Positions 1 through 64,000 of a stretch of DNA of 64,000 bases are shown one piece after another. A program made the translations under genes and the position numbers. This stretch comes from an uncultured delta proteobacterium. GTDB taxonomy: Bacteria > Desulfobacterota > Desulfomonilia > UBA1062. How positions within the stretch are numbered: the stretch's first letter is position 1; every line of letters starts with the position of its first letter. The notes beneath the pieces are model-generated. The model was given only the letters and a program-made list of their open reading frames with translations, made no database searches and was not told the origin of the DNA. The stretch covers positions 233,724 through 297,723 of the forward strand of contig CAWAUM010000011.1 in NCBI GenBank assembly GCA_963785235.1, read 5' to 3'.

Positions 1-520
1 TTATGATGTTGCTCTGGAACGGGGGTTCTTGGGACAGACCTTTGATATATGGTGTTTTGGATTCAGAGCTTTCCTGGTTCTGTATGGTAGCAGTCGTTGT
101 GCCCAGCGCCACGGTCTTTAACGGCTGAACCTTATTCTTGATATCCTCTGGGATATCGAAGTCCATGATAAGGAGCTTGTTGTCCTGGGACACAAAGTAG
201 GGGGTCATCTGCTTCATGGCAATATCAAAGACCACATCCTCTTTGTCCTGTCTGGGAAGGATCTCCTGAATGGCTGTTGCAAACTCGGAGGTGATATACG
301 GCCGTGCAAGGCTGTTTGGTATTTTCGCCTTGTTCACCCTCAGCACGATGCTGTTGCCTTCACGGTTCACGTCGTAGGCAGCCTGTCCGTCAAGGCCGAT
401 CTGGAGCCTTGATTTGTTCTCCACATTCATGAAGTCCACACTCTTGATGGTCAATCCGAATGCGGTCAGCGGCATGGCCAGCAAGCCGATTATGAGTACT
501 AGGATGGTATGTCTCTTCAT
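1..520 (-). CDS. pilQ: Type IV pilus secretin PilQ, N-terminal part (gene continues beyond window start)
   Basis: The minus-strand ORF starts at the ATG at 520 and overlaps the pilP stop. Its translation begins MKRHTILVLIIGLLAMPLTAFGLTIKSVDFMNVENKSRLQIGLDG, a signal peptide followed by an AMIN-like beta domain typical of the PilQ N-terminus. It follows pilMNOP in the same orientation. It is not in the ORF track because it runs off the window. Confidence 0.65.
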   Translation of the reverse strand, partial: MKRHTILVLIIGLLAMPLTAFGLTIKSVDFMNVENKSRLQIGLDGQAAYDVNREGNSIVLRVNKAKIPNSLARPYITSEFATAIQEILPRQDKEDVVFDIAMKQMTPYFVSQDNKLLIMDFDIPEDIKNKVQPLKTVALGTTTATIQNQESSESKTPYIKGLSQEPPFQSNII

Positions 521-521
521 G

Positions 522-1046
522 CTACTTTACCCCCTCTTCCTTCTTGAGAGCCAATACAACTTCTCGGGTGGTTATGCGACCCATGTAGTCTTTGAAGTGT
601 TGTTTGATGGTAACGCCGTCTTTTGCAACCCTGGTGACAATTCCATTATTATCACCGATAAGTGTGCCTTCGGTGATAATGTATCCCATTCCTGATGAAT
701 CCTGGATAAGGGCACGGTTCTGTTTGGAGAGGATAACTCCAACGACATAGACCTGTGAAATGGAGAGCCTCTGGAGCGCATCCGGACCCTTATCGCTACC
801 CTGGCCTATCTCACCTGGGTTGATACCCGCGAAGGGCTGGAAAGGGTCGCGAATGCCTATTATTTGGTATTCCGGTTTTTTCTCTTCCTCCTGGACAAGC
901 ACCGGTGTAACCACTTCAGCCTTTTTCTGGGTTGCGGGATGCGGGGGCTGACCTGTTGTACCTGTTGACGGCTGCTTGCAACCTGGCAAGGCGAAGAGCA
1001 CTCCGGTCAAAAGCACGATCAGGAAGGAGTAGATAATTCTTTTCAT
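522..1046 (-). CDS. pilP: Type IV pilus assembly lipoprotein PilP
   Basis: 174 aa with a lipobox (LFALPGCKQ), a Pro/Thr-rich linker and a C-terminal beta domain. It sits in the pilM-N-O-P-Q gene order. Confidence 0.65.
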   Translation of the reverse strand: MKRIIYSFLIVLLTGVLFALPGCKQPSTGTTGQPPHPATQKKAEVVTPVLVQEEEKKPEYQIIGIRDPFQPFAGINPGEIGQGSDKGPDALQRLSISQVYVVGVILSKQNRALIQDSSGMGYIITEGTLIGDNNGIVTRVAKDGVTIKQHFKDYMGRITTREVVLALKKEEGVK

Positions 1047-1660
1047 TTCTTCCCTCCTTTAGCTGCATCCGCAACTGGTGGTTCGGGCTTTGCCGTTTCA
1101 ATGAACTTATAGGTAACGGCCTTGCAGGACGTGGCCACCATCGTACCGCCCGCGGGGTCTTTTTTAGGGGTGCCTGTAGAGATGTCCACGATGTTGACTA
1201 TCCTGGGCATCCTGGAAACATTGTTAAAGAAGGTTACTATGTCGCGGTATTTCCCCTCAACCTGGATATCTACCGGGATCTCAGCAAAAAAGTTCTTGGC
1301 AACCTCGGGCAAGGGTTTGAAAAGTTTAAACTGCAACCCCGCTGCTGTCCCCAGCGAGGAGACATTTTCCAGCAGTGTCGGTATTTCACTTTTATCAGGG
1401 AGTTGTTTCAGGGCAATGTAGAGCTTGGCCCTTGTTTGTTCAAGTTCGGCAAGGTACCTGGCTTTTTCCTTTACGATCACCTTTTTGGCTGCAAGCTCGG
1501 ACTTGAGTTGATTCAACTCCGGCTCTATGGTCCTGATATCGGTGAGTACCGGTTTGTAGAATACCTGCCAGTAGACACCGAGGATTGCAGCCAGGATGAC
1601 CACGAGGACAAGCACCTTAATAAGCGCTTTCTGTCGTAAGAGTATATCGATTATATTCAT
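1043..1660 (-). CDS. pilO: Type IV pilus assembly protein PilO
   Basis: 205 aa with a single N-terminal TM helix followed by a coiled-coil. It occupies the position after pilN in the conserved pilMNOPQ order. Its start overlaps the pilP stop. Confidence 0.65.
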   Translation of the reverse strand: MNIIDILLRQKALIKVLVLVVILAAILGVYWQVFYKPVLTDIRTIEPELNQLKSELAAKKVIVKEKARYLAELEQTRAKLYIALKQLPDKSEIPTLLENVSSLGTAAGLQFKLFKPLPEVAKNFFAEIPVDIQVEGKYRDIVTFFNNVSRMPRIVNIVDISTGTPKKDPAGGTMVATSCKAVTYKFIETAKPEPPVADAAKGGKK

Positions 1661-1668
1661 AATCTACC

Positions 1669-2202
1669 TCAGGCTGACAACTTAATCGTGCACGTGATGG
1701 AAAACTTCTGTTTGCCCCCTTCTTGTTGAGAGAGCACAAGGGTCACATTATCGAAATGCTTGGATGCCTGAAGCTGTTTCATGAATGTGGCAATGGTGGT
1801 ATTGTCCACTGCCTGACCTTCTATCACCATGCTGTCGCCCTTGTTGCTCAGAGAGGTGAGCCATGCCTTATCGGGGATTATTGTGCTCAATTCATCCAGT
1901 ACTTCCACCGGGCCGGTTTTCTTGGCATTGAGGTCTTGGATTACATCGAGCTTTTTTTCCAGCTCCTGTTTTTGTTGTTTGAACTTTTCGATCTCGCCGG
2001 CTTCAACGGTGAGCTTCTTGATCTCTATCTTTGTGGCTGCAACTTCCCTTATGAGGGATTCCCTCTGTGATACAATAGAGGCTTGGACGAACCATTCAAA
2101 GATGAGCGTGAGAACAACACAGAGGCCTATAAGGACTATATGCTCCACCAGGGCCTTTTTCCTCAGTTCCAGCCGGATGGGTAATAGATTTATCTTTACC
2201 AT
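1669..2202 (-). CDS. pilN: Type IV pilus assembly protein PilN
   Basis: 177 aa. The N-terminus (MVKINLLP...RKK, then a TM helix) matches the conserved PilN INLLP motif. It overlaps the pilM stop. Confidence 0.7.
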   Translation of the reverse strand: MVKINLLPIRLELRKKALVEHIVLIGLCVVLTLIFEWFVQASIVSQRESLIREVAATKIEIKKLTVEAGEIEKFKQQKQELEKKLDVIQDLNAKKTGPVEVLDELSTIIPDKAWLTSLSNKGDSMVIEGQAVDNTTIATFMKQLQASKHFDNVTLVLSQQEGGKQKFSITCTIKLSA

Positions 2203-3254
2203 TTATAGTCGGCCCTCCTTAATGCAAGGCCCACGGCCACAGCCATCTGTGGTGCGATATAGGCCATATATTCCGGGTCAAACACCCTATCGTCCCATTT
2301 GATATTATTAAAGGGATTGACCACCTCAACCGGGATCTCCATCTGTTTCTCCAGCAGCTTGACAAGACCTGGTATCTTGCTGGATCCGCCACTCATGTAG
2401 ATCTTCTCGATATTCTCATTGACCATGGTGGACAGGAAAAAGTCCAGTGTCCGCCTGATTTCCTGGACATAGGTTTCTGATGCCATCTTAAAGATGTAGT
2501 TGATCTTCTCAAGGTCGATGCCCTCGATGTTCGCCCCGGTCTTAATGTTCTCAGCCCGTTCGTAACTCACGCTGAATTCGCGCTGGATCCTCTCTGTAAG
2601 CTGTCTGCCACCCATGGAGATGTCACGTGCAAAGATCGACATGCCGTCTTTAATGACATTGATGTTGATCATGGAGGCTCCGGCGTTCACGAGCGCCACA
2701 ATAGACTCCGTAGCATCCGGGTAGTTGACTTCATACATGCTCTCCAGGGAGAAGACGTCGATGTCCATGAGCATGGGCTTTAAGCCGGCATTCTTTACGG
2801 CTGAAGAGTAATCATCAACCAATTCCCTCTTGGCGGCTACGATGAGCACATCCATCATGTCTGTTCGCTCCAGGCTCTCGCCTAAGATGAAGGAGTCAAA
2901 ATAGACATCGTTAATATCAAAGGGTATATACTGCTCCGCCTCAACAGGGAGTGTCTGTCTGAGTTCAGCTTCGCTCTGGAGGGGGAGTTCGGCCTTTTTC
3001 ACAATAACGGAATGGCCGGATATTGCAGTGGCCGCGCCGCGGGACCTCACCTTCAGGTTTTCCCTGAGGTTCTTGATGGTATCCACCACGGTCTCAGAAT
3101 CCATAATATCCTTGTCTACGATACACTCGGCAGGGATCAGGCCAAGCCCTAAGGCCTTAAGCTGGTAGCCGCTTCGTGTCTTGGCTATATCCACCATCTT
3201 GATGGATTGTGAGCCGATATCCAAACCAAGCAGATTTTTTTCAAAAAACATCAC
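2196..3254 (-). CDS. pilM: Type IV pilus assembly ATPase-like protein PilM
   Basis: 352 aa. LLGLDIGSQSIKMV is the actin-like ATPase fold start characteristic of PilM. It is the first gene of pilMNOPQ. Confidence 0.85.
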   Translation of the reverse strand: MMFFEKNLLGLDIGSQSIKMVDIAKTRSGYQLKALGLGLIPAECIVDKDIMDSETVVDTIKNLRENLKVRSRGAATAISGHSVIVKKAELPLQSEAELRQTLPVEAEQYIPFDINDVYFDSFILGESLERTDMMDVLIVAAKRELVDDYSSAVKNAGLKPMLMDIDVFSLESMYEVNYPDATESIVALVNAGASMININVIKDGMSIFARDISMGGRQLTERIQREFSVSYERAENIKTGANIEGIDLEKINYIFKMASETYVQEIRRTLDFFLSTMVNENIEKIYMSGGSSKIPGLVKLLEKQMEIPVEVVNPFNNIKWDDRVFDPEYMAYIAPQMAVAVGLALRRADYKW

Positions 3255-3266
3255 ACCACCCCGCGA

Positions 3267-3590
3267 TCAAGACTTTTTCTTTTTGAACACTACGATGGTA
3301 TCTCCGGATCTCACCAAGTTCAACTCCTTTACGATCACATGCTCGATGTATGCCATGTTGTCTTTGAGCATAGTGGCTTCCTGCATCAGCGAAGCATTTT
3401 CCTTTTCGAGCGCTGCAGTTCGATTTTTCAGAGTAGCAAGCTCGCGGTGGAGTTGATAACCTCGAATGATCCCCTTCTCGCCTGGAAGAGTGAACACGAG
3501 CAGTAACGCAATAACCAAGATCAAACCAAAGGTTAAGGAATGCGTAACTGTCATTGTGTTTACTATACTCCATTTGTATTGGGATCGCAT
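3267..3590 (-). CDS. ftsB: Cell division protein FtsB/DivIC family (septum formation initiator)
   Basis: 107 aa with an N-terminal TM helix, then a leucine-zipper-like coiled coil (YQLHRELATLKNRTAALEKENASL) and a C-terminal GDTIVVF motif. Confidence 0.55.
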   Translation of the reverse strand: MRSQYKWSIVNTMTVTHSLTFGLILVIALLLVFTLPGEKGIIRGYQLHRELATLKNRTAALEKENASLMQEATMLKDNMAYIEHVIVKELNLVRSGDTIVVFKKKKS

Positions 3591-3743
3591 TAAAAATCAG
3601 TTCTTCCCTATGCATAGCCTATCTATCGGGAAGGGGAAAGTGAATCTTTAGGAAAATATCAAATTGGTAACAGAGGTTGTCGAGGGAATAGGAATTTGGC
3701 TTGCCGGGTTACGATGTCGTAATGATAGTTCCCATTGTGATGG

Positions 3744-4433
3744 TCATCTTGAGAACCGGTAATGGATCCCTGTGCCCAAACCCAGAAGAAAGCCGCCAAT
3801 ATGGGAAAACCACGCCACCGAACTTGCAGAGTGCATACTGAGGTACCCATGTACACCCTGGATGAAGAACCAGATGAGGATGAAGATAATGGAAGGGACC
3901 TCAATAATCTCAATCAGCAGAATCAATGGGATCAATGTAAGAATACGACCCTTGGGGTTCAGGATAAGATAGGCCCCCATGACGGCTGCAATGGCACCTG
4001 AGGCGCCCACCACAGGGACGGATGACTGGGGATTTATTATGGTGTGTGCATAGAAGGCTGCAAAGATTGCAACGATATAGAAGAGCATAAAGCGAATTAC
4101 TCCCAGATTCTTTTCCAAGGGCGGGCCGAAGACTGACAAGAAGATGAGATTACCGATGAGATGGATGTAGCCTGAATGGATGAACCCCGAGGCAAGAATG
4201 GCCGTATGTACCTTTAAAAAATTTGTATTGCCTACGATGAGGTACCCGGCAATATCAGCAGGGCTTACGCGAAACATATGAAATAGCTGTTCGCCGAGCC
4301 TGATCTCCTGAATGAACATAGCTAGGTTCAAGATTATAAGACAGGCGGTTGCTGGGGCAAAACCTCTGGGGGCGCTTGTGTCCCGGACGGGGATCATGGG
4401 TGAAGCAATACCATGAAAAGATCTATGGGGCAA
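3744..4433 (-). CDS. Rhomboid family intramembrane serine protease
   Basis: 229 aa, multi-TM. It carries the GASGAIAAVMGAY (GxSG) catalytic serine motif and a downstream HIGGFLLG catalytic His helix. Confidence 0.75.
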   Translation of the reverse strand: MPHRSFHGIASPMIPVRDTSAPRGFAPATACLIILNLAMFIQEIRLGEQLFHMFRVSPADIAGYLIVGNTNFLKVHTAILASGFIHSGYIHLIGNLIFLSVFGPPLEKNLGVIRFMLFYIVAIFAAFYAHTIINPQSSVPVVGASGAIAAVMGAYLILNPKGRILTLIPLILLIEIIEVPSIIFILIWFFIQGVHGYLSMHSASSVAWFSHIGGFLLGLGTGIHYRFSR

Positions 4434-4465
4434 GGTGATCGCATTATGGTATATATGTACTTGCC

Positions 4466-4684
4466 ATGAGACAACTCGGGACCCCGCTTATCTTTGCCGG
4501 TATCATAGTGATACTTCTGGGCATCTTTTTTAGTATGGGAGGCAGCTTATCCTGGCTGGGAAGGTTGCCCGGCGATATGAGGATTACAAGGCCGGGCTTC
4601 AATTTCTATTTCCCCATAACAACGTCCATATTTTTAAGCATCATAGTCAGCCTGGTGCTGTACCTTATCAGGCATTTCAGATGA
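4466..4684 (+). CDS. DUF2905 family small membrane protein
   Basis: 72 aa with two TM helices and the conserved motifs LPGD...NF.FYFPITTSI.LSIIVS. Confidence 0.55.
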   Translation: MRQLGTPLIFAGIIVILLGIFFSMGGSLSWLGRLPGDMRITRPGFNFYFPITTSIFLSIIVSLVLYLIRHFR

Positions 4685-5952
4685 GAGATGTGTCTTTAGA
4701 CAACTTCATTGCATGGTTTGTTCGCATGAACTCAAAGGCCAGCTTTACCTTTGATGAAGGGGGGAGAGCATTTCATCCGGTTGCACCTTCTCATCCGGTT
4801 AATCTTTACATCCACATTCCATTTTGCGTGCAGCTCTGCCCGTACTGCTCTTTCCACCGTTATCAATTTGAAGAGGGTGTGGCCAGGGAATATTTCCTGG
4901 CATTGAGACAGGAGTTGCAGCTCTATGCGCAGAAGGGTTTTTGTTTCTCATCGGTCTATATAGGGGGCGGAACCCCAACGGTCCTGATGGATGAGCTTTT
5001 TTGTACCATCGGGCTCATCAATACCCTGTTCTCTCCGGCAGAGATTTCTGTAGAGACAAACCCGGACCGTCTTGATAAAGGGCTCCTGGCTTCTCTTGCC
5101 AATGCGGGGGTGGGAAGGGTATCGGTGGGCATCCAGAGCTTTTCTGACGAGATCTTGAAGGCTATCGGGCGATATGAAAAGTACGGCAGCGGAGATGAAC
5201 TGGCCCACAAGGTCTCAGAGGCAATGGGTATTGTGGAAACCTTGAATGTGGACATGATATACAACTTCCCCATTCAGGACTCCTCTATGCTCGAACATGA
5301 CCTCAGGACACTTCTGAAGATTCTCCCGGACCAGGTCACCTTCTATCCTCTTATGATATCCCAGGCCACCCGTGCTCAGATGGAAGGTATCATGGGGAAA
5401 GGCAGCCCTGAGACAGGGAGGTTTTTTTATGCCATGATTACATCAGAGCTTGAATCTGTGTATACGCCAAATTCAGCGTGGTGCTTTTCCCGGGGCGGTG
5501 CACCCATGATCGATGAATACGTGGTTGGCGGCCAGGAGTACGCAGGAGCCGGTAGCGGTGCCTTTGGTCTGGTGAATGGGGTAATGTATGCGAATACCTT
5601 TTCACTACCAGAGTATGTGAAATCGATAAAATCCTCTAAGCTGCCCATCAAACATGCCAAGACCTTCTCGCGCCATGAAATGGCCCGCTACTGCCTTCTC
5701 ATGAACCTTTTCGGACTCAAGCTTGATCTCGGATTATTCAGACAACGTTTCGGGCATTCCGTGTGGAGGCTGCTCGGGCCGGAGATACTCTTTTTTATTC
5801 TGGCCGGGGCTTTTCGCATAACACCCGGACAGATAAGCCTGACCAAGCGTGGGCGATACTACTGGGTCATCATGATGAGAGAATTCTTTACCGGTGTGGA
5901 CAATTTTCGTGATGCAAGCAGGGAGGCTGTTCTCCTTAAAGCAGGCGATTGA
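4681..5952 (+). CDS. hemW: Radical SAM HemN/HemW family protein (heme chaperone / coproporphyrinogen-III oxidase-like)
   Basis: 423 aa. CVQLCPYCSF is a CxxxCxxC radical-SAM cluster, and IYIGGGTPT is the HemN-family signature. Confidence 0.7.
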   Translation: MRDVSLDNFIAWFVRMNSKASFTFDEGGRAFHPVAPSHPVNLYIHIPFCVQLCPYCSFHRYQFEEGVAREYFLALRQELQLYAQKGFCFSSVYIGGGTPTVLMDELFCTIGLINTLFSPAEISVETNPDRLDKGLLASLANAGVGRVSVGIQSFSDEILKAIGRYEKYGSGDELAHKVSEAMGIVETLNVDMIYNFPIQDSSMLEHDLRTLLKILPDQVTFYPLMISQATRAQMEGIMGKGSPETGRFFYAMITSELESVYTPNSAWCFSRGGAPMIDEYVVGGQEYAGAGSGAFGLVNGVMYANTFSLPEYVKSIKSSKLPIKHAKTFSRHEMARYCLLMNLFGLKLDLGLFRQRFGHSVWRLLGPEILFFILAGAFRITPGQISLTKRGRYYWVIMMREFFTGVDNFRDASREAVLLKAGD

Positions 5953-5994
5953 AGTGACCCCTGCATAGCCTTCCAGACATTTTGTTGCGAGAGG

Positions 5995-6070
5995 AAAAAA
6001 CCTTACCCGTTCAAAACATGCATCTTGGTGAAACCAAGATGCATGTTTTGAACGGGCCAATTTTTGGTTT
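5995..6070. repeat. Palindromic repeat element copy 1 (23-bp perfect stem, 5-nt loop, T-runs on both sides; candidate bidirectional terminator between convergent hemW-like and dnaA)
   Basis: The sequence is aaaaccttaCCCGTTcaaaacatgcatcttgg-tgaaa-ccaagatgcatgttttgAACGGGccaatttttgg. The same architecture and flanks recur at 22946-23017 in inverted orientation and at 41655-41756. Confidence 0.8.
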
Positions 6071-6122
6071 GCATCTCAAGGATTCTTTTGTTGTGAAATG
6101 TTCTGATGAGGGTAAAAAGCCC

Positions 6123-7469
6123 TCAAGCCGACTCACTGTCAAGCTTCTCAATGAGGAAATCAATCTCCCGCTTCACCTTGAGGTTCTGTGTGTACTGGGC
6201 CTCGATTGTCTCTAGGGAGTGGATGACAGAGGAGTGCTTCCGGGAGAAGGCCTCGCCAATGATCTGCAGCGGCTCCTCAGTATAACGTCTGCACAGGAAG
6301 ATAGCCACCTGGCGTGGATATACGATGTCCTTCTTCCGTGAAGGTGAGACAATCTTGTCTTTGGGTATGGAAAAATTTTTCGAGATGAAATCAAGAATAT
6401 ACGGGATGTTTATCCGCTGCTGTTTTTCCAGGGTCCCTTCAAGGAGTTCCCGGGCAAGCTCCAGGGTGATCGTACGCTTCATGAGAGAGCTCATGGCGGA
6501 AATGGTCATCACCGCACTTTCCAAGTCCCTGATGCTGGTATGGATGGTATTGCTCATGAACTCCACCACCTCATCGGGCATGCTTACCCCGTTCTTTTTT
6601 GCCTTGTGGCGGACAATCTTGGCCCTCGTTGTCTTATCAGGGCGCTTGATATCGATAACGAGCCCAGAAGATAAGCGTGACCTGAGTCCCTTGTCGATCT
6701 GGGGTATGGAAGTGGGCGGACGGAAGCCCGAGAGGATCACCTGCTTGCCCGCACTGATGAGGTCGTCAAGCACATGGCATAATTCAACCTGGGTCTTTTC
6801 CTTATTTTTGAAGAGATGGACATCATCAATAAAAAAGATATCCATGTTTTGGCTTCGGTATGAGCTTTTGAAGGAACTGAGAAAATTGTTTCTCACCGAG
6901 TGGACATAATCCTGCGTAAAGTCCCTGGCTGTAGTGTACCGCACACTGGTCCCATTGCGTAATGAAACGAGCTTGTTCCCTATGGCATGGGAGATGTGGC
7001 TCTTTCCAAGACCCACATCGGAATAAAAGTACAGAGGGTTATACCGGCGCAGATCCCCTTCGGAGACCGCAAGTGCCGCCTCATAGGCAAAGGCATTGCA
7101 TTTGCCCACTACAAACTCGTCAAAGGTGAATTGGGCATTGAGTCCGGATGAGGCCGGCGTTGGAAGATGTGAGGGCAGGCTCATCTGAATGGGAAGGCTA
7201 TCAGCCTGCGCCGGCCTTTGTGCCTGATGCTCGCTGAGAGGATTTACGCAGAACTCAACATCTGCCGGTCTGCCGAGATGAGACCTGACAGATGAGATGA
7301 TAAGATCTTTATAAACCCGGGATATATGCCTCTGGGCAAAGACATTGGGACAGCGGACAAAGACAGTGCCATCCTCCTCACAGATATCGATCTGGTCTAT
7401 GAGCGCCCTGTCCGATGCGGCATGCGACATTGAGAGAATAGATTCTTTAATAATTGCAAAGTGATTCAC
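6123..7469 (-). CDS. dnaA: Chromosomal replication initiator protein DnaA
   Basis: 448 aa. It has Walker A (GLGKSHISHAIGNK), Walker B (FFIDDVHLF), a sensor region and the C-terminal DnaA DNA-binding helix (VYPRQVAIFLCRRYTEEPLQIIGEAF). Confidence 0.92.
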   Translation of the reverse strand: MNHFAIIKESILSMSHAASDRALIDQIDICEEDGTVFVRCPNVFAQRHISRVYKDLIISSVRSHLGRPADVEFCVNPLSEHQAQRPAQADSLPIQMSLPSHLPTPASSGLNAQFTFDEFVVGKCNAFAYEAALAVSEGDLRRYNPLYFYSDVGLGKSHISHAIGNKLVSLRNGTSVRYTTARDFTQDYVHSVRNNFLSSFKSSYRSQNMDIFFIDDVHLFKNKEKTQVELCHVLDDLISAGKQVILSGFRPPTSIPQIDKGLRSRLSSGLVIDIKRPDKTTRAKIVRHKAKKNGVSMPDEVVEFMSNTIHTSIRDLESAVMTISAMSSLMKRTITLELARELLEGTLEKQQRINIPYILDFISKNFSIPKDKIVSPSRKKDIVYPRQVAIFLCRRYTEEPLQIIGEAFSRKHSSVIHSLETIEAQYTQNLKVKREIDFLIEKLDSESA

Positions 7470-7727
7470 AAAAAACCCCCACAGAGAGTAAATTCATAGT
7501 TAACGGGTGACATAATGGGTCTAGTGAAAAAAAAGGTCAAAGGTGAAACACCCCGGTTATAGGTAGACCGTGTTAATTTTGTGTAAAGGGAAATAACTAT
7601 AGTAATATTAATAACATGAATAGCGGATCGCGACATTCAGGGCATCTGGTGGCACCCGTTCAGGACTCTGGTCGTACCTGGTTCCGGAAGTCTTATCTAC
7701 ATTTTGTAGAAAACTGATGAGCTCTTA
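7470..7727. promoter_or_regulatory. dnaA upstream AT-rich region with one DnaA-box-like 9-mer (TTATCTACA at about 7694)
   Basis: This is the intergenic region between the dnaA start and the glgA end. It contains an AT-rich tract (ctatagtaatattaataacatgaatag) and a single box one mismatch from the TTATCCACA consensus. Confidence 0.25.
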
Positions 7728-9162
7728 TTATCTTGATCTTTCTTTGAAAACTTTGAGATTACGATAGATGAGTGAATACTGCCCGGCAGGTTTTGCCCAG
7801 CTCACATCGAGTTCCATTGCATTGCTTATCATAGCATTAAGCAGGTCTCTCTCATCTTTAAAGATTCTGCATGCCTGTGAGACCGCATGCAGCAGTGCTT
7901 CCGTGTCTGGGGTAGGTCACCCGCAGGCCTGTGGGGTTATCGCCTTCGCCAAGGGCAGTGACCGTATCCCGTAAGCCCCCTACACCGGTAACGATGGGGA
8001 TGGTACCATAGCGCATGCTGATCAGCTGGTTTAGCCCGCACGGCTCGAACCGGGAAGGCATGAGAAAAAAATCAGATCCTGCCTCGATGGCATGGGCCTT
8101 TGTCTCATCGAACCCTATGAAGATACCGACCTGTCCGCCGAATTCCTGATGGAGTTCGGCGAGTTTGCGCTCAAAGGCAGGGTTCCCGTTTCCGAGAATG
8201 ACTAATTTGGCACCCATGGCCGCTATCTTCGGGATGGCATCCAGTACGCAATCGATGCCCTTCTGCTCAACGAGGCGGCTGATGAGCCCGAATACCGGGG
8301 CGTCGTCAAGGGCCAATGAGAACATCTCCAGTAGAGCCCTTTTGCACAAGGCCTTGCCCTTTAAATCCCTTGCAGAATACTGAGAAGCTATGAGGATGTC
8401 TTCAGCCGGATTCCATGTATCGATATCTATGCCGTTGGCAATACCGGTGAGCTTATATGAAATGGCTTTGAGGAGCCCATCGAGGCCGCTTCCGAACTCA
8501 CTTGTCTGGATCTCCTGGGCATAAGTGGGGCTCACGGTATTCACTGCATCGGCAAATATAAGCCCGGCCTTCATGATGTTTATCCTGCCATAATATTCCA
8601 TGGCATCAGGGTGGAATAACTCGTGCGGCAGGAAGAGCATGGACCAGAGTATGGCATCGAAGAGGCCCTGGTAGGCTAGGTTATGGATGGTGAACAGGCT
8701 GCCGACCTTCTCGATGCCTGCGTCTTTCATGTAGGCAAGCACCAGGGCTGTCTGCCAGTCATTGCAGTGGACGATATCCACATCACCCATGAGCCTGATC
8801 ATCTCCACACATGCCCGCGAGAAGAAGGCGAAGCGCTCGAGGTTATCCGGATAATCGTAGCCCGCAAAGGAATACAGACCTGTCCGGTCAGAGAACAGCG
8901 GATGCGAAATGAAGTAGGTCGTGCCATGCGAGAAGATCTTCGCTTCCGAAATCCCCGTTCCGGTGAGGACCGATATATCGCCATGGGGCTTCAGTGCAAG
9001 TCCCATGTTCATGACTTCACGGTACAGCGGCATCACCACGGAACAATCAATACCCTGCCGGTTAAGCTCGGCAGGCAGGGCCGCGCTTACATCCGCCAGT
9101 CCCCCGGTCTTTGCATACGGAGTGACCTCGGATGAACATACCAATACCTTCATAACAGCCAT
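7728..9162 (-). CDS. glgA: Glycogen synthase GlgA (interrupted by one apparent frameshift near 7885)
   Basis: The N-terminus VCSSEVTPYAKTGGLADV carries the KTGGL motif. The ORF 7858-9162 ends prematurely. The authentic C-terminus (EALLHAVSQACRIFKDERDLLNAMISNAMELDVSWAKPAGQYSLIYRNL) is read in the +1 frame down to about 7728. Confidence 0.8.
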
Positions 9163-9520
9163 AGTTTATACCATACACTAAGAATGGTCGGGCAGTAAAG
9201 ACAAGGGAGTACAAACCCGGATTTTACAGGTGGACATGTCCATGAATAGGTTCTGTACTTCAGAAGCACCTTAAACAGTAAACCAAAAGTGTCCATGGAT
9301 TGCTTTTAAAATAGGCCGTTCATCCTTCACTTGCAGCTCAGGACAGAAATTAGCATTCCCAAACTGCATGAATGCACAAAATCCATGGGATACAAGGGGT
9401 TCTTCCTATGGAAGTATCCTTTTATATCAGAGAAAAGATCCCTGCATAAAAATAAAAGATCACACATGACATCAGAACGTGAGGTTTACTTTTAGTGCGC
9501 TATCGGGTTAAGCTGAGTTC

Positions 9521-10117
9521 ATGACCAGGGAGGAGTTTGAAATATCGCTTAAGGAATTCGAGTCGCAGATCAAGAAGAAGCTCCCCTCCATGATCAACAG
9601 CTACCTCATGAATCGAGGGAACCGTGAGTTTGAAACGGCCTTCACCCATCTTGTGGAGATCCTGGGCAGACAGAGGAAGAATCTCCTGAAGGACCTGACC
9701 AGGGTGGCAAGGCTCGAACAGAAGACCCGGTACTTCAATGCCACCAATAATATGGATTCCCAGCTCAGGAGCATGGGAAACAGAGATGCCTTGAAACAAC
9801 AGACGAAATTGCGGCAGCATCGTGTCCATGCACCGCTTGTCTATGACCTCGGGGCAGGGCCTGAAGCGGGTGACCTCCTGAACGCCGATGATTTAGGCGT
9901 CTTGCTGGAGACTACGGAAAAGGTATCCATCGACCATGAGGTGAGGATAAGCCTCTCAGGGAAAAAGGCGCGCGGCAAGGCCATGTGGTCAATCCCTGAT
10001 GAGACAGGCCGCATGGAGACGGGGGTCAAACTGCTCAATCCATCTGAGGATTTCCTGGAAGAACTCAAGAAGATTATCAAGAAGCCTGCAAAAAAGCAGA
10101 AAAATCCTCATGATTGA
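9521..10117 (+). CDS. Hypothetical protein (charged and coiled N-terminus; no confident family)
   Basis: 198-aa ORF in an otherwise empty 1-kb gap with reasonable coding periodicity. It has a weak RxxR...NADDLG PilZ-like pattern that is not convincing. Confidence 0.4.
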   Translation: MTREEFEISLKEFESQIKKKLPSMINSYLMNRGNREFETAFTHLVEILGRQRKNLLKDLTRVARLEQKTRYFNATNNMDSQLRSMGNRDALKQQTKLRQHRVHAPLVYDLGAGPEAGDLLNADDLGVLLETTEKVSIDHEVRISLSGKKARGKAMWSIPDETGRMETGVKLLNPSEDFLEELKKIIKKPAKKQKNPHD

Positions 10118-10151
10118 CACCCCTACGGGTGCATAGTATTCCTTTATAAGT

Positions 10152-11357
10152 ATGAGATTCGCTATTCTCACCTTAGGATGCAAGGTCAACCAATATGAAA
10201 GCCAGCGGATCAGGCAGGGGCTTGTCACAGCAGGCCACACGGAGCAGTCCTTTGCTGAACCCGGCGCCGAGTGTTACATCATCAATACCTGTACCATCAC
10301 CCATAAGGCCGATGCTGAAACGCGCAGGGTAATCCGCAAGGCACTGAGCCTAGGCGGTAGGGTAATAGTAACAGGCTGCCAGGCTGTTGTAGATGCCAAA
10401 GGCATCAGGGAGGTCTCCGAGGCAATTGAGATAGCCACGCCGGATCATCTCTCCGAGATACTCCAGGTAGACCTGCCATCCATTATTACAGGCTTCGGCG
10501 ATCACCATCGGGCCTTTGTGAAGGTCCAGCAAGGATGTGACAAGTATTGCACGTACTGTATCGTCCCTTTTGCCAGAGGAAGGCCTGTGAGCAGGCCTTG
10601 GCAGGAGGTTGTCACTGAGGTGAGAACCCTTTATGATAAGGGTTTTCATGAGGTGGTGCTTACCGGGATCAATATCGGTCTGTATGAGGGAGGGCTTTCA
10701 AGGCTTGTGGAAAGGGTGCTTTCCCACACATCCATCCCAAGGATCAGGGTAAGCTCCATGGAACCCTGGACCGTTGAAGACGGGCTCATATCCATAATCA
10801 AGGACAACTCCAGGCTCTGCAAACACCTTCACCTGCCGTTGCAGCACGGAAGCGATTCCATTCTTCGAGTCATGGGAAGGCCGTATACGGCCTCATATTT
10901 CAGGTCACTCATAGACCGAATCAGGAATGCGCTACCTGAGGCTGCAATCGGCCTGGACGTTATCGTGGGATTCCCAGGTGAGGATGACAAATCTTTTGAG
11001 GAATCCTATAGCCTTATCGAAGACCTCTATGTAACCTATTTCCATGTCTTCCCCTTCTCGCCAAGGCAAGGCACTGCCGCCGCTCTACTGCCCGGACGCC
11101 CGGATGAGGCGGCTGTGAAGAAGAGGTCTTCCCACCTCAGGGCTTTATCCAGAGAAAAGAGGCATGCCTTTGCCTGTTCACGACAGGGCATGGTTGAGGA
11201 AGTGCTTGTCACCGGGATTTGTGAGGGGCATTTTCATGGAGTGACCTCGAATTATCTTACCGTTCAGGCCCAGGGTAGTGTAACGCCAGGAAACATTGTG
11301 AGCGTTCTTCTCAAAAGTATGGAAGGGCAAACCCTTACAGGAGAGCTCGTTGGATAA
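10152..11357 (+). CDS. mtaB: MiaB-like tRNA-modifying radical SAM methylthiotransferase (MtaB family)
   Basis: 401 aa. The N-terminus LTLGCKVNQYES is the MTTase domain. QQGCDKYCTYC is the radical-SAM CxxxCxxC. A C-terminal TRAM-like domain is present. Confidence 0.8.
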   Translation: MRFAILTLGCKVNQYESQRIRQGLVTAGHTEQSFAEPGAECYIINTCTITHKADAETRRVIRKALSLGGRVIVTGCQAVVDAKGIREVSEAIEIATPDHLSEILQVDLPSIITGFGDHHRAFVKVQQGCDKYCTYCIVPFARGRPVSRPWQEVVTEVRTLYDKGFHEVVLTGINIGLYEGGLSRLVERVLSHTSIPRIRVSSMEPWTVEDGLISIIKDNSRLCKHLHLPLQHGSDSILRVMGRPYTASYFRSLIDRIRNALPEAAIGLDVIVGFPGEDDKSFEESYSLIEDLYVTYFHVFPFSPRQGTAAALLPGRPDEAAVKKRSSHLRALSREKRHAFACSRQGMVEEVLVTGICEGHFHGVTSNYLTVQAQGSVTPGNIVSVLLKSMEGQTLTGELVG

Positions 11358-13066
11358 CAGCACCCTGGTAGATTCCTTGCTTGAGATGGCATTCGCGTTA
11401 GAGTTCCTGGAAGAGAATCCTTTCAAGGCAAAGGCATATGAGAAGGCTGCCAGATCTCTGTCCGGAATTGCCACACCCATGGAAGAACTCATCGATACAG
11501 GCGCAATAAGCCATATAGAGGGAGTCGGAAAGACCATCGCCGCAACGCTTACGGCCTGGGTGAAGGATCATGATTTTTCTGCATTGAAAGATCTGCAAGC
11601 CAGGCTGCCAGGTGGATTCGATGAATTGATAAAGGTGCCGGGGCTCGGGATGAAGAGGCTGAAGCTCCTGTCTAAGGAGCTTAACATCTCTACACTTGAT
11701 GAGCTTCTTGAGGCAATAAATACGAGCAGGCTTTCATCCGTTAAGGGTTTCTCCGATAAAAGCATTGCCAAGCTCAGAGGCTCTGTGCAGGCTATCCTCG
11801 ATTACCGGGGATGGTTTCTGCTTGATGCCGGGTGGGACTGGGCAGCAACTTATATATCACTCCTTAAGGATAGCGGACTTAATGTGCAGGTCAGTGGTGT
11901 CTGCCGCAGGTCCATGGAGATTATCTCTGCCATCGACCTCCTCGTAGAAGATGGCCCCGGTATGCATGACGCACTTGTTCAGTGCATTACCGGCATCCCT
12001 GATATGCAGCTTGTCCACGATGGGGCCGTACTTGTGGCGACATATCCCGGCAAGCCCCCTGCAAGGATCCACACCGTATCTCAGGCCTTGGTTGTACCTG
12101 CCCTGTTTATCACAACCGGCTCGGATGCCCATGTGGAAATGGTGAACAGGCACGGGGCGCTGCGATCCGTCCGGGTCAGCTATGAAGGGGTCTTTAAAGA
12201 CGAGGTGCTTGTGCCTATTCAAGCCGAATGGGAGATTTATGATCTGTTCGGCATGCACTACCTCCCACCCGAGGTAAGGGAGGGCAGGCCCATGGAGATG
12301 GACCTTGCCTTGAACTGCAGTGTGCCTGAGCTTATTGTGCAAGAAGACCTGAAAGGTATCATCCATGTCCATTCCACCTATAGCGACGGCAAGGCTACGT
12401 CTGGCCGACATGGTGCAGGGCGCTCATGAGAGAGGTTATTCCTGGATAGGCATCTCTGATCACAGCAAGAGCGCCTATTATGCAGGTGGATTGAGCGTGA
12501 AGGACCTGAAGCGGCAGTTCGAGGAAATCCATGAGCTCTCCCACATATTCCCTGATATGACGATCTTCAAGGGGATCGAATCCGATATCCTGCCCGACGG
12601 CTCACTGGATTATCCTCAGGCCGTGCTCAAACAATTCGATTTTGTCATTGCCAGCATCCATTCCCACATGGATATGGACAGATCGACCATGACAGAGCGT
12701 ATCATAAAGGCCATCCGCAATCCCTTTACCACCATACTTGGCCACCCCACAGGCAGGGTACTGCTTGCCCGCAGGCCCTATGAGGTGGATATGGCCGCAG
12801 TTCTGGCAGAGGCGGCAGGCCTTGGTGTCATAGTGGAGCTCAATGCCAACCCCTTAAGGCTCGACCTGGACTGGCGACTTATGCCGGACTTCACTGCAAA
12901 GGGAGGGCGTGTTGTCATAGCACCTGATGCCCATAGCGTTTCCGGGCTTGATGATATGCGTTATGGCCTGGCCATTGCCAGGAAAGGCCTGCTCTTAAGG
13001 GACTCCTGCATGAATGCACTCAGTGCCCGGGAAGCGAGGGAGGCGTTTAAAATCAGGTGGTCATAG
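11350..13066 (+). CDS. polX: DNA polymerase X family protein with C-terminal PHP domain (one apparent frameshift near 12390)
   Basis: ORF1 (11350-12429) has Pol-beta-like HhH and nucleotidyltransferase domains and ends in HVHSTYSDG, the start of the PHP domain. ORF2 (12365-13066) continues the PHP domain in another frame (ADMVQGAHERGYSWIGISDHS...). Confidence 0.8.
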
Positions 13067-13094
13067 AGTGCGCCGGTGTTTCTTACTGCTATGA

Positions 13095-13963
13095 GGTCGC
13101 GCTGGCGATGAATGGGCGCTTGTTGATATGGACCTGAAGATCGGCCAGGGTGAAAAGGTCGTCATCGCAGGGCCGGCAGGATCAGGAAAGACCACCCTGC
13201 TGCAACTGCTGGATGCACTGATCCTGCCCACCAAAGGAGACATCCTCTATGACGGTATCAGTGTGCGTACACTCGCCAGGAAGAAGGGCCTTACAATGGT
13301 GCGCAGGCGTATGGGGGTCCTATTCCAGTTCCCTGAAGACCAGTTTTTCCAGGAGACTGCTTATGACGAGCTTGTCTTTGCCATGAGGAATTTTTATCGA
13401 CCTCACAAGGGGAGTTGGAAGAAAGGGCATACCATGTCACTGCGGGTTTCGGCCTTGAGCTTGAGCGGCTCAAAAACACGTCGCCATTTCGTTTGAGCTC
13501 AGGAGAGAAGCGAAAACTCGCCTTAGCATCCGCCCTCATGATAGGCCCTGAGATATTGATGCTGGATGAACCCACAGCAGGCCTCGATGCCTCAGGCAGG
13601 CGCGAACTTACGGGTATGATATCTTCACTTGCGGATACAACCGTCATCATTGTCACCCACAACCAGGAGGATTTCCTCTCTCTGAATGATCGTTTTATCG
13701 GTATCACTTCAGGCAGAAAGGTCATTGATGTGAGGAAGGAGGAACTTCTTGATAAGATCGAGGCCATGGATGCCTCCGGTATCGATGCCCCGCTTGTACT
13801 CCTGGTCCAGCACTGGCTAAAACGCTCAGGCCTTGCATTGGATCATACCTTTTATGAAATGGATGAACTCATTGGCTTTCTCAGGGAAAAAAGTGCTCAT
13901 GAAAAGTGCTTTAAGGAAGCCAATCATCCTCTACTTGTCGTTACCCTTTTGTGTATTGACTAA
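13095..13963 (+). CDS. ABC transporter ATP-binding protein, ECF/cobalt (EcfA/CbiO-like), with apparent frameshift(s) near 13420-13490 and an uncertain start
   Basis: It has Walker A (GPAGSGKTT), Q-loop (FQFPEDQ), ABC signature (LSSGEKRKLALA), Walker B (LMLDEPTAGLD) and H-loop (VTHN). The first half is in ORF 13128-13496 and the second half in ORF 13415-13963. Confidence 0.7.
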
Positions 13964-13992
13964 TACCACCTTCAGTCTTAATCTATTGTTTC

Positions 13993-14524
13993 ATGGAGGA
14001 TACACCCATGTCGAGCTTTGTTGAAATGAAGGTGGCAGGCATTGCGCTTGACCCCACCAACAATGCCCCCATCGTGGTCCTGCGTGACCTTGATGGCAAG
14101 TTCATCCTCCCCATCTGGATCGGCATTATGGAGGCAAGCGCCATAGCTTCAGCACTTGAAGGGGTTCAGTATTCAAGGCCCATGACCCATGATCTTTTCA
14201 GGTCTTTCATCGAAACGTTAGGCGCCACCATTGAAAAGATAGAGGTAGTTGATATCAGGGACAATGTATTCTATGCACTTATCACCATCATCCATGGCGG
14301 AAACCGTCTTACCATTGATGCGAGGCCATCGGATGCCATAGCCATAGCGCTTCGCACCAAGTCCGCCATCTTTGTGGCAAGTCATGTGATAAAAGACGCC
14401 ATCCACCTGGACTCCAAGAGCAAGTGCCGGCAAGGTCATGGTGGGGTTCGAGCAGGATACCGAGAAGCTCAAGGAGATCCTTGAGAAGATGAATCCGGAG
14501 GACTTCGGTAAGTTCAAGGCTTAG
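13993..14524 (+). CDS. Bifunctional nuclease (DUF151) family protein, apparent frameshift near 14415
   Basis: The core IWIGIMEASAIASALEG...RPSDAIAIALR is the BFN domain. The listed ORF ends in nonsense. The conserved tail EKLKEILEKMNPEDFGKFKA is read in the +1 frame to the stop at 14522-14524. Confidence 0.7.
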
Positions 14525-14582
14525 CCTCTTTCGGCATTTTGTATTGATAGACTTGGCTGCATCGTGTATTTCCCATTGATAT

Positions 14583-16898
14583 ATGCATGCCCATGACTCT
14601 GCTCATCAAAAGGCGAAAAAGATCAGCAAGGCCATCTTCGAGACCATTGTCGAGATGGCATATGAGGGCATCTTTGTATATCAGGGTCGCCGGTTTTTCT
14701 ATGTAAACACCGCATTTGAGCGCATGCTTGGATATTCTGCCGAGGAACTCGATGAAATGGGTTTCAAGGATGTATTGGATGCAAGCTCTTCCGCCCTTAT
14801 GGAACAGCGTTATCTTGCCCTGATCAGGGGTGAGGATATCCGCCCAAGGCGCGTGGACGTGATCTTCCGGACCAGGACCGGACATGAACGCATCATCTCG
14901 CTGTCCACATCGGCCATCACCCTGGTCGGCGGTATCAGGGCCACCCTGAATATCGCCCGCGACATCACCAGGCGCAAAGGTATGGAAAACAGCCTGGAGT
15001 CAACGAACAAATTTCTGGCCGGTCTCATTGCAAGTTCATCCGATGCCATCGTTGCCTCTGACCTGAAGGGAAGGGCACTAATCTTTAACAAGGCAGCCGA
15101 GGAGATCACGGGGTATAGCGCCGAGGACATGCTCAACCACAAAACCAACATAGCCGATTTCATGGTGCCGGGCGAGCGTGACCGGATCCTGGCCATCCTG
15201 GATGAGGGCACCGAGGAGGTCCCCAGGTGGGTCGTGGGCGAAGAGACCTCAATCTACCACAAGGACGGTACACTCGTCCCCATATCGATTTCCGTGTCCT
15301 ATCTGTATTCCGAAGAGAAACCCGTCGCAGCCATCAGCGTCTTCCGCGACCTCAGGCCCTTGAAGAAGGTGGAGAATAAGCTCCGGGAGTCGGTGCAGAA
15401 ATACCAGATGCTTGTGGAAAAGACCGCCGACGGTATCTTTGTCTACCAGGATCATTGCTTCAAATACACCAATCCTGCGTTCAGGGAGTTGCTTGGTTAT
15501 AATGAAGAGGAACTCCTGCACAAGGGTCTCAAAGATATCGTGAGGCCGGAGCTGGCCGGGATGATCGAGGCGCGTTATACCAAACGAATCCAGGGTGAAA
15601 AGGTGCCGGACCAGTACGAGATTGCCCTGTGCAGCAAAGACGGCAACTGGCGCGCCTTTGAGATCACTCCTTCGGTCATCGAGTATGAAGGCGGACTTGC
15701 GACCCAGAATGTAATAAGGGACATAACCCAAAAGAGAGAGGCCCAGAAGGCGCTTCGTGCCAGTGAGTCCAAGTACCGAGCCACCGTGGAGCATACCGGC
15801 ACGGCCATGATGATCCTGAATGAAGACTACACGATAACCTTTGCGAATAACCAGCTGGAAAAGCTCAGCGGTTACACCAAGGAGGAGATCGAAGGTAAGA
15901 TGCACTGGACCGATGTGGTGCATCCCGATGACGTGGAACGCATGAAGGGCTACCACATGGCCAGGAGGCAAGGGGATAAGGATGCTCCATCCCAGTATGA
16001 GTTCCGGTTCATAGACAAGGCAGGCAATGTCAGGGACTCCTTCCTCACCATAGGCATGATACCCGGCACCAGGCAGAGCATTGTCTCCATCATGGACATT
16101 ACCCAGATCAAGCAGATGCAGCGCGAGCTGGAGCAGACAAGGAAGATGGCCATCTTAGGCGAGATGTCCGCCCATGTGGCCCATGAGGTAAGAAACCCGC
16201 TGCAGAAGATTAAGACCGGTGTCGAGCTGCTGTCCAACTCATTATCGGTGGATGAGCGGCAGCGCAGACAACTCGACGGAGTGAAGCACGGGGTGGACAA
16301 CCTGGAAAAGTTCGTCACCCAGATCCTCGAATGGACGCGCTCGGGTGAACTCAGGCCCAGGCCTCACCGCATCAGCAATATCATTGATGGCCTGCTGTTC
16401 AACATTGAGGACGCCTTCAGTCTAAAAGAGGTTAAGGTCCAGACCTTCTATGACCCGGATGCCGACATTGTTGTCGTGGACGGCATCCAGCTCCGGCAGG
16501 TCTTTGGAAACATCATAGATAACGCCCTGGATGCCATGCCCCATGGAGGGTCGTTGAAAATCTCCTCAACCTTCGTTCCCAGGCACCCCTTTGCGGCAGG
16601 GAAAGAGGTTGTTGTCCTTGATGCCTCTGAGATACGCATTGAAGATACCGGCAGCGGCATTGCCAAGGAAGACCTGGAACGTATATTCCAGCCTTTCTTT
16701 ACAAAGAAGGCCAAGGGAACCGGGCTTGGTCTTGCCCTGGTGAAGAAGGTCATTGACATGCACCACGGCGAGGTTGAGGCCTTAAGCGCCAAAGGCAAGG
16801 GCTCTGAGTTTATTATCAGGATCCCCTGTGAAAAGGGTGGTTCCTTGCGGGCTTCAGACAGCCGGACAGTCGGGGCCCATAAAAAACACAAAGGCTAA
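14583..16898 (+). CDS. Multi-PAS sensor histidine kinase (cytoplasmic)
   Basis: 771 aa with several PAS/PAC modules. The H-box is HEVRNPLQ, and the C-terminal HATPase_c has G-boxes (DTGSGIAKEDLERIFQPFFT, GTGLGLALVKKVID). Confidence 0.85.
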   Translation: MHAHDSAHQKAKKISKAIFETIVEMAYEGIFVYQGRRFFYVNTAFERMLGYSAEELDEMGFKDVLDASSSALMEQRYLALIRGEDIRPRRVDVIFRTRTGHERIISLSTSAITLVGGIRATLNIARDITRRKGMENSLESTNKFLAGLIASSSDAIVASDLKGRALIFNKAAEEITGYSAEDMLNHKTNIADFMVPGERDRILAILDEGTEEVPRWVVGEETSIYHKDGTLVPISISVSYLYSEEKPVAAISVFRDLRPLKKVENKLRESVQKYQMLVEKTADGIFVYQDHCFKYTNPAFRELLGYNEEELLHKGLKDIVRPELAGMIEARYTKRIQGEKVPDQYEIALCSKDGNWRAFEITPSVIEYEGGLATQNVIRDITQKREAQKALRASESKYRATVEHTGTAMMILNEDYTITFANNQLEKLSGYTKEEIEGKMHWTDVVHPDDVERMKGYHMARRQGDKDAPSQYEFRFIDKAGNVRDSFLTIGMIPGTRQSIVSIMDITQIKQMQRELEQTRKMAILGEMSAHVAHEVRNPLQKIKTGVELLSNSLSVDERQRRQLDGVKHGVDNLEKFVTQILEWTRSGELRPRPHRISNIIDGLLFNIEDAFSLKEVKVQTFYDPDADIVVVDGIQLRQVFGNIIDNALDAMPHGGSLKISSTFVPRHPFAAGKEVVVLDASEIRIEDTGSGIAKEDLERIFQPFFTKKAKGTGLGLALVKKVIDMHHGEVEALSAKGKGSEFIIRIPCEKGGSLRASDSRTVGAHKKHKG

Positions 16899-16906
16899 GG
16901 AGACGC

Positions 16907-18350
16907 GTGGAAGATAAAAAAAAGGTCCTGCTCGTGGATGATGAAGAGGTATTTCTTGAACAACTCAAGGACGCCCTTGAAAACTCGAGCCTTGACCTCC
17001 AGATAGATACCGCATCCGACGGTGTGGAGGCCCTGGAGAAGATAGAGGCGAATCACCATGACATCGTCATCACGGACGTCAAGATGCCCAGGATGGACGG
17101 GTATAGCCTCCTGAAAGAGATCCAGAACCGCTTCCCGTCCACCTATGTTGTGGTGATCACCGCATTCGGGAGCATATCCGGGGCGGTTGAGGCCATTAAG
17201 TACGGGGCGTATGACTTCCTGGAAAAACCTTTCAACATGGACTCGCTTGAGATATCGCTGACCAAGATCCTCAGGCAGCACGAGATCCTCAAAGAAAATA
17301 TCGTCCTCAAGGGTCAGATCCAGCAGCACACCGAGGGGCTGGACCAGCTTGTGGGGTCCCATCCCAAGATGCAGAGGCTCTATGAGCAGATACTGACCGC
17401 CTCAGAGACGGACCTCACCGTGCTCATTTTAGGTGAGACCGGCACCGGAAAGGAGCTCATCGCCCGTTCCATCCACTCCAGGAGTGACAGACGCTCCAAG
17501 CCCTTTGTGGTGATCAACTGCGCCGCCATACCCGAGAACCTTCTGGAATCGGAATTCTTCGGCCACGAGAAGGGGGCCTTCAGCGGCGCCATTTCCCAGA
17601 GGATAGGCAAGTTCGAAAAGGCCCATACCGGCACGCTCTTCCTCGATGAGATAGGCGACATCCCGCTGGACCTCCAGGCCAAGATCCTGCGCGTGATAGA
17701 AGACCACAAGATCACGCGCATCGGCAGCAACCGCGAGGTGGAGCTGGACTTCCGGGTGATCTGCGCCACGAACCGGCCCATCCAGGACATGATCAAGAAG
17801 GAGCTTTTCAGGGAAGACCTCTACTACCGCATCAGCGTTTTCCCCATCATCGTTCCGCCTCTGCGGGATCGGAAGGAAGATATCTCGCTGCTCTCCGGCC
17901 ATTTTATCGCCAAGAATCTCAAGAGGCTCAACTCCAGTGTAAAGGGGATCTCGCCAAAGGCCATGGATCAGCTTACCGCATATCCGTGGCCGGGCAATGT
18001 CCGGGAGCTGGAGAACAGTATCCAGCACGCCATGGTCTCTACCCGCGCCGAGCTCATCACCGGATTCTCCGAACTGCGCAATGTCGCGGTGGGCACACAG
18101 GCCAGCGCCGCCCATATCCATGACAGAGGAGCCCACCATATGGGTGGAGGCAGGCGAAGGGAACGACTATCATACCATCAAGCAGACCCTGCTTGAGCAG
18201 TTCGAACGGAAGTATCTTGCCCACCTGCTGGATAAGCACGGCGGCGTCATTGCCGAGGCGGCCAGGGAGTCGGGCCTGAATTACAAGACATTCTACCTGA
18301 AGGTGGAGAAGTATCAGCTCACCAGGAAGAGAGAAAGAATACCGCAGTGA
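16907..18350 (+). CDS. Sigma-54-dependent response regulator (NtrC family), apparent frameshift near 18100-18140
   Basis: It has a REC domain (LLVDDEEVF...ITDVKMPRMDGY) and an AAA+ sigma-54 activator domain (GETGTGKELIARSIH, ESEFFGHEKGAFSGA). The Fis-type HTH (LLDKHGGVIAEAARESGLNYKTFYLK) lies in ORF 17997-18350 in another frame. Confidence 0.85.
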
Positions 18351-18565
18351 TGCCAGAAAAATAGTATACACAAGATCGAGAAGTACCTTTTAATCTGGAG
18401 GTTGCAGTTGAAAGTGCCCATGAGCACTCCATGCCCTTCGTGAGCGGCTTAAGCATAAGACTCATGGTGGTGATCTATAATATTTTAACGGATTAAGTTT
18501 TAACACATCCTGAATGCAAAATCCGGGTTATTGTTGTCTCCCGGAGACAACATACCCACAAAGCT

Positions 18566-18600
18566 CTTGACAGACATACCCTGCCCATATATTAAGATTC
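18566..18600 (+). promoter_or_regulatory. Candidate sigma-70 promoter of rpsT (TTGACA with a spaced TATATT/TATTAA); an AAGGAGG RBS lies at about 18621
   Basis: The sequence cTTGACAgacataccctgcccaTATATTaagat lies about 40 nt upstream of the rpsT ATG. A GTTGTCTCCcGGAGACAAC hairpin sits just upstream. Confidence 0.4.
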
Positions 18601-18637
18601 ACTTCGTAGCAGTGATACTAAGGAGGATACAGAGTTA

Positions 18638-18904
18638 ATGGCTAACCATGCTTCAGCCCTGAAGAGACAGCGCCAGAGTGAAAAACGGCGTTCAAGGAAT
18701 AGAGGTCACAAGTCCGCTATTAATACGACCGTCAAGAAGGTTCTCACTTCTATAAGCGCCAAAGAATCTGATAAGGCACGTGAATTATCCCGTGAGGCAG
18801 TGGCCCTAATGGACAGCGCCGTTACCAAGGGTGTGCTGCACAGGAAGACCGCTTCCCGGAAGATCTCACGCCTCACCAAGATGGTGAACGCCCAGGTTTC
18901 TTAA
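18638..18904 (+). CDS. rpsT: 30S ribosomal protein S20
   Basis: 88 aa. The N-terminus MANHASALKRQRQSEKRRSRNR is the bS20 signature. Confidence 0.9.
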   Translation: MANHASALKRQRQSEKRRSRNRGHKSAINTTVKKVLTSISAKESDKARELSREAVALMDSAVTKGVLHRKTASRKISRLTKMVNAQVS

Positions 18905-18907
18905 GGC

Positions 18908-19905
18908 TTAAGGCCTGCCGGATATCCTTCCCTCATTCCTGGGGGAAAGCACAAGCCGCCCGATCAATTCGGTCAGGGCCGCATATACGTGTATCAGTGA
19001 GCTCGATTTTATCTGTTGTTCTATCCCGCGGACATCTTTAAGCAGAGTGGTAAGTTGCGCAATGCTCCATGAGGACTTGCGCCTCATGGCCTTGTCTGCC
19101 ACGAAGTCGTGGATCTTCATCTTCTTCCAGTCGTGTGCCGGAAAGCACTACATAGTGGGTGATGATCTGGTTTTCTATCCTGCTGATTATCTCCAGCTCG
19201 GCGACACCTGAGAGCTCAAGTTCATAGAGGCGTGACAGGGCATCCTTTTTCCGGTCGAACAGCGCATCAAGGAATGCAAATATTACGGGTTCATGCGTGC
19301 GCATGACTGCCTCATGAACATCCTTGCCGGTTATGGAGGGGCTCTGGTGGGCGTACAGGCACAGTTTCTGAATCTCGCTGTCCAGATACCACATGCTGCT
19401 TCCCCCGGTCATGTCGGCAAGCAGCACGGCAGCATCCCTGTCAATCTTCTTCCCATGCAGCGGCGTCCTTTCCATGATCCAGTTGATTCGCTCGCCCCTG
19501 TTCTTGATGGACTCGAAACGGACTATCTCAGCCTTGCCATCGAATTTCTTGATAAGCTTGTTCAGTTCCTTATCCGTCTTCTCAATCTCCATGAATCAGG
19601 ATGAAGGTTGTGATTTCGCATGGATTATCAAGGTAGAGTATCACCTGGTCCAGCTGCTTGGCAGAAAGCTTCTGGCCGTTTTTGATGATGACGACCCTTT
19701 GCTCAGACAGGAAGGGCATGGTGTTGCACAGGCTTATGATCTCATTCATACTCAGGTCTTCTTCAGCGTTGAAGGTAGCCCAGTTCATGGATATGTTCTC
19801 GCCCAGCTGTTGTTTTAATCTTACGAGCTCCTCCTCAACAAGGAACGTCTCCTGGGCTATGAAAACGGAATTGGAAAGCGGGCTTTGAGGTTTCTTTGTG
19901 CTCAT
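18908..19905 (-). CDS. holA: DNA polymerase III delta subunit HolA (split into three ORFs by two apparent frameshifts)
   Basis: The N-terminal piece (19582-19905), middle piece (19038-19592) and C-terminal piece (18908-19120) together reconstruct a delta subunit of about 330 aa. Its position after leuS-lptE matches the conserved leuS-lptE-holA synteny. Confidence 0.7.
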
Positions 19906-20378
19906 AGCTGCAGTACTGCAACGGCCCGGGCGATCTGCAGGGAGACCTGTCTGCAGGCCTCATCCAGGGCATCTTCGTCCTGGCCTCCTTCTGAGAAGGT
20001 CCCGGTATCGGAAAAGGTTGCCTGCCAGAGGGACTTACCCGAGGTATCGCTTAAGTTTGCAAGCACACTGATGGTAAGCCGGTAACGGTTCCCGCTCTTG
20101 AGTGAGTTGGAGGTGATGGTCTCGCGGGATGAAGATACCATGGAGCATGTGAGTCTGTATTTTGCGTCTTTGTTTGATATCATGCCCATGGAGGCGAATG
20201 ACTGCTCCAGGAATGAGTCCAGCACAATGGCGGCCTCACGAAGATGGGTCTTGTTCGTGCTCGGGTCCAGGGCGATCTTTCTGCCGCCCTCGGCCCCTTC
20301 CGGCAAAAATCCGTATCTGCAGGAGATAAGGCTACTTGCCAGCAGCAACAATAATATTAATGATCTTGTTCGGGACAT
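19902..20378 (-). CDS. lptE: LPS-assembly lipoprotein LptE-like
   Basis: 158 aa with a lipoprotein signal ([10 protein letters not shown]). It sits between leuS and holA as in Proteobacteria. The call is by position, lipobox and size only. Confidence 0.5.
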
Positions 20379-22815
20379 AGATGACCTTGCGTATGGATAC
20401 CCCTTCGATAAAGCGCTTCACGTTCGTGTCGGAATACGCAGCGGTTTCCACCTCAGCCTGAGGCGTATCCTTGGGCATTTCGATGGTGGCGCGCAGCTTG
20501 CCGTTCACCTGTACCGCGATTGTCACATTCGAGTCCTGGGCCCATGTGGGATCGAATTCGGGCCAGGGGTGCTCGAAGAGCCTGCCTGACAACCCTATGG
20601 TTTCCCACAGCTCATCGGCGATATGCGGGACAAAGGGCGAGAGCATGATGATCAGGTGCTCGATGGAATACTTCAGCACAGCCGCTTCTTCGGCGTCCTT
20701 TACCACTTCTTTTGTCTTATAGAGATCGTTTATGAGCTCCATCATGGCGGCTATGGCCGTATTGAACCGGAAGCGCTTGTCTATGTCCTCAGTGACCTTG
20801 CGGATGGTCTGGTGTGTCTTCCTCATGATGGGCTCTACGGATGCCGGTACCCGGGTAACCTTAGATGTCCCCTCCATTGCCTTGATGTCCATGGCAAGAC
20901 GCCAGAGCCGGGTCAGAAACCGGTAGGTCCCCTCAATACCCTGGTCGCTCCAGTCCATGTCCTTCTCGGGCGGGGCGGCAAAGAGGGTGAAGAGCCTGGT
21001 GGCGTCAGCGCCGTAGCGTGCTATCATGTCTTCGGGATCAATCACGTTACCCTTGGACTTACTCATCTTGGCGCCGTCTTTGATGACCATGCCCTGGGTC
21101 AGCAGCCTCTCAAACGGTTCATCAAATGCCACATAACCCAGGTCGCGCAGCACCATGGTAAAGAACCGTGAGTACATGAGGTGCAATATGGCATGCTCGA
21201 TGCCGCCGATGTACTGGTCCACCGGCATCCAGTACGCAACCTCCTTGGCGTCAAAGGCCTTGTCCTTGTGGTTGGGGCTGGTATAGCGGATGAAGTACCA
21301 GGAGGACTCCACAAAGGTGTCCATGGTGTCGGTCTCACGCTTGGCCTTGCCGCCGCATGAAGGGCACTTCGTGTTCACGAATGACTCCACCTGGGCTATG
21401 GGTGATTCGCCGGCGCCGGTGAGCTTTACGTCCTCGGGCAGGATAATGGGCAGGTCTTCTTTTTTTACCGGGACGGTTCCGCACTTTTCGCAGTGCACCA
21501 CCGGGATGGGTGCGCCCCAGTAACGCTGTCTCGATATGCCCCAGTCACGCAGTTTGAAGTTGATTGTGGGCTCACCCCTGCCAAGGGACTGGAGATGTTC
21601 GGTGATGCCCTTCATGGCGTCGGTATTCTTCATGCCGTTGAACTGCTGTGAATTCACCAGCACACCTTCACCCTCGTAGGCAGCTTCCATAGTCTCCGCC
21701 TTGAGTTCTTCGCCCTCAGGCTGGATGACCACTATGATGGTAAGGCCGTATTTCTTGGCAAACTCGAAGTCGCGCTGATCGTGCGAGGGCACGGCCATGA
21801 CTGCGCCGGTGCCGTAGTCATACAGCACGAAGTTGGCCACATAGATGGGCATCAGAAAGCCGGTGAGCGGATTTGTGCAGTATTTGCCCGTGAACACGCC
21901 CTCTTTCTCATAGGAATCCGAGGTACGGGTGATCTTGTCCTCCTTGAGGGTCTTGTCTATAAAGGCCTTCACTGCTCCTTCCTGGCCGGTCCCTTTGGGC
22001 AGGGTCTTGGCCAGGGGGTGCTCCGGCGCAATGCTCATGAAGGTGGCGCCATAGAGGGTATCGGGTCTGGTGGTGAAGACCTCGATGTCATCATTGGTGC
22101 CATCGATGGCAAACTTCAGGAGCGAGCCTGTGCTCCTGCCGATCCAGTTTCTCTGCATGGTCAGCACGCGCTCGGGCCAGCCTTCTTTGAGGCGCTCGGT
22201 ATTGTCTAGAAGCTCCTGGGCGTATTTGGTGATCTTGAAGAACCACTGGTCGTATTCCCTGAGGTACACCTGTGTGCCGCAGCGCCAGCATGCCCCTGCT
22301 TCCACCTGCTCGTTGGCCAGCACGGTCTTGCAGCTGTCGCACCAGTTCAGAAAGGTGCGGTCCTTGTAGACGAGGCCCTTCTCGAACATCTCTATGAAGA
22401 AGAGCTGCTCCCACTGGTAGTAGTTCGCATCACAGGTGGCGATCTCCCGGTCCCAGTCATAGCTGAATCCCATGCGTTTGAGCTGGACCTTCATGTATGC
22501 CATGTTCTCATAAGTCCATTTTTTGGGGTGCACACCGCTTGCAATGGCGGCGTTCTCAGCGGGCATGCCGAAGGCGTCCCATCCCATGGGATGCAGCACG
22601 TTAAAGCCTTTCATCTTCTTGTAGCGGGCCACCACGTCGCCGATGGTATAGTTGCGGACGTGGCCCATGTGGATACGGCCCGAGGGGTAGGGGAACATCT
22701 CCAGGAGATAGTATTTCTGTTTGGAATCATCGACCTCCACCTTGAAGAGCTTGCTGTCTTCCCAGCGCTTCTGCCATTTGGCCTCGATCTCCTGAGGTCT
22801 GTAGTCCGTCGTCAT
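20332..22815 (-). CDS. leuS: Leucine--tRNA ligase
   Basis: The HIGH motif is [15 protein letters not shown], the KMSKS motif is KMSKSKGN, and the editing domain is present. The likely true start is [15 protein letters not shown] at about 22815. The track ORF extends to 22902. Confidence 0.92.
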
Positions 22816-22945
22816 ACGTTCCTCCACATGAATGGTGAGAGCACAATTAACACAACACCTCCCCTTCGTCCAGTCCCCGTTCCCGCGTATCGAACCGTAC
22901 ATTCCAAGATGATATACATCTTAAATATTTCTTCAGATACAAACC

Positions 22946-23017
22946 AAAAATTGGCCCGTTAAAATCATGAATCTCGGTGAAGCCGAGATTCATGATTTTA
23001 ACGGGTAAGGTTTTTTT
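22946..23017. repeat. Palindromic repeat element copy 2 (inverted orientation relative to copy 1), in the divergent leuS/mrcA intergenic region
   Basis: The sequence is aaaaattggCCCGTTaaaatcatgaatctcgg-tgaag-ccgagattcatgattttAACGGGtaaggttttttt. Its flanks are reverse complements of the copy-1 flanks. The stem differs from copy 1 by compensatory changes. Confidence 0.8.
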
Positions 23018-23141
23018 ATCCGAGACCCTTTCCGGAATTGTGCAAAGCTCTTAACTTTTGTAACTGCATTGGTGTCCCTGAGGTCTCTTCAGGCTCTTTG
23101 CGCTTGCATTTCATGGCCATATTGATATGTAAGGGGACACT

Positions 23142-25547
23142 ATGAGGTGGCTCAAATTCATACTTCTTATCATGGTGATCATCATTGTCCTGTGTGGAGC
23201 AGCAATCTATGTATTCGTACTCAGGGGGCTTCCTTCCCTTGAAGAGCTCAAAGGCGATGAGGTGACCAAGCTCAGCAAGGTTACCGCTGCCGACGGTACA
23301 CCCATCGGCTACTTCCCGCCCGAAGGAAGGGTTGTCATGAACGGGCACAACATCCCCATTACCCTCAAGCAGGCCATCATCGCTGCAGAGGATTCCACCT
23401 TTTATGATCATGTGGGACTTGAACCGCGCAGGATCATAAGTGCATTGCTCGCTGATATCAGGGCAAACTCCTATGTCCAGGGCGCATCTACCATAACCCA
23501 GCAGGTTGTCAGGTCGTATCTGCTCACCAATGAAAAGACCCTTGCCAGGAAGGTCAGGGAGATCGTTCTGGCGCTGCGCATCGAACAGGCCCTGACCAAA
23601 GAGCAGATTTTAAACCTGTACCTTGACCGCATCTACCTGGGAAGCGGGGCCTATGGAGTACAGGCGGCCTCCTTTCGTTATTTCGGCAAGGAGTGCAGAG
23701 AGCTCGAGCTCTCGGAGATGGCACTGCTTGCAGGGCTTGCCCCTGCGCCTACGAGATATTCTCCGCTGAATGATTTCACTGCTGCAAAAAGAAGGCAGTG
23801 GTATGTCCTTTCCCGCATGGTGTCCGAAGGTTACATTACCGGAGACGAGGCCCGTGAGGCATACAAGGACCCTTTGAGGATCATAGCCAAGGATGTGGCC
23901 CAATTTTCCGAATACCCCTATATCACCGACTATGTGAAGACGCTCGTGACCAAGCAGTTCGGCGAAGATATCTTCAACAAAGGGATCATTATCCGCACTT
24001 CGATAATACCTGAGCTCCAGCGCTCGGCAATGCTCGCTGTCCGCAAGGGGGTTATCGAGCTGGAGATGAGACAGGGCAAGTATCGTGGCCCCATAAAGGA
24101 TGTACCCCAAAGCGATGGTACGCTCAAGCCATTGGCCCTGCCGACAAGGATCGCATCTTTGCATTGCAGTCAAACCAGCTTGCATGGAAAGGATACGAAC
24201 CCTATGAGCTCTATTGGGCAGAGGTGACAAGACTGGATCCATTAACGGTAAAACTCGGCACCAGAAGCCTGGAACTCGGCCCGGGCAGCTACGCCTGGAT
24301 CAACCCCAAGGGGAATTGGAATCCCGGCAGCGTGCTCAAGCCCGGCGATCTCATAGCAGCTCTGCTCTACGCCCGGCGGTTTTGTGATCTCGCAACACCC
24401 TCAGGTTCAGGGGGTGCTTGTAGCCTTTGATTTGGAAAAGGCCGGCATCCTTGCCATGGTTGGAGGGGTCGACTATGCCCAGAGCCAGTTCAACAGGGCC
24501 ATATACGCAAGGAGGCAGAGCGGTTCGGCAATAAAACCCTTCATCTATGCGGCAGCTATCGACAAGGGGCTGACCCCGGCCTCCATCATCTTCGACTCGC
24601 CGGTGACCTATAATGCCGGGGCGGATGAGGAAATGTGGCAACCTAAAAACTACGAAAACCGCTTCTATGGTGCAACCACATTGAGGACCGGCCTTGTCCT
24701 GTCAAGAAACGTGGTTACCATAAAGATTTTAAACCAGATCGGCCTTGATTTTGCCATCTCATATATCAGACGGTTCGACATGCAATCGGATCTGCCTCGG
24801 AACCTTTCCCTGGCCCTGGGTTCAGGTTCGGTAACCCCTATTAACCTCTTTAAGGGGTATGCCGAGCTGGCCATCTATGGTCAGAAGTTTGATCCCCATA
24901 TGATCGAGAGCATTGTCCAAAGCGGAAAGGGGACTATCTTTCGTGCCCCTGCAGGCCCGGCAGCACTTACTTCTCCTGTTGTACCTGCGGTAACCGCCGG
25001 AACCGAAGGCATTACGGCAGATACGGCCTCTTTGACCAATGTCTTGCAAGATGGTATTGATGCCATCACGTCTATACCGGACCGGGGAGTTATCTCATCT
25101 CAGACGGCCTTCATTATCACGAACATCCTCAAGGACGTGGTGCAGGCGGGAACAGGTTGGCGTGCAAAGGCGCTTATGAGGCCTATTGCGGGAAAGACAG
25201 GTACCAGCGATGACAGCAAGGATACCTGGTTTATCGGATACTCCCCTGATGTCTTATGCGGTGTATGGGTCGGCTATGACAGCATGACTTCGCTTGGCGC
25301 GAATGAGACAGGCGGTAAAACCGCATGCCCAATATTTGTCGACTTCATGACAACAGCGTTGCGTGACAGGCCTGTGCGCGACTTCAGGGTCCCTGCGGGT
25401 GTGGTATTCGCCAGGGTCAACTCCAATACGGGCAAAGGGGCTGGTGAGGATTCTCTGGAATCACGTTTTGAGGTCTTTAAGCAAGGCAGCGTACCTGCAG
25501 CCGAGAAGGCCGTTAATGATGATCAATTGTTAAAGGAGGTCTTCTGA
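23142..25547 (+). CDS. mrcA: Class A penicillin-binding protein (PBP1A-like; two apparent frameshifts near 24150 and 24390)
   Basis: ORF1 has the transglycosylase motifs (EDSTFYDH, GASTITQQ, RKVRE). ORF 24164-24430 and ORF 24384-25547 carry the transpeptidase motifs SAIKP (SxxK), SRN and KTGT. Confidence 0.85.
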
Positions 25548-27334
25548 TGCATGTCCGTGCGGTCTTGCTTCTGGTTGCCCTGATCGCATATTCGCTGAGT
25601 GTTTTTGCTGCGGACATCACCCTTGTGAAACATGCAAGGAGGGCCAAGCCTCTTGGGGCGAGTCAGTATGTAGTGAAGGAAGGCGATACCTTGCGAAGGA
25701 TTCTGATGGAGGGATACAACGCAAAGGAGGAAGACCTTCCTACTCTCTATAAGAGATTCAGGCAGGAAAATCCCGGCATAGCAGATCTTGATTACATACC
25801 TTCAGGCACCAAGATCGTGGTCCCCATAAAAGGAGAGCCCGGCCTTGTTGCCGACCAGAAGAAACCCCCTGGCGAGCTTGAGGTGAGAGAGGCTTCTCCC
25901 AATGAATACGTCATAAAGCAGGGTGAGTATCTCGCCAGGATCATGAGGAAGGTGTACGGTGTCTCGGATGACCTCATCTTTCATGAGTACATGGCCCTGG
26001 TAAAGAAATTAAACCCCGGGATCAGCGATCCGAACCTTATCAAGGCGGGTCAAAAGCTTATTCTGCCGGACATCAAACGGGTAATGGCCAAGGCAAAGAA
26101 TTCCCAGGGGCCTGCTGCCGGAGTGTTATCGGTTTCAACCGCGGGCGTACCCCCACAAGATGTAAGCAATAATACCCCTCCTGCCCTGATAAGTGATGCA
26201 TCAGTCCCTCAGGCAAAGCAGGATACGGATGCATCCGAGCAGCTTCCCAAAACGGCCCCTGCAGCGCCCCCTGTGTTGCCCGGAGTGAAACAGGCAAGTA
26301 ATGGCAAATCGCCGGAACCCGGGAAAGCCAGGGATCTGAAGATGGTCAAAGGTGCAGTCCTGCCGGCCCTGAAGAACATGGGGGGTACGAAGAGGGACAA
26401 AGGGATATATTATATGCCGACCTCGGGAGGCACCGGGTTGTCCATCAACACCTCCGAGATCCCTGTCATGGAACTCGATACGGGGAAGAAGATAATTTTT
26501 GACATGAACGGGACCATCAGCACCGAGGTTAAAGGGTATATCGAGAAGGCCTTCCCATCTTTCACCGTTGTATCCGGTTCGCAAGGGGACCTAGAGGGCC
26601 TGATGGACAAGGTCTTAAGCGTTTCCGGCTATTTCTCCATCAATAAAGACTCAAGTCCTCTTCTCGTGGGAGCAGAAGAAAAACTAAGATTTTTCGGCAA
26701 GTGGATCGTATACAAGGACTTCTCCCGAAACAATGTGTTTGTCGTTAATCTCCTGGGCAATGAAGATCAGAAGACGCCCGGCGGCATTAGAAACTATGCT
26801 AAGCATTTTGGTATCGACCTCATTGAGATCGGCGGTAAAGACACAGGGAGTGCACTGAAAAAATCCGCACAAGTTGCTGACCTGAATCACTCGTATCCGG
26901 CCCTTTTGGGCCGTCTTAAGATCCCTCATGATACGAATAAGGAGATAGACCTGGTAAAAAGCGGCGTGGTGAAGATAACCTACAAGGCCCCGGTGCTTAC
27001 GGGTAAGGTCGTACTCACCGATGTCATGCCTGAAACGGATATGGCCTCACTGCTTCATGAGAAGTCATATGTGTTGCTGAATACCGGCACAGCTGGGCCT
27101 GTTGATGTGCTGGGCGCTCTCGGGCTGGAATTTGAAGGCCCCCCCCTGAAGATGACAATAGCCAAGGGAAGGACAGAACTGGAGATCCCTGGAATACGTC
27201 TTGGGAACAATATCATCCTCTTAAAGAAGATCGATAAAGATATAGCGGCCTATCTTGCAGATTTCGGGGATGAAGGTGATGGTGTGGTAAGGCCCCCGAT
27301 AGGGGGACAGGGTCACAATGAAAAGACTAGATAA
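25547..27334 (+). CDS. Secreted LysM-like domain protein with Pro-rich linker and a C-terminal domain of about 330 aa of unknown function
   Basis: 595 aa with a signal peptide. It has two LysM-like repeats (QYVVKEGDTLRRIL..., EYVIKQGEYLARIM...). Its start overlaps the PBP1A stop (ATGA). Confidence 0.5.
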   Translation: MHVRAVLLLVALIAYSLSVFAADITLVKHARRAKPLGASQYVVKEGDTLRRILMEGYNAKEEDLPTLYKRFRQENPGIADLDYIPSGTKIVVPIKGEPGLVADQKKPPGELEVREASPNEYVIKQGEYLARIMRKVYGVSDDLIFHEYMALVKKLNPGISDPNLIKAGQKLILPDIKRVMAKAKNSQGPAAGVLSVSTAGVPPQDVSNNTPPALISDASVPQAKQDTDASEQLPKTAPAAPPVLPGVKQASNGKSPEPGKARDLKMVKGAVLPALKNMGGTKRDKGIYYMPTSGGTGLSINTSEIPVMELDTGKKIIFDMNGTISTEVKGYIEKAFPSFTVVSGSQGDLEGLMDKVLSVSGYFSINKDSSPLLVGAEEKLRFFGKWIVYKDFSRNNVFVVNLLGNEDQKTPGGIRNYAKHFGIDLIEIGGKDTGSALKKSAQVADLNHSYPALLGRLKIPHDTNKEIDLVKSGVVKITYKAPVLTGKVVLTDVMPETDMASLLHEKSYVLLNTGTAGPVDVLGALGLEFEGPPLKMTIAKGRTELEIPGIRLGNNIILLKKIDKDIAAYLADFGDEGDGVVRPPIGGQGHNEKTR

Positions 27335-27352
27335 CTTTATGCCCTGGGTTAA

Positions 27353-28669
27353 TTATATTTTTGCCGTGGAGATGAAACATGTTCCCCCTGACCCACTGCC
27401 TTCATTAATTGGTTTATCCTCTGTTGTGAATGATACTGAATAATCTGATTTCATTGAATTTCCAGTAAGGTCTTTAACACCATTACTTCCACCCCTTAAG
27501 GTTATCGTATAGGGTGTGGAAAATGCATCTGCACCACTTACAGAGACGGCCATGCCATTAGGAGAGAGACTCAGCTTTGCGGGAACTGTTGTCGAACCAG
27601 ACGTCATAATTATTGTTGAACTGGTAATGGTTGCCGCATTGAGCTTCTCTGTAAATGAAAACTCTATGGGATTTGATACATAGGCCTTTCCGCCAGTACC
27701 CTCGATTCTGTCGTAATAGATCACGGGTGGTATTGAATCTGTTCTGCTGTAAGTAACCATCACGCCATTTTTGCATGCGAAGTAAACCTTTCCCGAGGTG
27801 CTTCCCCATATTGCATAAATGTCAACAAGAGAGGTATTTCCCAGCTTGGTCCATGAAATCCCGTCGTAATGATATACGGCACCGTAATCGCCTGCAGCAA
27901 AGACGTCAGTTGGACCACTTCCCCAGAGACTGTTGAATTTAATGCCGCTGGATGTAGCCGCGAGTTTCCATGTCCCATCATAGTGAAGTATGTCCCCATA
28001 TGAGCCCGCGGCATAGATATCTAAGGTAGATGATCCCCAGAGGGCACGGATATCCTGGCTGGTTCCTGAGCTTGCAGAACTCCATTCACTGCCGTTAAAA
28101 TGGAACAGCTTACCAAGTTCGCCACCAGTGTATACATCATTTGCAGAACTGCCCCAGATGCAATAAAGGTTGATCCCGGTTGTAATAGTAATGGGAGATG
28201 CCAGTTTAGAGGATGTCAGGTTGGTCCATGAGCTTCCGTTAAAGAACAGAATTGTGCCTAACGAACCAACGGCATAGGCGTTTGTGACCGATGCTCCCCA
28301 GATGGCATTAAGGCTAAGGCCATTCAATGATGGGTATTTAACCCACCTGAGGCTATCATTGAGAAAAATATTTCCAAAATTATCTGTAGTGATAATGACA
28401 ATGGGTGATATTCCCCACACTGCCATCAGATCATAGGGGGTATTGCTTTGTATCCATGCAGACTCTTGCCATGAGGTTCCATCATAACTCAAGAATGTAC
28501 CATTTGCTCCGGCAACATAGATATCCTCGTCCGTTGCGCCCCAAATGGCATTGAGATTCTGATCGACAAGGGTAGTTGCTTGCCAATCATCCGCGCAATA
28601 ACCAAAACAAGGCGAAAGAAGAATAAGGAATAATGCTGTGAGCACACCGTATAATACGTTTGTTCTCAT
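27353..28669 (-). CDS. Secreted repeat protein, predicted 7-bladed beta-propeller (W-G / Y-D-G-S-W repeats) plus C-terminal Ig-like domain
   Basis: 438 aa with a signal peptide. It has seven repeats of about 45 aa following a.WG.s..dvYavG..G.ilhydGt.W. A beta-rich tail is consistent with Big-like domains. Confidence 0.5.
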   Translation of the reverse strand: MRTNVLYGVLTALFLILLSPCFGYCADDWQATTLVDQNLNAIWGATDEDIYVAGANGTFLSYDGTSWQESAWIQSNTPYDLMAVWGISPIVIITTDNFGNIFLNDSLRWVKYPSLNGLSLNAIWGASVTNAYAVGSLGTILFFNGSSWTNLTSSKLASPITITTGINLYCIWGSSANDVYTGGELGKLFHFNGSEWSSASSGTSQDIRALWGSSTLDIYAAGSYGDILHYDGTWKLAATSSGIKFNSLWGSGPTDVFAAGDYGAVYHYDGISWTKLGNTSLVDIYAIWGSTSGKVYFACKNGVMVTYSRTDSIPPVIYYDRIEGTGGKAYVSNPIEFSFTEKLNAATITSSTIIMTSGSTTVPAKLSLSPNGMAVSVSGADAFSTPYTITLRGGSNGVKDLTGNSMKSDYSVSFTTEDKPINEGSGSGGTCFISTAKI

Positions 28670-28862
28670 AATGTATCCTTTCCAGAAATACCCAAGGATG
28701 GTTTATTTCAATATATATGTATAATTATAATAACGACGACCTTTGGTCTTTTCAATTCTTTTCTCGACAAAATCCTTTCTATGATCACATCCATAAAGAT
28801 ATGAGAGCAGGTAAAAGTACAGTATGGTATACATTGTCTGACAAACCACTAAGATTTTTGTA

Positions 28863-30302
28863 TTATTGATGATAAATGGTCAGTTTGTCGCCGGGTTTGA
28901 TCTGTGCAGTGGAGGTCAGCTGGTTCCACCGAAGGATGTCCACGGTGGAGACATAGAACTGTTTTGAGATCCCCCAGAGGGTATCGCCTTTCTTTACCTT
29001 ATACTTGGTAGACTTCACGTGTGCCTGTTTGCTTTGTGCCGAGGGGATGATAAGTGCTATTCCTAATTTCAGGCCCTGTTTTTTGGAGATCCGGTTCGCC
29101 TTGGTAATGGCATCTACACTTGAGGAATATTTCCTGGCAAGGGAATATAAGGTGTCGCCCTTACGCACGGTATGATTAACGTTTGTGGCGGATTCTTCGT
29201 TGGTATCCGGTTGGGCTGCAATACCTTTCTTTGATGATTTCGGCGTGTTTCTGCGGACCTTATCCCCGCCATTCTTTATTGACAAAGACTGGGCGTCAGT
29301 AAAGGATTCAGGGTTATTATCCGCCAAGGACACAGTAAGGCCGCTGTTTGATTTTGCGATTCTATCCAGATACTCCTGGCTATCCACTGTCTCGGGTGTC
29401 CCGGGGGCAGTGCCCGGCAAGGGATTCGGCAGCCCGTAGGCGTTACGGTTTTTAGCCAGGATGACAGTGGCGATATATTTCGGCACATAATCGATAGTCT
29501 CAGGCTTTATGTTCATGGAATTGTTTATGTCCCAGAATGTGTAAACCCCATGGTTTTTCATGAGACGGATGAGCGTCCCTTCTCCTGCGTTGTATGCAGC
29601 AATAGCCAAATACCAATCGCCGAAGATGGAATAGAGGTGTCTCAGGTACTGTGCTGCTGCTTGTGTGGATTTCTCCAGGTGTTTACGCTCATCCACATAT
29701 TTGTTCACTTGCAGGCCATATCTCTTTGCGGTATCCGGGATGAACTGCCAGTAACCAGTTGCTCCGGAGCTTGAGACTGCATGCGGGTTGGCATTACTCT
29801 CAACCAGGCATAAGTAGACGAGGTCCTTGGGGATGCCGTTTTGTTTGAATATCCGCTCCAATGTAGGGCGTATCTTATCAAGCCTGGACAGAGAGCCCTT
29901 GAATGCATCACGGTCTTTAACCGAGAGGCGTTCGATCCAGAGCTGCACTATGGCATTGACCTCATAGGTGCCGTCTGCAGTCTTTTTTTTCTGCGGTTTC
30001 CCCTTTTTCTGAACAAGCTCATCCTCCTTCATTTTTCCCGGGATTATTTCTTTGGATTCTTCCTGGATCTGGGGTAAATCGATTTCTTTGGGAGGCTGCT
30101 CTTTTAGTGTCATAGGTTCCTGGATTGAGCTAAGGTCCAGAACCTGACTAGGCGGATGTGTCGGCGGATAGTTGGAATGGAGGTCGTGCGCGCATCCAAG
30201 CAGTGCGAACACAAAGGTATACATGAGTGTTGCCCTGAACGAGTTCATTCTCATCAACCTCCGAATTGTTGTTTTTTTATCTGGATTGGATGAAACCTTC
30301 AA
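28863..30302 (-). CDS. mltD: Membrane-bound lytic murein transglycosylase D-like (SLT domain + two C-terminal LysM domains)
   Basis: The SLT catalytic region is LCLVESNANPHAVSSSGATGYWQFIP. The LysM domains are HTVRKGDTLYSLARKY and YKVKKGDTLWGISKQF. A lipobox (ALLGC) suggests an internal start at about 30250. Confidence 0.8.
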   Translation of the reverse strand: MKVSSNPDKKTTIRRLMRMNSFRATLMYTFVFALLGCAHDLHSNYPPTHPPSQVLDLSSIQEPMTLKEQPPKEIDLPQIQEESKEIIPGKMKEDELVQKKGKPQKKKTADGTYEVNAIVQLWIERLSVKDRDAFKGSLSRLDKIRPTLERIFKQNGIPKDLVYLCLVESNANPHAVSSSGATGYWQFIPDTAKRYGLQVNKYVDERKHLEKSTQAAAQYLRHLYSIFGDWYLAIAAYNAGEGTLIRLMKNHGVYTFWDINNSMNIKPETIDYVPKYIATVILAKNRNAYGLPNPLPGTAPGTPETVDSQEYLDRIAKSNSGLTVSLADNNPESFTDAQSLSIKNGGDKVRRNTPKSSKKGIAAQPDTNEESATNVNHTVRKGDTLYSLARKYSSSVDAITKANRISKKQGLKLGIALIIPSAQSKQAHVKSTKYKVKKGDTLWGISKQFYVSTVDILRWNQLTSTAQIKPGDKLTIYHQ

Positions 30303-30391
30303 CCCTTTTTTTCATCTAAAAATACGGATTGTTGGTACCGATAGATTTAATTAACTTTTAGGTCATATTTTATAAAGGAGATAAATGATAA

Positions 30392-31249
30392 ATGCAACTC
30401 CCAATTGTACACAATAATGCTGTTGCGGCGCTCATCAGTAAATTTGATCGATTACCCGCACTGACCAAAGAGGAAGAATCCAACCTGGCCTTGCGTTTAA
30501 AGGAAAAGGGCGATATCGATGCCGCCCAGAGGCTTATCACTGCCAACTTGCGCAACGTTGTCCGTATCGCCATGGATTATAGCGGTTATGGGCTCCCCAT
30601 GGAGGACATTATCCAGGAAGGCACTATCGGCTTGATGATAGCCGTGAAAAAGTTTGATCCCCATAAGGGATACAGGCTTATGACTTATGCCGTCTGGTGG
30701 GTCAAGGCCATGATTCACGATTATATACTCAGGTTCTACTCACAGGTGAAACTTGGCACTACCAAGCTGCAGAAGAGGCTCTTTTACGGTCTTAACCGTA
30801 TGTCGGCCGAGGAGGATGTAGTTGACGAACACATAACCGAGAAGTCCCATGCCCTTTCGGCCAGGCTCGATGCTGATCCCCAAGCCATCGAGGAGATCAT
30901 ATCACGTCTGACCAACAGAGATCAGTCCCTCGACAGCCCCATGACGGACGGAAGTGACTCCAGTTTTATGGATTTCCTGGTGGATACAAGGGCAACTCCC
31001 GAGGACAGGGTCATGGAGTCCCAGCGGGCGTCTTTTGTTAAGGGCCAGATTGACGCCGCCCTTGAAAAGCTATCGCCGCGCGAGCAGGAAATCGCCCGGC
31101 AGCGCCTCATGGCAGAGAACCCATTGACATTGGAGGATTTAGGAAGGCAATATGCCATTTCCAAAGAGAGGGTCAGGCAGATCGAGAATAACGTGAAGGT
31201 CAAACTCAAGAAGGCCCTTGCAGGTCATCTAGATCTCATGCTGCCATAA
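30392..31249 (+). CDS. rpoH: RNA polymerase sigma-32 factor RpoH
   Basis: 285 aa, sigma-70 family with regions 2 and 4. It carries an RpoH-box-like LQKRLFYGLNRM (consensus QRKLFFNLR). Confidence 0.8.
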   Translation: MQLPIVHNNAVAALISKFDRLPALTKEEESNLALRLKEKGDIDAAQRLITANLRNVVRIAMDYSGYGLPMEDIIQEGTIGLMIAVKKFDPHKGYRLMTYAVWWVKAMIHDYILRFYSQVKLGTTKLQKRLFYGLNRMSAEEDVVDEHITEKSHALSARLDADPQAIEEIISRLTNRDQSLDSPMTDGSDSSFMDFLVDTRATPEDRVMESQRASFVKGQIDAALEKLSPREQEIARQRLMAENPLTLEDLGRQYAISKERVRQIENNVKVKLKKALAGHLDLMLP

Positions 31250-31267
31250 AAATTAAGGGGTATTTCC

Positions 31268-31714
31268 ATGATAACCCGCAAGAAGGCATTTGCAGAAGAT
31301 CTCCTGCTCCTTCAGGACAGGATGAACAGGGTTTTTGAGGAGAGTCTGAGGGAAACCGGTATTTCCCGGAATCCAGGACAGTGGATTCCCTACGTGGATA
31401 TGTTTGAGGATGATGTATCGCTTATACTCAAGGTCGAGCTTCCTGGTGTGAGGCGCGAGGATATTGGACTCGATATTACTGAGGGTATTCTCACCATCAG
31501 CGGCAAGAAGCCCTTTGAGCACGAGGAAACCTCTGAGAGTTTTCATGTCATGGAGCGGCAATACGGGCTTTTCAAGAGATCTTTCACCTTGCCCGGGTCG
31601 GTGGATGTTGAGAGCATTGAAGCCGGATATCATGCAGGTGTCCTGGAGGTGGTCCTTCCAAAACCCGCGGACACGAAGTCGAGAAGGATACCCATTATCA
31701 GGCAAGGCGATTAA
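31268..31714 (+). CDS. Hsp20/alpha-crystallin family small heat-shock protein
   Basis: 148 aa. The alpha-crystallin domain is KVELPGVRREDIGLDITEGILTISGKK...GVLEVVLPK. It starts 18 nt downstream of rpoH. Confidence 0.85.
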   Translation: MITRKKAFAEDLLLLQDRMNRVFEESLRETGISRNPGQWIPYVDMFEDDVSLILKVELPGVRREDIGLDITEGILTISGKKPFEHEETSESFHVMERQYGLFKRSFTLPGSVDVESIEAGYHAGVLEVVLPKPADTKSRRIPIIRQGD

Positions 31715-32240
31715 AGATCGCAAGGTTCAGGGTATTCATCGCACTCTTTTTCGATATGATATCAACTAACTTAAAGGGATGGGGGAGTTCAGGCGTACTG
31801 AGGGTGAAAAGGTAATAAAGCCTCCCTCCCGGCATGAGGAGCTTCAAACAGACATCTTCCAAGGTGCTCAGTGGTGAAAATGACCTTGCGAGTACGGCAT
31901 CGAATTGCCCGACTTCATCATGGAAAGGGTCATGTGGGAGGATTTCCACATCAGATAGGTTAAGCAATTCGATTGTATGCTGCAAGAAGGTGCATTTTTT
32001 GACGCTCCGCTCAATCAGGCAGATATGCGAGTCAGGATGGAGGATTTTGTAAGGGATTGCAGGCAATCCTGATCCTGAGCCAAGATCGGCAAGAACAGGC
32101 TCTTCTATTTGCATTAGCAGGGGCAGCATTACTTCAAGCTCATCTTCAATACCTGTAAGCATAGAAGGCCCCATCAGGTGGAGCTTGCCGTTATAACGCC
32201 TCAGCTCCCGGATCCATGTTTTTAGCCTCTCGTCCATCAT
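31698..32240 (-). CDS. rsmG: 16S rRNA (guanine527-N7)-methyltransferase RsmG (GidB)
   Basis: 180 aa. The SAM-binding motif is LADLGSGSGLPAIP. It is the last gene of the mnmE-rsmG block. Confidence 0.85.
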   Translation of the reverse strand: MMDERLKTWIRELRRYNGKLHLMGPSMLTGIEDELEVMLPLLMQIEEPVLADLGSGSGLPAIPYKILHPDSHICLIERSVKKCTFLQHTIELLNLSDVEILPHDPFHDEVGQFDAVLARSFSPLSTLEDVCLKLLMPGGRLYYLFTLSTPELPHPFKLVDIISKKSAMNTLNLAIFNRLA

Positions 32241-33560
32241 TTTCCGACGCAGAAACGGGAGAATATCCGCTCAAGGATGTCCTCATCAGCGGTCTCGCCG
32301 GTCATTTGTCTGAGATGATCCATTGCATGCTTCAGATCAATAGTGAGTACGTCTGCGGTGAATCCTTCTAGGGTGGCCTTCAGGCAGGAGTTAAGGCTGT
32401 CAAGGGTCTTGCCAAGGAGGTATGTGTGCCTGTCCAGGAACACCAGCGGCTGGTCGTGTGGAAATGCCCGCCTCATGGCGGTTAATAACTCGTCAATGCC
32501 AAGAGCATATTTGGCCGAGATGCCAACCGTATCATACCCCGGGGCATCATTGACCTCTCCTTCAACCAGGTCCTTCTTATTCATTACCACAATAGTCTTT
32601 TCCGCCAGGTCCAGCCACTGTCTCTCATGGGATTTGATCCCCTCCCGGGCATCCACTACATAAAGGACAAGGTTGGATGCCTTCAAGGTCTCAATGGTCT
32701 TTTCCACCCCGATCCGCTCAGGTCCTGATGCAGTTTCCCTGATTCCGGCGGTGTCGTGGAATACAAAGTCCATACCGCCCAGGTACAAATGCTCCCTCAG
32801 GACATCCCGGGTCGTTCCTTCCTCATGGTGTACAATGGCCCTGTTATACCCTAAGATAGCGTTGAAGAGCGATGACTTGCCCACATTGGGCAGTCCTGCA
32901 ATGGTTGTAACAATACCTTCATATATCCCTTTGGCCTCTGTAGCGTCTTTGAGAAGCCCGGAGATTTGTGAAGTGATGTGGGTAAGCGTTTCGAGGAGTG
33001 TTTCTTGCCCGATGGGTTCATCCTCAATGATAAAGGATGCTTCAATATCGGCTAGTATCACCATGATAACTTCGATCATAGACTTGACCCTGCCTGAAAG
33101 CTCACCTTTCAGGAGTGCATGTGCCATCTCGCAGCCTATTGGACTTGAAGAGCCGATGAGTGCGCCAACGGCCTCGGCCTGGACCAGGTCCATCTTGTGG
33201 TTTAAAAAGGCCCTCCTGGTGAATTCTCCCTTGTGTGCCAGGCGTGCTAGGCCGGTGGATGAGATTGCTCCCATAATACGCTCCACCACCAGCGGGTTGC
33301 CGTGGCAGCTTATTTCGGCCAGGTCTTCTCCGGTATATGAGTCAGGGCCGGGGTGGAACACGAGCATAGTCTGGTCTATGATAGCGCCCTTGCTATCTTT
33401 AATGAGTTCGAGGAACTGAGTGTGGGGTGAGAGTTTATGGTTTGAGCTGATCCTTGAAATAATATCAAGCGTATGCACTCCGCTCATGCGGATAATGCTG
33501 ATAGCGCCGTGACCTCTCGGGGTCGACTCGGCATAGATGGTGTCTTTTACCGTCTCGATG
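32237..33560 (-). CDS. mnmE: tRNA modification GTPase MnmE (TrmE); start codon uncertain
   Basis: The G-domain is GLPNVGKSSLFNAILG, DTAGIRE. The C-terminus ends CVGK. The conserved N-terminus KDTIYAESTPRGHGAISIIRMSG lies in frame upstream of the track ORF start (33487) and overlaps the jag stop. The open frame has no ATG, GTG or TTG upstream. Confidence 0.85.
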
Positions 33561-34284
33561 CCTTCCTCGGCACAATGATCACTTTTTTATAAATACCTTC
33601 GCCAATACTCTTGGTATTAAGCCCGTTCTCATTCTTGAGGGCAAGATGAATGATCCTGCGGTCATAAGGATTCATCTTTTCCAGAGAGATGGCCTGGCCG
33701 GTGCGCTTGGCCTTTTGCCCCATCTTCAACGCCATGGACTTGAGATAGCTCACATGCCTTTGTCGGTACCCTTCCGTGTCCAGGGTTATAAACACCGGTT
33801 CGGACCTCGATTTGTTGATGATCCGGTTGAGGATAAACTGTAAAGAATCCAGTGTCTGTCCTCGTTTGCCGATTATCAGACCGGAACCGTCACCCATGAT
33901 CTCAAGGAGACCTTCTTCACGGACCTTTACCTCTCCGGGCATGTTCAGCAGCCTTAAGAGGTCGCTGACAACCCCTTGTGCCTCTAGAAGCATTTCCGGC
34001 GTTGGTGCCTGGGATTCGCTGGGAGGCTCCGGTTTAGGTTCTGCAGAAGGGGCCGGGGTTGTCTTAATTACTTCTGCTTTGATTCTATCGGGTTTTAAGA
34101 CGGCCTTTTCATGCCTGACCAGTATCTTTGCAGTTTTGTTACCAATGATTCCGAACAGACCCTTGGAGCCCTCGGAAACGACCTTGACCTCGAGGTCGTC
34201 AAAATCAGCATGCAAGGTCTTCATGGCAAGGATGACTGCCTCGTCTACGGTCTTGGCTTCAAATTCTCGGAAATCCTCTTCCAT
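33548..34284 (-). CDS. jag: Jag/KhpB RNA-binding protein (Jag_N, KH, R3H)
   Basis: 245 aa. The KH GxxG is IGKRGQTLDSLQ, and an R3H domain sits at the C-terminus. It occupies the yidC-jag-mnmE position. Confidence 0.8.
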
Positions 34285-34293
34285 TCTTCTCTC

Positions 34294-35887
34294 CTATGCG
34301 GTTTTCCTGTTTATGTAAGCCTGCTGGGCAATTGAGAGGATATTGCTCACGAGCCAGTATATGACCAGACCGGAGGGGAAGCTCAGGAACATGAAGGTAA
34401 AGACAACCGGCATGAAAAGCATGATCTTCTGCTGCATGGGATCACCCGTGGTAGGCGTCATTTTCTGCATGATAAACTGGCTCGCCCCCATGAGGATGGG
34501 AGTGATGTAGTAGGGATCGCTGGCTGAAAGATCCGGGAGCCAGGTGCCGAACATATGGAACGGGGTGTGTCTGAGCTCAATGGCCTGGTAGAACACCTTG
34601 TAGAGGGCAAAGAGAATGGGGATCTGCAGGAGCATGGGCAGGCAACCACCCATGGGGTTGATCTTGTGCTCCTTGTAGAGCCGCATGAGCTCCTGGTTCA
34701 TCTTCTGTTTGTCGTCCTTGTACTGCTGCTGGACCTCCTTCATGAGCGGCTGGATCTTCTGGAGCTCCTTCATGGAGGTGAAGCTCTTGAGGGTCAGAGG
34801 ATAGAGAAGGAACTTGATGATGATGGTCAGGATGATGATAGTCCACCCGTAGCTGCCCACGTATTTGTAAATCCAGTTCATGGACATGAGCAGCGGTTTG
34901 GCGATGATGTCGAAGAATCCGAAATCCAGGGCCTTGTTCAGCTTGTATCCCACAGCCTCCAGGGGTTTCAGCTCTTTGGGGCCTAAGAAGATGATATTGT
35001 CCTTGATCAGTGATGAACCGGCTGCAATAGTGGCTGGGGCAAAGGTGTAGTTGAGCTCCACAGTCTTGTCGCTGGTACGTTTTATGATGAGAGTGGTACT
35101 CGAAGGTGTCTTGGGAATGATGGTCTGGAGAAAGTACTTATCCTCAAACCCGAACCACTGGATCTCTCCGGTGAAATCCCTATAACTCCCGATATTCTTA
35201 ACCTTGTCGATCTTGAATTCTTCAAGGTGCTTGCCGTTCAGCAGAACAGGGCCTTCAAAGGCGTACCCGCTGCTCTTTTCATCAATCTTATAGGTATGGT
35301 TAAACACGATCCCGCCGGATACGGACATGGGTGAGGCGGTATGATTTTCAATAATAGCCTGGTATCCTATCTGATAGGTTTTGGGGTCTATGGTGAATAC
35401 TTTTTTCAGGGTGATGGCGGGCGATGCCTGGCTTCGGAATTCAATGACCTGTGGTATGTCGGCAAGTGTCACGGGACCCTGCTGGGATGATTCATAAACA
35501 AGGCCGACATCTGTGAACCCACCGGAAAGAACAAGGTTAGGCATTGGGGCTTTGATGATCTCAACCGGCTTTGCGTCCTTGTCCATGGAGGTAAGGTATT
35601 TCTTCAATTTTAAAGAGGTGATCTGGGCACCTTTCGTGCTGAAGGTGGCAGTATACAAGGGGGTATCTATGATGACATCGTTACCAGCAATACTGAGAGT
35701 TTGCGGGGCTGTGGTCGGGGCGACATCGATGGGTTGTACCTCCTGAGTCGGCTGGCTTGGCGCTGCAACAATGGGCTGCCGGCTTCGGCTCAGGTGCGGT
35801 TTTTATCTTTGTCTGGTCAAAAAGCAAGCCCCAGCCGAACAGAATGGCCATTGATAAAATGATGGCAAGCAGAGTCCTTTTTTCCAT
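34294..35887 (-). CDS. yidC: Membrane protein insertase YidC (apparent frameshift near 35660-35700)
   Basis: The conserved C-terminal 5-TM core is YPLTLKSFTSMKELQKIQPLMKEVQQQYK...GGCLPMLLQIPILFALY. The N-terminal TM/signal segment is in the separate ORF 35681-35887. Confidence 0.85.
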
Positions 35888-35911
35888 CTCGTCTTCATCT
35901 CCAGATAAGTA

Positions 35912-36121
35912 TTACACAGGGTCGAAGCCGCCTTTGTGAAGCGGGTTGCAGCGAAGCACCCTCCATGCCGCCTTCAGGAGACCTCGCACAGGACCGTACT
36001 TGGCAATGGCCTGGGCTGCATACTCAGAGCAGCTTGGATAAAATCTGCACGAAGGCCTGAGCAGCGGAGAGATAACCTTCTGGTAGAGACGTATCAGTGC
36101 GATGAGTAAGGCTTTTCCCAT
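35912..36121 (-). CDS. yidD: Membrane protein insertion efficiency factor YidD
   Basis: 69 aa. [23 protein letters not shown] is the YidD signature. Confidence 0.85.
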
Positions 36122-36462
36122 GTGTGTGATCCAATGGCCTTTGCTATCTCCTGGGTGAGTTCTTGGTAACCGGTATCCGCCATGCCGTGTTTTGCGATCA
36201 GGATATAATCATGGCCCTGAGGAAACAGATGTTTGTTTCTTCTGTATATCTCTCGCAAGAGCCTTTTTGCCCTGTTTCTAACGACAGCACCCCCGACTTT
36301 TTTGCTCGCAGTTAATCCAATACGAACGTGGGGCAGATCATTTGGAGCAGCGAGGATGACCAGGTGTTTGGTGACCAGTCTCGCAACCTTGTTTTTCTCA
36401 GCCCTTTTGAATTCAATGCGTTTCCTCAGCCGTTCAGCCTGGGGGAATTTCTCGTCCGGCAT
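36094..36462 (-). CDS. rnpA: Ribonuclease P protein component RnpA
   Basis: 122 aa. It has the basic RNR motif region ([12 protein letters not shown]) and sits between rpmH and yidD. Confidence 0.85.
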
Positions 36463-36596
36463 CAGACCGACAGACGTTTCCGTCCCTTGGCCCTCCTCCG
36501 GTTGATGACGAGCCTTCCACCCTTGGTGCGCATACGAATCAGGAATCCGTGCGTACGTTTCCGCCTGGTATTGTGCGGTTGAAATGTGCGCTTCAT
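36462..36596 (-). CDS. rpmH: 50S ribosomal protein L34
   Basis: This is a manual translation. The minus strand reads [44 protein letters not shown]. Its stop overlaps the rnpA ATG. It is too short for the ORF track. Confidence 0.85.
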
Positions 36597-36676
36597 GAAT
36601 TACCTCAATTTCTTATAGTTTTGAGCGGTAAGTATTTACATGCAGGGTAGGCCATTGTCAAGCAACAAAAGGCACT

Positions 36677-37393
36677 ATGGCTTCTCCTTGTCAGACACTG
36701 GCCTTGTACGCTATAGCTCACATCATGCAAAGGGTATTCTGCAAACGCGAGGTGACCCATGGTCTGGACAGGGGTCCTGATGCCGTATCCGCAAGGCTCG
36801 CTGAGCTCCTGCCGGGCAGCCGTATTGTCTGCCTGGCGCAGATTCATTCGGACAGGATCGTAAGGGCCGAGGATATCCCCCCCGGGGTGTTCCCGGAGGC
36901 GGACGGGGTCATTTCTCTGGACCCGTCCCTGGTGCTGTGCATCCGCACTGCCGACTGCGTACCGCTGCTCATGTGGGCGGAAAATACGCCAATAATCGCA
37001 GCGGTTCATGCCGGATGGAAAGGACTCGCGAAGAAGATTGTCTCCAAAACAATCGATCTCATGCGCGCACTAGGCGCGCATGAGATCCATGTAAGCATGG
37101 GGCCATCCATCGGGCCATGCTGCTATGCCGTGGGGACAGAGGTCATTGAGGCACTTCAGACCGGGCCTGACCGACACTTTGGTGGAAGGCTTTATGTGGA
37201 TCTGCACCGCATCTCGGCGCTGCAGGCCAAAAACGCCGGCGTATCGCCTGATATGATCCATCAGGTGCAGGCCTGCACCTACTGCAACAGTGACTCGTTT
37301 TTTTCCTACCGGAGAGAAGGGGAGCATACCGGCAGGAACATATCGCTCATCGGAGGACTCTCATGCTCGTTGCCGGGCTTACAGGCTCTATAG
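36677..37393 (+). CDS. pgeF: YfiH/PgeF family protein (purine nucleoside phosphorylase / peptidoglycan editing factor, DUF152)
   Basis: 238 aa. It has the conserved HS..I, TADCVPLL, HAGWKG and CCY motifs. Confidence 0.8.
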   Translation: MASPCQTLALYAIAHIMQRVFCKREVTHGLDRGPDAVSARLAELLPGSRIVCLAQIHSDRIVRAEDIPPGVFPEADGVISLDPSLVLCIRTADCVPLLMWAENTPIIAAVHAGWKGLAKKIVSKTIDLMRALGAHEIHVSMGPSIGPCCYAVGTEVIEALQTGPDRHFGGRLYVDLHRISALQAKNAGVSPDMIHQVQACTYCNSDSFFSYRREGEHTGRNISLIGGLSCSLPGLQAL

Positions 37394-37980
37394 CCACCGG
37401 GAAATCCACGGTTTCGGGTATCCTGAAGGAACTTGGTGCATTCATCGTGGATGCAGACCGTGCAGCCCATGAGGTAGTTCTTCCGGGTACGAAGGCATGG
37501 AACGAGATAGTTCGGATCTTCGGTAAGAAAATATTGCAGAAATCCGGCGAGATAGATCGGGAACACTTGGGTCGTATCATATTCAACGATTCAGCCATGC
37601 GAAGCATCCTCGAGGAGGTCGTCCACCCCGAGGTTATGCACTCCATGGACGAGCAGATCAGATCCATCACGTCGGGTTTCCCCGATGCAGTAGTGATCCT
37701 TGACGTGCCGCTGCTCATTGAGACGGGCATGCATAAAGGGGTAAGCGAGGTCATCGTGGTATATTGCCCTGAAGACATGCAGATAACGCGGCTCATGATC
37801 AGGGACAATATCAGCAGGGAAGAGGCTCTCACAAAAGTCCGCGCCCAGATATCCATTGAGGAGAAGAGGAACTATGCCTCCTTGCTCATCGACAACAGCG
37901 CTTCAAGGGACAATACCAGGAAGCAGGTGAAGAACACCTATAATCGTATCAAAGAAAAGGCAGGAGATGCTCAAGGGTAA
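37363..37980 (+). CDS. coaE: Dephospho-CoA kinase
   Basis: 205 aa. The N-terminal P-loop is GLTGSIATGKST. It overlaps the pgeF end. Confidence 0.85.
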   Translation: MLVAGLTGSIATGKSTVSGILKELGAFIVDADRAAHEVVLPGTKAWNEIVRIFGKKILQKSGEIDREHLGRIIFNDSAMRSILEEVVHPEVMHSMDEQIRSITSGFPDAVVILDVPLLIETGMHKGVSEVIVVYCPEDMQITRLMIRDNISREEALTKVRAQISIEEKRNYASLLIDNSASRDNTRKQVKNTYNRIKEKAGDAQG

Positions 37981-38003
37981 AGGAAGCAATCGGGGCATGC
38001 CCT

Positions 38004-38906
38004 TTATCGCTTGATGGGCTGTTTGGCAGGGGGGGCTACGGTCTTTTTTATTACGATCGGAGGTTTTTCCGACAATCCGGCATCCAGGAGTTCTTTGTCA
38101 AGATCCGACAATTCATCTCCTTCCATGGCTTCGGCCACTGGCTCATCAGTATCCTCTGGGGTTATCCCCAGTGCTGCCATCTCTTTGCCGATGAGCGCTT
38201 GAAAACTCTTGGCGTCCCTGAAATGAGGGTTTATCTCAAGGGCTTTTTTCAGCCATACCAGGGCATTATTCCATTCCTTTATGTCATAATAGATCCGCGC
38301 GATATTGAAATAGAGGTGCTCGTCCTGGGGTGAGATGGTAATTGCCTTCTGATAGTTTGCCAGGGCCTCTTCCAGCATATTGGCCTTTCTCAGTTCTATT
38401 CCGAATTCATTGAAGATATGTTTGTTATCTTCTTCAAAGATGGCCTCGACCTCGGAGAGCTTTCTGAACACGTCCTTTGCTTTTGCGGTATCACCCATCT
38501 CCATGTACAGGGTCCCTATACCGAAGTTGGCCCTGATGCTTTCGGGGTCTATCTTCAATGCATTGGTATACTCGAACTCAGCCGAAAAGAGCTCGCCCCG
38601 TGCCCTTTGTTTTTCAGCCACGGCCACATGCCGGTCGTGCTCAGCCTCATTTTTTGTCTTTACCCGGTAGTTGGGGTCAAAGGTATATCGTTTCAGGAAC
38701 TCGTCATAGGCGATTTCTATGACAATGCCGGTGGGTTTTCCTTCGTTGCCCAGGAAGCTTAGTTTGACCTTTTCACTATCAATCTGTTCGGCCTGGCAAT
38801 AGTTCTTCATCTTCTGGTTCTTCTGAGTATGACCGGTCCCCAGGGTAATGGTGGATTCTTCGAAAAAAACTCCTTGAATTTTCTTGACGTATTTTGTTTG
38901 GTCCAT
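38004..38906 (-). CDS. TPR-repeat protein (hypothetical)
   Basis: 300 aa with TPR-like repeats (YEMGDTAKAKDVF..., ALANYQKAITISPQD..., ARIYYDIKEWNNALVWLKKALEINP) and an acidic C-terminus. Confidence 0.5.
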   Translation of the reverse strand: MDQTKYVKKIQGVFFEESTITLGTGHTQKNQKMKNYCQAEQIDSEKVKLSFLGNEGKPTGIVIEIAYDEFLKRYTFDPNYRVKTKNEAEHDRHVAVAEKQRARGELFSAEFEYTNALKIDPESIRANFGIGTLYMEMGDTAKAKDVFRKLSEVEAIFEEDNKHIFNEFGIELRKANMLEEALANYQKAITISPQDEHLYFNIARIYYDIKEWNNALVWLKKALEINPHFRDAKSFQALIGKEMAALGITPEDTDEPVAEAMEGDELSDLDKELLDAGLSEKPPIVIKKTVAPPAKQPIKR

Positions 38907-39029
38907 ATTTTTTTATTATCGGTTCTTCATGCACAGAAGTTTACATAATATCATGACCAGAACCGGAGGTTGACGCATGAGCATGTAATATGGCAACCCT
39001 ATGAAGTATCACGTACATGGTAAGGGGGT

Positions 39030-39839
39030 GTGATGAAACCGATCGGCTTTATCGGCGCAGGGAATATGGCAGAGGCGATTATCTCAGGATTGATAAAGAA
39101 AGGCCTGATAAACCCCCAAGAAATCAAAGTATTCGACATCAAGCCGGAACGTATGGATCATTTGTGCAGCGTTTTGAGCATAGAATGTGCCGCATCCATG
39201 CAGGAGCTTGTCCGCTCGCGGGATATTGTAATACTCGCAACCAAGCCCGACCAGATATCGACCCTGCTGCAAGGCATTAAGGGATCTCTCGCCGGGAAGC
39301 TCATCATAAGCATAGCAGCCGGCGTAACATTGAAAAGCATGCTTGATGTACTAGGGCCACAGGCCAGGATAGTGAGGGTGATGCCCAACACGCCGGCCCT
39401 GGTGCTCGAAGGTGCCACAGTACTTGCGGCTTCATCATCATGCACAGAACAGGATAAAGAGATTGCAAAGGAGATCTTCTTTGCTGTGGGCATATGCCTT
39501 GAGATGGATGAGAAATTCATCAATGCGGTCACGGCCCTTTCAGGTTCGGGCCCGGCCTTCTGCTTCCTGTTCCTGGAGGCGATGTGCGATGGGGCGGTAA
39601 AGGCCGGTCTGCCGAGGGATGTAGCCCTACGGCTTGCAGCCGCAACCATGAAGGGGGCTGGTGCAATGGTCCTCGAACTCGGGAAGCACCCGGGCCAGCT
39701 CAAGGACATGGTAACCTCTCCTTCCGGCACAACCATTGAGGGGATATCCGTTCTTGAGTCAAAGGGTTTTCGCTCAGCCGTTATAGAGGCAATAACCGCA
39801 GCCTATAAGAGGGCAGAGATCATGTCGGGGAAGGGTTGA
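39030..39839 (+). CDS. proC: Pyrroline-5-carboxylate reductase
   Basis: 269 aa. The Rossmann N-terminus is IGFIGAGNMAEAIISG, and a ProC dimerisation domain sits at the C-terminus. Confidence 0.85.
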   Translation: MMKPIGFIGAGNMAEAIISGLIKKGLINPQEIKVFDIKPERMDHLCSVLSIECAASMQELVRSRDIVILATKPDQISTLLQGIKGSLAGKLIISIAAGVTLKSMLDVLGPQARIVRVMPNTPALVLEGATVLAASSSCTEQDKEIAKEIFFAVGICLEMDEKFINAVTALSGSGPAFCFLFLEAMCDGAVKAGLPRDVALRLAAATMKGAGAMVLELGKHPGQLKDMVTSPSGTTIEGISVLESKGFRSAVIEAITAAYKRAEIMSGKG

Positions 39840-39901
39840 TACCTTAAGACTCCTACCATGCTCTAAATCTCGGCTTGTAAATCTCGGCTTGAAAAACCTG
39901 T

Positions 39902-39950
39902 CCTCTACAGAATGATCATCTCGCCATGCGAGATGATCATTCTGTAGAGG
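39902..39950. terminator. 49-bp perfect palindrome (23-bp stem, 3-nt loop) between convergent proC and LOG genes; candidate bidirectional terminator or REP-like element
   Basis: The sequence is cctctacagaatgatcatctcgc-cat-gcgagatgatcattctgtagagg. It is preceded by the direct repeat aaatctcggcttg x2 (39866-39891). Confidence 0.6.
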
Positions 39951-39998
39951 CTAAATAAAGCTTACTTGCAGCAGACAACAGGGTATCTAAGGTTATTA

Positions 39999-40652
39999 TT
40001 AATACACCTTTGAATTCTTGATGATCTCCACGGCGTCTCTCGGCGAGTCCACCAGTGTATAGATGGACCTGTCTTCAGGCAGTATCATGCCGTCTTCCAG
40101 CATGGTGTCCTCGATCCATTCAAGCAGGCCGGCCCAGTACTGTGAACCTATCATGATCACCGGGAAGGGCTTGAGCTTGTCGGTCTGGATCAGGGTGAGG
40201 GCCTCGAAGAGTTCGTCCATGGTTCCGAATCCGCCGGGGAAAATGACATAGCTCATGGCATACTTGACAAACATGACCTTGCGCACGAAGAAGTAACGGA
40301 AATTGATGTGTATGGTGGTATAGGGGTTGGACTTCTGTTCAAAGGGCAGAACGATATTCAGCCCCACTGACTGTCCTCCTGCCTCATGGGCCCCTTTGTT
40401 TGCCGCCTCCATGATGCCCGGGCCGCCACCTGTTATTACCGAGAATCCTTCATTGGCCAGCATCCGTCCCAACTCTTCGGCCATGTTATAATACTTGTCT
40501 CCTGGTTTTGACCTGGCAGAGCCGAAGATTGTTACTGCCGGCTCCAGGGGGGACAATTGCTCGATGCCGTCAACGAACTCGGCCATGACCCTGAAGACCC
40601 TCCACGATTCCTGTGGTTTGATCTGGTCGATGATATATTTCTCGCTCTTCAT
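39999..40652 (-). CDS. LOG family protein (cytokinin riboside 5'-monophosphate phosphoribohydrolase-like, TIGR00730)
   Basis: 217 aa with the GGGPGIMEAANKGA and PGGFGTMDELFE motifs. Confidence 0.8.
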   Translation of the reverse strand: MKSEKYIIDQIKPQESWRVFRVMAEFVDGIEQLSPLEPAVTIFGSARSKPGDKYYNMAEELGRMLANEGFSVITGGGPGIMEAANKGAHEAGGQSVGLNIVLPFEQKSNPYTTIHINFRYFFVRKVMFVKYAMSYVIFPGGFGTMDELFEALTLIQTDKLKPFPVIMIGSQYWAGLLEWIEDTMLEDGMILPEDRSIYTLVDSPRDAVEIIKNSKVY

Positions 40653-40722
40653 GGAAGCTCTCCTTAAAGAAACTCACAATCAATTGCCTTATCGGCATTG
40701 AGAGTGGTAGGATTTATCAGTC

Positions 40723-41583
40723 GTGTACGACCTCCACATCCATACATCACATTCTTCAGACGGGCAATACGGGCCTGGCGAAATCCTGCGTATGGCTAAG
40801 GCCTGCAATCTGAAAGGCCTGGCCTTTACCGATCATATGGACACCTCTGCCGTGGCTGAAGGTATACGCCTGGCCCCTGCATACGGACTGAACTTTATTT
40901 CCGGTGTGGAGCTCTCAACCGTACTCCATGACCGGGAATATCACCTCCTGCTCTATGGGTTCCACCCGGATAATAGGATAATAAAAGCCTTTCTTGATCA
41001 GCACTGCCGGGCCATCTGGGATAAGGCCCTTGAGGTACTCAATGTATTCAATCAGATGGGTTTTGATATCAGGAAGGACGATATCCCGTCATGGGGCCTC
41101 TCGGTGCCCACCGGGGTTACCTTTCTCAATGCGCTGATCAAGAGGAACCAAGGGGACAAGAGGCTTCAGGAATACCTCTGTGGGCACAAGGCGTCCTCTC
41201 CATATCTGAACTTCTATAAGGATTATGCCCTGACTGATATCGGAACCATGGTACGCTCCGCCTTGCCGGATCTCATAGAGACCATGCGGCTGCTTAAGGA
41301 CTCCGGCGTGTTCATCCTCGCCCATCCCGGCAATACAAGCAATACTATTTTGAAGGAATTGAAGGGTGAAGGTCTTTGCGGGATCGAGGTCTACAGCACT
41401 CATCACACAGCCCGGATAATGGAGCATCTAGTGGAAGAGGCCAGGTCGCTGAATCTTATGGTAAGTTCGGGATCCGATTTCCACGGAGAGTTTATCAAAC
41501 CGGGCATCGGTCTTGGTGATTCATCCGGGGAGCCTGATGATCAGCTCATCACTATGATTTTAGGCATGACCGCAAGAGGATAA
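40723..41583 (+). CDS. PHP domain phosphoesterase
   Basis: 286 aa. MYDLHIHTSHSSDG...FTDHMD carries the PHP metal-binding His motifs. Confidence 0.7.
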   Translation: MYDLHIHTSHSSDGQYGPGEILRMAKACNLKGLAFTDHMDTSAVAEGIRLAPAYGLNFISGVELSTVLHDREYHLLLYGFHPDNRIIKAFLDQHCRAIWDKALEVLNVFNQMGFDIRKDDIPSWGLSVPTGVTFLNALIKRNQGDKRLQEYLCGHKASSPYLNFYKDYALTDIGTMVRSALPDLIETMRLLKDSGVFILAHPGNTSNTILKELKGEGLCGIEVYSTHHTARIMEHLVEEARSLNLMVSSGSDFHGEFIKPGIGLGDSSGEPDDQLITMILGMTARG

Positions 41584-41654
41584 TGAATAGGACCGCTTAT
41601 GCAATTCTGATGGTCTTAAGCAGAGTACTCATAGTGAACATGGAATTGTCTTTT

Positions 41655-41756
41655 CATAGGTCCGTTCAAAACCTGCATCTTGCAGCTTTGAAGGTCCGAC
41701 AGAATAAGCATAGAGAAAAGGCTGCAAGATGCAGGTTTTGAACGGATAAGGTTTTT
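41655..41756. repeat. Palindromic repeat element copy 3 (same conserved termini, enlarged loop of about 37 nt), between convergent PHP gene and secretin gene
   Basis: The sequence is CCGTTcaaaacctgcatcttgcagc...gctgcaagatgcaggttttgAACGGataaggttttt. Confidence 0.75.
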
Positions 41757-41822
41757 ACACCTCGTAACCGCAAAATCTGTCTTAAAGGCCTTGGAATGGT
41801 CGCAGCCATTCCCTACCATTCC

Positions 41823-43437
41823 CTACTGGGCCAGGATAATCGGTTCAAGCAGGATAACCAGCTCTGCGGTCTCAACGCTTTTTATCTGCTGGCTGAAGAG
41901 GTATCCAATACCGGGGATACTGCCCAGTATGGGTATACTCGTATTTTCCTGTTTCAGATTCTTGCTGATAAGCCCACCTAAGGCAATAATGTTTCCGCTT
42001 TTAACACGGATCTGGGTGGTGGCCTCTTCAAGCTGCACTGTGGGCAGCGTATAGACATTACCGCTGATGTCGCGTTCTTCAAGCTTCACTATCCGGCTCT
42101 TGATGGGGGTGATGCTCAGGTTTATCGAACCGGTATCCAGGTCGATATTGGGCACGACACCCAGCATGATGCCATCGAAGATAGAACCCACGGTCACCTC
42201 TGGTGTAGTGATTGTCGGGCCACCTTCTGTGGAAGTGGTTGTGAGCTTGATCTCCTGGATATATGAGGTGTTCGTGCCCACACTGATCAGCGCCGGCTGT
42301 CCGTTGGTCACCCTTATCCGGGGATTCGAGAGGACCTTTATGTCTCCGAATTCCTGCAGGGCGTTCATGGCTGCATTAAAGCCGTGAACGTCCGATTGTG
42401 CCTGGATCACCAGGGCAGGGGTGAGGTTAGTCGTTGAGAGCGCAAGGTTCTGCTGGATCGGATTGAAGACGATATCATTGATACTGAGGTGGGTGCTGGT
42501 CCAATCGATGCCGTACTGGCTTTTATCCTTCAGCGCGACCTCAATGATCTTTGCCGTGATGAGGATCTGTGAATTATAATAGGCCTTGATGGTCTTGATG
42601 TAGGCATCGATACGATCTATGGCGTCTCTCCTGTCATTTACCTCAAGGAAACCCAAGGCCCTGTTGAGGGAATACGACCCATCGCGGGTCAGGGTTGACT
42701 TCACATGATCCTCGATCTGTGTGCAGATGTCGCTGGTTGCTACAGGGATGGTGTCCTTGATGGAAAATTCACCGCTCAGGCCGTTATCACTTGATCCGCC
42801 ACTTGATCCGCCACCTGAGCCGCCACTTGAGGAGCCCGAAGAAGAACTGCTTGTAGAGCTGCTGATAACATCTCCTCCCACAGACATGGTGGTCTGTTTC
42901 TGGGAAGACAGGAAATTAAGGTGATAGGTTCTTGAGTCAGTACCCTTTACAGACAGTGCGCGTCCGTCCACCTTATAGAAAATGTGCAGTGCAGATGCTA
43001 CGTTCTCCAGGGCCTCTTCCAGTGGCGTCCTGTTAAATGCAATGGATACGGGCGGTAGAATAATGGGACCTTTGGCTGTTTGTTTATCTTTGGCCGCATC
43101 AGCTGTTTCTTCGGATAGATCGGTGCCGGTGCCCGCCTTAAGGCGTGAGTCAACCACCAGGTCCAGTCCCGCCCTTTCCGCAACGGCTGCAAATACATCG
43201 GTGAAAGCGGCATTGCTTGCGTTAAGGGTTATGGTCTTGCCTTTCAATGGATTCAGCTTGGCCACCTTTGCTTTGGGCAAAAGACTCTAAAGGTTTTGCC
43301 GCCTCAAGAGGTGTTGCAGCTTCCTTTTCTTTTTCAATGGAGAAATCCTCTTTCTTCATCAATTTGTCTGTGGTGCATCCGGAAAGGAAGACGCAACAGA
43401 TAACCGTGAGTAGTGAATACCTAATAAACTTTAACAT
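41823..43437 (-). CDS. Secretin (GspD/PilQ family) lipoprotein of a second T2SS/T4P-like system; apparent frameshift near 43250
   Basis: The C-terminal secretin domain is GQPALISVG...TSIPILGSIPGIGYLFSQ...AELVILLEPIIL. A Gly/Ser linker follows. The N-terminal lipoprotein signal (VFLSGC) is in the separate ORF 43222-43437. Confidence 0.75.
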
Positions 43438-43870
43438 GAAGGGTCTCCCTGGTACCGTTTTTGTTAGTAGTGATCACCTGGTCCGGTCCAATGGATGATA
43501 TTTGAAAGCTTTGTGTCTTGTCGCCAAGGCGCATTTTCTTTCCATTGATGATACAATAGCTTTGAGAACCTGCCTCAACAATCATACTTACCCTGACCGG
43601 TTCTGCTTCGGCCTTAACAGGAGGGTTTCCATATAAGGCATCCAAAGGCATGGTCCACTCGTGGCGAAAGACATCCCGGATGTCTTTGGCTGCAAGATCG
43701 GAATCGTCTTTAAGGGTGAAGATGCTCAGTTTATCAACATAGGTGAGGAACTCAGGTTGCTCGAGAGTAATGTTTTTGTTTTCGCGAAAAACATATGGAA
43801 CTGCGATGCACAATATAAGCGCAATGAGGGGCAGCATAAAGATCAGGATGAGGTTTTTGTCCAACTTCAT
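43421..43870 (-). CDS. PilP/GspC-like secretin-interacting protein (single TM + C-terminal beta domain)
   Basis: 149 aa with an N-terminal TM helix. The C-terminal IINGKKMRLGDKTQSFQISSIGPDQVI resembles the PilP/GspC homology region. It lies immediately upstream of the secretin. Confidence 0.45.
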   Translation of the reverse strand: MKLDKNLILIFMLPLIALILCIAVPYVFRENKNITLEQPEFLTYVDKLSIFTLKDDSDLAAKDIRDVFRHEWTMPLDALYGNPPVKAEAEPVRVSMIVEAGSQSYCIINGKKMRLGDKTQSFQISSIGPDQVITTNKNGTRETLHVKVY

Positions 43871-44281
43871 TCAGTTCCCGCCCCCAAGCTTGAAGCCTTT
43901 CATGCTGACCGTGATACCTGATGAAGTGCTTGTAACAATTGCCTTTTCAAGAAAGAACATGTCTTGTGCATAGGTCGAGGCAACCTCGGAAAACAGTTTT
44001 TTTACATCGTGGTCCGTCAGGGTGATTTCATAGTCCACGTTGATACCCCGTTCATGGGAAAGGGTGATCAGTTTGGCGCTGTATGCCTTGATGGACTCGA
44101 TCTTTTTTACATATTGTTTACGCTGCTCACTGGTCGCCAGGATCGCTCCCAGCTTGGCCTGGTTGAAGGTTATCTCCCTTGCTGCATGTACGTAATAGGC
44201 AAAGCCGGATATAACCAGCACGGCGCTGATGATGCCCATTATCAGGGCGAGGCGATAATACCTCATGGTTTTATCTCGCAA
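43871..44281 (-). CDS. GspM/PilO-like bitopic inner-membrane assembly protein
   Basis: 136 aa with a single TM helix after a short cytoplasmic N-terminus and a periplasmic alpha/beta domain. Its position between the GspL-like and GspC-like genes supports the call. Confidence 0.4.
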   Translation of the reverse strand: MRDKTMRYYRLALIMGIISAVLVISGFAYYVHAAREITFNQAKLGAILATSEQRKQYVKKIESIKAYSAKLITLSHERGINVDYEITLTDHDVKKLFSEVASTYAQDMFFLEKAIVTSTSSGITVSMKGFKLGGGN

Positions 44282-45699
44282 TTCAGGCTGAATTCAGCAA
44301 GCTGTTCCTTGTGGTTGTAAGCGGCCTTTGAGACGGGAAAGACCTCCTGCATGGTCATGATGAAAGATGAGAAGATCTCTTTGGATTTCGGGTAGGGAGA
44401 GTTGATGATGCCTTCTATTGCTATCCCGAATGAATTTGCATGAGATGTGCGATGAGCTTCTGCAGCGACAGGCATGGCCCTGCCCTTGGGAATGTCTTCC
44501 TGCAGGGAGGACCTGTTGACCTCGATCCTTGTAATGAAGACATTGGCCGGTACTCCCTGGGTTATGGTTTGTACAATTGATTGCAACTTGGGCTCAGCCT
44601 GGAAATCTTTATAGGTATCGACGATGGTGTTGATATTCGTCAGGTCAAGATTTTTGCTCAGGGATGTATAATCGTCTTCAAGCTCTTTGAGCTGCTTGGA
44701 GCTCTTATAAATTGCCGAATTGGTCCTCTTCTCCAAGGCCTCGGCCTTTGTGGTGTTGCTCCACCCCAATGCAAAAAACACAAAGGCCATCAGGATCATT
44801 ACCAATGATATGGCGCAAGAGATTTTTGCATATCCCACAATCCTTCTGGTCCGGTGCAGTTTTTCAGGGGTGAAGTCATAGCAGGGTTTCATGGCGGTTC
44901 CGAAGAGCACGATTGCAGCGGCGTCCGGATCTCCGGTTTCACTCAGGCTGAAAGGGACTGTATGGATGTTATGCTTTTCGAGATCGGATATATTGATCTC
45001 TCCTTGTCCTATATAGTAGATCTTCTGGACCTTTTCCTGGTTGGAGCTCTGCAGCATGGAGGTCATTTCCCGAATGCCGGAAACCGTATCGGCCTGGGCA
45101 TCGAAGGACTCGGCATAGTTAACGGTTATGAGGTAATAGATGATCCCGGATTTTGCGCCGATGATCCGGATGAAACGGGTGTCTTCATAGACGATGATCA
45201 CCATGTTTTTGTCAATGGAACCCACTGCCGAGGCGATGGATGACTCGATGGGGCAGAACATGTCCACAAGGGCCTCATCCTCGTCAATGAGATCGGTCCT
45301 GGTCAGTTCATTTGAAGGGATGGCCAGGTAGGAATACCTGCCCTTGAGGTTGTCTATATCCTGAATCTTGGCAAAGGCGACATGGTAAGTGTCCTTGAAG
45401 AGACCGAGTTTATCAATGGTAGATCGGATATGGGCTGTTGTGGCCTCCTTGCTGATACGGGAAAACTCACCCACATCCGAGTAGATGCCTCTGGATGAGA
45501 AGCATATGGACATGCCGGGCGCCTTGCGCGAGATGTCTGTCAATGAAGTGGAATCGACCTTCTTCATGTCTTTAAGGACGATCTTCTGTCCGGCGCCGGA
45601 ATAGGATGCAATGCAATGCTCCTCTTCGCCCAGGATAACGGCAATGCCCTTTTTCGGCCCCATTTTCATCGAGATAAATTTAGTCAATATGTCATTCAT
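44263..45699 (-). CDS. GspL-like / PilM-PilN fusion-like assembly protein (cytoplasmic actin-like domain, TM, periplasmic domain)
   Basis: 478 aa with one central TM helix (AISLVMILMAFVFFALGW), a cytoplasmic domain of about 290 aa before it and a periplasmic domain of about 160 aa after it. The architecture matches GspL. Confidence 0.45.
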   Translation of the reverse strand: MNDILTKFISMKMGPKKGIAVILGEEEHCIASYSGAGQKIVLKDMKKVDSTSLTDISRKAPGMSICFSSRGIYSDVGEFSRISKEATTAHIRSTIDKLGLFKDTYHVAFAKIQDIDNLKGRYSYLAIPSNELTRTDLIDEDEALVDMFCPIESSIASAVGSIDKNMVIIVYEDTRFIRIIGAKSGIIYYLITVNYAESFDAQADTVSGIREMTSMLQSSNQEKVQKIYYIGQGEINISDLEKHNIHTVPFSLSETGDPDAAAIVLFGTAMKPCYDFTPEKLHRTRRIVGYAKISCAISLVMILMAFVFFALGWSNTTKAEALEKRTNSAIYKSSKQLKELEDDYTSLSKNLDLTNINTIVDTYKDFQAEPKLQSIVQTITQGVPANVFITRIEVNRSSLQEDIPKGRAMPVAAEAHRTSHANSFGIAIEGIINSPYPKSKEIFSSFIMTMQEVFPVSKAAYNHKEQLAEFSLNCEIKP

Positions 45700-45773
45700 A
45701 TTTGTGAGTGTAGAGGATAAACCTCTCCACTTACTATGTTCTCGGAATTACGATTTGGTTTCTTTAGGATATT

Positions 45774-46412
45774 TTAAGGGAGTAATCCATGGAGATACGT
45801 GAGGCTCACAGTCTCGAGGATATCATCATAATTTGAGTTTATTAATGCAGAAGGAGAGGCGAATTGGTTATTATCACTGTTCGTGATACGCCCATCTCCG
45901 GTGTCGTCATTGGGAGTGTCTGCCCGCAGGTTTTCTCCCCCGGAAAGAACGACAAAGGCCACCTTCATGTTTCCATTGTCACAGAAGAGATCCGGAGCTG
46001 TTGTTCCATTGATAAGCTGACCGATTGTTGTTTTAAGCGTGGCGGGCGTAGTTGAGGTCAGATGTGATTCAACGGAATAAAAGAGGGTGGTCTGATAAGG
46101 GTCCTTGCCATTGATGCCGAGCGTTACCCAGGGCAGATAGCCATTTAGTCTGTTAGTAGTTTCAGCCCCATTGATGTTAGCGCTGGCAAACGGCAACCTT
46201 CCTGTGGCCAGGGCATACCCGATGATGGCGGTCCTGACTTCTTTGACAAACATCCGGTCATCCTTCAACTTGTTCTGCTTGATCAGCATGGGGAGGAGTT
46301 GTGCGCCAAGTCCCACAAGGATGCCGACTATCACGAGCACAAAGGCCATCTCGATGAGGGTAAACCCCTTTCGTGAAAAAGGCTTGCTCAGGCAGCAGCC
46401 TCTCCTTGTCAT
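45774..46412 (-). CDS. Prepilin-type N-terminal cleavage/methylation domain protein (pseudopilin)
   Basis: The class-III signal is SRKG|FTLIEMAFVLVIVGILVGLG, with E at +5. The likely start is MTRRG at 46412. The track ORF starts further upstream. Confidence 0.7.
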   Translation of the reverse strand: MTRRGCCLSKPFSRKGFTLIEMAFVLVIVGILVGLGAQLLPMLIKQNKLKDDRMFVKEVRTAIIGYALATGRLPFASANINGAETTNRLNGYLPWVTLGINGKDPYQTTLFYSVESHLTSTTPATLKTTIGQLINGTTAPDLFCDNGNMKVAFVVLSGGENLRADTPNDDTGDGRITNSDNNQFASPSALINSNYDDILETVSLTYLHGLLP

Positions 46413-46428
46413 AAGGTCATTGTTCACC

Positions 46429-47643
46429 CTAGCCACCCCCAAGCTTGGACATGAGGTCGTAAACCGGACCGATAAGGGAAATGACGATGAAGACGAAGAT
46501 GCCGCCCGTTATGACTATGGCAATGGGCTCAATCATCTTGCCCAAGATGTCTACAAAACGCGATGTCTTCAATTCGTAGGTATCTGCAAGATATTTCAGC
46601 CTCTGATCCAGGGTACCGGTCTTCTCGCCCACGCTGACCATCTTCAACGTGATGGCATCAAAGAATTTCGTTACAGTGAAGGCCGTCAGCAACGAATTGC
46701 CCATGTTGGTTTCATTACGTATACGTATGATGACCGAGCGGATGAGGTCGTTGTGAAAGACCTTTTCAAGGATATCAAGCGCTTTTGTAAGTGTCACGCC
46801 GGACTGAAGCATGAGGGACATATTCGAGAATACCAGGGTAAGGGTTGAGCATTTCAGCAGATCGCCCACCACGGGAAGACTGAAGGCAACACGGCTCAGC
46901 ATCAATCGTGTTCTAGGAATTTTTCCCAGAATGACAAACCCTATGGTAATCAATCCGAGTGCAATGGGGTATAGCAACCAGTTATCTTTGGAGAATTGGA
47001 CGAAATTGACAAGGCTCAACGTGATATTGGGGAGCTGGACATTGATCTCCTTGAAGGTTGAAACAAGGCGGGGCAGCACGAAAAAGAGCCAGAAGATGAT
47101 GACGCACAGCATGGCAGCCACCACGAAGCCCGGATAGATCAGCGCCCTCTTCACCTGGGAAACAATACTGTCCACCTTTTTTAAATAATTCGCGGTATTG
47201 TCCAGGGCTGTTTGAATGGTACCGGTCTCTTCTCCGATATGGCAGAAAAATATGAGCATCTCGGGAAACACCTCGGGCCGGCGTGAAAATGCCCCTGATA
47301 AAGACTCTCCCTGGGCAATGCCCCCGATGACCTCATCGATTGCATCTCGCAGGCGTTTTACCCTGATGGTTTCCTTGATGCTTTCCATGGATTCCAGTAG
47401 GGGCAGGCCGCTGCCGAGCATGGAGGCAAGGGATTCACAGAATTCCGCTATCTCGATCTTCTTAACTGCCGGCTGGGTAAGGGTCTTGATGGTTTCAATT
47501 ATCTGATACCTCTGTTCGCTGTAACGGATAAGCGTCATTTCCTGAGAGGAAAGGTTCTCCATCAGATCCCGGATGCCCTCGAAATCGCCCTTGGAGGCAA
47601 AGATTGTTCCGTCTTTCTTCAGGGCATTGTACGAAAGGATCAT
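46429..47643 (-). CDS. gspF: T2SS/T4P inner-membrane platform protein (GspF/PilC family)
   Basis: 404 aa with a duplicated T2SSF domain and three TM segments. Confidence 0.85.
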   Translation of the reverse strand: MILSYNALKKDGTIFASKGDFEGIRDLMENLSSQEMTLIRYSEQRYQIIETIKTLTQPAVKKIEIAEFCESLASMLGSGLPLLESMESIKETIRVKRLRDAIDEVIGGIAQGESLSGAFSRRPEVFPEMLIFFCHIGEETGTIQTALDNTANYLKKVDSIVSQVKRALIYPGFVVAAMLCVIIFWLFFVLPRLVSTFKEINVQLPNITLSLVNFVQFSKDNWLLYPIALGLITIGFVILGKIPRTRLMLSRVAFSLPVVGDLLKCSTLTLVFSNMSLMLQSGVTLTKALDILEKVFHNDLIRSVIIRIRNETNMGNSLLTAFTVTKFFDAITLKMVSVGEKTGTLDQRLKYLADTYELKTSRFVDILGKMIEPIAIVITGGIFVFIVISLIGPVYDLMSKLGGG

Positions 47644-49277
47644 TACCGCAAAACCCTCCAGATCTCTGCGAAGCTTGTCGTACCGTTAAGTATCTTGCGG
47701 ATGCCGTCACCCCGGAGCGTTACCATGCCTTCTTCCACAGCCTTGTCTTTGATCTCGAAGGGGTGTGACCCCACAGAGATGAGGCGCTCGATCTCTTTGG
47801 ATATAACCAGGATTTCCGCCACCATGATCCGGCCCAGGTAGCCGGTCTTTATGCACCTGGGGCATCCTACCGGGGCATACAGGGTTGTCCCTTTCTGGAT
47901 GCCGAATACACGGTGCTCTTCGTCGCCTGAATCATATGGCTGCTTGCAGCTCGGACAGAGTGCCCGGACGAGCCGCTGCGCTATGACGCAGATGAGTGAT
48001 GATGATATCATATAGTCCCTCATGCCAAGGTCTTTGAGCCTGGGTACGGCTCCGGAGGCATCGTTGGCATGCACCGTGGAAAGGACAAGGTGCCCTGTCT
48101 GCGCAGCGCGGAGCGCCATGGTCGCCGTATCGCCGTCCCGTATCTCACCGATAAGGATGACATCAGGGTCCTGCCGTAAAAAGGCCCTGACCGCGCTTGA
48201 GAAGATATACCCGGACTTCTCGTTAACCTGGGTCTGGCGGATCAGCGGGAACTGGTACTCAATGGGGTCTTCAACGGTCACGATATTTTTTTCAATGGAG
48301 CTGATCTCCCGCAAGGCCGCATATAAGGTTGTAGTTTTTCCTGACCCTGTGGGGCCGGAGACTAAGACCATGCCGTAGGGCTTGTGCAGAAGATCCCTGA
48401 GCTGGGTAATATCATCAGGATCCAGGCCAAGGCTCCGGATGTTATACAACTCCTCCGAGGAAGCCAGGATGCGCATGACCATGTTTTCCCCATTGGTAAC
48501 CTTTAAGGTAGAGACACGGATGTCATAGTGCTCATTTAAAAAATCAAAGGAGAGCCTTCCATCCTGGGGTTTGCGCTGTTCCGAGATGTCCATCTCGGCC
48601 TTTACCTTGATGCTGGAGATAACCCTGGAGTGCACCTCGATGGGAAAGGAGTAAAACGGGTAGAGTATGCCGTCGATGCGGTAGTGGATCTGTGTTGTCT
48701 TGTTCGTGGGGGTTACGTGGATGTCCGTTGCACGGGAGTTGATGGCGGACATGATCAGCAGCCTCACCAGTTTTTCTGTATCCACGTCGTGCGGATTATA
48801 CTTGGAATGTTCGAGCTGCTGCTCGATCTCTTCTTCTATGGGGTGTTCCAGGAGGTAATAGTCTTTTTCAATGTGCTTCTGTATCTGCGATGGCGATGCA
48901 GCCACAAACCGGATGCGTTTTTTCGAGATGCGTGAGGCAAGGTCTGACAGTTTCGTATTATCCGGTTCGCTCGTGGCTATGGTCAAGGTAGTGTCCTCGA
49001 CACTTATGGGAAGCAGGGAGTTCTCGCGTGCAAATTGCACGGGTAAAGCAGAGAGCGCTTCTTTCTGTGGTGAGAAATGACGCAGCTCTACAAACTCGAT
49101 GCTGAACTGTTTTGCAATGGACTGGGCAAGTTCCGTCTGGGTGACAAGGCCAAGACGGATCAGGATATCGCCGACCCGTTCCTTGGTGGCACGCTGTTCT
49201 ATAAGGGCAAGGCCGATTTCCTTATCGCTGATGATCCCTTCATCTTTGAGAAGATCACCAATGCGTTTTTTCTCCAT
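47643..49277 (-). CDS. gspE: T2SS/T4P assembly ATPase (GspE/MshE family) with N-terminal tandem MshEN-type c-di-GMP-binding motifs
   Basis: Walker A is GPTGSGKTT. Asp box, Walker B and His box are present. The tetracysteine is CPSC...CPRC. The N-terminus has RIGDLLKDEGIISDKEIGLALIEQ and RVGDILIRLGLVTQTELAQSIAKQ, each matching RLGxxLxxxGxIxxxxLxxALxxQ. Confidence 0.9.
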   Translation of the reverse strand: MEKKRIGDLLKDEGIISDKEIGLALIEQRATKERVGDILIRLGLVTQTELAQSIAKQFSIEFVELRHFSPQKEALSALPVQFARENSLLPISVEDTTLTIATSEPDNTKLSDLASRISKKRIRFVAASPSQIQKHIEKDYYLLEHPIEEEIEQQLEHSKYNPHDVDTEKLVRLLIMSAINSRATDIHVTPTNKTTQIHYRIDGILYPFYSFPIEVHSRVISSIKVKAEMDISEQRKPQDGRLSFDFLNEHYDIRVSTLKVTNGENMVMRILASSEELYNIRSLGLDPDDITQLRDLLHKPYGMVLVSGPTGSGKTTTLYAALREISSIEKNIVTVEDPIEYQFPLIRQTQVNEKSGYIFSSAVRAFLRQDPDVILIGEIRDGDTATMALRAAQTGHLVLSTVHANDASGAVPRLKDLGMRDYMISSSLICVIAQRLVRALCPSCKQPYDSGDEEHRVFGIQKGTTLYAPVGCPRCIKTGYLGRIMVAEILVISKEIERLISVGSHPFEIKDKAVEEGMVTLRGDGIRKILNGTTSFAEIWRVLR

Positions 49278-49466
49278 AAGACCCGTTCCCGCTCCTTAAG
49301 CAGTGCAAATTGAGAAATCACTCAAAGATATGTCCCTGCAAGAATCTCCTGTTGGAGAGTAGCCTTTCGGGTTTGTCTTCCACCTTCCTATCACGAGTGG
49401 GTGCATGATGTGTCATGCCCCAAACAACGCACGTGTGGGCCGGAAGACACCATCCTCGTGATACGG

Positions 49467-50060
49467 CTACATTCTCCAGTAGACAGTCTTAACCGTTGTT
49501 GCCGTATAAACAGTGTTGGCCCTCATGGTCCCTGTGTTGTAAACCGCGTCATCATATTTTCTGTCCATTTCCTGGGCAACCTCATAGGGGATCTGGGTGT
49601 ACACGATACAGTTCGCGTTCAGCGGTGTTGCAGACCCTGGGGGAGTAGCCAAATACTGGATGTAGGCCTGGCCTCCAAAGGGGTTTGTAGGGTAATCGTT
49701 AGCCGCTCCGGTATAGCCCCCGTTGATGATCTGTGCCAAGACGAGGTCCTGGAAGAGAACAGAGCGCTCGGTATTCGCATTGATCTGGCCGTTTCCTGCA
49801 GTCGCAGCAGGATCTGTATGGCCCTGTGTCGGGATATTAGCTACAGGTGCATCACCCGGATAATAGTTATACCTGTCATAATAGGTATAGAAGGCCGCGG
49901 TGAGTGAATCCTTCTGGTTGACTAACTTCTTGACCTTTGCATTCTGAATGAGGGCCTCGCCCTTGAGTACGCCTGTAATGAGCAAGCCGATGATCACCAA
50001 CACCAGTGCAAGTTCAACAAGGGTAAAGCCGCCTTTTTGTCGATTTCTAAACCGTTCCAT
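49467..50060 (-). CDS. Major (pseudo)pilin, GspG-like type IV pilin
   Basis: The prepilin leader is MERFRNRQKG|FTLVELALVLVIIGLL. The GspG-like region is NQKDSLTAAFYTYYDRYNYYPGD. Confidence 0.75.
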   Translation of the reverse strand: MERFRNRQKGGFTLVELALVLVIIGLLITGVLKGEALIQNAKVKKLVNQKDSLTAAFYTYYDRYNYYPGDAPVANIPTQGHTDPAATAGNGQINANTERSVLFQDLVLAQIINGGYTGAANDYPTNPFGGQAYIQYLATPPGSATPLNANCIVYTQIPYEVAQEMDRKYDDAVYNTGTMRANTVYTATTVKTVYWRM

Positions 50061-50180
50061 GCATACACCTCCTGATAGAGTAGCGCCTAGCTGTAAGCTC
50101 TAGTAAGCACCCAATCGGTATAATCCACATTCTTCTTTAGTAATTGCTCGATATGGCTTGAATTATGGAAAGGGAAGAGC

Positions 50181-52331
50181 TTATTCTTTATGCGTAATGA
50201 TTCGTCTCCCAAGTGTCAGGGGGGATATGCCCGGTATAGTGGAGATGTCCTTGTTATATACAGCTCCTGTTGAAGATATGAATTTCATGACACCATTGTC
50301 CAGATCAATGGAAGGACCAAAAGCGCTGCCCATAAACATGGCCTCTGACTTTGTTTGCCTTCCAGTGAGGGAATCATACTCTTGAAACATGGATATGCCG
50401 GTGTCAATACCTCCGCAGGGAGAATCTTCTTTCCAGGTGCTTAAGAATAACCTGTTATCCATGATTGTCATGCCTGAGGGTGAGCCTCCTTCAAGGGAGA
50501 CAGACCAAACGATATTCTCTTTGGTATAGCATTCAAGGCGTTTATTACTTGCCACGATGAGGTGAAGCTCCTTTCGCCAATGGAACGGACGTATCTCCAT
50601 AATGGGATTATTGGCGGTGGTGTTTATGATGCCCAAGAGTTCGAGCCTGTTGTTAAAAAGATAGACAAGTCCGTCGGATGTCCCTGCAAAAACCCCAGCT
50701 GTGCACGGATCATAGCGCACGACATTAATGGTATGATTAACTTCGAATTGAGCCGTCCCTATGCCGTTTCCAAGATTGTACGCATATATCGTGGAGCCGT
50801 TACTGATATAGGCCATGGATTCGGATGCGTCGATAAAAGACCCTTTATGCTGCCAGATTATCTGAGGTCCCTGGCCTATACACGAAATGATGCCCAGTCT
50901 GTTCGGGCCTGTTATGACCCGTTCGCCTCTCAGTCGCACCTCGCCCCCTATACCTGTCATGAGCCACGTCAGGCTGCCTTCGGGCATGGTGACATTGAGG
51001 AGCTGATCGCGGGATGTAGTGCAGTACAGGTCTGTCTGTGTGGCTGCAAGGTCATGGGCAAGGCCATTCAGGGAATAACCCGGGCAGGATACCAGGCTTA
51101 AAGGACTGACGACACTCGGTCTGTAAAACCGGCATTTGTCGGTTTTGAGCCATGGCGGATCGAGCCGTGCACGGAGGTTTTTCAGTATCATGTCCTGGTC
51201 GTTACGAACCACTATAGGCTGGGTAACCAGCATCTGTTCAGGAACGAGTATCTCCCGTGCCGGCATATACTGACCCCCGCCCTTTATAGCAACACTTCTC
51301 AGATACGCCGTATCAGGGCCGATAATGTGGACATTGATGCCCAGAGACTTCGCATAGGATGAGACATCATCAAGGCAGTGAGAGCCTTCCCCTTCAAAGG
51401 CAGCATCTTTGGCGTTTCCATCATGATCAAAGTCCTTCAGCCAGGAGGGGAGATGGCCGTCGTTTATGGGAACACCTGCAGTAACCAGAATGATATGTTT
51501 GCCGGATACACACTGCGAAGGGAACAGGGTTGTTGCATTATAAAGTGCCTCCGATAAAGGGGCTGAGCCCGATGCCGGATGAACGCCGTCAAGGCCCTGA
51601 AGGATCTGCTGCCATTCAATGGTAAAAGTTTGGATCAGGCCTTGTGACGTGCTCATAAGGGACACTTCACACAGATCCAGTGATTCAAAGAGCGACTTTG
51701 CGTAGGAGAAGGACTTTGTCCACACTGACATTGCACCTGTCAGGCTGCCGAGTGCCGGGGCCCTTTGATATGAGTTGCCCCAGCTTCCCTTGAAATAGGT
51801 GCCCTCAGCGTTCGTGTAGGTGTCTTCAAACTCACAGATATCACTGATGTGGGTTATGCCGCCTGTGGCCCATTTTGAGTAGAGCGCATCGTCTAAGAAA
51901 TCTTGGCCGGATGATGTAATCGTGCTTAATGAATCATCGATGATAATTATGATATGTGGTCTCTGGGCAATCCGGGTGGTGCCTTGTGGGATATCCGCAC
52001 TCTGTTCCCTTAGTGCCACACACCAGGAATATGACTGCATGGCGCTGGTTGCATGTTCGGTGAGCCTGGTGGAAAAACATATATGGTCCCACCCTTCAGG
52101 CGCCACAAGCAGTTTATGGGTTGCGGATGGCATAGTCCCGTTTTGGGGAGCAAAGAGCTGATCTTTAATAATACGATAGAAGGCGTTGCTCGATTTCATA
52201 TGGTACAAGGTTATGGAAGCGGACGCCATGGTAAGCCCCAGGATCACGGTAAGGAGTAGGAGTACAAAGGCAAGGATAAAACCTTGCTCATTGGATGGGG
52301 GATGATAAAGAGAGTTCCTTCTCTGTTCCAT
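50181..52331 (-). CDS. Large modular pilin-like protein with vWA (MIDAS DxSxS) domain and C-terminal beta-rich domain (PilY1-like / tip adhesin candidate)
   Basis: 716 aa. The pilin-like N-terminus is NEQG|FILAFVLLLLTVILG. HIIIIIDDSLSTITSSG is a vWA MIDAS motif, and a conserved Thr motif (HIILVTAGVP) is downstream. Its start overlaps the upstream minor pilin gene. Confidence 0.55.
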   Translation of the reverse strand: MEQRRNSLYHPPSNEQGFILAFVLLLLTVILGLTMASASITLYHMKSSNAFYRIIKDQLFAPQNGTMPSATHKLLVAPEGWDHICFSTRLTEHATSAMQSYSWCVALREQSADIPQGTTRIAQRPHIIIIIDDSLSTITSSGQDFLDDALYSKWATGGITHISDICEFEDTYTNAEGTYFKGSWGNSYQRAPALGSLTGAMSVWTKSFSYAKSLFESLDLCEVSLMSTSQGLIQTFTIEWQQILQGLDGVHPASGSAPLSEALYNATTLFPSQCVSGKHIILVTAGVPINDGHLPSWLKDFDHDGNAKDAAFEGEGSHCLDDVSSYAKSLGINVHIIGPDTAYLRSVAIKGGGQYMPAREILVPEQMLVTQPIVVRNDQDMILKNLRARLDPPWLKTDKCRFYRPSVVSPLSLVSCPGYSLNGLAHDLAATQTDLYCTTSRDQLLNVTMPEGSLTWLMTGIGGEVRLRGERVITGPNRLGIISCIGQGPQIIWQHKGSFIDASESMAYISNGSTIYAYNLGNGIGTAQFEVNHTINVVRYDPCTAGVFAGTSDGLVYLFNNRLELLGIINTTANNPIMEIRPFHWRKELHLIVASNKRLECYTKENIVWSVSLEGGSPSGMTIMDNRLFLSTWKEDSPCGGIDTGISMFQEYDSLTGRQTKSEAMFMGSAFGPSIDLDNGVMKFISSTGAVYNKDISTIPGISPLTLGRRIITHKE

Positions 52332-52980
52332 GGTATCTTGACCTCATGCGAATTGTCAGATCATTGCCTGAAATCGTTGGATGAAAGAGGACTACTGCCT
52401 CTGCAAGCAGTTGGTTGTTCCGGTAGAGGCCGTCTCCCTTCAGTTCATAGTGGATAGCCGGGACCGCCCTGTTGCCTTGTACAGGCATTATGGCGCATGT
52501 CAGAGGGAGGGTTTTTTTATCCAGGCCCCGTGAATAGTTGTGGCCTACAACACAGGGGCCGTTCTCGGTTATTATTCCAAGGTCGGCCCAGAAGTCTGCG
52601 CGGCCGTCATTGTCGATATCTACGGTATCGAGTATTGCAACCCTTTCAGCTGAGGAATTGATGAGTGCATAGTAAGGTGCCGGATTGGTCAAGGATATGC
52701 TGATACCGGGATTTTCAGATGTGACAGGCACCCCTGCAATAAAAAGCTGGCTGCCTTCAATCGCAATCTTAAGGTCCTGCGGGAGCAATAATGCACACTG
52801 AACGAGATCTGCATTCAGCTGGATAGAGGCCTGGCGGAGCGACTGCATGCAATACCATGCCTCTCTCATTTCTTTATGCGTAACAGCCGAAACCTGGTAG
52901 AATTGATAGAGAGCGAGAAAAAGTATTGATGAGCATGCAAGCGCTATAAGCAACTCCACCATGCCCACACCTCTTTCCAT
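52288..52980 (-). CDS. Minor pseudopilin (prepilin-type N-terminal domain, GspJ/PilW-like)
   Basis: 230 aa. The N-terminus MERGVGMVELLIALACSSILFLAL has G at -1 and E at +5. It is the first gene of the operon. Confidence 0.5.
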   Translation of the reverse strand: MERGVGMVELLIALACSSILFLALYQFYQVSAVTHKEMREAWYCMQSLRQASIQLNADLVQCALLLPQDLKIAIEGSQLFIAGVPVTSENPGISISLTNPAPYYALINSSAERVAILDTVDIDNDGRADFWADLGIITENGPCVVGHNYSRGLDKKTLPLTCAIMPVQGNRAVPAIHYELKGDGLYRNNQLLAEAVVLFHPTISGNDLTIRMRSRYHGTEKELSLSSPIQ

Positions 52981-53200
52981 TGTATGCCCCTTCCACTATA
53001 AAATATACTTATATGAAAGGAGGGATAATTCTTGGGAATAGAGATTAAACAAGAGAGAGCAGCAAGCTCAACAACAATACAATAAATACAGTTTAATATA
53101 ATACTATGAACCCGGTGCTTGTCAAGGGATGAAAGTACGCCTTAGGAAAATGACAATGGACAACCTTAAGAGATATTGATAATAATCGCACCAAAACAAG

Positions 53201-54855
53201 ATGGAGCGCATGCAGAGCAGGGGAAATATACTTATCGCGGTTATTGTGGTGATCGCCATTGCCATGACCCTGTTCCTGATTGTACCCCTTGGCGGTAAGG
53301 TGGGGCAGCTCAGGGAAGCCACCATCTCGTTCATCTTCCGGAAGCCCCCGCAGTTCACCTCCATGGAGGTCGATGTGGAGGGGGCCCGCAAGGTGGTAAG
53401 AGCGGGTGAGTCACTCAAGATCAAGGGTGGTGAGACCATCATCATCACCAAGGTCCATGCAAATACGTTCTTCGATTCATACCTGTCTGCTGATGTTGTA
53501 GGCTTCAGTAAACCAAACGACATGAATGAACCCATCGATACGGTGGAGATCCGCAATCAGCTCATAGCCGCCGGCATCAAATCGGTCCCCATTGATATTT
53601 TCTACCTCGACCGGAAGATCGCCAAGGTCCCCCTTGAGTTGGATCTGAATGAGCAGGACTTTATCAATCAGATAAGATCAGCCAAGAGTGATGAGGAAAA
53701 GATCTCCCTTTTGCGCTCCGCACATGCAACATTTCCGAAGAATATGTCCTTTCTGGATGAGCTTGATAAGCTCTTGAGTGCTAAAGAAGATTACCAGGCA
53801 CTGGTGGGGATCTATAAGGGGGTTGTGGAAGCCGATCCTGCGAATTTGGCGGCATACTTGAATCTCTCAGCATATTACATAAAGCTGAAGAACTACGATG
53901 AGGCCCTTGCCATGTGCCGGAAAATTATCGATGCGGGCAAGGCGGATGCGGTCATTTACCGCCGCATGGCCTATATCGCAGGCGAAAAGGGTGATCTTGA
54001 AAACCGTGTTGTATACCTGAAAAAGGCCCTTGAACTTGATAAACAAAACGAAGCCGTGGTTGTCGACCTGGCCAAGACCTATGAACAGGCAGGCATGAAA
54101 CAGCAGGCCCTTGATGTGTACCAGTCTGCTTCGGATATTGCCAAGGACAGGGATATCCTTATCCCTCTGATTCAAAATGCGATGAAAAAAGAAGATTATA
54201 AAAAGGCGCTCGATCTTCTGAAGCGCTACATTCAGCGCTACCCCAATGATAAGAATGCCACTTGCTCAGCTTGCCATGGTCATGGGCAAGCTGGGTGATA
54301 CAAAGGCGCAGGTTATATATTACCAGAAGGCGGCTGAACTTTCGCCTTCAGACAGCGTGATCTGGTATAACCTCGGTGTTGCCCGCGAAAAACTCGGCGA
54401 TAACAAGGGCGCCCTTGACGCCTATGACAAAGGTGCTCCAGATGAAGCAGGCAGATATGGATTCCATGCAGGCTGCGGCAGGCCTGTCTTTGAAACTGGG
54501 CCAGTACAAGGATGCATACGCGTATTATTCATCCCTGGCGAAAAAGACATCCAAGAAGGAACACCTTAAGGGACTTGTGAGCGCCGCTGTCGGATTGAAG
54601 GACCAGGACAAGGTTATCGAGGCCGGTACCTTGTTCCTCAAGAACAACAAGGACCATGACGTGGCCATGGCACTCGGGTATGCCTATGAGTCCAGGGCTT
54701 CTACACGTGAGCCCCGGGCAAAGCTGGATGACCTGAATAAGGCCTTGGAGGCATATCAGACAGCCCGTAAGGTCAATCCCGCATCCAGGATTGCAGGCGA
54801 GAAGATACCCGAGCTTAAGATTGAGATCCTTAAGCTCAGGAAGGCAAGGCAGTAA
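53201..54855 (+). CDS. TPR-repeat membrane-anchored protein (two apparent frameshifts near 54250-54300 and 54400-54480)
   Basis: It has an N-terminal TM helix followed by many TPR repeats spread across ORFs 53201-54298, 54246-54569 and 54376-54855. It is transcribed divergently from the pilus/secretion operon. Confidence 0.5.
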
Positions 54856-54896
54856 GGCCGCGTGTGTATATGAGCCCTGGGAGTCAAACACACGTC

Positions 54897-55553
54897 ATGG
54901 ATAGGACGTTTGCCATCGGAGACATCCATGGATGTCTCGATAAACTCGAAGACCTCATAAAGCTCATCGATCCTGGCCCGAAGGACAGCCTGATTTTTCT
55001 GGGTGATTACGTCGACCGGGGCGAATCCGCCTCAGAGGTGATCGATTACCTTATAGATCTTGCGCGCAGGGTGCCCTGTGTTTTTTTGCGGGGCAACCAT
55101 GAGGATATGTTTATCACCTTCTTGGAGTTCGGCTCGAATAAGACGATCTTTTTTGCCAATGGCGGCCTTAAGACCATCGAGTCCTACATCAAGCCCGAAC
55201 GTTTTACCGGCAATGACCAGGTGGCCCGAAGGTTGCCCGAGGCACATAGAGATTTTCTCTCAAATCTCAAGCTGTATCATGAGGATGACGGGTATATTTA
55301 TGTGCATGCAGGCATCAAGCCCGGCAATCCCATGATAGAGCAGGACAGGTATGACCTTCTCTGGATCAGGGACGAGTTCATCTTTTCGCCCACCGGCATG
55401 GAGAAGAAGGTGATCTTCGGGCATACACCCTTTGCCAGGCCCATGGTGAAACCGGATAAGATCGGGATAGATACCGGGGCGGTCTATGGCGGGGTTCTCA
55501 CGGCCATAGAGATCCCGGGCGAAACATTCATCCAGTCCTTCAGGCAGGCATAG
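54897..55553 (+). CDS. Ser/Thr protein phosphatase family metallophosphoesterase (PrpA/ApaH-like)
   Basis: The motifs are AIGDIHGCLDKL, LGDYVDRG and GNHE. The likely start is MDRTF. Confidence 0.7.
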   Translation: MDRTFAIGDIHGCLDKLEDLIKLIDPGPKDSLIFLGDYVDRGESASEVIDYLIDLARRVPCVFLRGNHEDMFITFLEFGSNKTIFFANGGLKTIESYIKPERFTGNDQVARRLPEAHRDFLSNLKLYHEDDGYIYVHAGIKPGNPMIEQDRYDLLWIRDEFIFSPTGMEKKVIFGHTPFARPMVKPDKIGIDTGAVYGGVLTAIEIPGETFIQSFRQA

Positions 55554-55577
55554 GCCTTATAAACGAGAATAACAGCC

Positions 55578-56237
55578 ATGTCCAAGGATTATTACCGGAT
55601 TCTGGAAATATCCAAGGATGCAACGTCTTTAGAGATCAAGAAGACCTACCGCAGGCTCGCCCTTCAATATCACCCTGATCGTAACCCCGATAGACCCGGC
55701 CTATAGAGCATTTCAAGGAGATCACCGAGGCATACGGGGTGCTTATCGACCCGGACAAGCGGCGGAAATATGACATGCAGCGTGAGATTCTCCTTCAACC
55801 GGGAGACGGTGTTCGAAGATATCTTATCCAAATCAGAGTTCCGGGACGTCTTCGATGATCTGCCCATACGAAAAGAATGGATTGACCGCATATTGAACGT
55901 GAGCAAGGTCTTTGCCTATGAGGCCTTTGTGGTGGGAGGCACGCCCAGTGCAATCCTGAGGCGGTCCATGGTGCGCCTGGCATCGCAGGGATTGAACAGG
56001 ATGTTCCATGCAGTCATGGACATGCACGAAAAGGTTGCCATCCCTTCAAGCATTGCCGTGCTCGGGGGATACATAACCCTGGAGTACAGGCCGGGCTTTG
56101 TGAAACACAAGATCCGTGTGAAAATACCCAGGAACACGCAGCAAGGCACAATGCTCAGGGTCCTGGGGATGGGCAGGTCAAGCCCGTCAAGAAAGGCAGG
56201 GGACCTCTATTTGCAGGTGGACATCGAATCGTTGTAA
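55578..56237 (+). CDS. J-domain protein (CbpA/DnaJ-like), two apparent frameshifts
   Basis: The J domain is [34 protein letters not shown], then [23 protein letters not shown] in another frame. The C-terminal DnaJ_C-like [22 protein letters not shown]...GDLYLQVDI is in ORF 55770-56237. Confidence 0.65.
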
Positions 56238-57151
56238 ATGACGATCTGGTTCTTGCCGTGCGTCTTGCCCCAGTACATGGCCGCATCCGCCATTTTGATG
56301 ACCTCGTGCGGATCGCTGGAATCCTTCGGCAGGCTGGAAAGGCCTATGGTGACGCTGACCTCAAGCGTTGATTCAACCGTGCTGCAGATACGCTCTGACA
56401 CCACCACGGCCTCTTCAATGGAGGTTTCGGGGAAGAGGATAATGAACTCCTCGCCGCCATAACGGGCAAGGATGTCGCAGTTTCTCGTGTTATGCTTGAA
56501 CACATGGGACAGGCGCACGAGCATTTCGTTGCCCTATTCATGCCCTTTGGCGTCGTTGTACTTCTTGAAATCGTCGATATCGATCATGGCCAGAGACATT
56601 GTCCTGTTGTACCGCAGGTGTCTCGAAACCTCGTTCTTGAGTACGCTCATGAGGTGCCGGAAATTGTACATGCCCGTGAGTTCGTCGGTGCGGGAGAGGT
56701 TCCGGTAGTAGTCAGCCAGTTCGGCCTCCTCTTTGAGCCTGACCTCTTCGAGGATCCTTTGGATGGTGAGGTGGAGGTGGTCGAGCAGAATCGGTTTGGT
56801 AATAAAATCCGAGGCGCCGAGCTTCATGCATTCCACTGCATCACGAATGGTGCCGTACCCGGTAATCATGACAGCCTGGATATCGGACCTGATCTTTTTG
56901 ATGGATTTCAATAACTCCGAACCTGTCATGCCCGGCAGGTGAAGATCCACAATGGCTATATGAAAGAGGTCTTTCTGGACGAATGCAATTGCCTGCTCCC
57001 CACTCATGGCGGTTGTTACATCAAAATCGTGCCCTAAAAGATACTCTTCAATAAGATCAAGGGTCTCCTGTTCATCATCCACAATCAGGACCCGAGTTGT
57101 TTTCTTCACAAGCGTGGCACCCATCGTATCAGCCGTTCTCCTTGTCCTCAC
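56207..57151 (-). CDS. Response regulator with GGDEF output (diguanylate cyclase, PleD-like); one apparent frameshift near 56525
   Basis: REC is VLIVDDEQE...AIVDLHLPGMTG. The GGDEF domain has RYGGEEF in ORF 56207-56524. Confidence 0.8.
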
Positions 57152-57348
57152 ATAATAATTCCATGAAGAGAACTTACAACTATCTTCATACTAACGGATA
57201 ATTGTCTACAATTCATGAGAGTTATTTTCGTTTACCGTCAGGGGGTGCTAGTATTAGCGAAATAATTTCAAGTAGGTGTCTCATGAGCTTTTATGTATAA
57301 CAGAATTCCCTCTAAAGATATTTTAAAAAAAGTCCGTTAAAGGGTGGG

Positions 57349-58156
57349 ATGCAACAGGCTTGTCTTATCAAGAAGATTGAACAGCATATTGAGAGTATTC
57401 CGACGCTTGAGTCCAGCCGGATGAGGCTCTTTAATGTGCTCCAGGAGGAAGAATCCTCCATAGAGGGTATTGAGCAGGTAATATCCAGTGATCCTGCCCT
57501 TGTAGCCAAAGTGATCAAGCTGGCGAATTCGTCGTTCTACCGTCATGCCGACAGGCATGTGGGAATCCAGCAGGCATTACGCACCATCGGTCTTGACATG
57601 GTGAAATGCATCGCATTGTCCATGGCCGTGATGGAGACCTTCGGCACCCAGACCCCTTCAATGAAGCAGCTCTGGAGGCATTCCTATGCAGTGGCTTATA
57701 TATCAGGACTGCTCGGGAATTCCAAAGCCGAGAAGGAGTGTCTCTTCACCGGGGGGCTTCTCCATGATATCGGCAGGATGATACTGATCTGCAGAGACAC
57801 CTGAACACTATCTTCCCCTTTGCGAATTCACCGGTAGCTGGCCCGATCTGGCATTAGAGCGCGATGTTTTCTCCATGGACCACACAATAATCGGCGAAAT
57901 GATCGCGAAGCGCTGGCATTTTCCGCCGGAAGTCATAGCGCTGATAAGGTATCATCATGAACCAATGAGCCGAGCAACCGCCCTTGTTTATCTGACGGAT
58001 CAGGTCGTCATGCAGCATGAGAGGGGTTTGATCACAGAAGATTTTGAGCAGGAGGTCGGAATCAGAAACCATCTTGGTGATGAGTATAAAGATCTTGTAA
58101 ATACTATTAGACAAAGGTATAGAACGAACACGGTTATATTTGAAAATTTGGGGTAA
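57349..58156 (+). CDS. HDOD domain protein (apparent frameshift near 57800-57880)
   Basis: The HDOD signature is ALVAKVIKLANSSFY...ALRTIGLDMVKCIALSMAV...GGLLHDIGRMIL. The continuation is in ORF 57875-58156. Confidence 0.7.
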
Positions 58157-58164
58157 GGGGCATT

Positions 58165-60292
58165 GTGTTTGCCGTGAAGGAGCTGCATATTCTACGGGGC
58201 GAATCCACAGAGCTTACCTCGACTCGTGAAGCGATCCTGCTTGATCTCCTCAGCAAGGCCTCTGATTTCTATGAACAAACGGTAGGGGTACTTTCTTCCA
58301 TCTTCGAGATCACCGAATTCGTCTCTAAAGGCTCTCCGGAGAGCGATTTTTTCGCTTATGTAACAGGCGTGCTCATCGAGGAGTCAAGGTGTGAAAACGC
58401 CTCAATCTTCATGGTGGAGAACGGCATGGTAGTACTCAAGGCCGCTTCCGGTATAACAATAAACAATGCCAATCCTCATGTGAGCATGGCACTCGGAGAG
58501 GGTGTTGCCGGAACCTGTGCACAAGATGGAAAGACCATCTTAGTTCATGATGTACAAGACTGTGAATTTTTCAAAAAGATGGATTCCGCCAAGGTAACCA
58601 TTGGTTCCATGCTGTGCGTGCCCATTAAGGAAGGAAACCGGACGCTCGGCGTCATGAACCTGTCCCACTCATGCAAGGGCTTATTTCAATGTCCATTATG
58701 TCCGGGTGTTTGAGCTCATGGGCCTGCTCATCGGCCAGATGCTTACCCTGGTGCAGCTCTATGAAGTCTTCCATCGGAAAAATTCAGATTTGACTGAACT
58801 CTTAAGCGAAAGAGACGAATCTTTACGAAGCGTTACCGAGAGGTATAAGGCGGTTGTCGATATTTCCGAGGAGATGATATTCATTATCGACATGGCAGGC
58901 CGTGTCCTGTTTCTCAACAGGGCCCTGCAGTTACTCCTGACAAGGCCGCCAGTGACCATTTCGGATATCTTCGATGAGAGGTGCGTTTCCTTGATCCTTG
59001 AAACCGTTTCTCAGGCAGATACCGGACATTCCACCGAGTTTGATCTCAATGTGAAGGTGGGAGATAAGGCCGATGTCATCGCTCAGTTCTTTGTCAAGCA
59101 TATCGATACCGACCAGATTCTCGTAATTATGCGTGACATCACTGCCAAGAAGCGCATGGAGCAGAAGACCATGCAGACAGAGAAGCTCACCTCGCTCGGG
59201 CTTCTTACCTCCGGGATAGCCCATGAGCTCAACAACAAGCTCACGCCTATCCTGGGATTTGCCGACCTCATGGACCCGGATCATCTGACCCCTCAGGACA
59301 AAAAGAGGCTTTCCATCATCATCAACTCGGCCTCGGCCGCCAAGGGCATTGTGGAATCCCTGCTCAAGTTTTCCCGGAACAAACCCCCGGAGAAGAACAT
59401 CTTCGACATGCGTGATGTTATCAAGAGGACTATGAACCTCTATAGCCCCATCATCAAGAAGCGCGGTATAGAAATCATCAACGAGGATCCTGAAGAGCCG
59501 CTGTACATTAAGGCAGACATGAATTGCATGGAGCAGGTGCTCGTGAACTTCATCAACAATTCCATCGATGCCATTGATGAGCACCCCGGCACCATCTGGA
59601 TCAGGTCGTTCATCAATGATGAATTTGTAAATGTCACTATTGAGGATACTGGTCCAGGCATTGCTGAAGGCGTCAAGACAAAGATATTTGATCCGTTTTT
59701 CACCACCAAGCCGAAGGACAAGGGAACAGGACTCGGGCTTTCCATATGCTACGGGATCATTTCCGACCACAAGGGCGAGGTGTTCATTGAAAATACAAGC
59801 AATGGCGCCATGGCGACCATGAAGATCCCTGCCATCATGGATATGGACGCCAAAGACAGGGATGCTGTCATAGATGATGAGCCCGCCTGCACGCCCTCTG
59901 ACAGCCGGAAGAGGCAGAGCCTGATCATGGTGGTGGAGGACGAGGCGGATCTCCTTGACCTCATGGTGGACACCTTGAGCCCGCACTACAAGGTCATCAC
60001 CTTCGAGAACGGCAGGAAGGCCTGTGATAACATCGAAGAGTATGCCTGGGAACTCATCATATCCGACCTGAGGATGCCGGTGATGAACGGCATGGAATTC
60101 TACCACGAGGCGATAAAGAAGAACCCGGGTTTAAAAAAGAGGTTCTTGTTCATTACCGGTGATACCTATGACTTCCAGGTTAAGGAATTTCTTGAGACCA
60201 CCGGTGTAACATTCCTGAGGAAGCCTTTCAGGATCAAGGAGTTGAGGGAATCCGTGCACAAGCACCTGCAATTGAGGATGATTAAGGAATGA
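58165..60292 (+). CDS. Hybrid sensor histidine kinase, GAF-PAS-HisKA-HATPase-REC (apparent frameshift near 58700)
   Basis: GAF is in ORF 58165-58713. The H-box is IAHELNNKLTPIL, the G-box is GTGLGLSICYGII, and the C-terminal REC is LIMVVEDEADL...ISDLRMPVMNG. Confidence 0.8.
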
Positions 60293-60963
60293 GTATTAAG
60301 AGGATACTCGTTGTGGACGATGAAGAGATCGTCCGTTATTCACTGAAAAATATCCTTACAACCAATGGGTTTGAGGTGGATGAAGTAGGCTCTGCCGAGG
60401 AAGCGCTCAAACTCCTCTATACCAAGAGCTTTCATCTGGTGCTCACCGACCTTGTGCTGGAAGGCATGGGCGGGCTTGAGTTGCTGGAGAACATCAAGGT
60501 TATATCGCCCAGGACACTGGTGATCGTGATTACGGGCTATGGTTCCCTGAAGACCGCTGTGGCTGCCCTGAGGCTCGGGGTGTACGACTATCTCCTCAAG
60601 CCCTGTGACGAAAATGAACTCGTTTTGAGGGTGCGCAGGGCGCTTGAGATGCAGGGTTACGGCACGGAACAGAAAAAACTCCATGAATTAAGCGCCATTG
60701 CCAAGACCGCGGTGACACTCTCGGACAAGATCAATACCCCGCTCAACATCATCCTGGGCAACATCGAGATGCTCGAGCTCAGCCCGGAGCTTGAGAGGAA
60801 CACCAAGATACAAGAGACACTTCATGTCATGGAAACGCAGATATTCACCATCAAGAAGGTAATGGATAAGCTGGCCAGCCTCACGAACGCCGATACCAAA
60901 AGATACCCGGCTTTAAGGGATTATGAGATTATTGATTTGACAAGCGAGGGGGCCAATGATTAG
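60289..60963 (+). CDS. Response regulator receiver fused to a DHp-like (HisKA-like) helix lacking the phospho-His (SDKINTPL)
   Basis: REC is ILVVDDEEIV...LTDLVLEGMGG. The C-terminal helix LSDKINTPLNIILGNIEML aligns to an H-box with Asp in place of His. There is no ATPase domain. Confidence 0.65.
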   Translation: MSIKRILVVDDEEIVRYSLKNILTTNGFEVDEVGSAEEALKLLYTKSFHLVLTDLVLEGMGGLELLENIKVISPRTLVIVITGYGSLKTAVAALRLGVYDYLLKPCDENELVLRVRRALEMQGYGTEQKKLHELSAIAKTAVTLSDKINTPLNIILGNIEMLELSPELERNTKIQETLHVMETQIFTIKKVMDKLASLTNADTKRYPALRDYEIIDLTSEGAND

Positions 60964-61435
60964 TTCAAAGCAGATCCTGATCGTTGATGATTCCCATGAC
61001 CTGACCCATGTGATAGCGGATTTCCTGGGCATGTACGGATACCAGGTTCATACGGCGCACAATGGGTACGATGCCTTGGAATGTATGCACTCGCAGCATA
61101 TCCAGGTCGTGGTGAGCGACATCCATATGCCTCGCATGGATGGATTCACGCTGATGGGAGAGATCAAGGCAAAGTACCCCGAGGTGCCCATTGTCCTGAT
61201 TACGGGATTTTCCGTTAGCGAGGCCCAGAAAATGGCCTTTGACCATGGGGCTAATGCCTTTGTTGCAAAGCCCTTCAAACTCAAGGAGCTCAAGAGTGTG
61301 ATAGAATCGGTTTCACAAGAAGATATACACAACAGCATTGAGGAGGTAGATAATGAAGAAGACGACCAAGGTGAAGAAACCCCAGAAGGTTCTCTGCTAC
61401 ATCGATTATGCAAAGTACAGCGCCTTTATTGTTGA
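60956..61435 (+). CDS. Single-domain response regulator (CheY-like REC) with acidic tail
   Basis: ILIVDDSHD...VVSDIHMPRMDG...VAKPFKLKEL. Its 3' end overlaps the usp start by about 80 nt, so the true stop may be earlier. Confidence 0.7.
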   Translation: MISSKQILIVDDSHDLTHVIADFLGMYGYQVHTAHNGYDALECMHSQHIQVVVSDIHMPRMDGFTLMGEIKAKYPEVPIVLITGFSVSEAQKMAFDHGANAFVAKPFKLKELKSVIESVSQEDIHNSIEEVDNEEDDQGEETPEGSLLHRLCKVQRLYC

Positions 61436-61813
61436 TTATGCATACCAGCTCTCTTGCCTTATTGATGCAGAGCTCTTTGTCCTTCATACCGTCACCGACA
61501 TCAAGAATGCTGCGGGTTTTTATGTCCCCCACATCAATACCGACAAGCTTGAAGAGGAAGTAATAAGGCAGCCAAAGACAAGATGTATTCCATCTGCAGC
61601 CAGGTGGGTGATGATGTGATCGATGCGAAGCACAGGCTTGTCATGAGGGGAATTCCCATCGATGTGATCAATAAGGTGATCAAGGACAAGGCAATTGAGC
61701 TGCTCATTATCGGCCATGAGGTCAGCAAGGGTGCCCTTGCCGGGTTCAGGAGCGATTATGCGGAGAAGTTCATGAAGAACCCGTCGATTCCTTTCCTGGT
61801 CTTGCCGGTTTAA
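61353..61813 (+). CDS. Universal stress protein UspA family (apparent frameshift near 61590)
   Basis: The N-terminus KVLCYIDYAKYSAFIVDYAYQLS..LFVLHTV and the C-terminus LLIIGHEVSKGALAGFRSDYAEKFMKNPSIPFLVLPV are in two frames. Confidence 0.6.
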
Positions 61814-62162
61814 TAAGGCTTATGGATGACATGATCCCAACTGTAGCCTGAGGCGGGATCTTTCCTTTTACGGACATCATCAAGTGGCGCCTGGTTTGAA
61901 CAAGAACCCCAGGGACTGCTCCGGGGTATAAAAGACAAGGCCTTTATCTTCTCTTAGCATCAGGATACGGGCACCCATGTGCATTTTTCATCCAGGGCGG
62001 GATGAGGGCAGCCTTAGCCCCCATCAGTGAAGGGTTATACCTGTGCTGCAGGATGGAGACCATGAGTTCATAGGTGTCCATTTTATCAATATCCCCGATA
62101 AAAACCCTCATGAAAGGACTCTTCAAGCGATGCCCTCCACTGACGCTCCAGGGGAAGGCCTT

Positions 62163-62712
62163 TTATGATTTCAATGGTCCCCGGAGCTGCTTCCTGGCGG
62201 AATAGAACTCAATTGCGTCCCCCCTGCCCGAGAAGTCGATACCGGCAGGGATGCATGCAGACAGGCTATCTGAACTCGCCAATGAACATGGAAGCTCGGT
62301 TGCCTTGATGGCTTCCGGCAGGAGGAACAGCTCAGGGGAGTTTCTCATGCTCGTGCCCATATAGTATGCATAGATCGACAGCGCGATGATGAAGATGCCG
62401 AAAAAGAAACGCAGGGGTTCCTTGTCTGGTTTCTTATTTAGAACCATTTGGGATGGATGGGTTTGTTGGAGAAAGTTTCCTTTTGTGTGCGTGTCGTAGT
62501 CATGCCCTATAGGGGGCTCTTCGAGGTATTCGTGCATGCGTTCTTCAGGCATGGGCCTCCCGGTCCTGTTCAGGCGGCCTGTCTGCATCCTTGCCGGCAG
62601 CCGTGTACTGCCCGAGGCGTTTCAGCAGCGCGGGAAGAACCAGGAAGAGGAGGAGGAGAATGATAGGCAGGAGTGAGTTAATGTCAATGGCAAAGGAGTT
62701 TCTTTCCATAAT
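62163..62712 (-). CDS. Hypothetical membrane protein (apparent frameshift near 62590)
   Basis: Manual translation from the ATG at about 62712 gives MIMERNSFAIDINSLLPIILLLLFLVLPALLKRLGQY..., joined out of frame to ORF 62163-62588. The latter has a TM helix and an IDFSGRG (DxSxxG-like) motif. No family is assigned. Confidence 0.3.
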
Positions 62713-62759
62713 CATATGATAATAACATAACGATCAAGTGAGTAAACACAAAAAATTTA

Positions 62760-63352
62760 TCGTAGTACCTGGTCAGTCTCATGGAAGTTATGATCTGAGT
62801 CCAGAGTTCATCCATGCCGTCACCCTTGGCGGCAGAGGTTATAACCGGAGACAGCCCGCACTGCTTTGAAGCTCGGATGCACGCTTGAGCCGCTGGCCGT
62901 AGCTCAGCTTGTCGGTCTTGGTGGCAACGAGTACGACCTTGGCCGGGCTTTTCGCCATGAGTTCAATGAGCATACGCTCCTCATCCTTCAAGGTCCCTGC
63001 GTATGTCCACAAGCAGCATGACGAGCTTCAGTTCGTTGTTGTTCGAGAGATATGTGGCAATCAGCTCGTCCCAGTTCTGGCTTATGGTCCTTGGATACCT
63101 TGGCATAGCCATAGCCCGGCAGGTCCACCAGATAGATGGAGGGCTGGTCCACCAGGTCCACCCGGAAGAAGTTGACGGCCCTGGGTCTTGCCCGGCATCT
63201 TGCTTGTTTTTACCAGGGATTTGCGGTTCACCAGCGTGTTGATGAGCGAGGACTTGCCCACATTCGATCTGCCTGCAAAGGCGAACTGGGGAAGCCCGGC
63301 GCTTGATGGGGAAAGGGCCCGGCAAAGGTGCGTCGCGTATTTTCACCTTCAT
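62760..63352 (-). CDS. engB: Ribosome biogenesis GTP-binding protein YihA/EngB (at least three apparent frameshifts)
   Basis: Shifted frames give [35 protein letters not shown] (G1/G2), [12 protein letters not shown] (G3 region), [11 protein letters not shown] (G4) and [22 protein letters not shown] (C-terminus). Confidence 0.7.
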
Positions 63353-64000
63353 AGGCTTTTCAGATAGGAGGCCACCCGGGACACCCCCTCCACGATGTTT
63401 TTCTCCGAGTTGGCGTAGGAGAACCGGATATACCCTTCAGCCCCGGGCCCGAAATCGATGCCCGGGGTAACACCCACGCCCGTGTGCTCCAGGATATCCA
63501 TGGCAAACAGGCAGGGAGTCGGTGCAAAGATCGCCCATGTTCACCAGGACATAAAAGGCGCCGGTGGGCTCCACCTCCACGTTGAACCCGTGCCGGGACA
63601 TCTCGGCGAGCATGACCTTTCTCCGGCCGGCAAAGGTCTGACTGCATGTCCTCCACATCCGCACCCGCCTCGGTGAGTGCCGCGACCCCTCCCCACTGGG
63701 CGATGGAGGGCGCGCAGATCATGAGGTTCTGCTGGATCTTCTGGGCGGTACGGATCAGTGACGGGGGGAAGACGGCCCATCCCAGCCTCCAGCCGGTCAT
63801 GGCATAGGCCTTGGAGAAGCCGTTGATGACGATGGCATTGTCCGTGAATTCAAGGATGGTGTGCTGCTCGGATTCATAGACCAGCCCGTGGTAGATCTCG
63901 TCGGAGATAATGGGGATGCCGAGGTTGCCAAGGCCTTCAGGTGCTCCGTGTCCAGGCAGACGCCCGTGGGGTTTGCCGGCGAGTTGATGAGCAGGGTTTT
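63349..64000 (-). CDS. Class I/II aminotransferase (aspartate/aromatic type), C-terminal two-thirds; continues past window end; at least two apparent frameshifts
   Basis: NSPANPTG...GFSKAYAMTGWRLGW is the PLP-lysine region. Then FAGRRKVMLAEMSRHGFNVEVEPTGAFYVLVNMGDL and the C-terminus [43 protein letters not shown] are in different frames. The stop is at 63349-63351. Confidence 0.75.

Follow-up and report, generated by a model that had tools for sequence, protein, structure and literature searches.

Four perfect hairpins of 23-26 bp were found when the window, by which we mean the whole 64-kb stretch of DNA analysed here, was scanned for such structures; the next longest measured 14 bp, and in five shuffles of the window the longest perfect hairpin returned by the same scan was 10-13 bp. 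The hairpin scan and nhmmer profiles together identified six members of one family in the window, comprising these four intact hairpins and two decayed relatives, where a sequence-only reading of the same DNA had counted three copies; the three palindromes of that reading were all present where it had placed them. Three of the four intact hairpins (copy 1, copy 3 and a fourth family member, I4) are situated between the ends of convergent genes, whilst copy 2, between divergent genes, and the two decayed copies are located elsewhere.

Copy 1 is a type A element (the types are described below) with a unit of approximately 150 nt at 5953-6102, between a HemN-like radical-SAM gene on the forward strand and dnaA on the reverse strand. 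It is assigned to the forward strand, defined as that bearing the AAAAACCTTA flank 5' of the palindrome, and was matched by the type A nhmmer profile at 5954-6102 (E 2.6e-47). Its palindrome (6006-6056) consists of a 24-bp perfect stem, CCCGTTCAAAACATGCATCTTGGT, with arms at 6006-6029 and 6033-6056 and the loop GAA, flanked by AAAAAACCTTA (5995-6005) and CCAATTTTTGGTTTG (6057-6071). The predicted RNA folds of the two strands are -43.8 and -46 kcal/mol, with z-scores of -9.4 and -10.8, respectively.

The second copy, also of type A and on the reverse strand, is carried by a 206-nt insertion at 22888-23093 between mrcA (forward) and leuS (reverse), within which the nhmmer type A match spans 22914-23051 (E 4.3e-37). 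The palindrome at 22955-23005 has a 23-bp perfect stem, CCCGTTAAAATCATGAATCTCGG, arms at 22955-22977 and 22983-23005, and the loop TGAAG. In both copies 1 and 2 the palindrome is bounded by AAAAAACCTTA and CCAATTTTTGGTTTGYATCT, one at either end and in opposite orientations in the two copies, confirming that copy 2 is inverted relative to copy 1; the loop of copy 2 is itself inverted relative to its flanks. As the LeuS proteins of relatives are 826-827 aa in length, the true leuS start lies near 22815 rather than at 22902, and the insertion is approximately 75-100 nt upstream of it. Relatives have mrcA as one gene encoding 780-815 aa, hence its split in the window is a frameshift.

Copy 3 is a type B element on the reverse strand at 41592-41785, between a PHP-domain gene (forward) and a secretin gene (reverse), with an nhmmer match at 41592-41798 (E 5e-57). 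Its right TIR (CCGCAAAATCTGTC followed by TTAA, 41768-41785) is present and its left TIR is missing. The palindrome (41661-41746) has a 26-bp perfect stem, TCCGTTCAAAACCTGCATCTTGCAGC, with arms at 41661-41686 and 41721-41746, and its RNA folds are -52.7 and -47.9 kcal/mol on the two strands. What had been taken for a 37-nt loop insertion is a loop of 34 nt between perfect arms, and is a conserved trait of the second subtype. The stem ends CCCGTT/AACGGG and the pair of flanks that had been attributed to all three copies are common to copies 1 and 2; in copy 3 the stem ends are TCCGTT/AACGGA, itself a compensated change, and the flank is shared with copies 1 and 2 on the AAAAACCTTA side only, the CCAATTTTT flank being absent.

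The fourth member, I4 (39843-39998, forward strand), fills the intergenic region between proC (forward) and a LOG gene (reverse). Its arms are heavily diverged and include a 14-nt tandem duplication at 39865-39892, and its palindrome (39902-39950) has a 23-bp perfect stem, CCTCTACAGAATGATCATCTCGC, the loop CAT and the left flank AAAAACCTGT. The I4 stem is identical to that of copy 1 at 13 of 23 positions, with all 10 differences mirrored on the opposite arm. The two decayed members are both type B elements on the reverse strand. One of these, at 9212-9404 in the spacer between divergent genes that precedes glgA (nhmmer type B match 9214-9363, E 3.5e-12), retains the 5' arm CCGTTCATCCTTCACTTGCAGC and the loop, the other arm being degenerate. 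The other, at 18390-18544, is downstream of a sigma-54 response regulator gene and upstream of the rpsT promoter; it was recovered as two nhmmer matches (18390-18471 and 18472-18544), has both TIRs, and has lost profile positions 83-169, which include the inner arm and one arm of the palindrome.

Architecture of the repeat unit

Blastn, alignments and nhmmer each indicated a larger repeat, of which the palindrome forms just the core, such that the unit of approximately 75 bp suggested by the sequence-only reading extends to approximately 145-250 nt with conserved arms. Two types were distinguished. Type A units (copies 1 and 2, L125c and L126) are approximately 145 nt in length with a loop of 3-5 nt, whilst type B units (copy 3, L125a, L125b, L121b and others) are approximately 190-250 nt, with a conserved loop of approximately 30 nt, a left arm of approximately 100 nt and a right arm of approximately 40 nt. 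The type B units have TIRs of 20-25 nt, TTAAYCCRGATTTTGCR...YGCAAAATCYGGRTTAA, ending in TTAA; in L125b, for instance, the ends pair over approximately 20 bp with TTAA at both sides. The TIRs of type A are weak (7-12 nt) and its arms resemble a direct repeat, the arm adjoining AAAAACCTTA being homologous to the type B right arm. Duplication of the flanking site was clear only for L125b (TTAA/TTAA), the corresponding sequences being TTAA/TTAT for the 18390-18544 copy and TGAA/TTTA for L121b, and no recognisable TIR or TSD was seen at the ends of the 206-nt insertion that carries copy 2.

Across ten distinct copies the stems are perfect, 23-29 bp in length and 48% G+C, and start with YCCGTT. The stem tip ATCTYG and the stem base CCGTT are conserved, with C2, A8, A10, T18, C19, T20 and G22 invariant in all copies. 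The palindrome is bracketed by AAAAACYTKA and by CCWAW with a T-run, of which AAAAACYTKA and CCWAW are conserved in 10 of 10 copies. No ORF or protein-family match was found within the units, no conserved promoter was seen in them, and RNAalifold analysis of nine type B copies gave no supported structure outside the palindrome.

Filled and empty sites in related genomes

A metagenome scan for the flank together with the stem ends yielded three real matches. L125 and L126 have no genes in common with the window, and only the repeat units match, at 76-88% identity over 127-195 nt (blastn). Thus, 5956-6100 of the window aligned with 4598-4741 of L125 at 83% over 145 nt, and 41595-41785 aligned with 4382-4573 of L125 at 76% over 195 nt; a third copy, inverted, is present at 5-186 of L125. 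The prospect that the family might be confined to the copies first noticed, and be explained by a local duplication, is therefore contradicted by further members located beside unrelated genes in other contigs. The window itself has matches among ENA metagenome contigs. The named relatives of the window's DnaA, LeuS and ProC proteins belong to MAGs labelled Desulfomonilia, 'Deltaproteobacteria' or Thermodesulfobacteriota.

Comparison of orthologous sites demonstrated that individual copies are present in some relatives and absent from others. At the leuS/mrcA site there is a clean 206-nt gap in L133 (LeuS identity 94%) and L135 (89%), with the empty-site junction GCGCAAAGAG...CGCGGGAAC corresponding to the sequences that flank 22888-23093 in the window, and L134 carries an unrelated insert of approximately 215 nt at the same point. 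Copy 2 had been recognised as standing between the divergent leuS and mrcA genes, and it is indeed a recent insertion there. At the site orthologous to that of the 18390-18544 copy, L133 and L134 have no such element. The copy at the dnaA site is present in the window-like strains L121-L124 and absent from L128, of which DnaA is 89% identical; L128 in turn has an intact copy where the 9212-9404 copy of the window has decayed. A type B copy downstream of pilQ occurs in L121, positioned beyond a conventional G+C-rich pilQ terminator, and is absent from L122 and L128.

Turnover was also evident around proC. In L139/L140 (ProC identity 88%) four copies were counted over 21 kb. Two of these occupy the proC and PHP sites known from the window, a third stands where the window has no element, and the fourth is an additional, type A-like copy. 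At the proC/LOG site, family members with recognisable TIRs occur in L139, L141 and L142, and a copy at the CoaE/TPR site in L139 and L142 is absent from the window. In L145 (ProC identity 77%) the proC/LOG spacer is 7 nt and the PHP/secretin spacer 68 nt, both without the element. No copy was found in approximately 200 kb of sequence from relatives (L129, L131, L133-L138, L144 and L145). At several of the empty sites (pilQ-downstream, rpsT-upstream and CoaE/TPR) the difference does not amount to a clean excision or insertion. Both L141 and L142, which are short-read contigs, terminate within an element, and short-read contigs of this lineage appear to break at such points because repeats are located there.

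Taken together, the dispersal of the units and the pattern of filled and empty sites are those of a mobile repeat that has expanded recently, in agreement with the MITE-type mobile palindrome that the sequence-only reading had put forward: the units stand at unrelated loci, orthologous sites are empty in close relatives, and one subtype has TIRs.

Compensated stem changes and a possible role in transcription

The ten distinct palindromes contain 250 perfect Watson-Crick pairs in total. When the ten copies were aligned over 22 common stem pairs, 99.1% of cells were paired (220/222 Watson-Crick), and two-sided changes were observed in 15 of the 22 pairs, amounting to 38 double-changed cells, with no one-sided change and no G-U wobble. 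The compensation statistic was matched in none of 500 shuffles, and sliding the partner column sideways also came nowhere near it. The claim that stem differences are mirrored on the other arm thus held across the wider family. For instance, the orthologues of copy 1 in L123 and L124 carry a C7 to A change with the mirrored G to T. The loops provide a further pattern, in that some are inverted with respect to their flanks: the loop of L126 is TTC where that of copy 1 is GAA, though the arms are 100% identical, and L125a carries its 28-nt loop in the opposite orientation to seven other type B loops.

With no wobble pairs, the stem is as well paired on one strand as on the other, which fits a process at the DNA level, or a need for the hairpin on both transcripts, rather than an RNA made from one strand. 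Template switching between the arms of an inverted repeat homogenises the arms and inverts the spacer (PMC8604942), and can make compensatory stem changes in one event (PMC8794818). Selection for the hairpin may accordingly not be the sole account of the compensation, as homogenisation of the arms at the DNA level fits at least as well. The maintenance of perfect arms is not absolute, since decay is seen in two window copies and, in L121b and L142, at the outer pairs.

The stems are also better conserved than the arms, with identities at three orthologous sites of 96% versus 71-75%, 81% versus 70-76%, and 68% versus 52-55%. Some sequence-level constraint or conversion between copies is therefore acting as well, and the difference points to a sequence-specific constraint beyond simple homogenisation. 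At the proC site, the eight mirrored differences between I4 and L139 were rejected as an example of change in place, the arms being 52-55% identical in comparison with 90-93% for the flanking genes; to judge from these identities, replacement or ectopic conversion would be equally likely. L142 carries yet another palindrome variant at this site, and the three variants may have arisen by one copy replacing another instead of by change in situ.

The RNA hairpins have predicted energies between -40 and -53 kcal/mol whichever strand is folded. Downstream of the hairpin in copies 1 and 2, one strand has CCAAUUUUU and the opposite strand UAAGGUUUUUU, the A-run pairing with the T-run, and a tract of U5-U7 begins 4-5 nt past the stem; in copy 3 and I4 just one of the two strands has a U-run. 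The convergent genes and the A and T runs make a bidirectional terminator plausible for three of the four intact copies. Termination does not appear to be necessary, however, given the 4-5 nt offset of the U-tract, the ordinary short G+C-rich terminators that the lineage also possesses, and relatives that have no element at all and manage with a convergent spacer of 7 nt; copy 1 was not among the terminators listed by a consensus scan. A role acquired after insertion, whether as a two-way terminator-like hairpin or in stabilising transcripts, is a reasonable proposal, which on the predicted folds and gene settings we would rate at about even odds, and a comparable post-insertion role has been proposed for SPRITE and other MITEs (PMC3184786, PMC10969869).

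A probable mobile repeat family, its rivals and its known counterparts

We consider it likely that these units constitute a mobile, non-autonomous repeat family. The fuller account is also probable, namely one MITE-like family that has recently multiplied in a narrow, Desulfomonilia-like lineage, with the following steps of transposition, termination and homogenisation. The elements would be moved in trans by a DDE-type transposase of some insertion sequence that recognises the terminal repeats, with a target that would probably be TTAA or TA; the ends presumably resemble those of the IS1380, IS630 or IS5 type. Once inserted, the hairpin, with its A-run on one side and T-run on the other, could serve as a two-way terminator-like or RNA-stabilising structure, and insertions landing between convergent genes would then be tolerated or beneficial. 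The arms may stay complementary mainly through template switching or arm-to-arm conversion that copies or erases changes in one arm, and the same intramolecular process could invert the spacers, with some purifying selection on top. The template-switch step, judged from the substitution pattern, could be right or wrong with about the same probability. The autonomous partner is hypothetical, a transposase with matching ends having been found neither among the 30 window ORFs scanned nor in plasmids or viral contigs. Blastn against plasmids gave no match, and among viral contigs the palindrome pattern gave no match and the TIR pattern a single chance match, in an A+T-rich phage-like locus (L143) without the element. 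In 596 Gb of genome contigs the 15-mer AAAACCTTAYCCGTT, much too short for a search space of that size, hit at least 120 loci, the 120 listed being chance matches without a palindrome.

Much of what favours a terminator role would equally be expected of ordinary bidirectional intrinsic terminators that had evolved locally under selection for RNA structure, their likeness reflecting a common requirement rather than mobility: convergent genes flank three of the four intact copies in the window, A- and T-runs bracket the stem, either strand gives a very stable RNA hairpin, and a need for pairing on both strands would also forbid G-U pairs. As a sole explanation this appears to be largely refuted by the filled and empty sites, and we regard it as quite improbable, because 45-100 nt of conserved arm lie outside the hairpin, the same units occur beside unrelated genes, and orthologous sites in close relatives are empty. 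Copies are moreover found between divergent genes and upstream of promoters, type B has TIRs, conventional short G+C-rich terminators exist in the same lineage, and a terminator would not need stems of anything like this length and perfection. It is most improbable that the units are small-RNA genes (sibling sRNAs) ending in a strong terminator, although their size of 145-250 nt and the hairpin and T-run that end the unit on at least one strand would suit such genes, and MITE-derived sRNAs are known in Coxiella (PMC10969869). Rfam 15 gave no match at the gathering score, only miRNA-precursor models with sub-threshold scores (26-40 bits against cut-offs of 70-100) that we regard as chance matches to a hairpin; no covariation or RNAalifold structure was obtained outside the palindrome in the nine type B copies; and no conserved promoter was seen, the units lying in both orientations relative to neighbouring genes. 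The structured RNA offered by the sequence-only reading is consequently not supported.

That reading had also entertained membership of the REP class, in which palindromes would be moved by a RAYT, an IS200/IS605-like Y1 transposase recognising the hairpin in single-stranded DNA. Intergenic, multi-copy palindromes in either orientation with compensated stems are what such a system would produce, and the greater conservation of stems than arms, with the ATCTYG tip and CCGTT base, would suit recognition specific to sequence and structure. We nonetheless think it very unlikely, as the palindromes lack a GTAG or GTGG head, their stems are perfect, 23-29 bp and 48% G+C where REPs are short, imperfect and G+C-rich, the long arms and TIRs with TTAA ends suit a DDE cut-and-paste element, and a Pfam scan of 30 window ORFs revealed no transposase or RAYT (Y1) gene. 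The palindrome might instead be a site recognised or processed at the DNA level, as a cruciform or hairpin for a nucleoid protein, a recombinase or a hairpin-forming transposase, with the arms incidental. Strict Watson-Crick pairing on both strands, the invariant stem positions, the AAAAACYTKA and CCWAW motifs conserved in every copy, the better conservation of stems than arms and the three variants at the one proC site are all compatible with this, yet no candidate protein is known, copies decay without obvious consequence and are absent from close relatives, and their chromosomal positions have no pattern other than being intergenic; the proposal is accordingly held to have little probability.

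Among other identities considered, a DNA uptake sequence (DUS/USS-type) was rejected because exact matches to CCGTTCAAAAC in the window occur only inside the palindromes, and the remainder of the window is not enriched for any 8-12-mer taken from the element. ParS sites, integron attC sites, telomere-resolvase sites and retron msd were set aside as apparently poorer fits to an element that has TIRs and conserved arms and lacks an associated gene.

A bolder version of mobility, which we regard as unlikely, is that the palindrome is the working part of the element, a hairpin recognised or processed for copying by some enzyme, and that the family represents a new hairpin-driven class of small mobile DNA. 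This would account for the stem and its immediate flanks being the best-conserved part, for the spread of type A without good terminal repeats, and for the three proC-site variants and the loops that flip relative to the flanks. If true, it would mean a mobile class that seeds terminator-like structures, and a natural system in which arms are matched to each other whilst diverging between copies.

Under the preferred reading of a MITE-like family, these hairpins would be masked in annotation as repeats rather than as terminators, sRNAs or regulatory sites. The uncultured Desulfomonilia lineage would have experienced a recent MITE burst, with filled and empty sites usable as strain markers, and the stem pattern (220/222 Watson-Crick, 38 double-changed cells, no wobble) bears on the choice between selection and one-step template switching. 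Should the hairpins terminate transcription, the element would distribute ready-made two-way terminators between convergent genes.

With regard to known systems, published work on quasipalindrome template-switch mutagenesis and arm homogenisation (PMC8604942, PMC8794818, PMC7202029) predicts simultaneous changes of both arms without wobble or mismatch intermediates, and likewise occasional spacer inversion, as seen in this family; that work describes a mutational process rather than an element family, and the process would be recognised here from pattern alone. REP/BIME sequences with their RAYTs resemble the family in being multi-copy extragenic palindromes with compensated stems in both orientations, and can act as terminators or mRNA stabilisers, but differ in their GTAG/GTGG head; here the stems are long, perfect and not G+C-rich, and arms and TIRs are present. 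A further element that was compared belongs to an unrelated organism and is apparently unrelated in sequence; relative to it, this family has a far longer stem that is perfect and a T-run displaced by 4-5 nt, and copies are found in divergent and promoter-proximal spacers as well.

The closest likeness is to bacterial MITEs such as Chunjie, Nezha, Correia and ERIC (PMC10969869, PMC3184786), which likewise are small, non-coding, intergenic and multi-copy, with A+T-rich ends, filled and empty sites, truncated or decayed copies and very stable predicted folds. Small size, lack of coding capacity, dispersal at unrelated loci and insertion polymorphism were all observed in this family, with TIRs in type B only. 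Chunjie, of the Desulfobacterota member Geobacter uraniireducens, has 21-bp TIRs and a length of 178-235 bp, its TIRs being comparable to the 20-25 nt of type B by description rather than by sequence; it makes 9-bp direct repeats, whereas none were seen in this family, the ends of which look like TTAA or TA. The family further differs from MITEs in that type A is without clear TIRs, no parent insertion sequence is known, and there is a separate perfect central palindrome of 23-29 bp that is better conserved than the termini. We accordingly class it as a new MITE-like family of a known kind of selfish DNA, the distinguishing feature of which is a central palindrome that stays perfect.

Gene models and the leuS/mrcA insertion site

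The longest open reading frame of leuS begins at position 22902 of the window. Because LeuS is 826-827 amino acids in length in all relatives, the true start codon lies at approximately 22815 and not at 22902, so that the leuS/mrcA intergenic region is longer than the list of open reading frames suggests. On the other side of this region, the class A penicillin-binding protein gene mrcA is divided into a transglycosylase (23142-24227) and a transpeptidase (24384-25547) reading frame. Since the relatives encode mrcA as a single, unsplit gene of 780-815 amino acids, the split (23142-25547) is a frameshift; it reflects an indel introduced in assembly, or else the gene is a pseudogene. Further genes of the window are seemingly truncated, for instance those encoding a GGDEF protein (56534-57151), a DnaJ_C fragment (55770-56237) and an HDOD protein (57349-57804).

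At precisely the leuS/mrcA point where copy 2 of the element family resides in the window, a relative (L134; GCA_964600235.1) harbours another, distinct insert, ~215 nt in length (~9675-9890). This insert has the ends CCTGT...ACAGG, contains a repeat (CTGTACAGGC) in its interior and includes a called reading frame of 64 amino acids; its initial ~20 nt are similar to the start of the insert in the window. The leuS/mrcA site may thus be a hot spot for insertions.

Paired elements and adjacent tandem duplications

Two other contigs each carry a type B element with a type A element ~115-120 nt downstream of it, and the relative orientation of the pair is the same in both (L125, 4343-4745; L139, 12536-12840). 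The two loci are unrelated, as are the spacers between the elements; the pairing could reflect a preference for adjacent insertion, or a composite unit.

Two tandem duplications were observed beside elements in the window. One, of 14 nt (39865-39892; AAATCTCGGCTTGT followed by AAATCTCGGCTTGA), lies directly left of the fourth palindrome and occupies the place of the element's terminal repeat in relatives. The other, of 10 nt (41807-41826; two copies of CATTCCCTAC), is found at the 3' end of the secretin gene, at the exact position of an extra type A-like element in L139 (12787-12830), and may be a scar left by excision or insertion.

The rpsT and dnaA regions

The decayed type B copy is directly followed, on its downstream side (18545-18640), by a well-conserved, sigma-70-type rpsT promoter (TTGACA, ~17 nt, TATATT), and a 9-bp hairpin (GTTGTCTCC GG GAGACAAC) adjoins the end of this copy. 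The dnaA gene is neighboured by glgA and a radical-SAM gene instead of dnaN, and the 388-nt non-coding region upstream of it (7470-7857) may represent the replication origin. A small stem-loop overlaps the dnaA stop codon (6100-6125; GAGGG CTTTTTA CCCTC on the dnaA strand), with a compensated variant, GAAG TTTTT CTTC, in the related contig L123.

Hairpins and terminators outside the family

A 14-bp perfect hairpin within the Cu-oxidase_4 coding region (37055-37087; GATCTCATGCGCGC, loop ACTAG) bears no relation to the element family. In sequence outside the window, pilQ is followed by an intrinsic terminator of the conventional kind, GCCCCTGCAC-GATAA-GTGCAGGGGC-TTTTT (L121, 18860-18895). This terminator is kept in three relatives (L121, with equivalents in L122 and L128), and the lineage therefore uses ordinary terminators.

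Follow-up and report, generated by a model that had tools for sequence, protein, structure and literature searches.

A LysM protein encoded directly behind PBP1A is a candidate wall-anchored partner of this class A penicillin-binding protein in uncultured Desulfomonilia

Does the class A penicillin-binding protein (PBP) of an uncultured Desulfomonilia lineage, related to sulfate reducers, have a partner of its own, encoded in the same operon? To our knowledge, the control of class A PBPs outside the gamma-proteobacteria and Firmicutes is largely unknown. LpoA and LpoB occur in gamma-proteobacteria only, and it was an explicit prediction of Typas et al. that other phyla would have unrelated proteins with Lpo-like roles (PMC3060616). 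The locus that raises the question lies within a 64,000-nt stretch of DNA (the window), in which a PBP1A gene is followed by genes for a LysM protein, a secreted propeller and an MltD-like lytic transglycosylase. All four lie where the first-pass annotation had placed them (Table 1).

Table 1. Positions of the genes, protein domains and nucleotide motifs of the locus within the window
Feature	Position	Strand	Details
Promoter-like motif	23104..23131	+	-35 TTGCAT (23104-23109), 16-nt spacer, extended -10 TGaTATGTA (23123-23131)
PBP1A, class A PBP	23142..25547	+	Pfam Transgly (PF00912) 198.8 bits, Transpeptidase (PF00905) 100.9 bits
Coupling junction	25533..25549	+	Shine-Dalgarno AAGGAGG 25533-25539, TGA 25545-25547, ATG 25547-25549; 1-nt overlap
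LysM protein gene	25547..27334 as assembled	+	True stop 27288-27290, ~580 aa
Signal peptide, residues 1-21	25547..25609	+	From translation; cleavage ...VFA↓ADITLVKHARR; no lipobox
LysM domain 1, residues 41-93	25667..25825	+	PF01476 23.8 bits alone; cutoff 20.9
LysM domain 2, residues 121-174	25907..26068	+	PF01476 40.8 bits in whole protein, 30.4 alone
Low-complexity Ala/Pro/Glu/Lys-rich linker, 86 aa	26072..26329	+	Composition, poor conservation
C-terminal domain, ~320 aa	26330..27290	+	Two alpha/beta subdomains, invariant C-terminal Trp
Secreted 7-bladed beta-propeller with Big_5 Ig-like domain (residues 332-416)	27353..28669	-	
MltD-like lytic transglycosylase lipoprotein	28863..30302	-	Lipobox LLGC; SLT 94.2 bits; LysM x2 93.9 bits

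The junction between the first two genes is unusually informative in its constancy. It reads TGATG, a 1-nt overlap in place of the ATGA overlap first reported. Across 52/52 related loci the PBP1A stop lies between -1 and +1 nt from the LysM-gene start (TGATG, TAATG or 0 to +1 spacing), and the Shine-Dalgarno sequence AAGGAGG is conserved in all 52. Species-level GTDB genomes of uncultured Desulfomonilia and relatives tell the same story: the LysM gene directly follows the transpeptidase end of PBP1A in 46/46 informative loci, two further loci being uninformative because they are cut at a contig end. The same order recurs in independent metagenome contigs and in the most divergent core members, and the pair and its 1-nt junction are intact down to ~35-40% identity despite repeated reshuffling of the flanks. 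The pair is flanked by ubiE and a ROK gene in locus L001, an ABC substrate-binding gene stands 3' of it in L003, and only the pair itself is constant between genomes. Since pairing holds in 46 of 46 loci while the flanks differ, the association far exceeds chance. The link to a class A PBP, on which the first-pass annotation had built its proposal, was thus kept in every relative we looked at, and wherever this protein is encoded, its gene and PBP1A make up a single translationally coupled unit.

PBP1A comprises a GT51 glycosyltransferase domain and a transpeptidase domain, with an inter-domain region where the E. coli protein has its OB-like docking domain. The glycosyltransferase motifs AEDSTFYDHVG, GASTITQQ and RKVRE are readable, the translations also show EDxxFxxH and RKxxE motifs, and the transpeptidase triad SxxK, SxN and KTG is present as SAIK, SRN and KTGT. 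As assembled, the gene does not read through in a single frame. Alignment to L011, L006 and L010 shows that one nucleotide is missing after 24133 and one is inserted at 24358; the result is two ORFs, of 361 and 387 aa, with the middle segment continuing in another frame. The two halves score 271.3 and 284.5 bits against TIGR02074 (cutoff 508.75), and intact orthologues score 561.2 (L006) and 568.7 bits (L001). The equivalog cutoff of E. coli MrcA is missed (488 vs 1263 bits), so PBP1A is a member of the family and no MrcA equivalog. In the LysM gene, an extra nucleotide at 27261 puts the last 9 codons out of frame, with loss of the conserved end SGMKVMVW before the stop, and appends a false 21-residue tail, which explains the 595 aa originally given for this protein. 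All three indels are specific to the window in comparison with the sequences of relatives. Because the essential gene holA is likewise split in the same window, we read the indels in both genes as probable assembly errors rather than marks of pseudogenes.

The LysM protein, to judge from its N-terminus, is exported via a cleavable signal peptide and is a non-lipoprotein. The cleavage context xA↓(A/E)(D/E)ITLVKHA(R/K)R is conserved across 87 family members; none of these has a lipobox, and the signal-peptide Cys is unconserved and outside a lipobox context. Both of the LysM-like repeats first noticed exceed the Pfam cutoff when scanned separately, and a PDB profile alignment to Ecp6 covers the two. 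The spacer described as Pro-rich is indeed so (A 14.5%, P 12.6%, E 11%), and this poorly conserved region varies from 32 to 220 aa among 89 family members (median 95).

The C-terminal domain is well folded in a structure predicted with confidence. The first-pass annotation had recognised no family in it, and we likewise obtained no known-family match in homology searches and PDB structure comparisons; the PDB holds no solved relative, and no SLT, M23/LytM, NlpC/P60, amidase or other recognised hydrolase domain was detected. Identity to L001 is 47% for this domain, 52% for the transpeptidase domain and 41% for the LysM region, and by this measure the C-terminal domain evolves about as slowly as the PBP catalytic domains. 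Numerous invariant polar residues (D, E, K, S, Y, N, R) fall within a 45-residue block, GYFSxNK...EEK...GKWxVYKDxxRxN, and no His or Cys is invariant. The block is confined to the PBP-linked subfamily and is missing from remote homologues, which have the same architecture and a common fold and are encoded by stand-alone genes in varied contexts with no PBP nearby; one of them additionally has an SH3_3 wall-binding domain. No fusion of the C-terminal domain to a PBP occurs among the 150 matches listed. Several candidate relationships were discarded. Kinship with CdiA toxins was suggested by PDB profile matches that are weak and not significant (E 0.13-0.31). An internal duplication gave no signal between the two subdomains, a weak 29-column self-match lying inside the second subdomain only (hhalign probability 61%). 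The single structural resemblance, itself weak, was to a restriction-endonuclease-like subdomain, and a PD-(D/E)xK nuclease fold was rejected because no structural match reached significance and the D...(D/E)xK triad is not conserved.

The genes 3' of the pair are less constant. The synthesis-plus-hydrolysis neighbourhood that had been proposed holds in only a part of the clade: the MltD-like gene lies 3' of the pair in 33/39 informative loci and the propeller in 23/39, and both are absent from six loci in which the downstream DNA is long enough to tell. The MltD-like protein is a lipoprotein that combines SLT with LysM repeats at its C-terminus; the resemblance to MltD is one of architecture, the score falling short of the equivalog level (NF008050, 189.5 bits, cutoff 508). 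The protein's true start is probably an internal ATG giving MRMNSF. The propeller protein has seven four-stranded blades that close the ring, and the secreted propeller with an Ig-like tail was correctly described. Its extreme C-terminus, GGTCFISTAKI, resembles the CFI-box, a putative sorting motif on which a literature search for 'CFI-box-CTERM' returned nothing. The 14-residue CFI motif of model NF041763 scores 11.9 bits at the very C-terminus of the window protein and 13.6 bits at that of its L008 homologue (cutoff 15.9), and G-G-x-C-F-I-S-x-A-R is conserved in 17 homologues.

We propose that the LysM protein is a dedicated, wall-anchored periplasmic partner of the PBP1A encoded immediately upstream, a reading to which we give about an even chance. 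The LysM pair would hold the protein on the sacculus, and the linker would allow the C-terminal domain to reach membrane-anchored PBP1A and dock on it, perhaps at the inter-domain region (the docking place of LpoA in E. coli), so as to modulate or localise glycan polymerisation and cross-linking. The design logic would be that of the Lpo activators, anchor, tether and globular effector, with the wall rather than the outer membrane as anchor. LpoA, LpoB and LpoP are likewise extracytoplasmic, lineage-restricted and devoted to one class A PBP each, a devotion that is putative in our case, and they too are anchored and carry, on a long spacer that is flexible or elongated, a globular domain, which docks on a non-catalytic PBP region (PMC3060616). 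They are, however, outer-membrane lipoproteins, whereas the LysM protein has no lipobox and would be anchored, if at all, via LysM to peptidoglycan; in profile and structure comparisons it resembled no known Lpo protein in either sequence or fold. Stimulation of the PBP is a feature of the Lpo proteins, whereas the link seen here is genomic, with overlapping PBP1A stop and LysM-gene start codons. We know of no reported operon arrangement of an Lpo gene with its PBP gene. Streptococci have a LysM protein, the S protein (Ess), with PBP1a as its binding partner and regulatory target (bioRxiv 10.1101/2024.11.08.622053). It resembles ours in that it bears LysM, binds the wall and, as ours may do, partners a class A PBP. 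It is, however, a small Gram-positive protein anchored in the membrane; it has a single LysM and lacks a large C-terminal domain. Its gene lies between cmk and fer rather than adjoining pbp1a, as the LysM gene adjoins PBP1A here, and the two proteins have no homology except in LysM. In the literature we found no description of this LysM/C-terminal-domain family and no case of a Gram-negative class A PBP gene that is accompanied by a gene for a LysM partner.

Operon membership speaks for functional linkage and not for regulation, and the step from a conserved coupled partner to a regulator like LpoA or LpoB is one that we infer from sequence. Remote homologues without an adjacent PBP indicate that the C-terminal domain as such is not PBP-specific. 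Moreover, LysM modules, a linker and a C-terminal domain make up the standard layout of wall hydrolases and autolysins, which counts against a partner role and suggests that the C-terminal domain might be a new peptidoglycan-cleaving or -modifying enzyme, targeted by LysM and co-expressed with PBP1A as a 'space-maker' for strand insertion. The LysM-targeted wall hydrolases and their regulators (MltD, NlpD/DipM, LytE-type autolysins) resemble the LysM protein in their N-terminal LysM repeats, low-complexity linker and C-terminal effector (catalytic in a typical autolysin) and in their periplasmic or wall location; the MltD-like gene two genes away follows the same logic, and both the wealth of invariant polar residues and the SH3_3 domain of one remote homologue would suit an enzyme. 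By contrast with these proteins, the C-terminal domain matches no recognised hydrolase domain or fold and offers no invariant His or Cys, and in the one subdomain that recalls restriction endonucleases, the alignment appears to place a Leu at the canonical Asp position. The polar block is unconserved in remote homologues of the same fold, as a catalytic site rarely would be; its restriction to the PBP-linked subfamily fits a partner-specific interface better than a family-wide catalytic site. We regard an enzyme as unlikely, if worth keeping in mind.

Co-transcription with PBP1A might also serve a structural purpose, the LysM protein being a tether or scaffold that joins peptidoglycan to another envelope component (e.g., the outer membrane or the propeller encoded by the adjacent gene) and has no direct action on PBP1A. 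Two LysM domains on a long tether are what such a scaffold would have, the varied contexts of the stand-alone homologues suggest a general wall-associated role, and the neighbouring gene frequently encodes a secreted propeller that has a putative sorting motif. A generic tether has no need of such fixed coupling, however, and the strict junction, 1-nt tight in the whole subfamily whether or not the propeller and MltD genes are there, makes this explanation quite improbable in our view. That the adjacency is merely inherited gene order with no functional connection, and the locus here a decaying pseudogene pair, we consider very improbable. All carriers belong to one uncultured lineage, and shared ancestry contributes to the synteny; the three frame-disrupting indels in the window copy would suit decay. 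Against this, the pair has outlasted the reshuffling of its flanks, the frameshifted segments encode conserved sequence with catalytic motifs intact, and the split holA points to assembly errors.

A stronger form of the partner reading, in which the cognate PBP1A has in the LysM protein an obligatory activator anchored to peptidoglycan, is one we put forward tentatively, judging it somewhat doubtful. If it is true, the outer-membrane Lpo lipoproteins and the membrane regulators of Gram-positives would be joined by a third, independently evolved means of tying the activity of a class A PBP to the state of the sacculus, and the activator would employ a fold with no solved relative in the PDB. 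The wider family counts ~400 sequence clusters and may have been put to new use with other wall enzymes. Every carrier of the pair is an uncultured metagenome-assembled genome, which places native-host genetics out of reach; the locus nonetheless provides a concrete, synteny-defined candidate partner of a class A PBP in the form of a two-gene unit that can be synthesised. The confidently predicted structure of its C-terminal domain makes that domain structurally interesting as well.

The region 5' of PBP1A was also considered. The hairpin between leuS and PBP1A is no T-box or other riboswitch by our search, which returned no Rfam family at gathering score and, at permissive E-values, generic hairpin matches to miRNA models only; it is present in the closest relative and missing from all others. 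A sigma-54 promoter was rejected for its misfit in spacing in the alignment of related loci. The promoter-like motif was not called by a generic promoter scan. It keeps the same gap-free register to the PBP1A ATG in most of 38 aligned related loci, including ones in which PBP1A is only ~60% identical, and this conservation suggests that it acts as a promoter. Because the motif ends 10 nt before the ATG, a leaderless or very short-leader mRNA is implied.

The 23142-30302 region of the window holds four genes, the first of which encodes a PBP1A-family class A penicillin-binding protein (Pfam Transgly 198.8 bits, Transpeptidase 100.9 bits) in which all of the glycosyltransferase motifs (EDxxFxxH, GASTITQQ, RKxxE) and transpeptidase motifs (SAIK, SRN, KTGT) can be read. 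Its stop codon shares a single base with the start codon of the following LysM protein gene, in the arrangement TGATG, which corrects the ATGA overlap reported in the first-pass annotation, and a Shine-Dalgarno sequence, AAGGAGG, lies 8 nt upstream. About 43 of 52 related loci have a spacing of -1 nt (TGATG or TAATG), the remainder one of 0 to +1 nt, and the Shine-Dalgarno sequence is identical throughout. A protein search returned 94 full-length relatives at 38-89% identity. None carries a functional name, and all belong to MAGs of uncultured Desulfomonilia, "Deltaproteobacteria" or "Syntrophaceae". When loci were scanned with one genome per GTDB species, the end of the PBP1A transpeptidase domain directly precedes the LysM gene at 46 of 48 loci; at the other two the contig breaks off inside the LysM gene or immediately ahead of it. 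The order is the same in independent metagenome contigs. At the level of sequence, these observations establish the pair as a translationally coupled and strictly conserved operon, and the link to class A PBP genes on which the regulator proposal had been staked is retained among relatives.

The surroundings of the pair are less constant. In many loci the pair stands between leuS-lptE-holA on its upstream side and the propeller and MltD-like genes on its downstream side, but locus L001 is flanked by a ubiE-like gene upstream and ROK downstream, and in L003 a gene for an ABC substrate-binding protein follows the pair. The MltD-like gene is present downstream in 33 of 39 informative loci and the propeller in 23, and both are missing from six loci with ample downstream DNA. 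The four-gene neighbourhood of synthesis and hydrolysis that had been described is therefore better regarded as a conserved two-gene unit with variable companions.

Immediately before PBP1A, a motif kept in most of 38 loci, distant ones included, reads as a -35 element (TTGCAT), a 16 nt spacer and an extended -10 element (TGaTATGTA), a reading under which the PBP1A mRNA would be leaderless or nearly so. Farther upstream lies an inverted repeat (arms of 32 nt, 88% complementary; perfect core of 23 bp; 5 nt loop). It is limited to the window and L011, the closest relative; it is missing in L006 and the others and matches no Rfam family. Its form suggests a lineage-specific insertion akin to a bidirectional terminator.

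Coordinates of features in and around the PBP1A/LysM locus
Feature	Position	Strand	Remarks
holA	19038-19905	-	upstream of PBP1A
Inverted repeat	22946-23014		leuS/PBP1A divergent intergenic region; A-run and T-run on flanks
Promoter-like motif CTTGCATTTCA-N5-CATATTGATATGTAAGG	23104-23141		fixed gap-free register, 10 nt before PBP1A ATG
PBP1A gene	23142-25547	+	stop codon TGA 25545-25547
LysM gene, start codon	25547-25549		ATG
LysM protein, first 10 mature residues	25610-25642		
LysM gene, corrected stop codon	27288-27290		
Propeller gene	27353-28669	-	
G-G-x-C-F-I-S-x-A-R(M) motif	27353-27397	-	extreme C-terminus of propeller/Big_5 protein
MltD-like gene	28863-30302	-	
Sigma-70-family factor to yidC	30392-35658		

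PBP1A is not a single open frame in the window: the frame is lost after ~24133 and regained at ~24358, with conserved PBP1A sequence readable in a different frame in between. Aligned at the DNA level with its three nearest relatives (L011, 92.6% identity; L006, 88%; L010, 75%), the window lacks one nucleotide after 24133 and has one extra nucleotide at 24358, both changes being specific to it. A third indel, an insertion at 27261 that is again specific to the window, alters the 3' terminus of the LysM gene, where every homologue ends in ...A(A/S)SG(M/L)KV(M/L)xW* and the window ORF instead adds 21 unrelated residues; once this is corrected, the protein, previously given as 595 aa, is ~580 aa long. 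The essential gene holA is likewise broken, into ORFs of 107 and 184 aa, which brings the count to at least four frame-disrupting 1-nt indels in ~8 kb (two in PBP1A, one in the LysM gene and one in holA). In addition, the mnmE and yidC ORFs begin several residues inside their Pfam models. Because holA is also split, an error-prone (long-read?) assembly, not gene decay, is the simplest reading and is probably the source of these indels, and ORF lengths in this region are best treated as unreliable.

The LysM protein begins with a signal peptide whose cleavage site is of the AxA type, and it lacks a lipobox, features that mark it as exported without a lipid anchor. The sequence (A/E)(D/E)ITLVKHA(R/K)R at the mature N-terminus is conserved family-wide; its first 10 residues are almost invariant, more so than the LysM domains downstream, and could serve as a short motif for docking or strand addition. 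Both LysM repeats noted earlier hold up when scanned singly (23.8 and 30.4 bits, Pfam threshold 20.9). An Ala/Pro/Glu/Lys-rich, poorly conserved linker of 32 to 220 aa (median 95) leads to a strongly conserved C-terminal domain of ~320 aa, in which ~40 positions are invariant across 23 diverse members and the C-terminal Trp is invariant as well. The protein consists of peptidoglycan-binding modules, a flexible tether and a folded, slowly evolving domain. As the first-pass annotation had supposed, that domain has no recognizable family in Pfam, NCBIfam or the PDB: there are no matches in Pfam, even at E<=10, or in NCBIfam, and nothing significant among PDB sequence profiles. A confident AlphaFold2 model from 90 homologues (mean pLDDT 89.7, pTM 0.81) predicts two alpha/beta subdomains.

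An exhaustive profile search with this domain alone against 1.84 billion representatives (E<=1e-3) matched 428 clusters, with the score falling sharply, from 278 to 128 bits, past ~20 core clusters. In the most divergent core members, P0100 and P0101 (35-42% identity), the PBP1A transpeptidase domain still ends 1 nt before the gene. Remote members, from Deltaproteobacteria or Thermodesulfobacteriota MAGs, keep the LysM-plus-domain layout, and in all four examined the gene stands alone in an unrelated context with no PBP within 6 kb. They retain mainly the Gly, Pro and hydrophobic positions; the polar block GYFSxNK...EEK...GKWxVYKDxxRxN is invariant in the core family and not conserved among them. 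The wider family comprises ~400 clusters in Thermodesulfobacteriota MAGs (loci L054-L057 carry P0105, P0185, P0107 and P0108), and one remote homologue bears an additional SH3_3 domain.

The most economical mechanism would have the LysM protein act as a wall-anchored partner whose C-terminal domain touches PBP1A, through an interface formed by the polar surface specific to the core subfamily. Its layout parallels the anchor, spacer and docking domain of the Lpo activators, which are confined to gamma-proteobacteria and for which unrelated counterparts elsewhere were predicted (PMC3060616); in streptococci, a LysM protein binds and regulates PBP1a (10.1101/2024.11.08.622053). The PBP1As of these loci have an inter-domain segment where the E. 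coli docking domain sits, and the MrcA model aligns end to end, with PCB_OB scoring 21.9 bits in the L001 protein, under its threshold; as a guess, we put this segment forward as a candidate site of contact. Chief among the alternatives is a new wall hydrolase, targeted by LysM and expressed together with the synthase. Such an enzyme would fit the architecture, but the absence of catalytic-type residues conserved across the whole family, and of any hydrolase-like fold, speaks against it. The first-pass observation itself stands once the overlap, the PBP1A frame and the LysM protein length are corrected. The proposal of a PBP1A regulator analogous to LpoA/LpoB, which was to be given up had the pair come apart in relatives or the domain fallen into a well-known unrelated family, survives on both counts, and we infer it from gene order. 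We regard the LysM protein as an uncharacterized, lineage-restricted candidate class A PBP cofactor whose fold has no solved relative.

The propeller belongs to a large family (785 matches at E<=1e-10), part of which is labelled photosystem II stability/assembly-factor-like. Its terminal CFI motif recurs in homologues at L002, L006-L008, L010, L013, L016-L019, L021, L026, L028-L030, L040 and L050, and the motif scores 11.9-13.6 bits against NCBIfam NF041763, "CFI-box putative sorting motif", below the cutoff of 15.9. It suggests that the propeller C-terminus is processed or anchored by an uncharacterized sorting system; we found no paper on the CFI-box motif. The MltD-like gene encodes a lipoprotein (LLGC) that carries an SLT domain and two LysM domains; its score falls far short of the MltD equivalog cutoff. 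Beyond it come a sigma-70-family factor, with regions 2 and 4, and then rsmG(gidB)-mnmE-jag-yidC on the minus strand, a cluster found near the replication origin in many bacteria. The same gene order is found again in L002 and L005.

Follow-up and report, generated by a model that had tools for sequence, protein, structure and literature searches.

A probable MSHA-like type IV pilus operon from uncultured Desulfomonilia is rearranged, very diverged and encodes a pilin fused to large adhesin domains

Ten co-oriented minus-strand open reading frames (g1 to g10, 52980..41823) in DNA of an uncultured delta proteobacterium (Desulfomonilia) related to sulfate reducers probably encode a complete MSHA-like type IV pilus machine, which is rearranged and very diverged. 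The stretch analysed, referred to here as the window, is 64,000 nucleotides long. The operon does not represent a new type of nanomachine; what is chiefly new about it is g2, in which a pilin is fused to large adhesin domains. It differs from the known MSHA system in its permuted gene order, in the absence of MshM and in its I and J proteins, which match no known family in sequence. The original prediction of a ten-gene operon was exact in its boundaries, and it correctly proposed an uncharacterised second machine separate from a pilMNOPQ cluster. The operon comprises a complete type IV filament machine, and pilMNOP was confirmed at the window start (522-3254), where the PilM_2, PilN, PilO and PilP profiles match.

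The genes occur in the order pilins-E-F-pilin-L-M-C-D. Conservation in relatives had been suggested as a check, and the same ten-gene order is kept, contiguously and in a housekeeping context, in about 25 species-level Desulfomonilia genomes; its retention across many genomes places the operon far beyond chance. All ten proteins were searched against Pfam and NCBIfam. Eight of the ten gene calls are supported by profile or fold, g9 has a weak MshK match and g8 is placed by position and topology; the window copies of g2, g7, g8 and g9 matched no Pfam or NCBIfam family. No prepilin peptidase was found among the scanned ORFs of the window, no retraction ATPase in the operon and no Rfam family match anywhere in the window. 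The candidate promoter of g1 agrees with the consensus at 11 of 12 positions, the top match of its region; no sigma-54 promoter was found near g1 or g3, and the folding of the g3-g4 spacer is unremarkable (z -1.7). The operon has GGDEF/HD signalling genes as neighbours.

Table 1. Features of the operon and its flanks (window coordinates; a slash marks the end of a prepilin leader).
Feature	Position	Strand	Description
g1	52288..52980	-	minor pilin, 230 aa; 4-aa leader, MERG/VGMVE, Glu5; GspJ/PilW-like position
g2	50181..52331	-	modular tip pilin, 716 aa; GspK/PilX-type N-terminus, vWA-like domain, 8-bladed beta-propeller
g3	49467..50060	-	major pilin, 197 aa; leader MERFRNRQKG/FTLVE
g4	47643..49277	-	extension ATPase, 544 aa; putative c-di-GMP-binding MshEN N-domain
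g5	46429..47643	-	inner-membrane platform protein, GspF/PilC/MshG family, 404 aa; T2SSF
g6	45774..46442	-	minor pilin; G/FTLIE; leader long, variable
g7	44263..45699	-	478 aa; MshI/GspL architecture
g8	43871..44266	-	small bitopic protein, 131 aa; MshJ/PilO/GspM position, from position, size and N-terminal TM segment
g9	43421..43870	-	bitopic protein, 149 aa; C-terminal beta domain; MshK-like, PilP/GspC position
g10	41823..43437	-	MshL-type lipoprotein secretin; leader ORF 43437..43222 (lipobox LSGC) and main ORF 43280..41823
TPR gene	53201..54855	+	membrane-anchored TPR protein, 550 aa when intact; divergent; candidate MshN/TadD-like secretin assembly factor
Promoter	53098..53125	-	sigma-70-like, TTGACA-16-TATTAT, consensus match only; 5' of g1, between it and the divergent TPR gene
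Terminator	41722..41734	-	weak terminator-like hairpin, pattern match only; 3' of g10

The secretin g10 scores 245 bits against the MshL model TIGR02519 (cutoff 250.2) and about 155 bits against the next-best family. The secretin of L001, a contig 98.7% identical to the window, scores 243 bits, and three of five orthologues exceed the cutoff at 255-263 bits; overall the secretin scores 243-263 bits, which is 90-110 bits above any other secretin family. Phmmer placed Aeromonas and Legionella MshL (113 bits) ahead of BfpB (63 bits), GspD (45 bits) and PilQ (41 bits), and public records already name orthologous secretins MshL. All full-length orthologues have kept the lipobox. Lipidation had been regarded as unusual, which it is not: Aeromonas MshL also has a lipobox, as read from its ORF, and BfpB is likewise a lipoprotein secretin. 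The predicted lipoprotein secretin has its profile and lipobox, but it is not a single ORF in the window, where a 1-base insertion near 43271 breaks it. Similarly, the predicted divergent TPR gene is present but interrupted by single-base insertions at 54261 and 54426. It matches TPR families, and its linkage with the operon holds in most genomes; its product is 27% identical to the TPR region of Aeromonas MshN (E-value 1.5e-5), a likeness of generic TPR type. Both genes are intact in L001, as g10 is in about 25 orthologues, and since both are intact in all relatives the frameshifts are probably an assembly error.

The calls of an ATPase with an MshEN domain and of a GspF platform protein were borne out. 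g4 matches T2SSE (420 bits), MshEN (67 bits) and NF053729, a model of the MshE-related c-di-GMP motif (47.8 bits, cutoff 38), and its N-domain was aligned with Vibrio cholerae MshEN (5htl) with an E-value of 1e-15. Whole-protein scores were 344-362 bits for gammaproteobacterial MshE, 388-421 bits for PilF/PilB and 352 bits for GspE; at the level of sequence g4 is no closer to gammaproteobacterial MshE than to PilF/PilB or GspE. TadA-type models gave 56 bits only. g5 contains two T2SSF repeats (E-value 1.5e-47).

Prepilin N_methyl motifs are present in g1, g3 and g6, all three of which had been called pilins. g3 matches N_methyl above the cutoff (26.7 bits), is preceded by a strong AGGAGG ribosome-binding site and is almost invariant among orthologues over its first 40 mature residues. 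It has a single Cys, so the disulfide loop that is usual in type IVa pilins is absent. g6 (N_methyl, 25.7 bits) has a homologue in Desulfurella-type loci, the second of the pilins encoded upstream of the ATPase (E-value 3e-36), and g3 and g6 both have weak matches to GspG/GspH models. g1 matches N_methyl with an E-value of 8e-4 and has a weak N-terminal GspJ match; its motif, MxxG/xxLVEL, is conserved in 25 orthologues and the gene invariably directly precedes g2.

A role as an e-pilus in extracellular electron transfer had also been suggested. The published criteria for e-pilins (10.1101/668343) are an aromatic content of 9.8% or more, no stretch of more than 22 residues that is free of aromatics, and aromatics at positions 24 and 27. 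g3 has 11.3% F/Y/W, but a 44-residue aromatic gap lies between positions 1 and 46, and on these spacing criteria the role was rejected.

The protein g2 had been described as a modular pilin containing a vWA domain. Its N-terminus (G17/FILAF) is pilin-like and never has Glu5; the vWA part finds weak matches only, and a propeller had gone unmentioned. Within the family VWA_2 matches weakly in 19 of 28 members and PilX_N weakly in six. The vWA-like domain (residues ~125-355) contains DDSxxM and an invariant DxDxDGNxxD at 300-309, and its MIDAS motif is incomplete; we take the DxDxDG loop to be reminiscent of the PilY1 Ca site. The 8-bladed propeller (~400-700) matches the BamB/WD40 fold. The AF2 model has a pLDDT of 87, fold searches with g2 returned generic propellers only, and no sequence similarity was found to TadG/CpaL, GspK, PilX or PilY1. 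The g2 family comprises only about 30 clusters, all of Desulfomonilia type.

The products of g7, g8 and g9 had been called GspL-like, GspM-like and PilP/GspC-like. The fold evidence identifies g7 as a PilM-PilN fusion: a PilM-like cytoplasmic actin-fold domain is followed by a TM helix, a coiled coil and a PilN-like periplasmic domain. The GspL architecture stood, although no profile matched. Neither g7 nor g8 found a match in Pfam, NCBIfam or PDB profile searches, hhalign detected no sequence similarity of either to Aeromonas MshI/MshJ, and a g7 profile widened with remote relatives still gave no PDB or Pfam link. A profile of g8 recovers positional counterparts in Desulfurella-type loci (E-values 1e-15 to 6e-17); the GspM-like call itself has size, topology and position behind it. 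For g9 the call narrows to a weak MshK match, seen with Aeromonas MshK by hhalign (probability 84%, E-value 8e-6, 49 columns) and with the same ORF by hmmsearch (E-value 2.5e-5); T2SSB matches are weaker still and occur in three of five orthologues. The order and sizes of g7-g9 upstream of g10 fit MshI, MshJ and MshK. Compared with the window's own PilM/N/O/P, g7-g9 gave nothing by hhalign, and the PilM_2, PilN, PilO and PilP profiles miss all three; g8 did not match the g7 C-terminus by hhalign, and a concatenated g7+g8+g9 query returned g7 homologues only.

The MSH type was defined as in TXSScan (Denise et al. 2019), whose MSH systems occupy a single locus, are missing a prepilin peptidase and have an MshN related to TadD. 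In that model MshM is mandatory and three of the five mandatory genes suffice (Denise et al. 2019). The operon has an MshL-type secretin and is a single locus without a peptidase and with a TPR gene. The mandatory MshM is missing: tblastn with three MshM sequences found none in the 64 kb window, and there is none at any Desulfomonilia locus examined. Type IVa systems are characterised by separate PilM, N, O and P, a PilQ secretin, PilT and several loci; here PilQ models give 97-108 bits (cutoff 284). Tad/type IVb systems have TadA/TadBC with an RcpA secretin, or a BfpB/TcpC-type secretin matching the PilN(R64) family; the type IVb PilN secretin model gives 118-155 bits (cutoff 288).

It is improbable that the operon is an atypical T2SS, in which a short g3 pseudopilus would drive the export of folded proteins via the lipoprotein secretin, like the Pul (OxpG) system of Geobacter/Pelobacter, which has a demonstrated role in secreting OmpB (cited paper). 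The Pul layout is similar in that M-N-O-P-like genes and a lipoprotein secretin come after E and F and pseudopilins are few, and the GspL architecture of g7, the weak GspG/GspH matches of g3 and g6, the missing disulfide pair in g3 and the missing retraction ATPase all point the same way. The Pul order, however, is pulF-E-M-N-O-P-Q(lipoprotein secretin)-pulG-oxpG, with M and N as separate genes and the pseudopilins downstream, unlike the operon. A classical T2SS has GspD, a GspC with HR and PDZ domains, GspL, GspM and the five pseudopilins G-K. The secretin reaches 100-119 bits against GspD (cutoff 351), compared with 243-263 bits against MshL; the GspC, GspL and GspM profiles find no match in the operon and a PDZ protein of GspC type is absent. 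There are only four pilin-like genes, and one of them carries about 600 adhesin-like residues, an unexpected load for a periplasmic pseudopilus. The N-domain of g4 is of the c-di-GMP-binding MshEN type, and the operon has no linked gene for a candidate substrate.

Less probable still is a decaying pseudogene cluster, in which the secretin and TPR genes are truly frameshifted and no outer-membrane channel is made in this genome. The insertions in both genes, relative to L001 and to all orthologues, would suit such decay, but the window differs from L001 by 12 single-base indels in 21.6 kb, which also affect conserved signalling genes and of which two lie in the g7 of L001, and the window genes for PolX and a class A PBP also seem split; this pattern fits assembly error and not selective decay of one operon. 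Somewhat more credible, but still rather unlikely, is that there are two modules, with g3-g10 as the machine and g1-g2 as a portable minor-pilin/adhesin cassette usable by another pilus, such as the pilMNOPQ type IVa pilus. The pair g1-g2 occurs with the TPR gene but without g3-g10 at the syntenic site in L002 and L003, and L004 has the pair in unrelated surroundings (these g2 copies are full length, at 32-46% identity); conversely, L017 has g3-g10 without g1-g2, and both genes are missing from the operons of Desulfurella and Thermodesulfobacterium. Against this, the ten genes are contiguous in the same order in about 25 genomes, and the machine would be left with g6 as its sole minor pilin. 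A broader reading is somewhat less likely than not: g2 may be a new class of tip subunit, combining a Glu5-less cap (the role of GspK/PilX/MshP) and an adhesin (the role of PilY1/MshQ) made up of the 8-bladed propeller and the vWA-like domain with its DxDxDG Ca loop, g2 and its GspJ-like partner g1 a portable cassette for use by different pilus machines, and the machine an unrecognised deep MSH-like branch of anaerobic/thermophilic lineages. If so, the PilM-PilN and PilO-like parts of that branch have diverged past sequence recognition.

For the MSHA-like pilus that we favour, the following working is proposed. By profile or fold, g3 is the major pilin, and g6, g1 and g2 are minor pilins, which may form a priming tip complex. 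On the same evidence g4 is a PilB/MshE-type assembly ATPase, its MshEN domain carrying the tandem c-di-GMP-binding motif, and g5 is the platform. The PilM-PilN fusion g7 would be joined by g8 (MshJ/PilO-like) and g9 (MshK/PilP-like), which may finish the inner-membrane alignment complex and connect it with g10, an MshL-type self-lipidated secretin whose assembly the TPR protein may aid. Because g2 is without Glu5, it would sit at the apex, where its vWA-like domain and its propeller would be displayed as an adhesin. Assembly may be turned on by c-di-GMP from the neighbouring GGDEF/HD genes, and prepilin processing and any retraction would depend on genes at other loci of the genome. Such a pilus would most likely serve to attach the cell, under the control of c-di-GMP, to surfaces or to partner cells.

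Knowledge of how type IV filaments work is unchanged by the operon. It extends MSH-type pili past the Gammaproteobacteria to uncultured Desulfomonilia, to which the phosphite oxidiser Phox-21 belongs, and links them to the cultured Desulfurella and Thermodesulfobacterium, with which experiments could be done. Pfam/NCBIfam do not detect the alignment-complex proteins of this lineage, so that automated typing would probably under-call the system. The pilin-adhesin fusion g2 is a natural test of a recent model in which the apical minor pilin and the tip adhesin are one unit that licenses filament assembly.

In Vibrio and Aeromonas the MSHA layout is mshIJKLMNEGF-BACDOPQ. The original statement that the operon matches no MSHA layout was overstated, although the order is permuted and MshM absent. 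Both have an I-J-K-L block whose final gene encodes a lipoprotein MshL-type secretin (the last four genes here), an MshK-like protein (g9), an ATPase with a c-di-GMP-binding MshEN domain (in g4 known from its sequence) and a TPR partner, and both are single loci without a prepilin peptidase or a retraction ATPase. In both, a large putative tip protein stands behind a GspJ-like minor pilin. The operon differs in its order, pilins-E-G-pilin-I-J-K-L with a divergent TPR gene, in having no MshM or MshF and four rather than seven pilin-like genes, and in its I and J (g7 and g8), which are not recognisable by sequence. Where MSHA has a separate MshQ, the tip protein of the operon is a pilin in its own right that bears a vWA-like domain and a propeller.

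Desulfurella amilsii and Thermodesulfobacterium sp. TA1 have uncharacterised operons with the order pilin-pilin-E-G-MshM-I-J-K-L-TPR, which have the same E-G-...-I-J-K-L backbone as here. Both organisms encode clear homologues, at matching positions, of E, G, the L secretin and K (g9), the ATPase being 46-51% and the secretin 33-42% identical. Clear counterparts of I (g7) and J (g8) are found in the Desulfurella-type loci, whereas in Thermodesulfobacterium g8 is marginal and g7 undetected. These operons have retained an AAA ATPase that is a true homologue of MshM (38% identical to that of Aeromonas) and, downstream, an MshN-like TPR gene, and they have a g6-like pilin before the ATPase and no g1 or g2.

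The tip proteins TadG/CpaL of Tad systems, GspK, and PilX with PilY1 in type IVa pili have in common with g2 a Glu5-less apical pilin and a vWA-type or propeller adhesin. A Glu5-less apical pilin that bears adhesin insertions has been described (PMC13533445). In g2, by comparison, the pilin, vWA-like and 8-bladed propeller domains are found in a single chain.

The region contains ten co-oriented ORFs, g1–g10, all on the minus strand, which constitute a rearranged and diverged MSH-like system with an unusual tip pilin. Neighbouring genes overlap or almost abut, the exceptions being 120- and 189-nt spacers flanking g3. Motif matching places the region's best sigma-70-like match immediately upstream of g1, and pattern matching finds a weak hairpin downstream of g10; a search around g1 and g3 detected no sigma-54 promoter motif. 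Elsewhere in the window (14583–18196) lies a PilS/PilR-like pair, consisting of a multi-PAS histidine kinase and, after it, a sigma-54-dependent response regulator. The original prediction of a ten-gene operon is essentially right after frameshift correction.

Coordinates of the pilus-machine ORFs, apparently split genes and outgroup operons (E, G, I, J, K and L are MshE-, MshG-, MshI-, MshJ-, MshK- and MshL-type genes)
Feature	Position	Strand	Remark
g1	52980-52288	-	ORF
g2	52331-50181	-	ORF
g3	50060-49467	-	ORF
g4	49277-47643	-	ORF
g5	47643-46429	-	ORF
g6	46442-45774	-	ORF
g7	45699-44263	-	ORF
g8	44266-43871	-	ORF
g9	43870-43421	-	ORF
g10	43280-41823	-	main secretin ORF
g10 lipoprotein leader ORF, 71 aa	43437-43222	-	lipobox LSGC
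Further apparently split genes (PolX-like, class A PBP)	window 11350-13066 and 23142-25547
Desulfurella amilsii operon	L040 2529-12704		pilin-pilin-E-G-MshM-I-J-K-L-TPR
Thermodesulfobacterium sp. TA1 operon	L041 1467-12367		pilin-pilin-E-G-MshM-I-J-K-L-TPR

The ATPase g4 matches T2SSE (420 bits) and carries an MshEN domain; with 47.8 bits it also clears the NCBIfam model named 'MshE-related c-di-GMP motif', whose cutoff is 38. The solved MshEN domain of V. cholerae aligns with the g4 N-domain, where both RxGxxL...Q repeats are found. Its scores are 421, 392 and 388 bits to PilF/PilB, 352 to GspE and 344–362 to MshE, and they therefore do not decide the placement. Profile search identifies g5 as a GspF/PilC platform protein. 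The top model for the secretin g10 is MshL (245 bits, cutoff 250.2), with the type IVb PilN, GspD and PilQ models scoring far lower; three of five secretin orthologues pass the MshL cutoff, and orthologues are already named MshL in NCBI and JGI annotation.

Profile searches gave no family match for g7. Its AlphaFold model (pLDDT 83) has an actin-like domain, then a long helix with transmembrane and coiled-coil parts, and ends in a small alpha-beta domain, a predicted architecture of the MshI/GspL type. When 1.84 billion representative proteins were searched exhaustively with its profile, only 46 relatives emerged, and no Pfam domain was present in any of them. Aeromonas MshK aligns with the C-terminal domain of g9 (hhalign probability 84%, E 8e-6), which also has a weak T2SSB match. 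The call for g8 relies only on its size, N-terminal transmembrane segment and position.

N_methyl is passed by g3 and g6, with g1 slightly under the cutoff. Across about 25 orthologues the N-termini read MxxG|xxLVEL in g1 and G|FTLIE, after a long and variable leader, in g6; that of g3, G|FTLVELALVLVIIGLLITG, is almost invariant and g3 is therefore the major pilin. The g2 protein begins with a pilin-type helix after a conserved Gly, Glu at +5 is never present in the family. In its AlphaFold model (pLDDT 87) the helix is followed by a three-stranded sheet, an alpha/beta domain with a weak VWA_2 match in 19 of 28 family members, and, by fold match, an 8-bladed BamB/WD40-like propeller and a last strand. 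The MIDAS motif is incomplete (DDSxxM). Within the vWA-like domain, residues 300–309 (window ~51405-51434, minus strand) form an invariant DFDHDGNxxD loop (DxDxDGNxxD); the motif GSHCLDDV, also invariant, and conserved cysteines come next. The loop may be a calcium-binding site, which would be reminiscent of PilY1.

About 25 MAGs, each representing a species and labelled Desulfomonilia, Thermodesulfobacteriota or 'Deltaproteobacteria', retain the g1–g10 order, Phox-21 among them, and most also have the divergent TPR gene; g7 identity among them falls to 37%. The surroundings of the locus are a conserved housekeeping region near rnpA-yidC and dnaA. In the window, dnaA and yidC-mnmE (6123-7469 and ~31253-35658) are no more than a few tens of kb from the locus. 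A g7 profile and a secretin search found outgroup operons in a Desulfurella-like contig, Desulfurella amilsii, Thermodesulfobacterium sp. TA1 (second pilin 593 aa) and a vent contig, laid out as pilin-pilin-E-G-AAA_22-I-J-K-L-TPR or I-J-K-L-TPR. The AAA_22 protein is a genuine homologue of MshM and shares 38% identity with the Aeromonas protein. Profiles recovered positional counterparts of g7, g8 and g9 in the Desulfurella-type loci and vent contig, and in Thermodesulfobacterium a clear one for g9 only; g1 and g2 have no counterparts in the outgroup operons. D. amilsii and Thermodesulfobacterium sp. TA1 are in culture and could serve as models for experiments on this MSH-like branch.

True pseudogenisation of the system in this genome is improbable. 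A near-identical metagenome contig, L001, shares 98.7% identity with the window over 21.6 kb, with 12 single-base indels. In the window an extra G near 43271 splits g10 into two ORFs, and insertions at 54261 and 54426 break the TPR gene; in L001 and every full-length orthologue the secretin is one protein of 527–546 aa with a conserved lipobox, and the TPR protein has 550 aa in L001. Two extra bases in L001 garble the C-terminus of g7, whose 478-aa window version agrees with other homologues, unlike the L001 copy. Several signalling genes (55553-58680) are also split relative to L001, as apparently are a PolX-like gene (HHH_8/thumb and PHP ORFs) and a class A PBP (transglycosylase and transpeptidase ORFs). 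The indels in both sequences are probably assembly errors, and the many single-base indels and further split genes suggest an error-prone, probably long-read assembly behind the window.

That g1-g2 is a module independent of the rest of the operon is possible, if rather doubtful. The pair, a minor pilin and a 716-aa tip pilin, is intact without g3–g10 in contigs L002/L003 (9358-12151), at the syntenic chromosomal site beside the TPR gene, and in L004 (9373-12145), in an unrelated context; L017 has g3–g10 without it. The lineage carrying g1-g2 alone is abundant, its protein being indexed in 136 collection blocks. A T2SS-like secretion role is unlikely; in layout, the operon can be compared with the Geobacter/Pelobacter Pul T2SS, which also has a lipoprotein secretin.

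We favour, with reasonable though not high confidence, a c-di-GMP-activated adhesive pilus. In this pilus g6, g1 and g2 would prime filament assembly and g2, whose lack of Glu5 would place it at the apex, would display its vWA-like and propeller domains. This agrees with a recent tip-complex model in which an apical pilin and an adhesin work together and are fused in some systems (PMC13533445). A conserved gene block beside the TPR gene (window ~54864-59286, L001 1-4410), syntenic in L002 and partly in L006–L008, encodes a metallophosphoesterase and a DnaJ-like protein together with a GGDEF response regulator, an HDOD/HD protein and a GAF hybrid histidine kinase. It is plausible that the GGDEF, HDOD/HD and GAF-kinase neighbours would feed c-di-GMP control of assembly through the MshEN ATPase.

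The reading of the operon as a new nanomachine is unsupported. The Vibrio MSHA locus is ordered mshI-J-K-L-M-N-E-G-F, then pilin genes, as are the Aeromonas and Legionella loci; the MshL of Aeromonas is a lipoprotein. In the account of Denise et al. (2019), MSH occupies one locus and has no prepilin peptidase; their model makes mshA, E, G, L and M mandatory, three being required, and relates MshN to TadD. The g1–g10 operon resembles MSH in its I-J-K-L-type block, MshL-type secretin, MshK-like g9, c-di-GMP domain of the ATPase, adjoining TPR gene and single locus, with no peptidase among the ORFs scanned. Unlike MSH, it has a permuted gene order, has lost MshM, encodes fewer pilins as well as the g2 fusion protein, and has candidate I and J proteins (g7 and g8) unrecognisable by sequence.

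Follow-up and report, generated by a model that had tools for sequence, protein, structure and literature searches.

A predicted MshEN-type c-di-GMP receptor domain in the assembly ATPase encoded by an MSHA-like type IV pilus cluster from an uncultured Desulfomonilia bacterium

The stretch of DNA analyzed (64,000 nt, hereafter the window) contained, at 47643-49277 on the minus strand, an open reading frame with an ATG start and a 544-aa product that was assigned to the GspE/PilB/MshE-type assembly ATPases. The host of this ATPase is an uncultured Desulfomonilia bacterium (Desulfobacterota). The ATPase core (47655-48779) was matched by Pfam T2SSE over residues 167-541 (420 bits, model positions 8-370 of 370), and the motifs of the superfamily were complete: Walker A (48330-48356), Asp box (48255-48281), Walker B (48135-48170), His box (48069-48095) and the tetracysteine motif, present as two CxxC pairs (47946-47957 and 47853-47864), all located by motif position on the minus strand. 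Ahead of the core, residues 58-140 (48858-49106, minus strand) were matched by Pfam PF05157 (E = 1.5e-18) and correspond to the MshEN C-terminal subdomain with its T2SSE_N fold, which AF2 predicted with a pLDDT above 90. The top NCBIfam matches were PilB (TIGR02538, 495.5 bits) and GspE (TIGR02533, 485.2 bits), both under the respective equivalog cut-offs of 675.65 and 630.25.

The ATPase gene belongs to an MSHA-like type IV pilus cluster spanning 41823-52980, the genes of which are described here in the direction of transcription (minus strand throughout). The first gene (52288-52980) encodes a 230-aa minor (pseudo)pilin with an N_methyl motif, and was kept in the clusters of loci L004, L005, L006 and L013. 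The second (50181-52331) encodes a conserved protein of 716 aa, which kept its position and length in relatives, gave no family match in Pfam or NCBIfam, and is possibly a tip or minor-pilin-associated protein. Directly upstream of the ATPase gene is a prepilin-type pilin of 197 aa (49467-50060; N_methyl / IV_pilin_GFxxxE motif). The ATPase gene is followed by a GspF/PilC/MshG-type platform protein of 404 aa (46429-47643; two copies of Pfam T2SSF, E = 1.5e-47) and a prepilin-type pseudopilin of about 217 aa as judged against L006 (45774-46442; N_methyl motif, tblastn). Three genes of 478, 136 and 149 aa (43421-45699) had no HMM match in Pfam or NCBIfam; in every related locus they preceded the secretin with order and sizes conserved, and by position they would be the alignment subcomplex, MshI/J/K or PilM-N/O/P-like. 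The last gene encodes an MshL-like secretin lipoprotein (41823-43437; Pfam Secretin), the frame of which was split in the window by a 1-nt insertion near 43271, and the L013 copy was intact (537 aa).

The best match of the secretin was MshL (TIGR02519), at 245 bits just below the cut-off of 250.2; the intact L006 orthologue scored 244 bits, and in a homologous Dissulfuribacter cluster the secretin passed the cut-off at 262.7 bits. A type II secretion system (T2SS) would be another reading of these genes, with a pseudopilus in place of a surface pilus and with c-di-GMP gating protein secretion. GspE nearly equals PilB as a match of the ATPase (485 vs 495 bits), the best match of the platform protein was GspF, the pilins weakly matched GspG, GspH and GspJ, and the T2SS-associated MshEN-type ATPase PA14_29490 binds c-di-GMP (PMC4624772). 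A T2SS was nevertheless considered unlikely: MshL led the secretin matches by a wide margin (245 bits vs 104 for GspD), equivalents of GspC, GspL, GspM and GspK were not found using Pfam and NCBIfam, and the GspE, GspF and GspG scores were all far under their equivalog cut-offs. MshM-like and TPR (MshN-like) genes in relatives point the same way. The Dissulfuribacter cluster encoded a TPR protein as well as an MshM-like AAA protein; L008 and L009 each had an AAA_22 gene, and in L009 the secretin gene was followed by a TPR gene. Inside the pilus cluster of the window there was no MshM (AAA) or MshN (TPR) accessory gene, and a TPR gene adjoins the cluster, divergent from it.

Residues 5-57 of the ATPase consist of two 24-residue half-sites and a 5-residue spacer, exactly the published MshEN layout (24+5+24 = 53 residues; PMC5013675). 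Half-site I (residues 5-28, RIGDLLKDEGIISDKEIGLALIEQ; 49194-49265, minus strand) aligned ungapped with V. cholerae MshE 9-32, the spacer RATKE (residues 29-33; 49179-49193, minus strand) was of the length given in PMC5013675, and half-site II (residues 34-57, RVGDILIRLGLVTQTELAQSIAKQ; 49107-49178, minus strand) aligned to MshE 38-61. An earlier note on this DNA had given both peptides exactly and had called them consecutive, which overlooked the spacer between them. It had also claimed a fit to the published MshEN consensus, but the consensus quoted there was not the published one, RLGxx(L/V/I)(L/V/I)xxG(L/V/I)(L/V/I)xxxxLxxxLxxQ (PMC5013675). Scored at the 11 specified positions of the latter, half-site I had 8 exact residues, 2 conservative ones (Ile for Leu, at positions 2 and 17) and a single mismatch at position 7, where it has Lys and the consensus a hydrophobic residue, and half-site II had 9 exact and 2 conservative residues (Val for Leu, Ile for Leu); the strict consensus pattern was also failed by the second half-site of MshE itself. 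The fit itself held up with the NCBIfam model NF053729 ('c-di-GMP_motif, MshE-related'), which matched residues 5-57 over model positions 1-53 of 53 with 47.8 bits (E = 9e-13; cut-off 38 bits). A relaxed tandem pattern occurred a single time in the window when the six reading frames were scanned, and the MshEN match is far beyond chance.

In a phmmer search against the PDB, ATPase residues 3-105 aligned without gaps to MshE of 5HTL (E = 1.2e-15), with identity to MshE at every polar or glycine contact (R9, G11, D12, G18, Q32, R38, G40, D41, G47 and Q61). ATPase R5, G7 and Q28 are equivalent to MshE R9, G11 and Q32, and R34, G36 and Q57 to R38, G40 and Q61, so that the Arg, Gly and Gln of each half-site were all conserved in the alignment proposed as a check by the earlier note. 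Half-site I also shared L29 with MshE, with L10 and L25 replaced by Ile and V15 by Lys; half-site II also shared L54, with L39 replaced by Val and L58 by Ile. The equivalents of the Leu25/Leu29/Leu39 triad were I21, L25 and V35, and those of the Leu10/Leu54/Leu58 triad were I6, L50 and I54, all aliphatic, with Ile or Val instead of Leu at 4 of the 6 positions. In engineered PilF, such Leu-to-Ile changes, made at the equivalents of L54 and L58, lower the affinity only about 2.4-fold (PMC12002112). The MshEN motif was kept at constant spacing in all ATPase homologues down to 63% identity, and in the two half-sites the position-3 Gly and the terminal Gln were invariant in homologues to about 48% identity.

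An AF2 model of residues 1-160 (pLDDT 91.8) had four N-terminal helices. Foldseek matched it best to c-di-GMP-bound MshE (5HTL; TM 0.73-0.84, rmsd 2.2 A), towards the conformation of which the model may be biased, and the non-binding PilF GSPII-A fitted less well (TM 0.61, rmsd 4.4 A). The predicted fold, a four-helix MshEN_N plus an alpha/beta MshEN_C, is needed for binding but is common to non-binders and therefore does not discriminate. Non-binders with this fold were among the Foldseek matches (XpsE 2D28, PilF GSPII-A 9G1W), as was X. citri PilB-N with PilZ (7LKM), counted here as non-binding; these matches, and the Lys at position 7 of half-site I, would suit an N-domain that serves only to dock the ATPase on the inner-membrane platform or on a partner, e.g. 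a PilZ-type adaptor. A consensus match is also insufficient for binding, as PilF GSPII-A with its consensus restored still did not bind c-di-GMP, owing to an N-cap helix extension and tight subdomain packing (PMC12002112).

Docking alone was judged quite unlikely for the present domain. Only four residues stand ahead of Arg5, which would leave no room for an inhibitory N-terminal helix extension. The ATPase had neither the XpsE-inactivating changes (G11V, I19R, L29R, R38G, G40L, L54H, L58C, Q61V) nor the inactivating residues of PilF GSPII-A (H33, S39, A41, R62), the motif was strongly conserved across the ATPase family, and NF053729, the HMM of c-di-GMP-binding versions, scored above its cut-off. 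All residues critical in PilF (the Arg starting motif II, two Gln and the position-3 Gly; PMC12002112) were found in the half-sites, and PilF GSPII-B and GSPII-C, which bind c-di-GMP (PMC12002112), were further from the consensus in the alignment than the ATPase half-sites. Motif and model thus support a bona fide MshEN c-di-GMP-receptor-type domain at the N-terminus. The MshEN domain is known from >10,000 proteins and is already detected by standard annotation models, and the ATPase is an ordinary new member of this large known family.

Beyond the pilus cluster, a TPR (about 550 aa) / metallophosphoesterase / DnaJ-like operon was identified by domain matches on the plus strand (53201-56237), divergent from the cluster and with two frameshifts in the TPR gene and three 1-nt insertions in the DnaJ-like gene. 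This operon stands between the pilus operon and a gene for a REC-GGDEF response regulator (56207-57124, minus strand; 305 aa in relatives), which was delimited by domain matches and homologue comparison. Plus-strand genes follow for a stand-alone HDOD protein (57349-58156; Pfam HDOD and HD), a GAF-PAS-HisKA-HATPase-REC hybrid histidine kinase (58165-60292; about 708 aa in relatives) and two receiver proteins, REC-HisKA-like of 224 aa and REC of 159 aa (60289-61435; same order in L011), the last three being assigned by domain matches. The earlier note had named a REC-GGDEF diguanylate cyclase (56207-57151) and an HDOD protein, and both were at the places given, but their lesions had been missed: the REC-GGDEF gene was broken by an in-frame TAG (56534-56536), and the HDOD gene was frameshifted by a 1-nt insertion at about 57796, with the HD dyad present. 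The kinase gene had a 1-nt insertion at about 58680. The REC-GGDEF gene was intact in L001, L004, L005, L006, L011 and L013, and the TAG and the frameshifts in the HDOD and kinase genes are probably assembly errors. The same note had put this module 7 kb downstream of the ATPase gene; the distance was about 6.9 kb in window coordinates, and the module is upstream by the direction of ATPase transcription.

The REC-GGDEF protein had intact REC phospho-acceptor residues, GGEEF, an RxxD I-site (RNCD) and DID...ND (Asp327 and Asn335 equivalents). The guanine-binding Asp344 (PleD numbering), which has been called essential (PMC7288161), was Asn in the window and in 119/119 full-length homologues, and because of this Asn the product of the clade is uncertain. 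For the HDOD protein, the only Pfam matches were HDOD and HD, with no GYP motif and no HD-GYP or EAL domain, and HDOD proteins were without phosphodiesterase activity where tested (PMC6543031, PMC4114195).

These genes could be drawn as a dedicated local circuit, in which a phosphorelay (the GAF-PAS hybrid kinase and the REC proteins) activates the REC-GGDEF protein, the c-di-GMP of which specifically gates the ATPase, with the HDOD protein as antagonist or partner; such a circuit, the part of the HDOD protein included, has a small chance of being correct. The REC-GGDEF gene, with its intact phospho-acceptor, GGEEF and I-site residues, is about 7 kb from the ATPase gene, and this adjacency was kept in five loci (L013, L001, L006, L004, L005; ATPases 76-100% identical). 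It adjoins the HDOD / hybrid-kinase / REC / REC genes in divergent orientation, and the order of these was constant in L004, L005, L011 and L013, and in Dissulfuribacter a different GGDEF protein was encoded three genes past the secretin. However, housekeeping genes that flank the pilus cluster on its opposite side (PHP, LOG, P5CR, CoaE) were equally syntenic, so the adjacency reflects close relatedness and not selection for linkage. The GGDEF gene and the pilus operon are not transcribed together, with three opposite-strand genes between them, and the block from TPR to the second REC gene (TPR / metallophosphoesterase / DnaJ-like / REC-GGDEF / HDOD / hybrid kinase / REC / REC) relocates as an independent unit. 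The block was intact in contig_6251, where the ATPase is 93% identical, and was there 288 kb from the pilus cluster, che genes occupied its position in L002 and L003, and L007 and L008 (relatives at 63% and 50% identity) had no GGDEF gene near the cluster. The Asn at the Asp344 position and the absence of documented phosphodiesterase activity for HDOD proteins also argue against the circuit, and the proximity of a single GGDEF gene implies little because c-di-GMP is diffusible. A specific link of the ATPase to the nearby GGDEF/HDOD genes is therefore not supported. The earlier note had proposed that c-di-GMP gates filament assembly or secretion under two-component control; the gating is retained here on the MshEN domain and the MshE precedent, and the neighboring GGDEF/HDOD module is not supported as the gate, being in a separate operon, 288 kb away in one relative and absent near the cluster in others.

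The explanation that best covers these results, and which we regard as likely, is that of an MSHA-like type IV pilus whose extension ATPase has a binding-competent MshEN domain and whose extension is promoted by c-di-GMP. The ATPase would drive extension (assembly) of the pilus machine, and its first 57 residues would form the binding-competent four-helix MshEN_N module. A single c-di-GMP would be held by both 24-residue half-sites, one guanine in each, between the Arg side chain stacked on one guanine face and the Ile/Leu/Val triad packed on the other. O6 and N7 would be recognized by the Gly and Asp backbone amides, and the terminal Gln would form a hydrogen bond to the ribose-phosphate, with residue roles as in PMC5013675. 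MshE with c-di-GMP bound promotes extension (PMC7096442, PMC4624765, PMC4624772), and on the model of V. cholerae MshE an increase in cellular c-di-GMP would make the ATPase active, favor pilus extension and promote surface attachment, and a fall would favor retraction or pilus loss. Because the MshEN domain is conserved and MshE is a precedent (PMC7096442, PMC4624765), c-di-GMP gating of filament assembly can reasonably be proposed, and as the ATPase gene is within an MSHA-like pilus cluster, c-di-GMP-promoted extension is the likely mechanism by this analogy. The c-di-GMP would most likely come from the general cyclase pool of the cell and not specifically from the neighboring REC-GGDEF protein. 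The sequence shows the domain with its motif, the predicted fold, intact ATPase motifs and the setting among pilus genes; that c-di-GMP binds, in which direction it regulates and where it comes from are what we infer.

A different cyclic dinucleotide, e.g. 3',3'-cGAMP made by the neighboring Asn344 REC-GGDEF protein, is a highly improbable ligand. cGAMP is weakly bound by MshEN_N (KD 3.3e-4 M), and in the Hypr enzymes of Deltaproteobacteria a change at the Asp344 equivalent alters the nucleotide specificity of GGDEF, which would fit the Asn of all 119 homologues. Both half-sites, however, retain guanine-specific features, and adenine is excluded by the Gly/Asp amides, which read O6 and N7; in the known Hypr enzymes Ser or Thr occupies this position and goes with GGDEF, never with GGEEF, and the uncharacterized combination of Asn and GGEEF may simply belong to an ordinary or weak diguanylate cyclase. 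It is very unlikely, but conceivable, that the REC-GGDEF clade (Asn344, GGEEF, I-site) has an altered nucleotide output or kinetics and is a private phosphorelay-driven module for the MSHA-like pilus. If so, a GGDEF enzyme of non-canonical type would be paired with an MshEN receptor for local signaling in Desulfomonilia.

Among the closest known systems, V. cholerae MshE (5HTL) shares with the putative extension ATPase the order of MshEN_N (24+5+24), MshEN_C and T2SSE ATPase, has identical and ungapped Arg/Gly/Asp/Gln contacts (N-domain identity 32%) and gave the best structural match, and the cluster of each encodes a secretin, of MshL type for MshE and MshL-like here. The differences are Ile or Val for Leu10, Leu25, Leu39 and Leu58 and Lys for Val15; the gene order of the cluster, which in the window is without the MshM AAA gene or an internal TPR (MshN-like) gene; and the host, which here is of an anaerobic Desulfobacterota lineage. 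PilB of Geobacter/Myxococcus (5ZFR, 5TSG, 3JC8) also has an N-terminal MshEN-type motif ahead of a T2SSE ATPase (phmmer of the N-domain, E = 3e-15 to 3e-12), but its spacer is 7 residues (two gap columns) vs 5 here, and the secretin of the present cluster resembles MshL and not PilQ. Thermus thermophilus PilF GSPII-B/GSPII-C (8PDK etc.), ranked second to tenth by Foldseek, share the fold and the c-di-GMP binding mode, here predicted; of the three GSPII domains that PilF carries in tandem one does not bind, whereas the ATPase has a single domain that is nearer the MshE consensus than any PilF copy. Xanthomonas XpsE/GspE (2D27, 2D28) has the same overall N-domain fold, with inactivating changes that are absent here. 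For the REC-GGDEF protein, PleD and DgcR (E = 2e-44 and 2e-35) have the same REC, coiled-coil linker and GGDEF domain with GGEEF, RxxD I-site and Asp327 and Asn335 equivalents, but PleD Asp344 / DgcR Asp191 is Asn throughout the clade, and the window copy has the premature TAG.

The open reading frame of the assembly ATPase at 47643-49277 was borne out, encoding 544 aa on the minus strand, and its N-terminus reads MEKK-RIGDLLKDEGIISDKEIGLALIEQ-RATKE-RVGDILIRLGLVTQTELAQSIAKQ. The two 24-residue MshEN segments of the earlier note were located at ATPase residues 5-28 (half-site I, nt 49194-49265) and 34-57 (half-site II, nt 49107-49178); both are present, but they are not directly consecutive, as the 5-residue spacer RATKE lies between them. 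This 24 + 5 + 24 layout is that described for V. cholerae MshE, which has two 24-residue motifs and a linker of 5 non-conserved residues, 53 in total (PMC5013675). The published MshEN consensus, RLGxx(L/V/I)(L/V/I)xxG(L/V/I)(L/V/I)xxxxLxxxLxxQ, has 11 specified positions; half-site I has 8 exact matches, 2 conservative replacements (Ile for Leu) and 1 mismatch (Lys, position 7), and half-site II has 9 exact matches and 2 conservative replacements. The claimed fit to the published consensus, which the earlier note quoted in a different form, did not survive the strict pattern, which each half-site fails, but was upheld by the NF053729 HMM and by structure-based alignment. Since the second half-site of MshE itself is rejected by the strict pattern, the latter was dropped as no useful criterion, and the HMM and structure-based alignment were adopted in its place. 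NF053729 (NCBIfam, 'cyclic di-GMP-binding domain, MshE-related') matched ATPase residues 5-57 over model positions 1-53 of 53, with a score of 47.8 bits (curated cut-off 38, E = 9e-13). A relaxed tandem pattern had no second occurrence when the window was translated in all six frames.

When the ATPase was searched against all PDB sequences with phmmer, MshE (5HTL) was matched at E = 1.2e-15, and ATPase residues 3-105 were aligned without gaps to residues 7-109 of the 5HTL chain; MshE numbering is thus the ATPase residue +4. In this alignment the Arg, Gly and Gln of each half-site, on which the earlier proposal of c-di-GMP binding hung, are conserved. MshE R9, G11, D12, G18, L29, Q32, R38, G40, D41, G47, L54 and Q61 are identical in the ATPase, L10, L25 and L58 are Ile, and L39 is Val. 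In MshE the guanines are stacked by the Arg side chains, their O6 and N7 are read by Gly and Asp backbone amides, the ribose-phosphate is hydrogen-bonded by the Gln residues, and two Leu triads pack against the guanines from the opposite side to complete each sandwich (PMC5013675). None of the XpsE-inactivating substitutions (G11V, I19R, L29R, R38G, G40L, L54H, L58C, Q61V) was found in the ATPase. All positions that were indispensable in the resurrection of PilF GSPII-A (motif II first Arg, two Gln, Gly position 3; PMC12002112) are kept, and in PilF the presence of Ile at the equivalents of L54 and L58 reduced affinity only ~2.4-fold (PMC12002112).

An AF2 model of ATPase residues 1-160, built with 26 homologues, had a mean pLDDT of 91.8; in it an alpha/beta subdomain comes after four helices at the N-terminus (6-12, 18-31, 35-41, 47-57). 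The top Foldseek match in the PDB was c-di-GMP-bound MshE 5HTL (TM 0.73-0.84, rmsd 2.2-2.3 A, 32% identity), and the next were c-di-GMP-bound PilF GSPII-B structures. As non-binders were also among the matches (X. citri PilB-N, PilF GSPII-A at rmsd 4.4 A, XpsE), the MshEN fold is necessary but not discriminating, and it is the motif that discriminates. The main caveat comes from PilF GSPII-A, in which giving the domain a perfect consensus was not enough for binding; this also took the removal of a helix extension at the N-terminus and of tight contacts between the subdomains (PMC12002112). A helix extension of this type would have no room in the ATPase, because only four residues precede Arg5. 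The N-domain has all testable sequence and fold features of MshEN and is predicted to bind c-di-GMP, and its assignment as a likely c-di-GMP receptor is made with good confidence.

Database proteins nearest to the ATPase carry the annotation 'GspE/PulE family protein [Desulfomonilia bacterium]', and the exact ATPase sequence was found on public contigs of 299,769 and 108,130 nt. The tandem motif with fixed spacing was retained in all ATPase homologues down to 63% identity, and in each half-site the Gly at position 3 and the terminal Gln were invariant down to ~48% identity; in the 48-52% identity group, Pro often replaces the first Arg. In one sublineage (P0022, P0024, P0025, P0027, P0029-P0031, P0036-P0039, P0041) the turn glycine of half-site II, ATPase residue 43, is Ala (RLALVT). 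This sublineage includes P0025, from related loci L002 and L003, and P0027, from the relative contig contig_6251, and in neither does the GGDEF block adjoin the pilus cluster; the association may be coincidence.

The C-terminal two-thirds of the ATPase form a complete T2SSE ATPase (Pfam 420 bits), in which Walker A, Asp box, Walker B, His box and two CxxC pairs were located. The protein scored below both the PilB and the GspE equivalog cut-offs of NCBIfam and is not an equivalog of either. Its gene cluster, all on the minus strand, comprises a minor pilin (52288-52980), a 716-aa orphan protein (50181-52331), a pilin (49467-50060), the ATPase, a GspF/PilC-type platform protein (46429-47643), a pseudopilin (45774-46442), three proteins of 478, 136 and 149 aa without family match (43421-45699) and a secretin (41823-43437). 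The 478-, 136-, 149- and 716-aa proteins had no credible match in Pfam (E <= 10) or NCBIfam. The 716-aa protein was present in the pilus cluster of every close relative; it has a hydrophobic N-terminal segment and, at ~residue 130, a DDSLS resembling a vWA MIDAS motif by eye, and could be a PilY1-like tip protein. For the secretin MshL was clearly the best model, at 245 bits (cut-off 250.2) vs 104 for GspD and 99 for PilQ. Homologous clusters at ~50% ATPase identity, in the metagenome contig L008 and in Dissulfuribacter thermophilus (L009), are more MSHA-like: both have an AAA_22 (MshM/ExeA-like) gene, which stands after the platform gene in place of the pseudopilin gene, and L009 has a TPR gene after a secretin above the MshL cut-off (262.7 bits). 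The AAA_22 and TPR genes lie at L008 12828-13658 and L009 12849-14051 and 18049-18879. Given the MshL-best secretin and these relatives, on which the label mainly rests, the system was read as a type IV pilus of MSHA-like kind; the minor alternative, a T2SS-like pseudopilus, would have to be squared with the low GspD score. With DnaA (6123-7469), leucyl-tRNA synthetase (20332-22902) and YidC (34294-35658) in the window, the chromosomal surroundings of the cluster are of a housekeeping kind. Two further genes of the window encode a PAS-rich histidine kinase (14583-16898) and a sigma-54 activator response regulator (16907-18196).

The REC-GGDEF protein has GGEEF, the RxxD I-site and the equivalents of Asp327 and Asn335. 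The guanine-binding Asp344 of PleD was aligned with Asn (codon ~56531-56533, 'GHE*GNEML'), and Asn was found at this position in 119 of the 119 full-length homologues retrieved (P0121-P0240), down to 59% identity. Asp344 has been described as essential (PMC7288161), and its change to Ser gives promiscuous Hypr enzymes (PMC6456294). In Hypr cGAMP synthases the residue here is Ser or Thr; the present clade combines Asn with GGEEF and an RxxD I-site. Literature searches returned no report on Asn at the GGDEF specificity position or on the combination of Asn with GGEEF, and with Asp344 replaced the product of the REC-GGDEF is therefore uncertain.

The REC-GGDEF and HDOD genes reported in the earlier note are present, but they had been placed downstream of the ATPase and lie upstream. 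From its start at 52980 the pilus operon is read leftward, REC-GGDEF occupies 56207-57124 on the minus strand, and a rightward TPR / metallophosphoesterase / DnaJ-like operon (53201-56237) lies between; REC-GGDEF is therefore upstream of the ATPase and not co-transcribed with it. Its adjacency to the pilus genes was kept in L013, L001, L006, L004 and L005 (ATPase 100% to 76% identical); the housekeeping genes flanking the cluster on its opposite side, which are unrelated, were equally well kept. The position of the signalling block is taken by che genes in L002 and L003 (ATPase 93% identical), and no GGDEF gene was found near the pilus cluster in L007 (63%) or L008 (50%). On contig_6251 (1.08 Mb) an intact block (TPR, metallophosphoesterase, DnaJ-like, REC-GGDEF, HDOD, GAF hybrid kinase, REC, REC) lies ~288 kb from the pilus cluster, and synteny was dropped as evidence of coupling on this account. 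In L009 a Lactamase_B-ODP (flavodiiron-like)-GGDEF protein is encoded at 20803-21647, three genes downstream of the secretin; it stands near a homologous pilus cluster, differs in architecture from the REC-GGDEF of the window and is unrelated to it. As the block is displaced, or missing from the vicinity of the pilus cluster, in some relatives, REC-GGDEF belongs to a conserved signalling block of its own, whose phosphorelay plausibly has it as output, and it need not stand beside the pilus genes.

In the window the block spans 53201-61435, in the order TPR, metallophosphoesterase, DnaJ-like, REC-GGDEF, HDOD, GAF-PAS hybrid kinase, REC-HisKA-like, REC; this order is constant and the block moves as a unit (window, L011, L013, L004, L005). 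It looks like a multi-step phosphorelay with REC-GGDEF output. HDOD is not a known c-di-GMP phosphodiesterase (PMC6543031, PMC4114195), and the HDOD protein of the window has the HD dyad and lacks the GYP motif. Rfam searches of the whole window at gathering thresholds, and of 49-58 kb at E <= 1, gave neither a c-di-GMP or cGAMP riboswitch nor a member of any other family, so that no riboswitch or known structured RNA was detected. Orientation, synteny, the HDOD protein and the GGDEF residue all speak against the proposal that the neighbouring two-component GGDEF/HDOD module gates the ATPase; it is unsupported and improbable.

REC-GGDEF is itself interrupted by an in-frame TAG (56534-56536, minus strand), a single C-to-A difference that cuts the protein after residue 196; the public gene calls on the 299,769-nt source contig accordingly give a truncated 196-aa product (P0236). 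The corresponding codon in orthologues is TCG (Ser), AAG (Lys) or GAA/GAG (Glu). Recoding of TAG was rejected, since the position is variable, with ordinary codons in orthologues, and since about ten 1-nt insertions are also present in the window relative to a sister assembly. These were mapped against the independent assembly L013, where the encoded ATPase protein is identical and all genes are intact (98.72% nucleotide identity over 21.6 kb). The ten single-base insertions lie in the secretin (~43271), the TPR gene (54261, 54426), the end of the metallophosphoesterase gene (55554), the DnaJ-like gene (55691, 55703, 55783), an intergenic site (57273), the HDOD gene (57796) and the hybrid kinase gene (58680); the secretin, TPR, DnaJ-like, HDOD and hybrid kinase genes are broken by them, whereas the ATPase and the other core pilus genes are intact. 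Real decay (pseudogenisation) of the block in this strain would account for the concentration in 53-59 kb of 9 of the 12 indels and of mismatches (2.27% vs 0.89% and 0.53%). It is less likely than assembly error, as 10 of the 12 indels are insertions in the window, the L001 sister assembly is broken at other sites, mostly in pilus genes, and REC-GGDEF, the stop aside, differs from L013 by 27 nucleotides, 21 synonymous vs 6 conservative replacement. Given the one-sided insertion bias, and given that the lesions differ between assemblies, those of the window are likely assembly or consensus errors and not biological. With so many gene-breaking insertions, gene-level inferences should be checked against sister assemblies. 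In an aminotransferase-like ORF (63360-63800, minus strand), Arg/Pro/Gly-rich nonsense-like sequence follows after ~50 residues, which suggests another assembly frameshift.

The ATPase is an uncharacterised MshE-like ATPase in an MSHA-like cluster of Desulfomonilia. If binding is confirmed, MshEN c-di-GMP control of type IV pilus assembly would reach the uncultured Desulfomonilia lineage from which these metagenome contigs come. MshEN domains with preserved motifs have been reported in >10,000 proteins of many lineages, gsp and pil operons included, and the ATPase was already flagged by Pfam and NCBIfam models; the outcome is therefore an expected one and raises no further question. Of more use are two by-products: the REC-GGDEF clade, in which the base-specifying residue is Asn, offers an inexpensive target for biochemistry, and the window assembly is rich in gene-breaking single-base insertions. 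In the proposed mechanism, the MshEN module would sense c-di-GMP and license the assembly ATPase, by which piliation and attachment would be coupled to the cellular c-di-GMP level. Judged by homology, the ATPase most likely has the same function as V. cholerae MshE, in which the c-di-GMP-bound form promotes MSHA pilus extension and low c-di-GMP favours retraction (PMC7096442, PMC4624765, PMC4624772).
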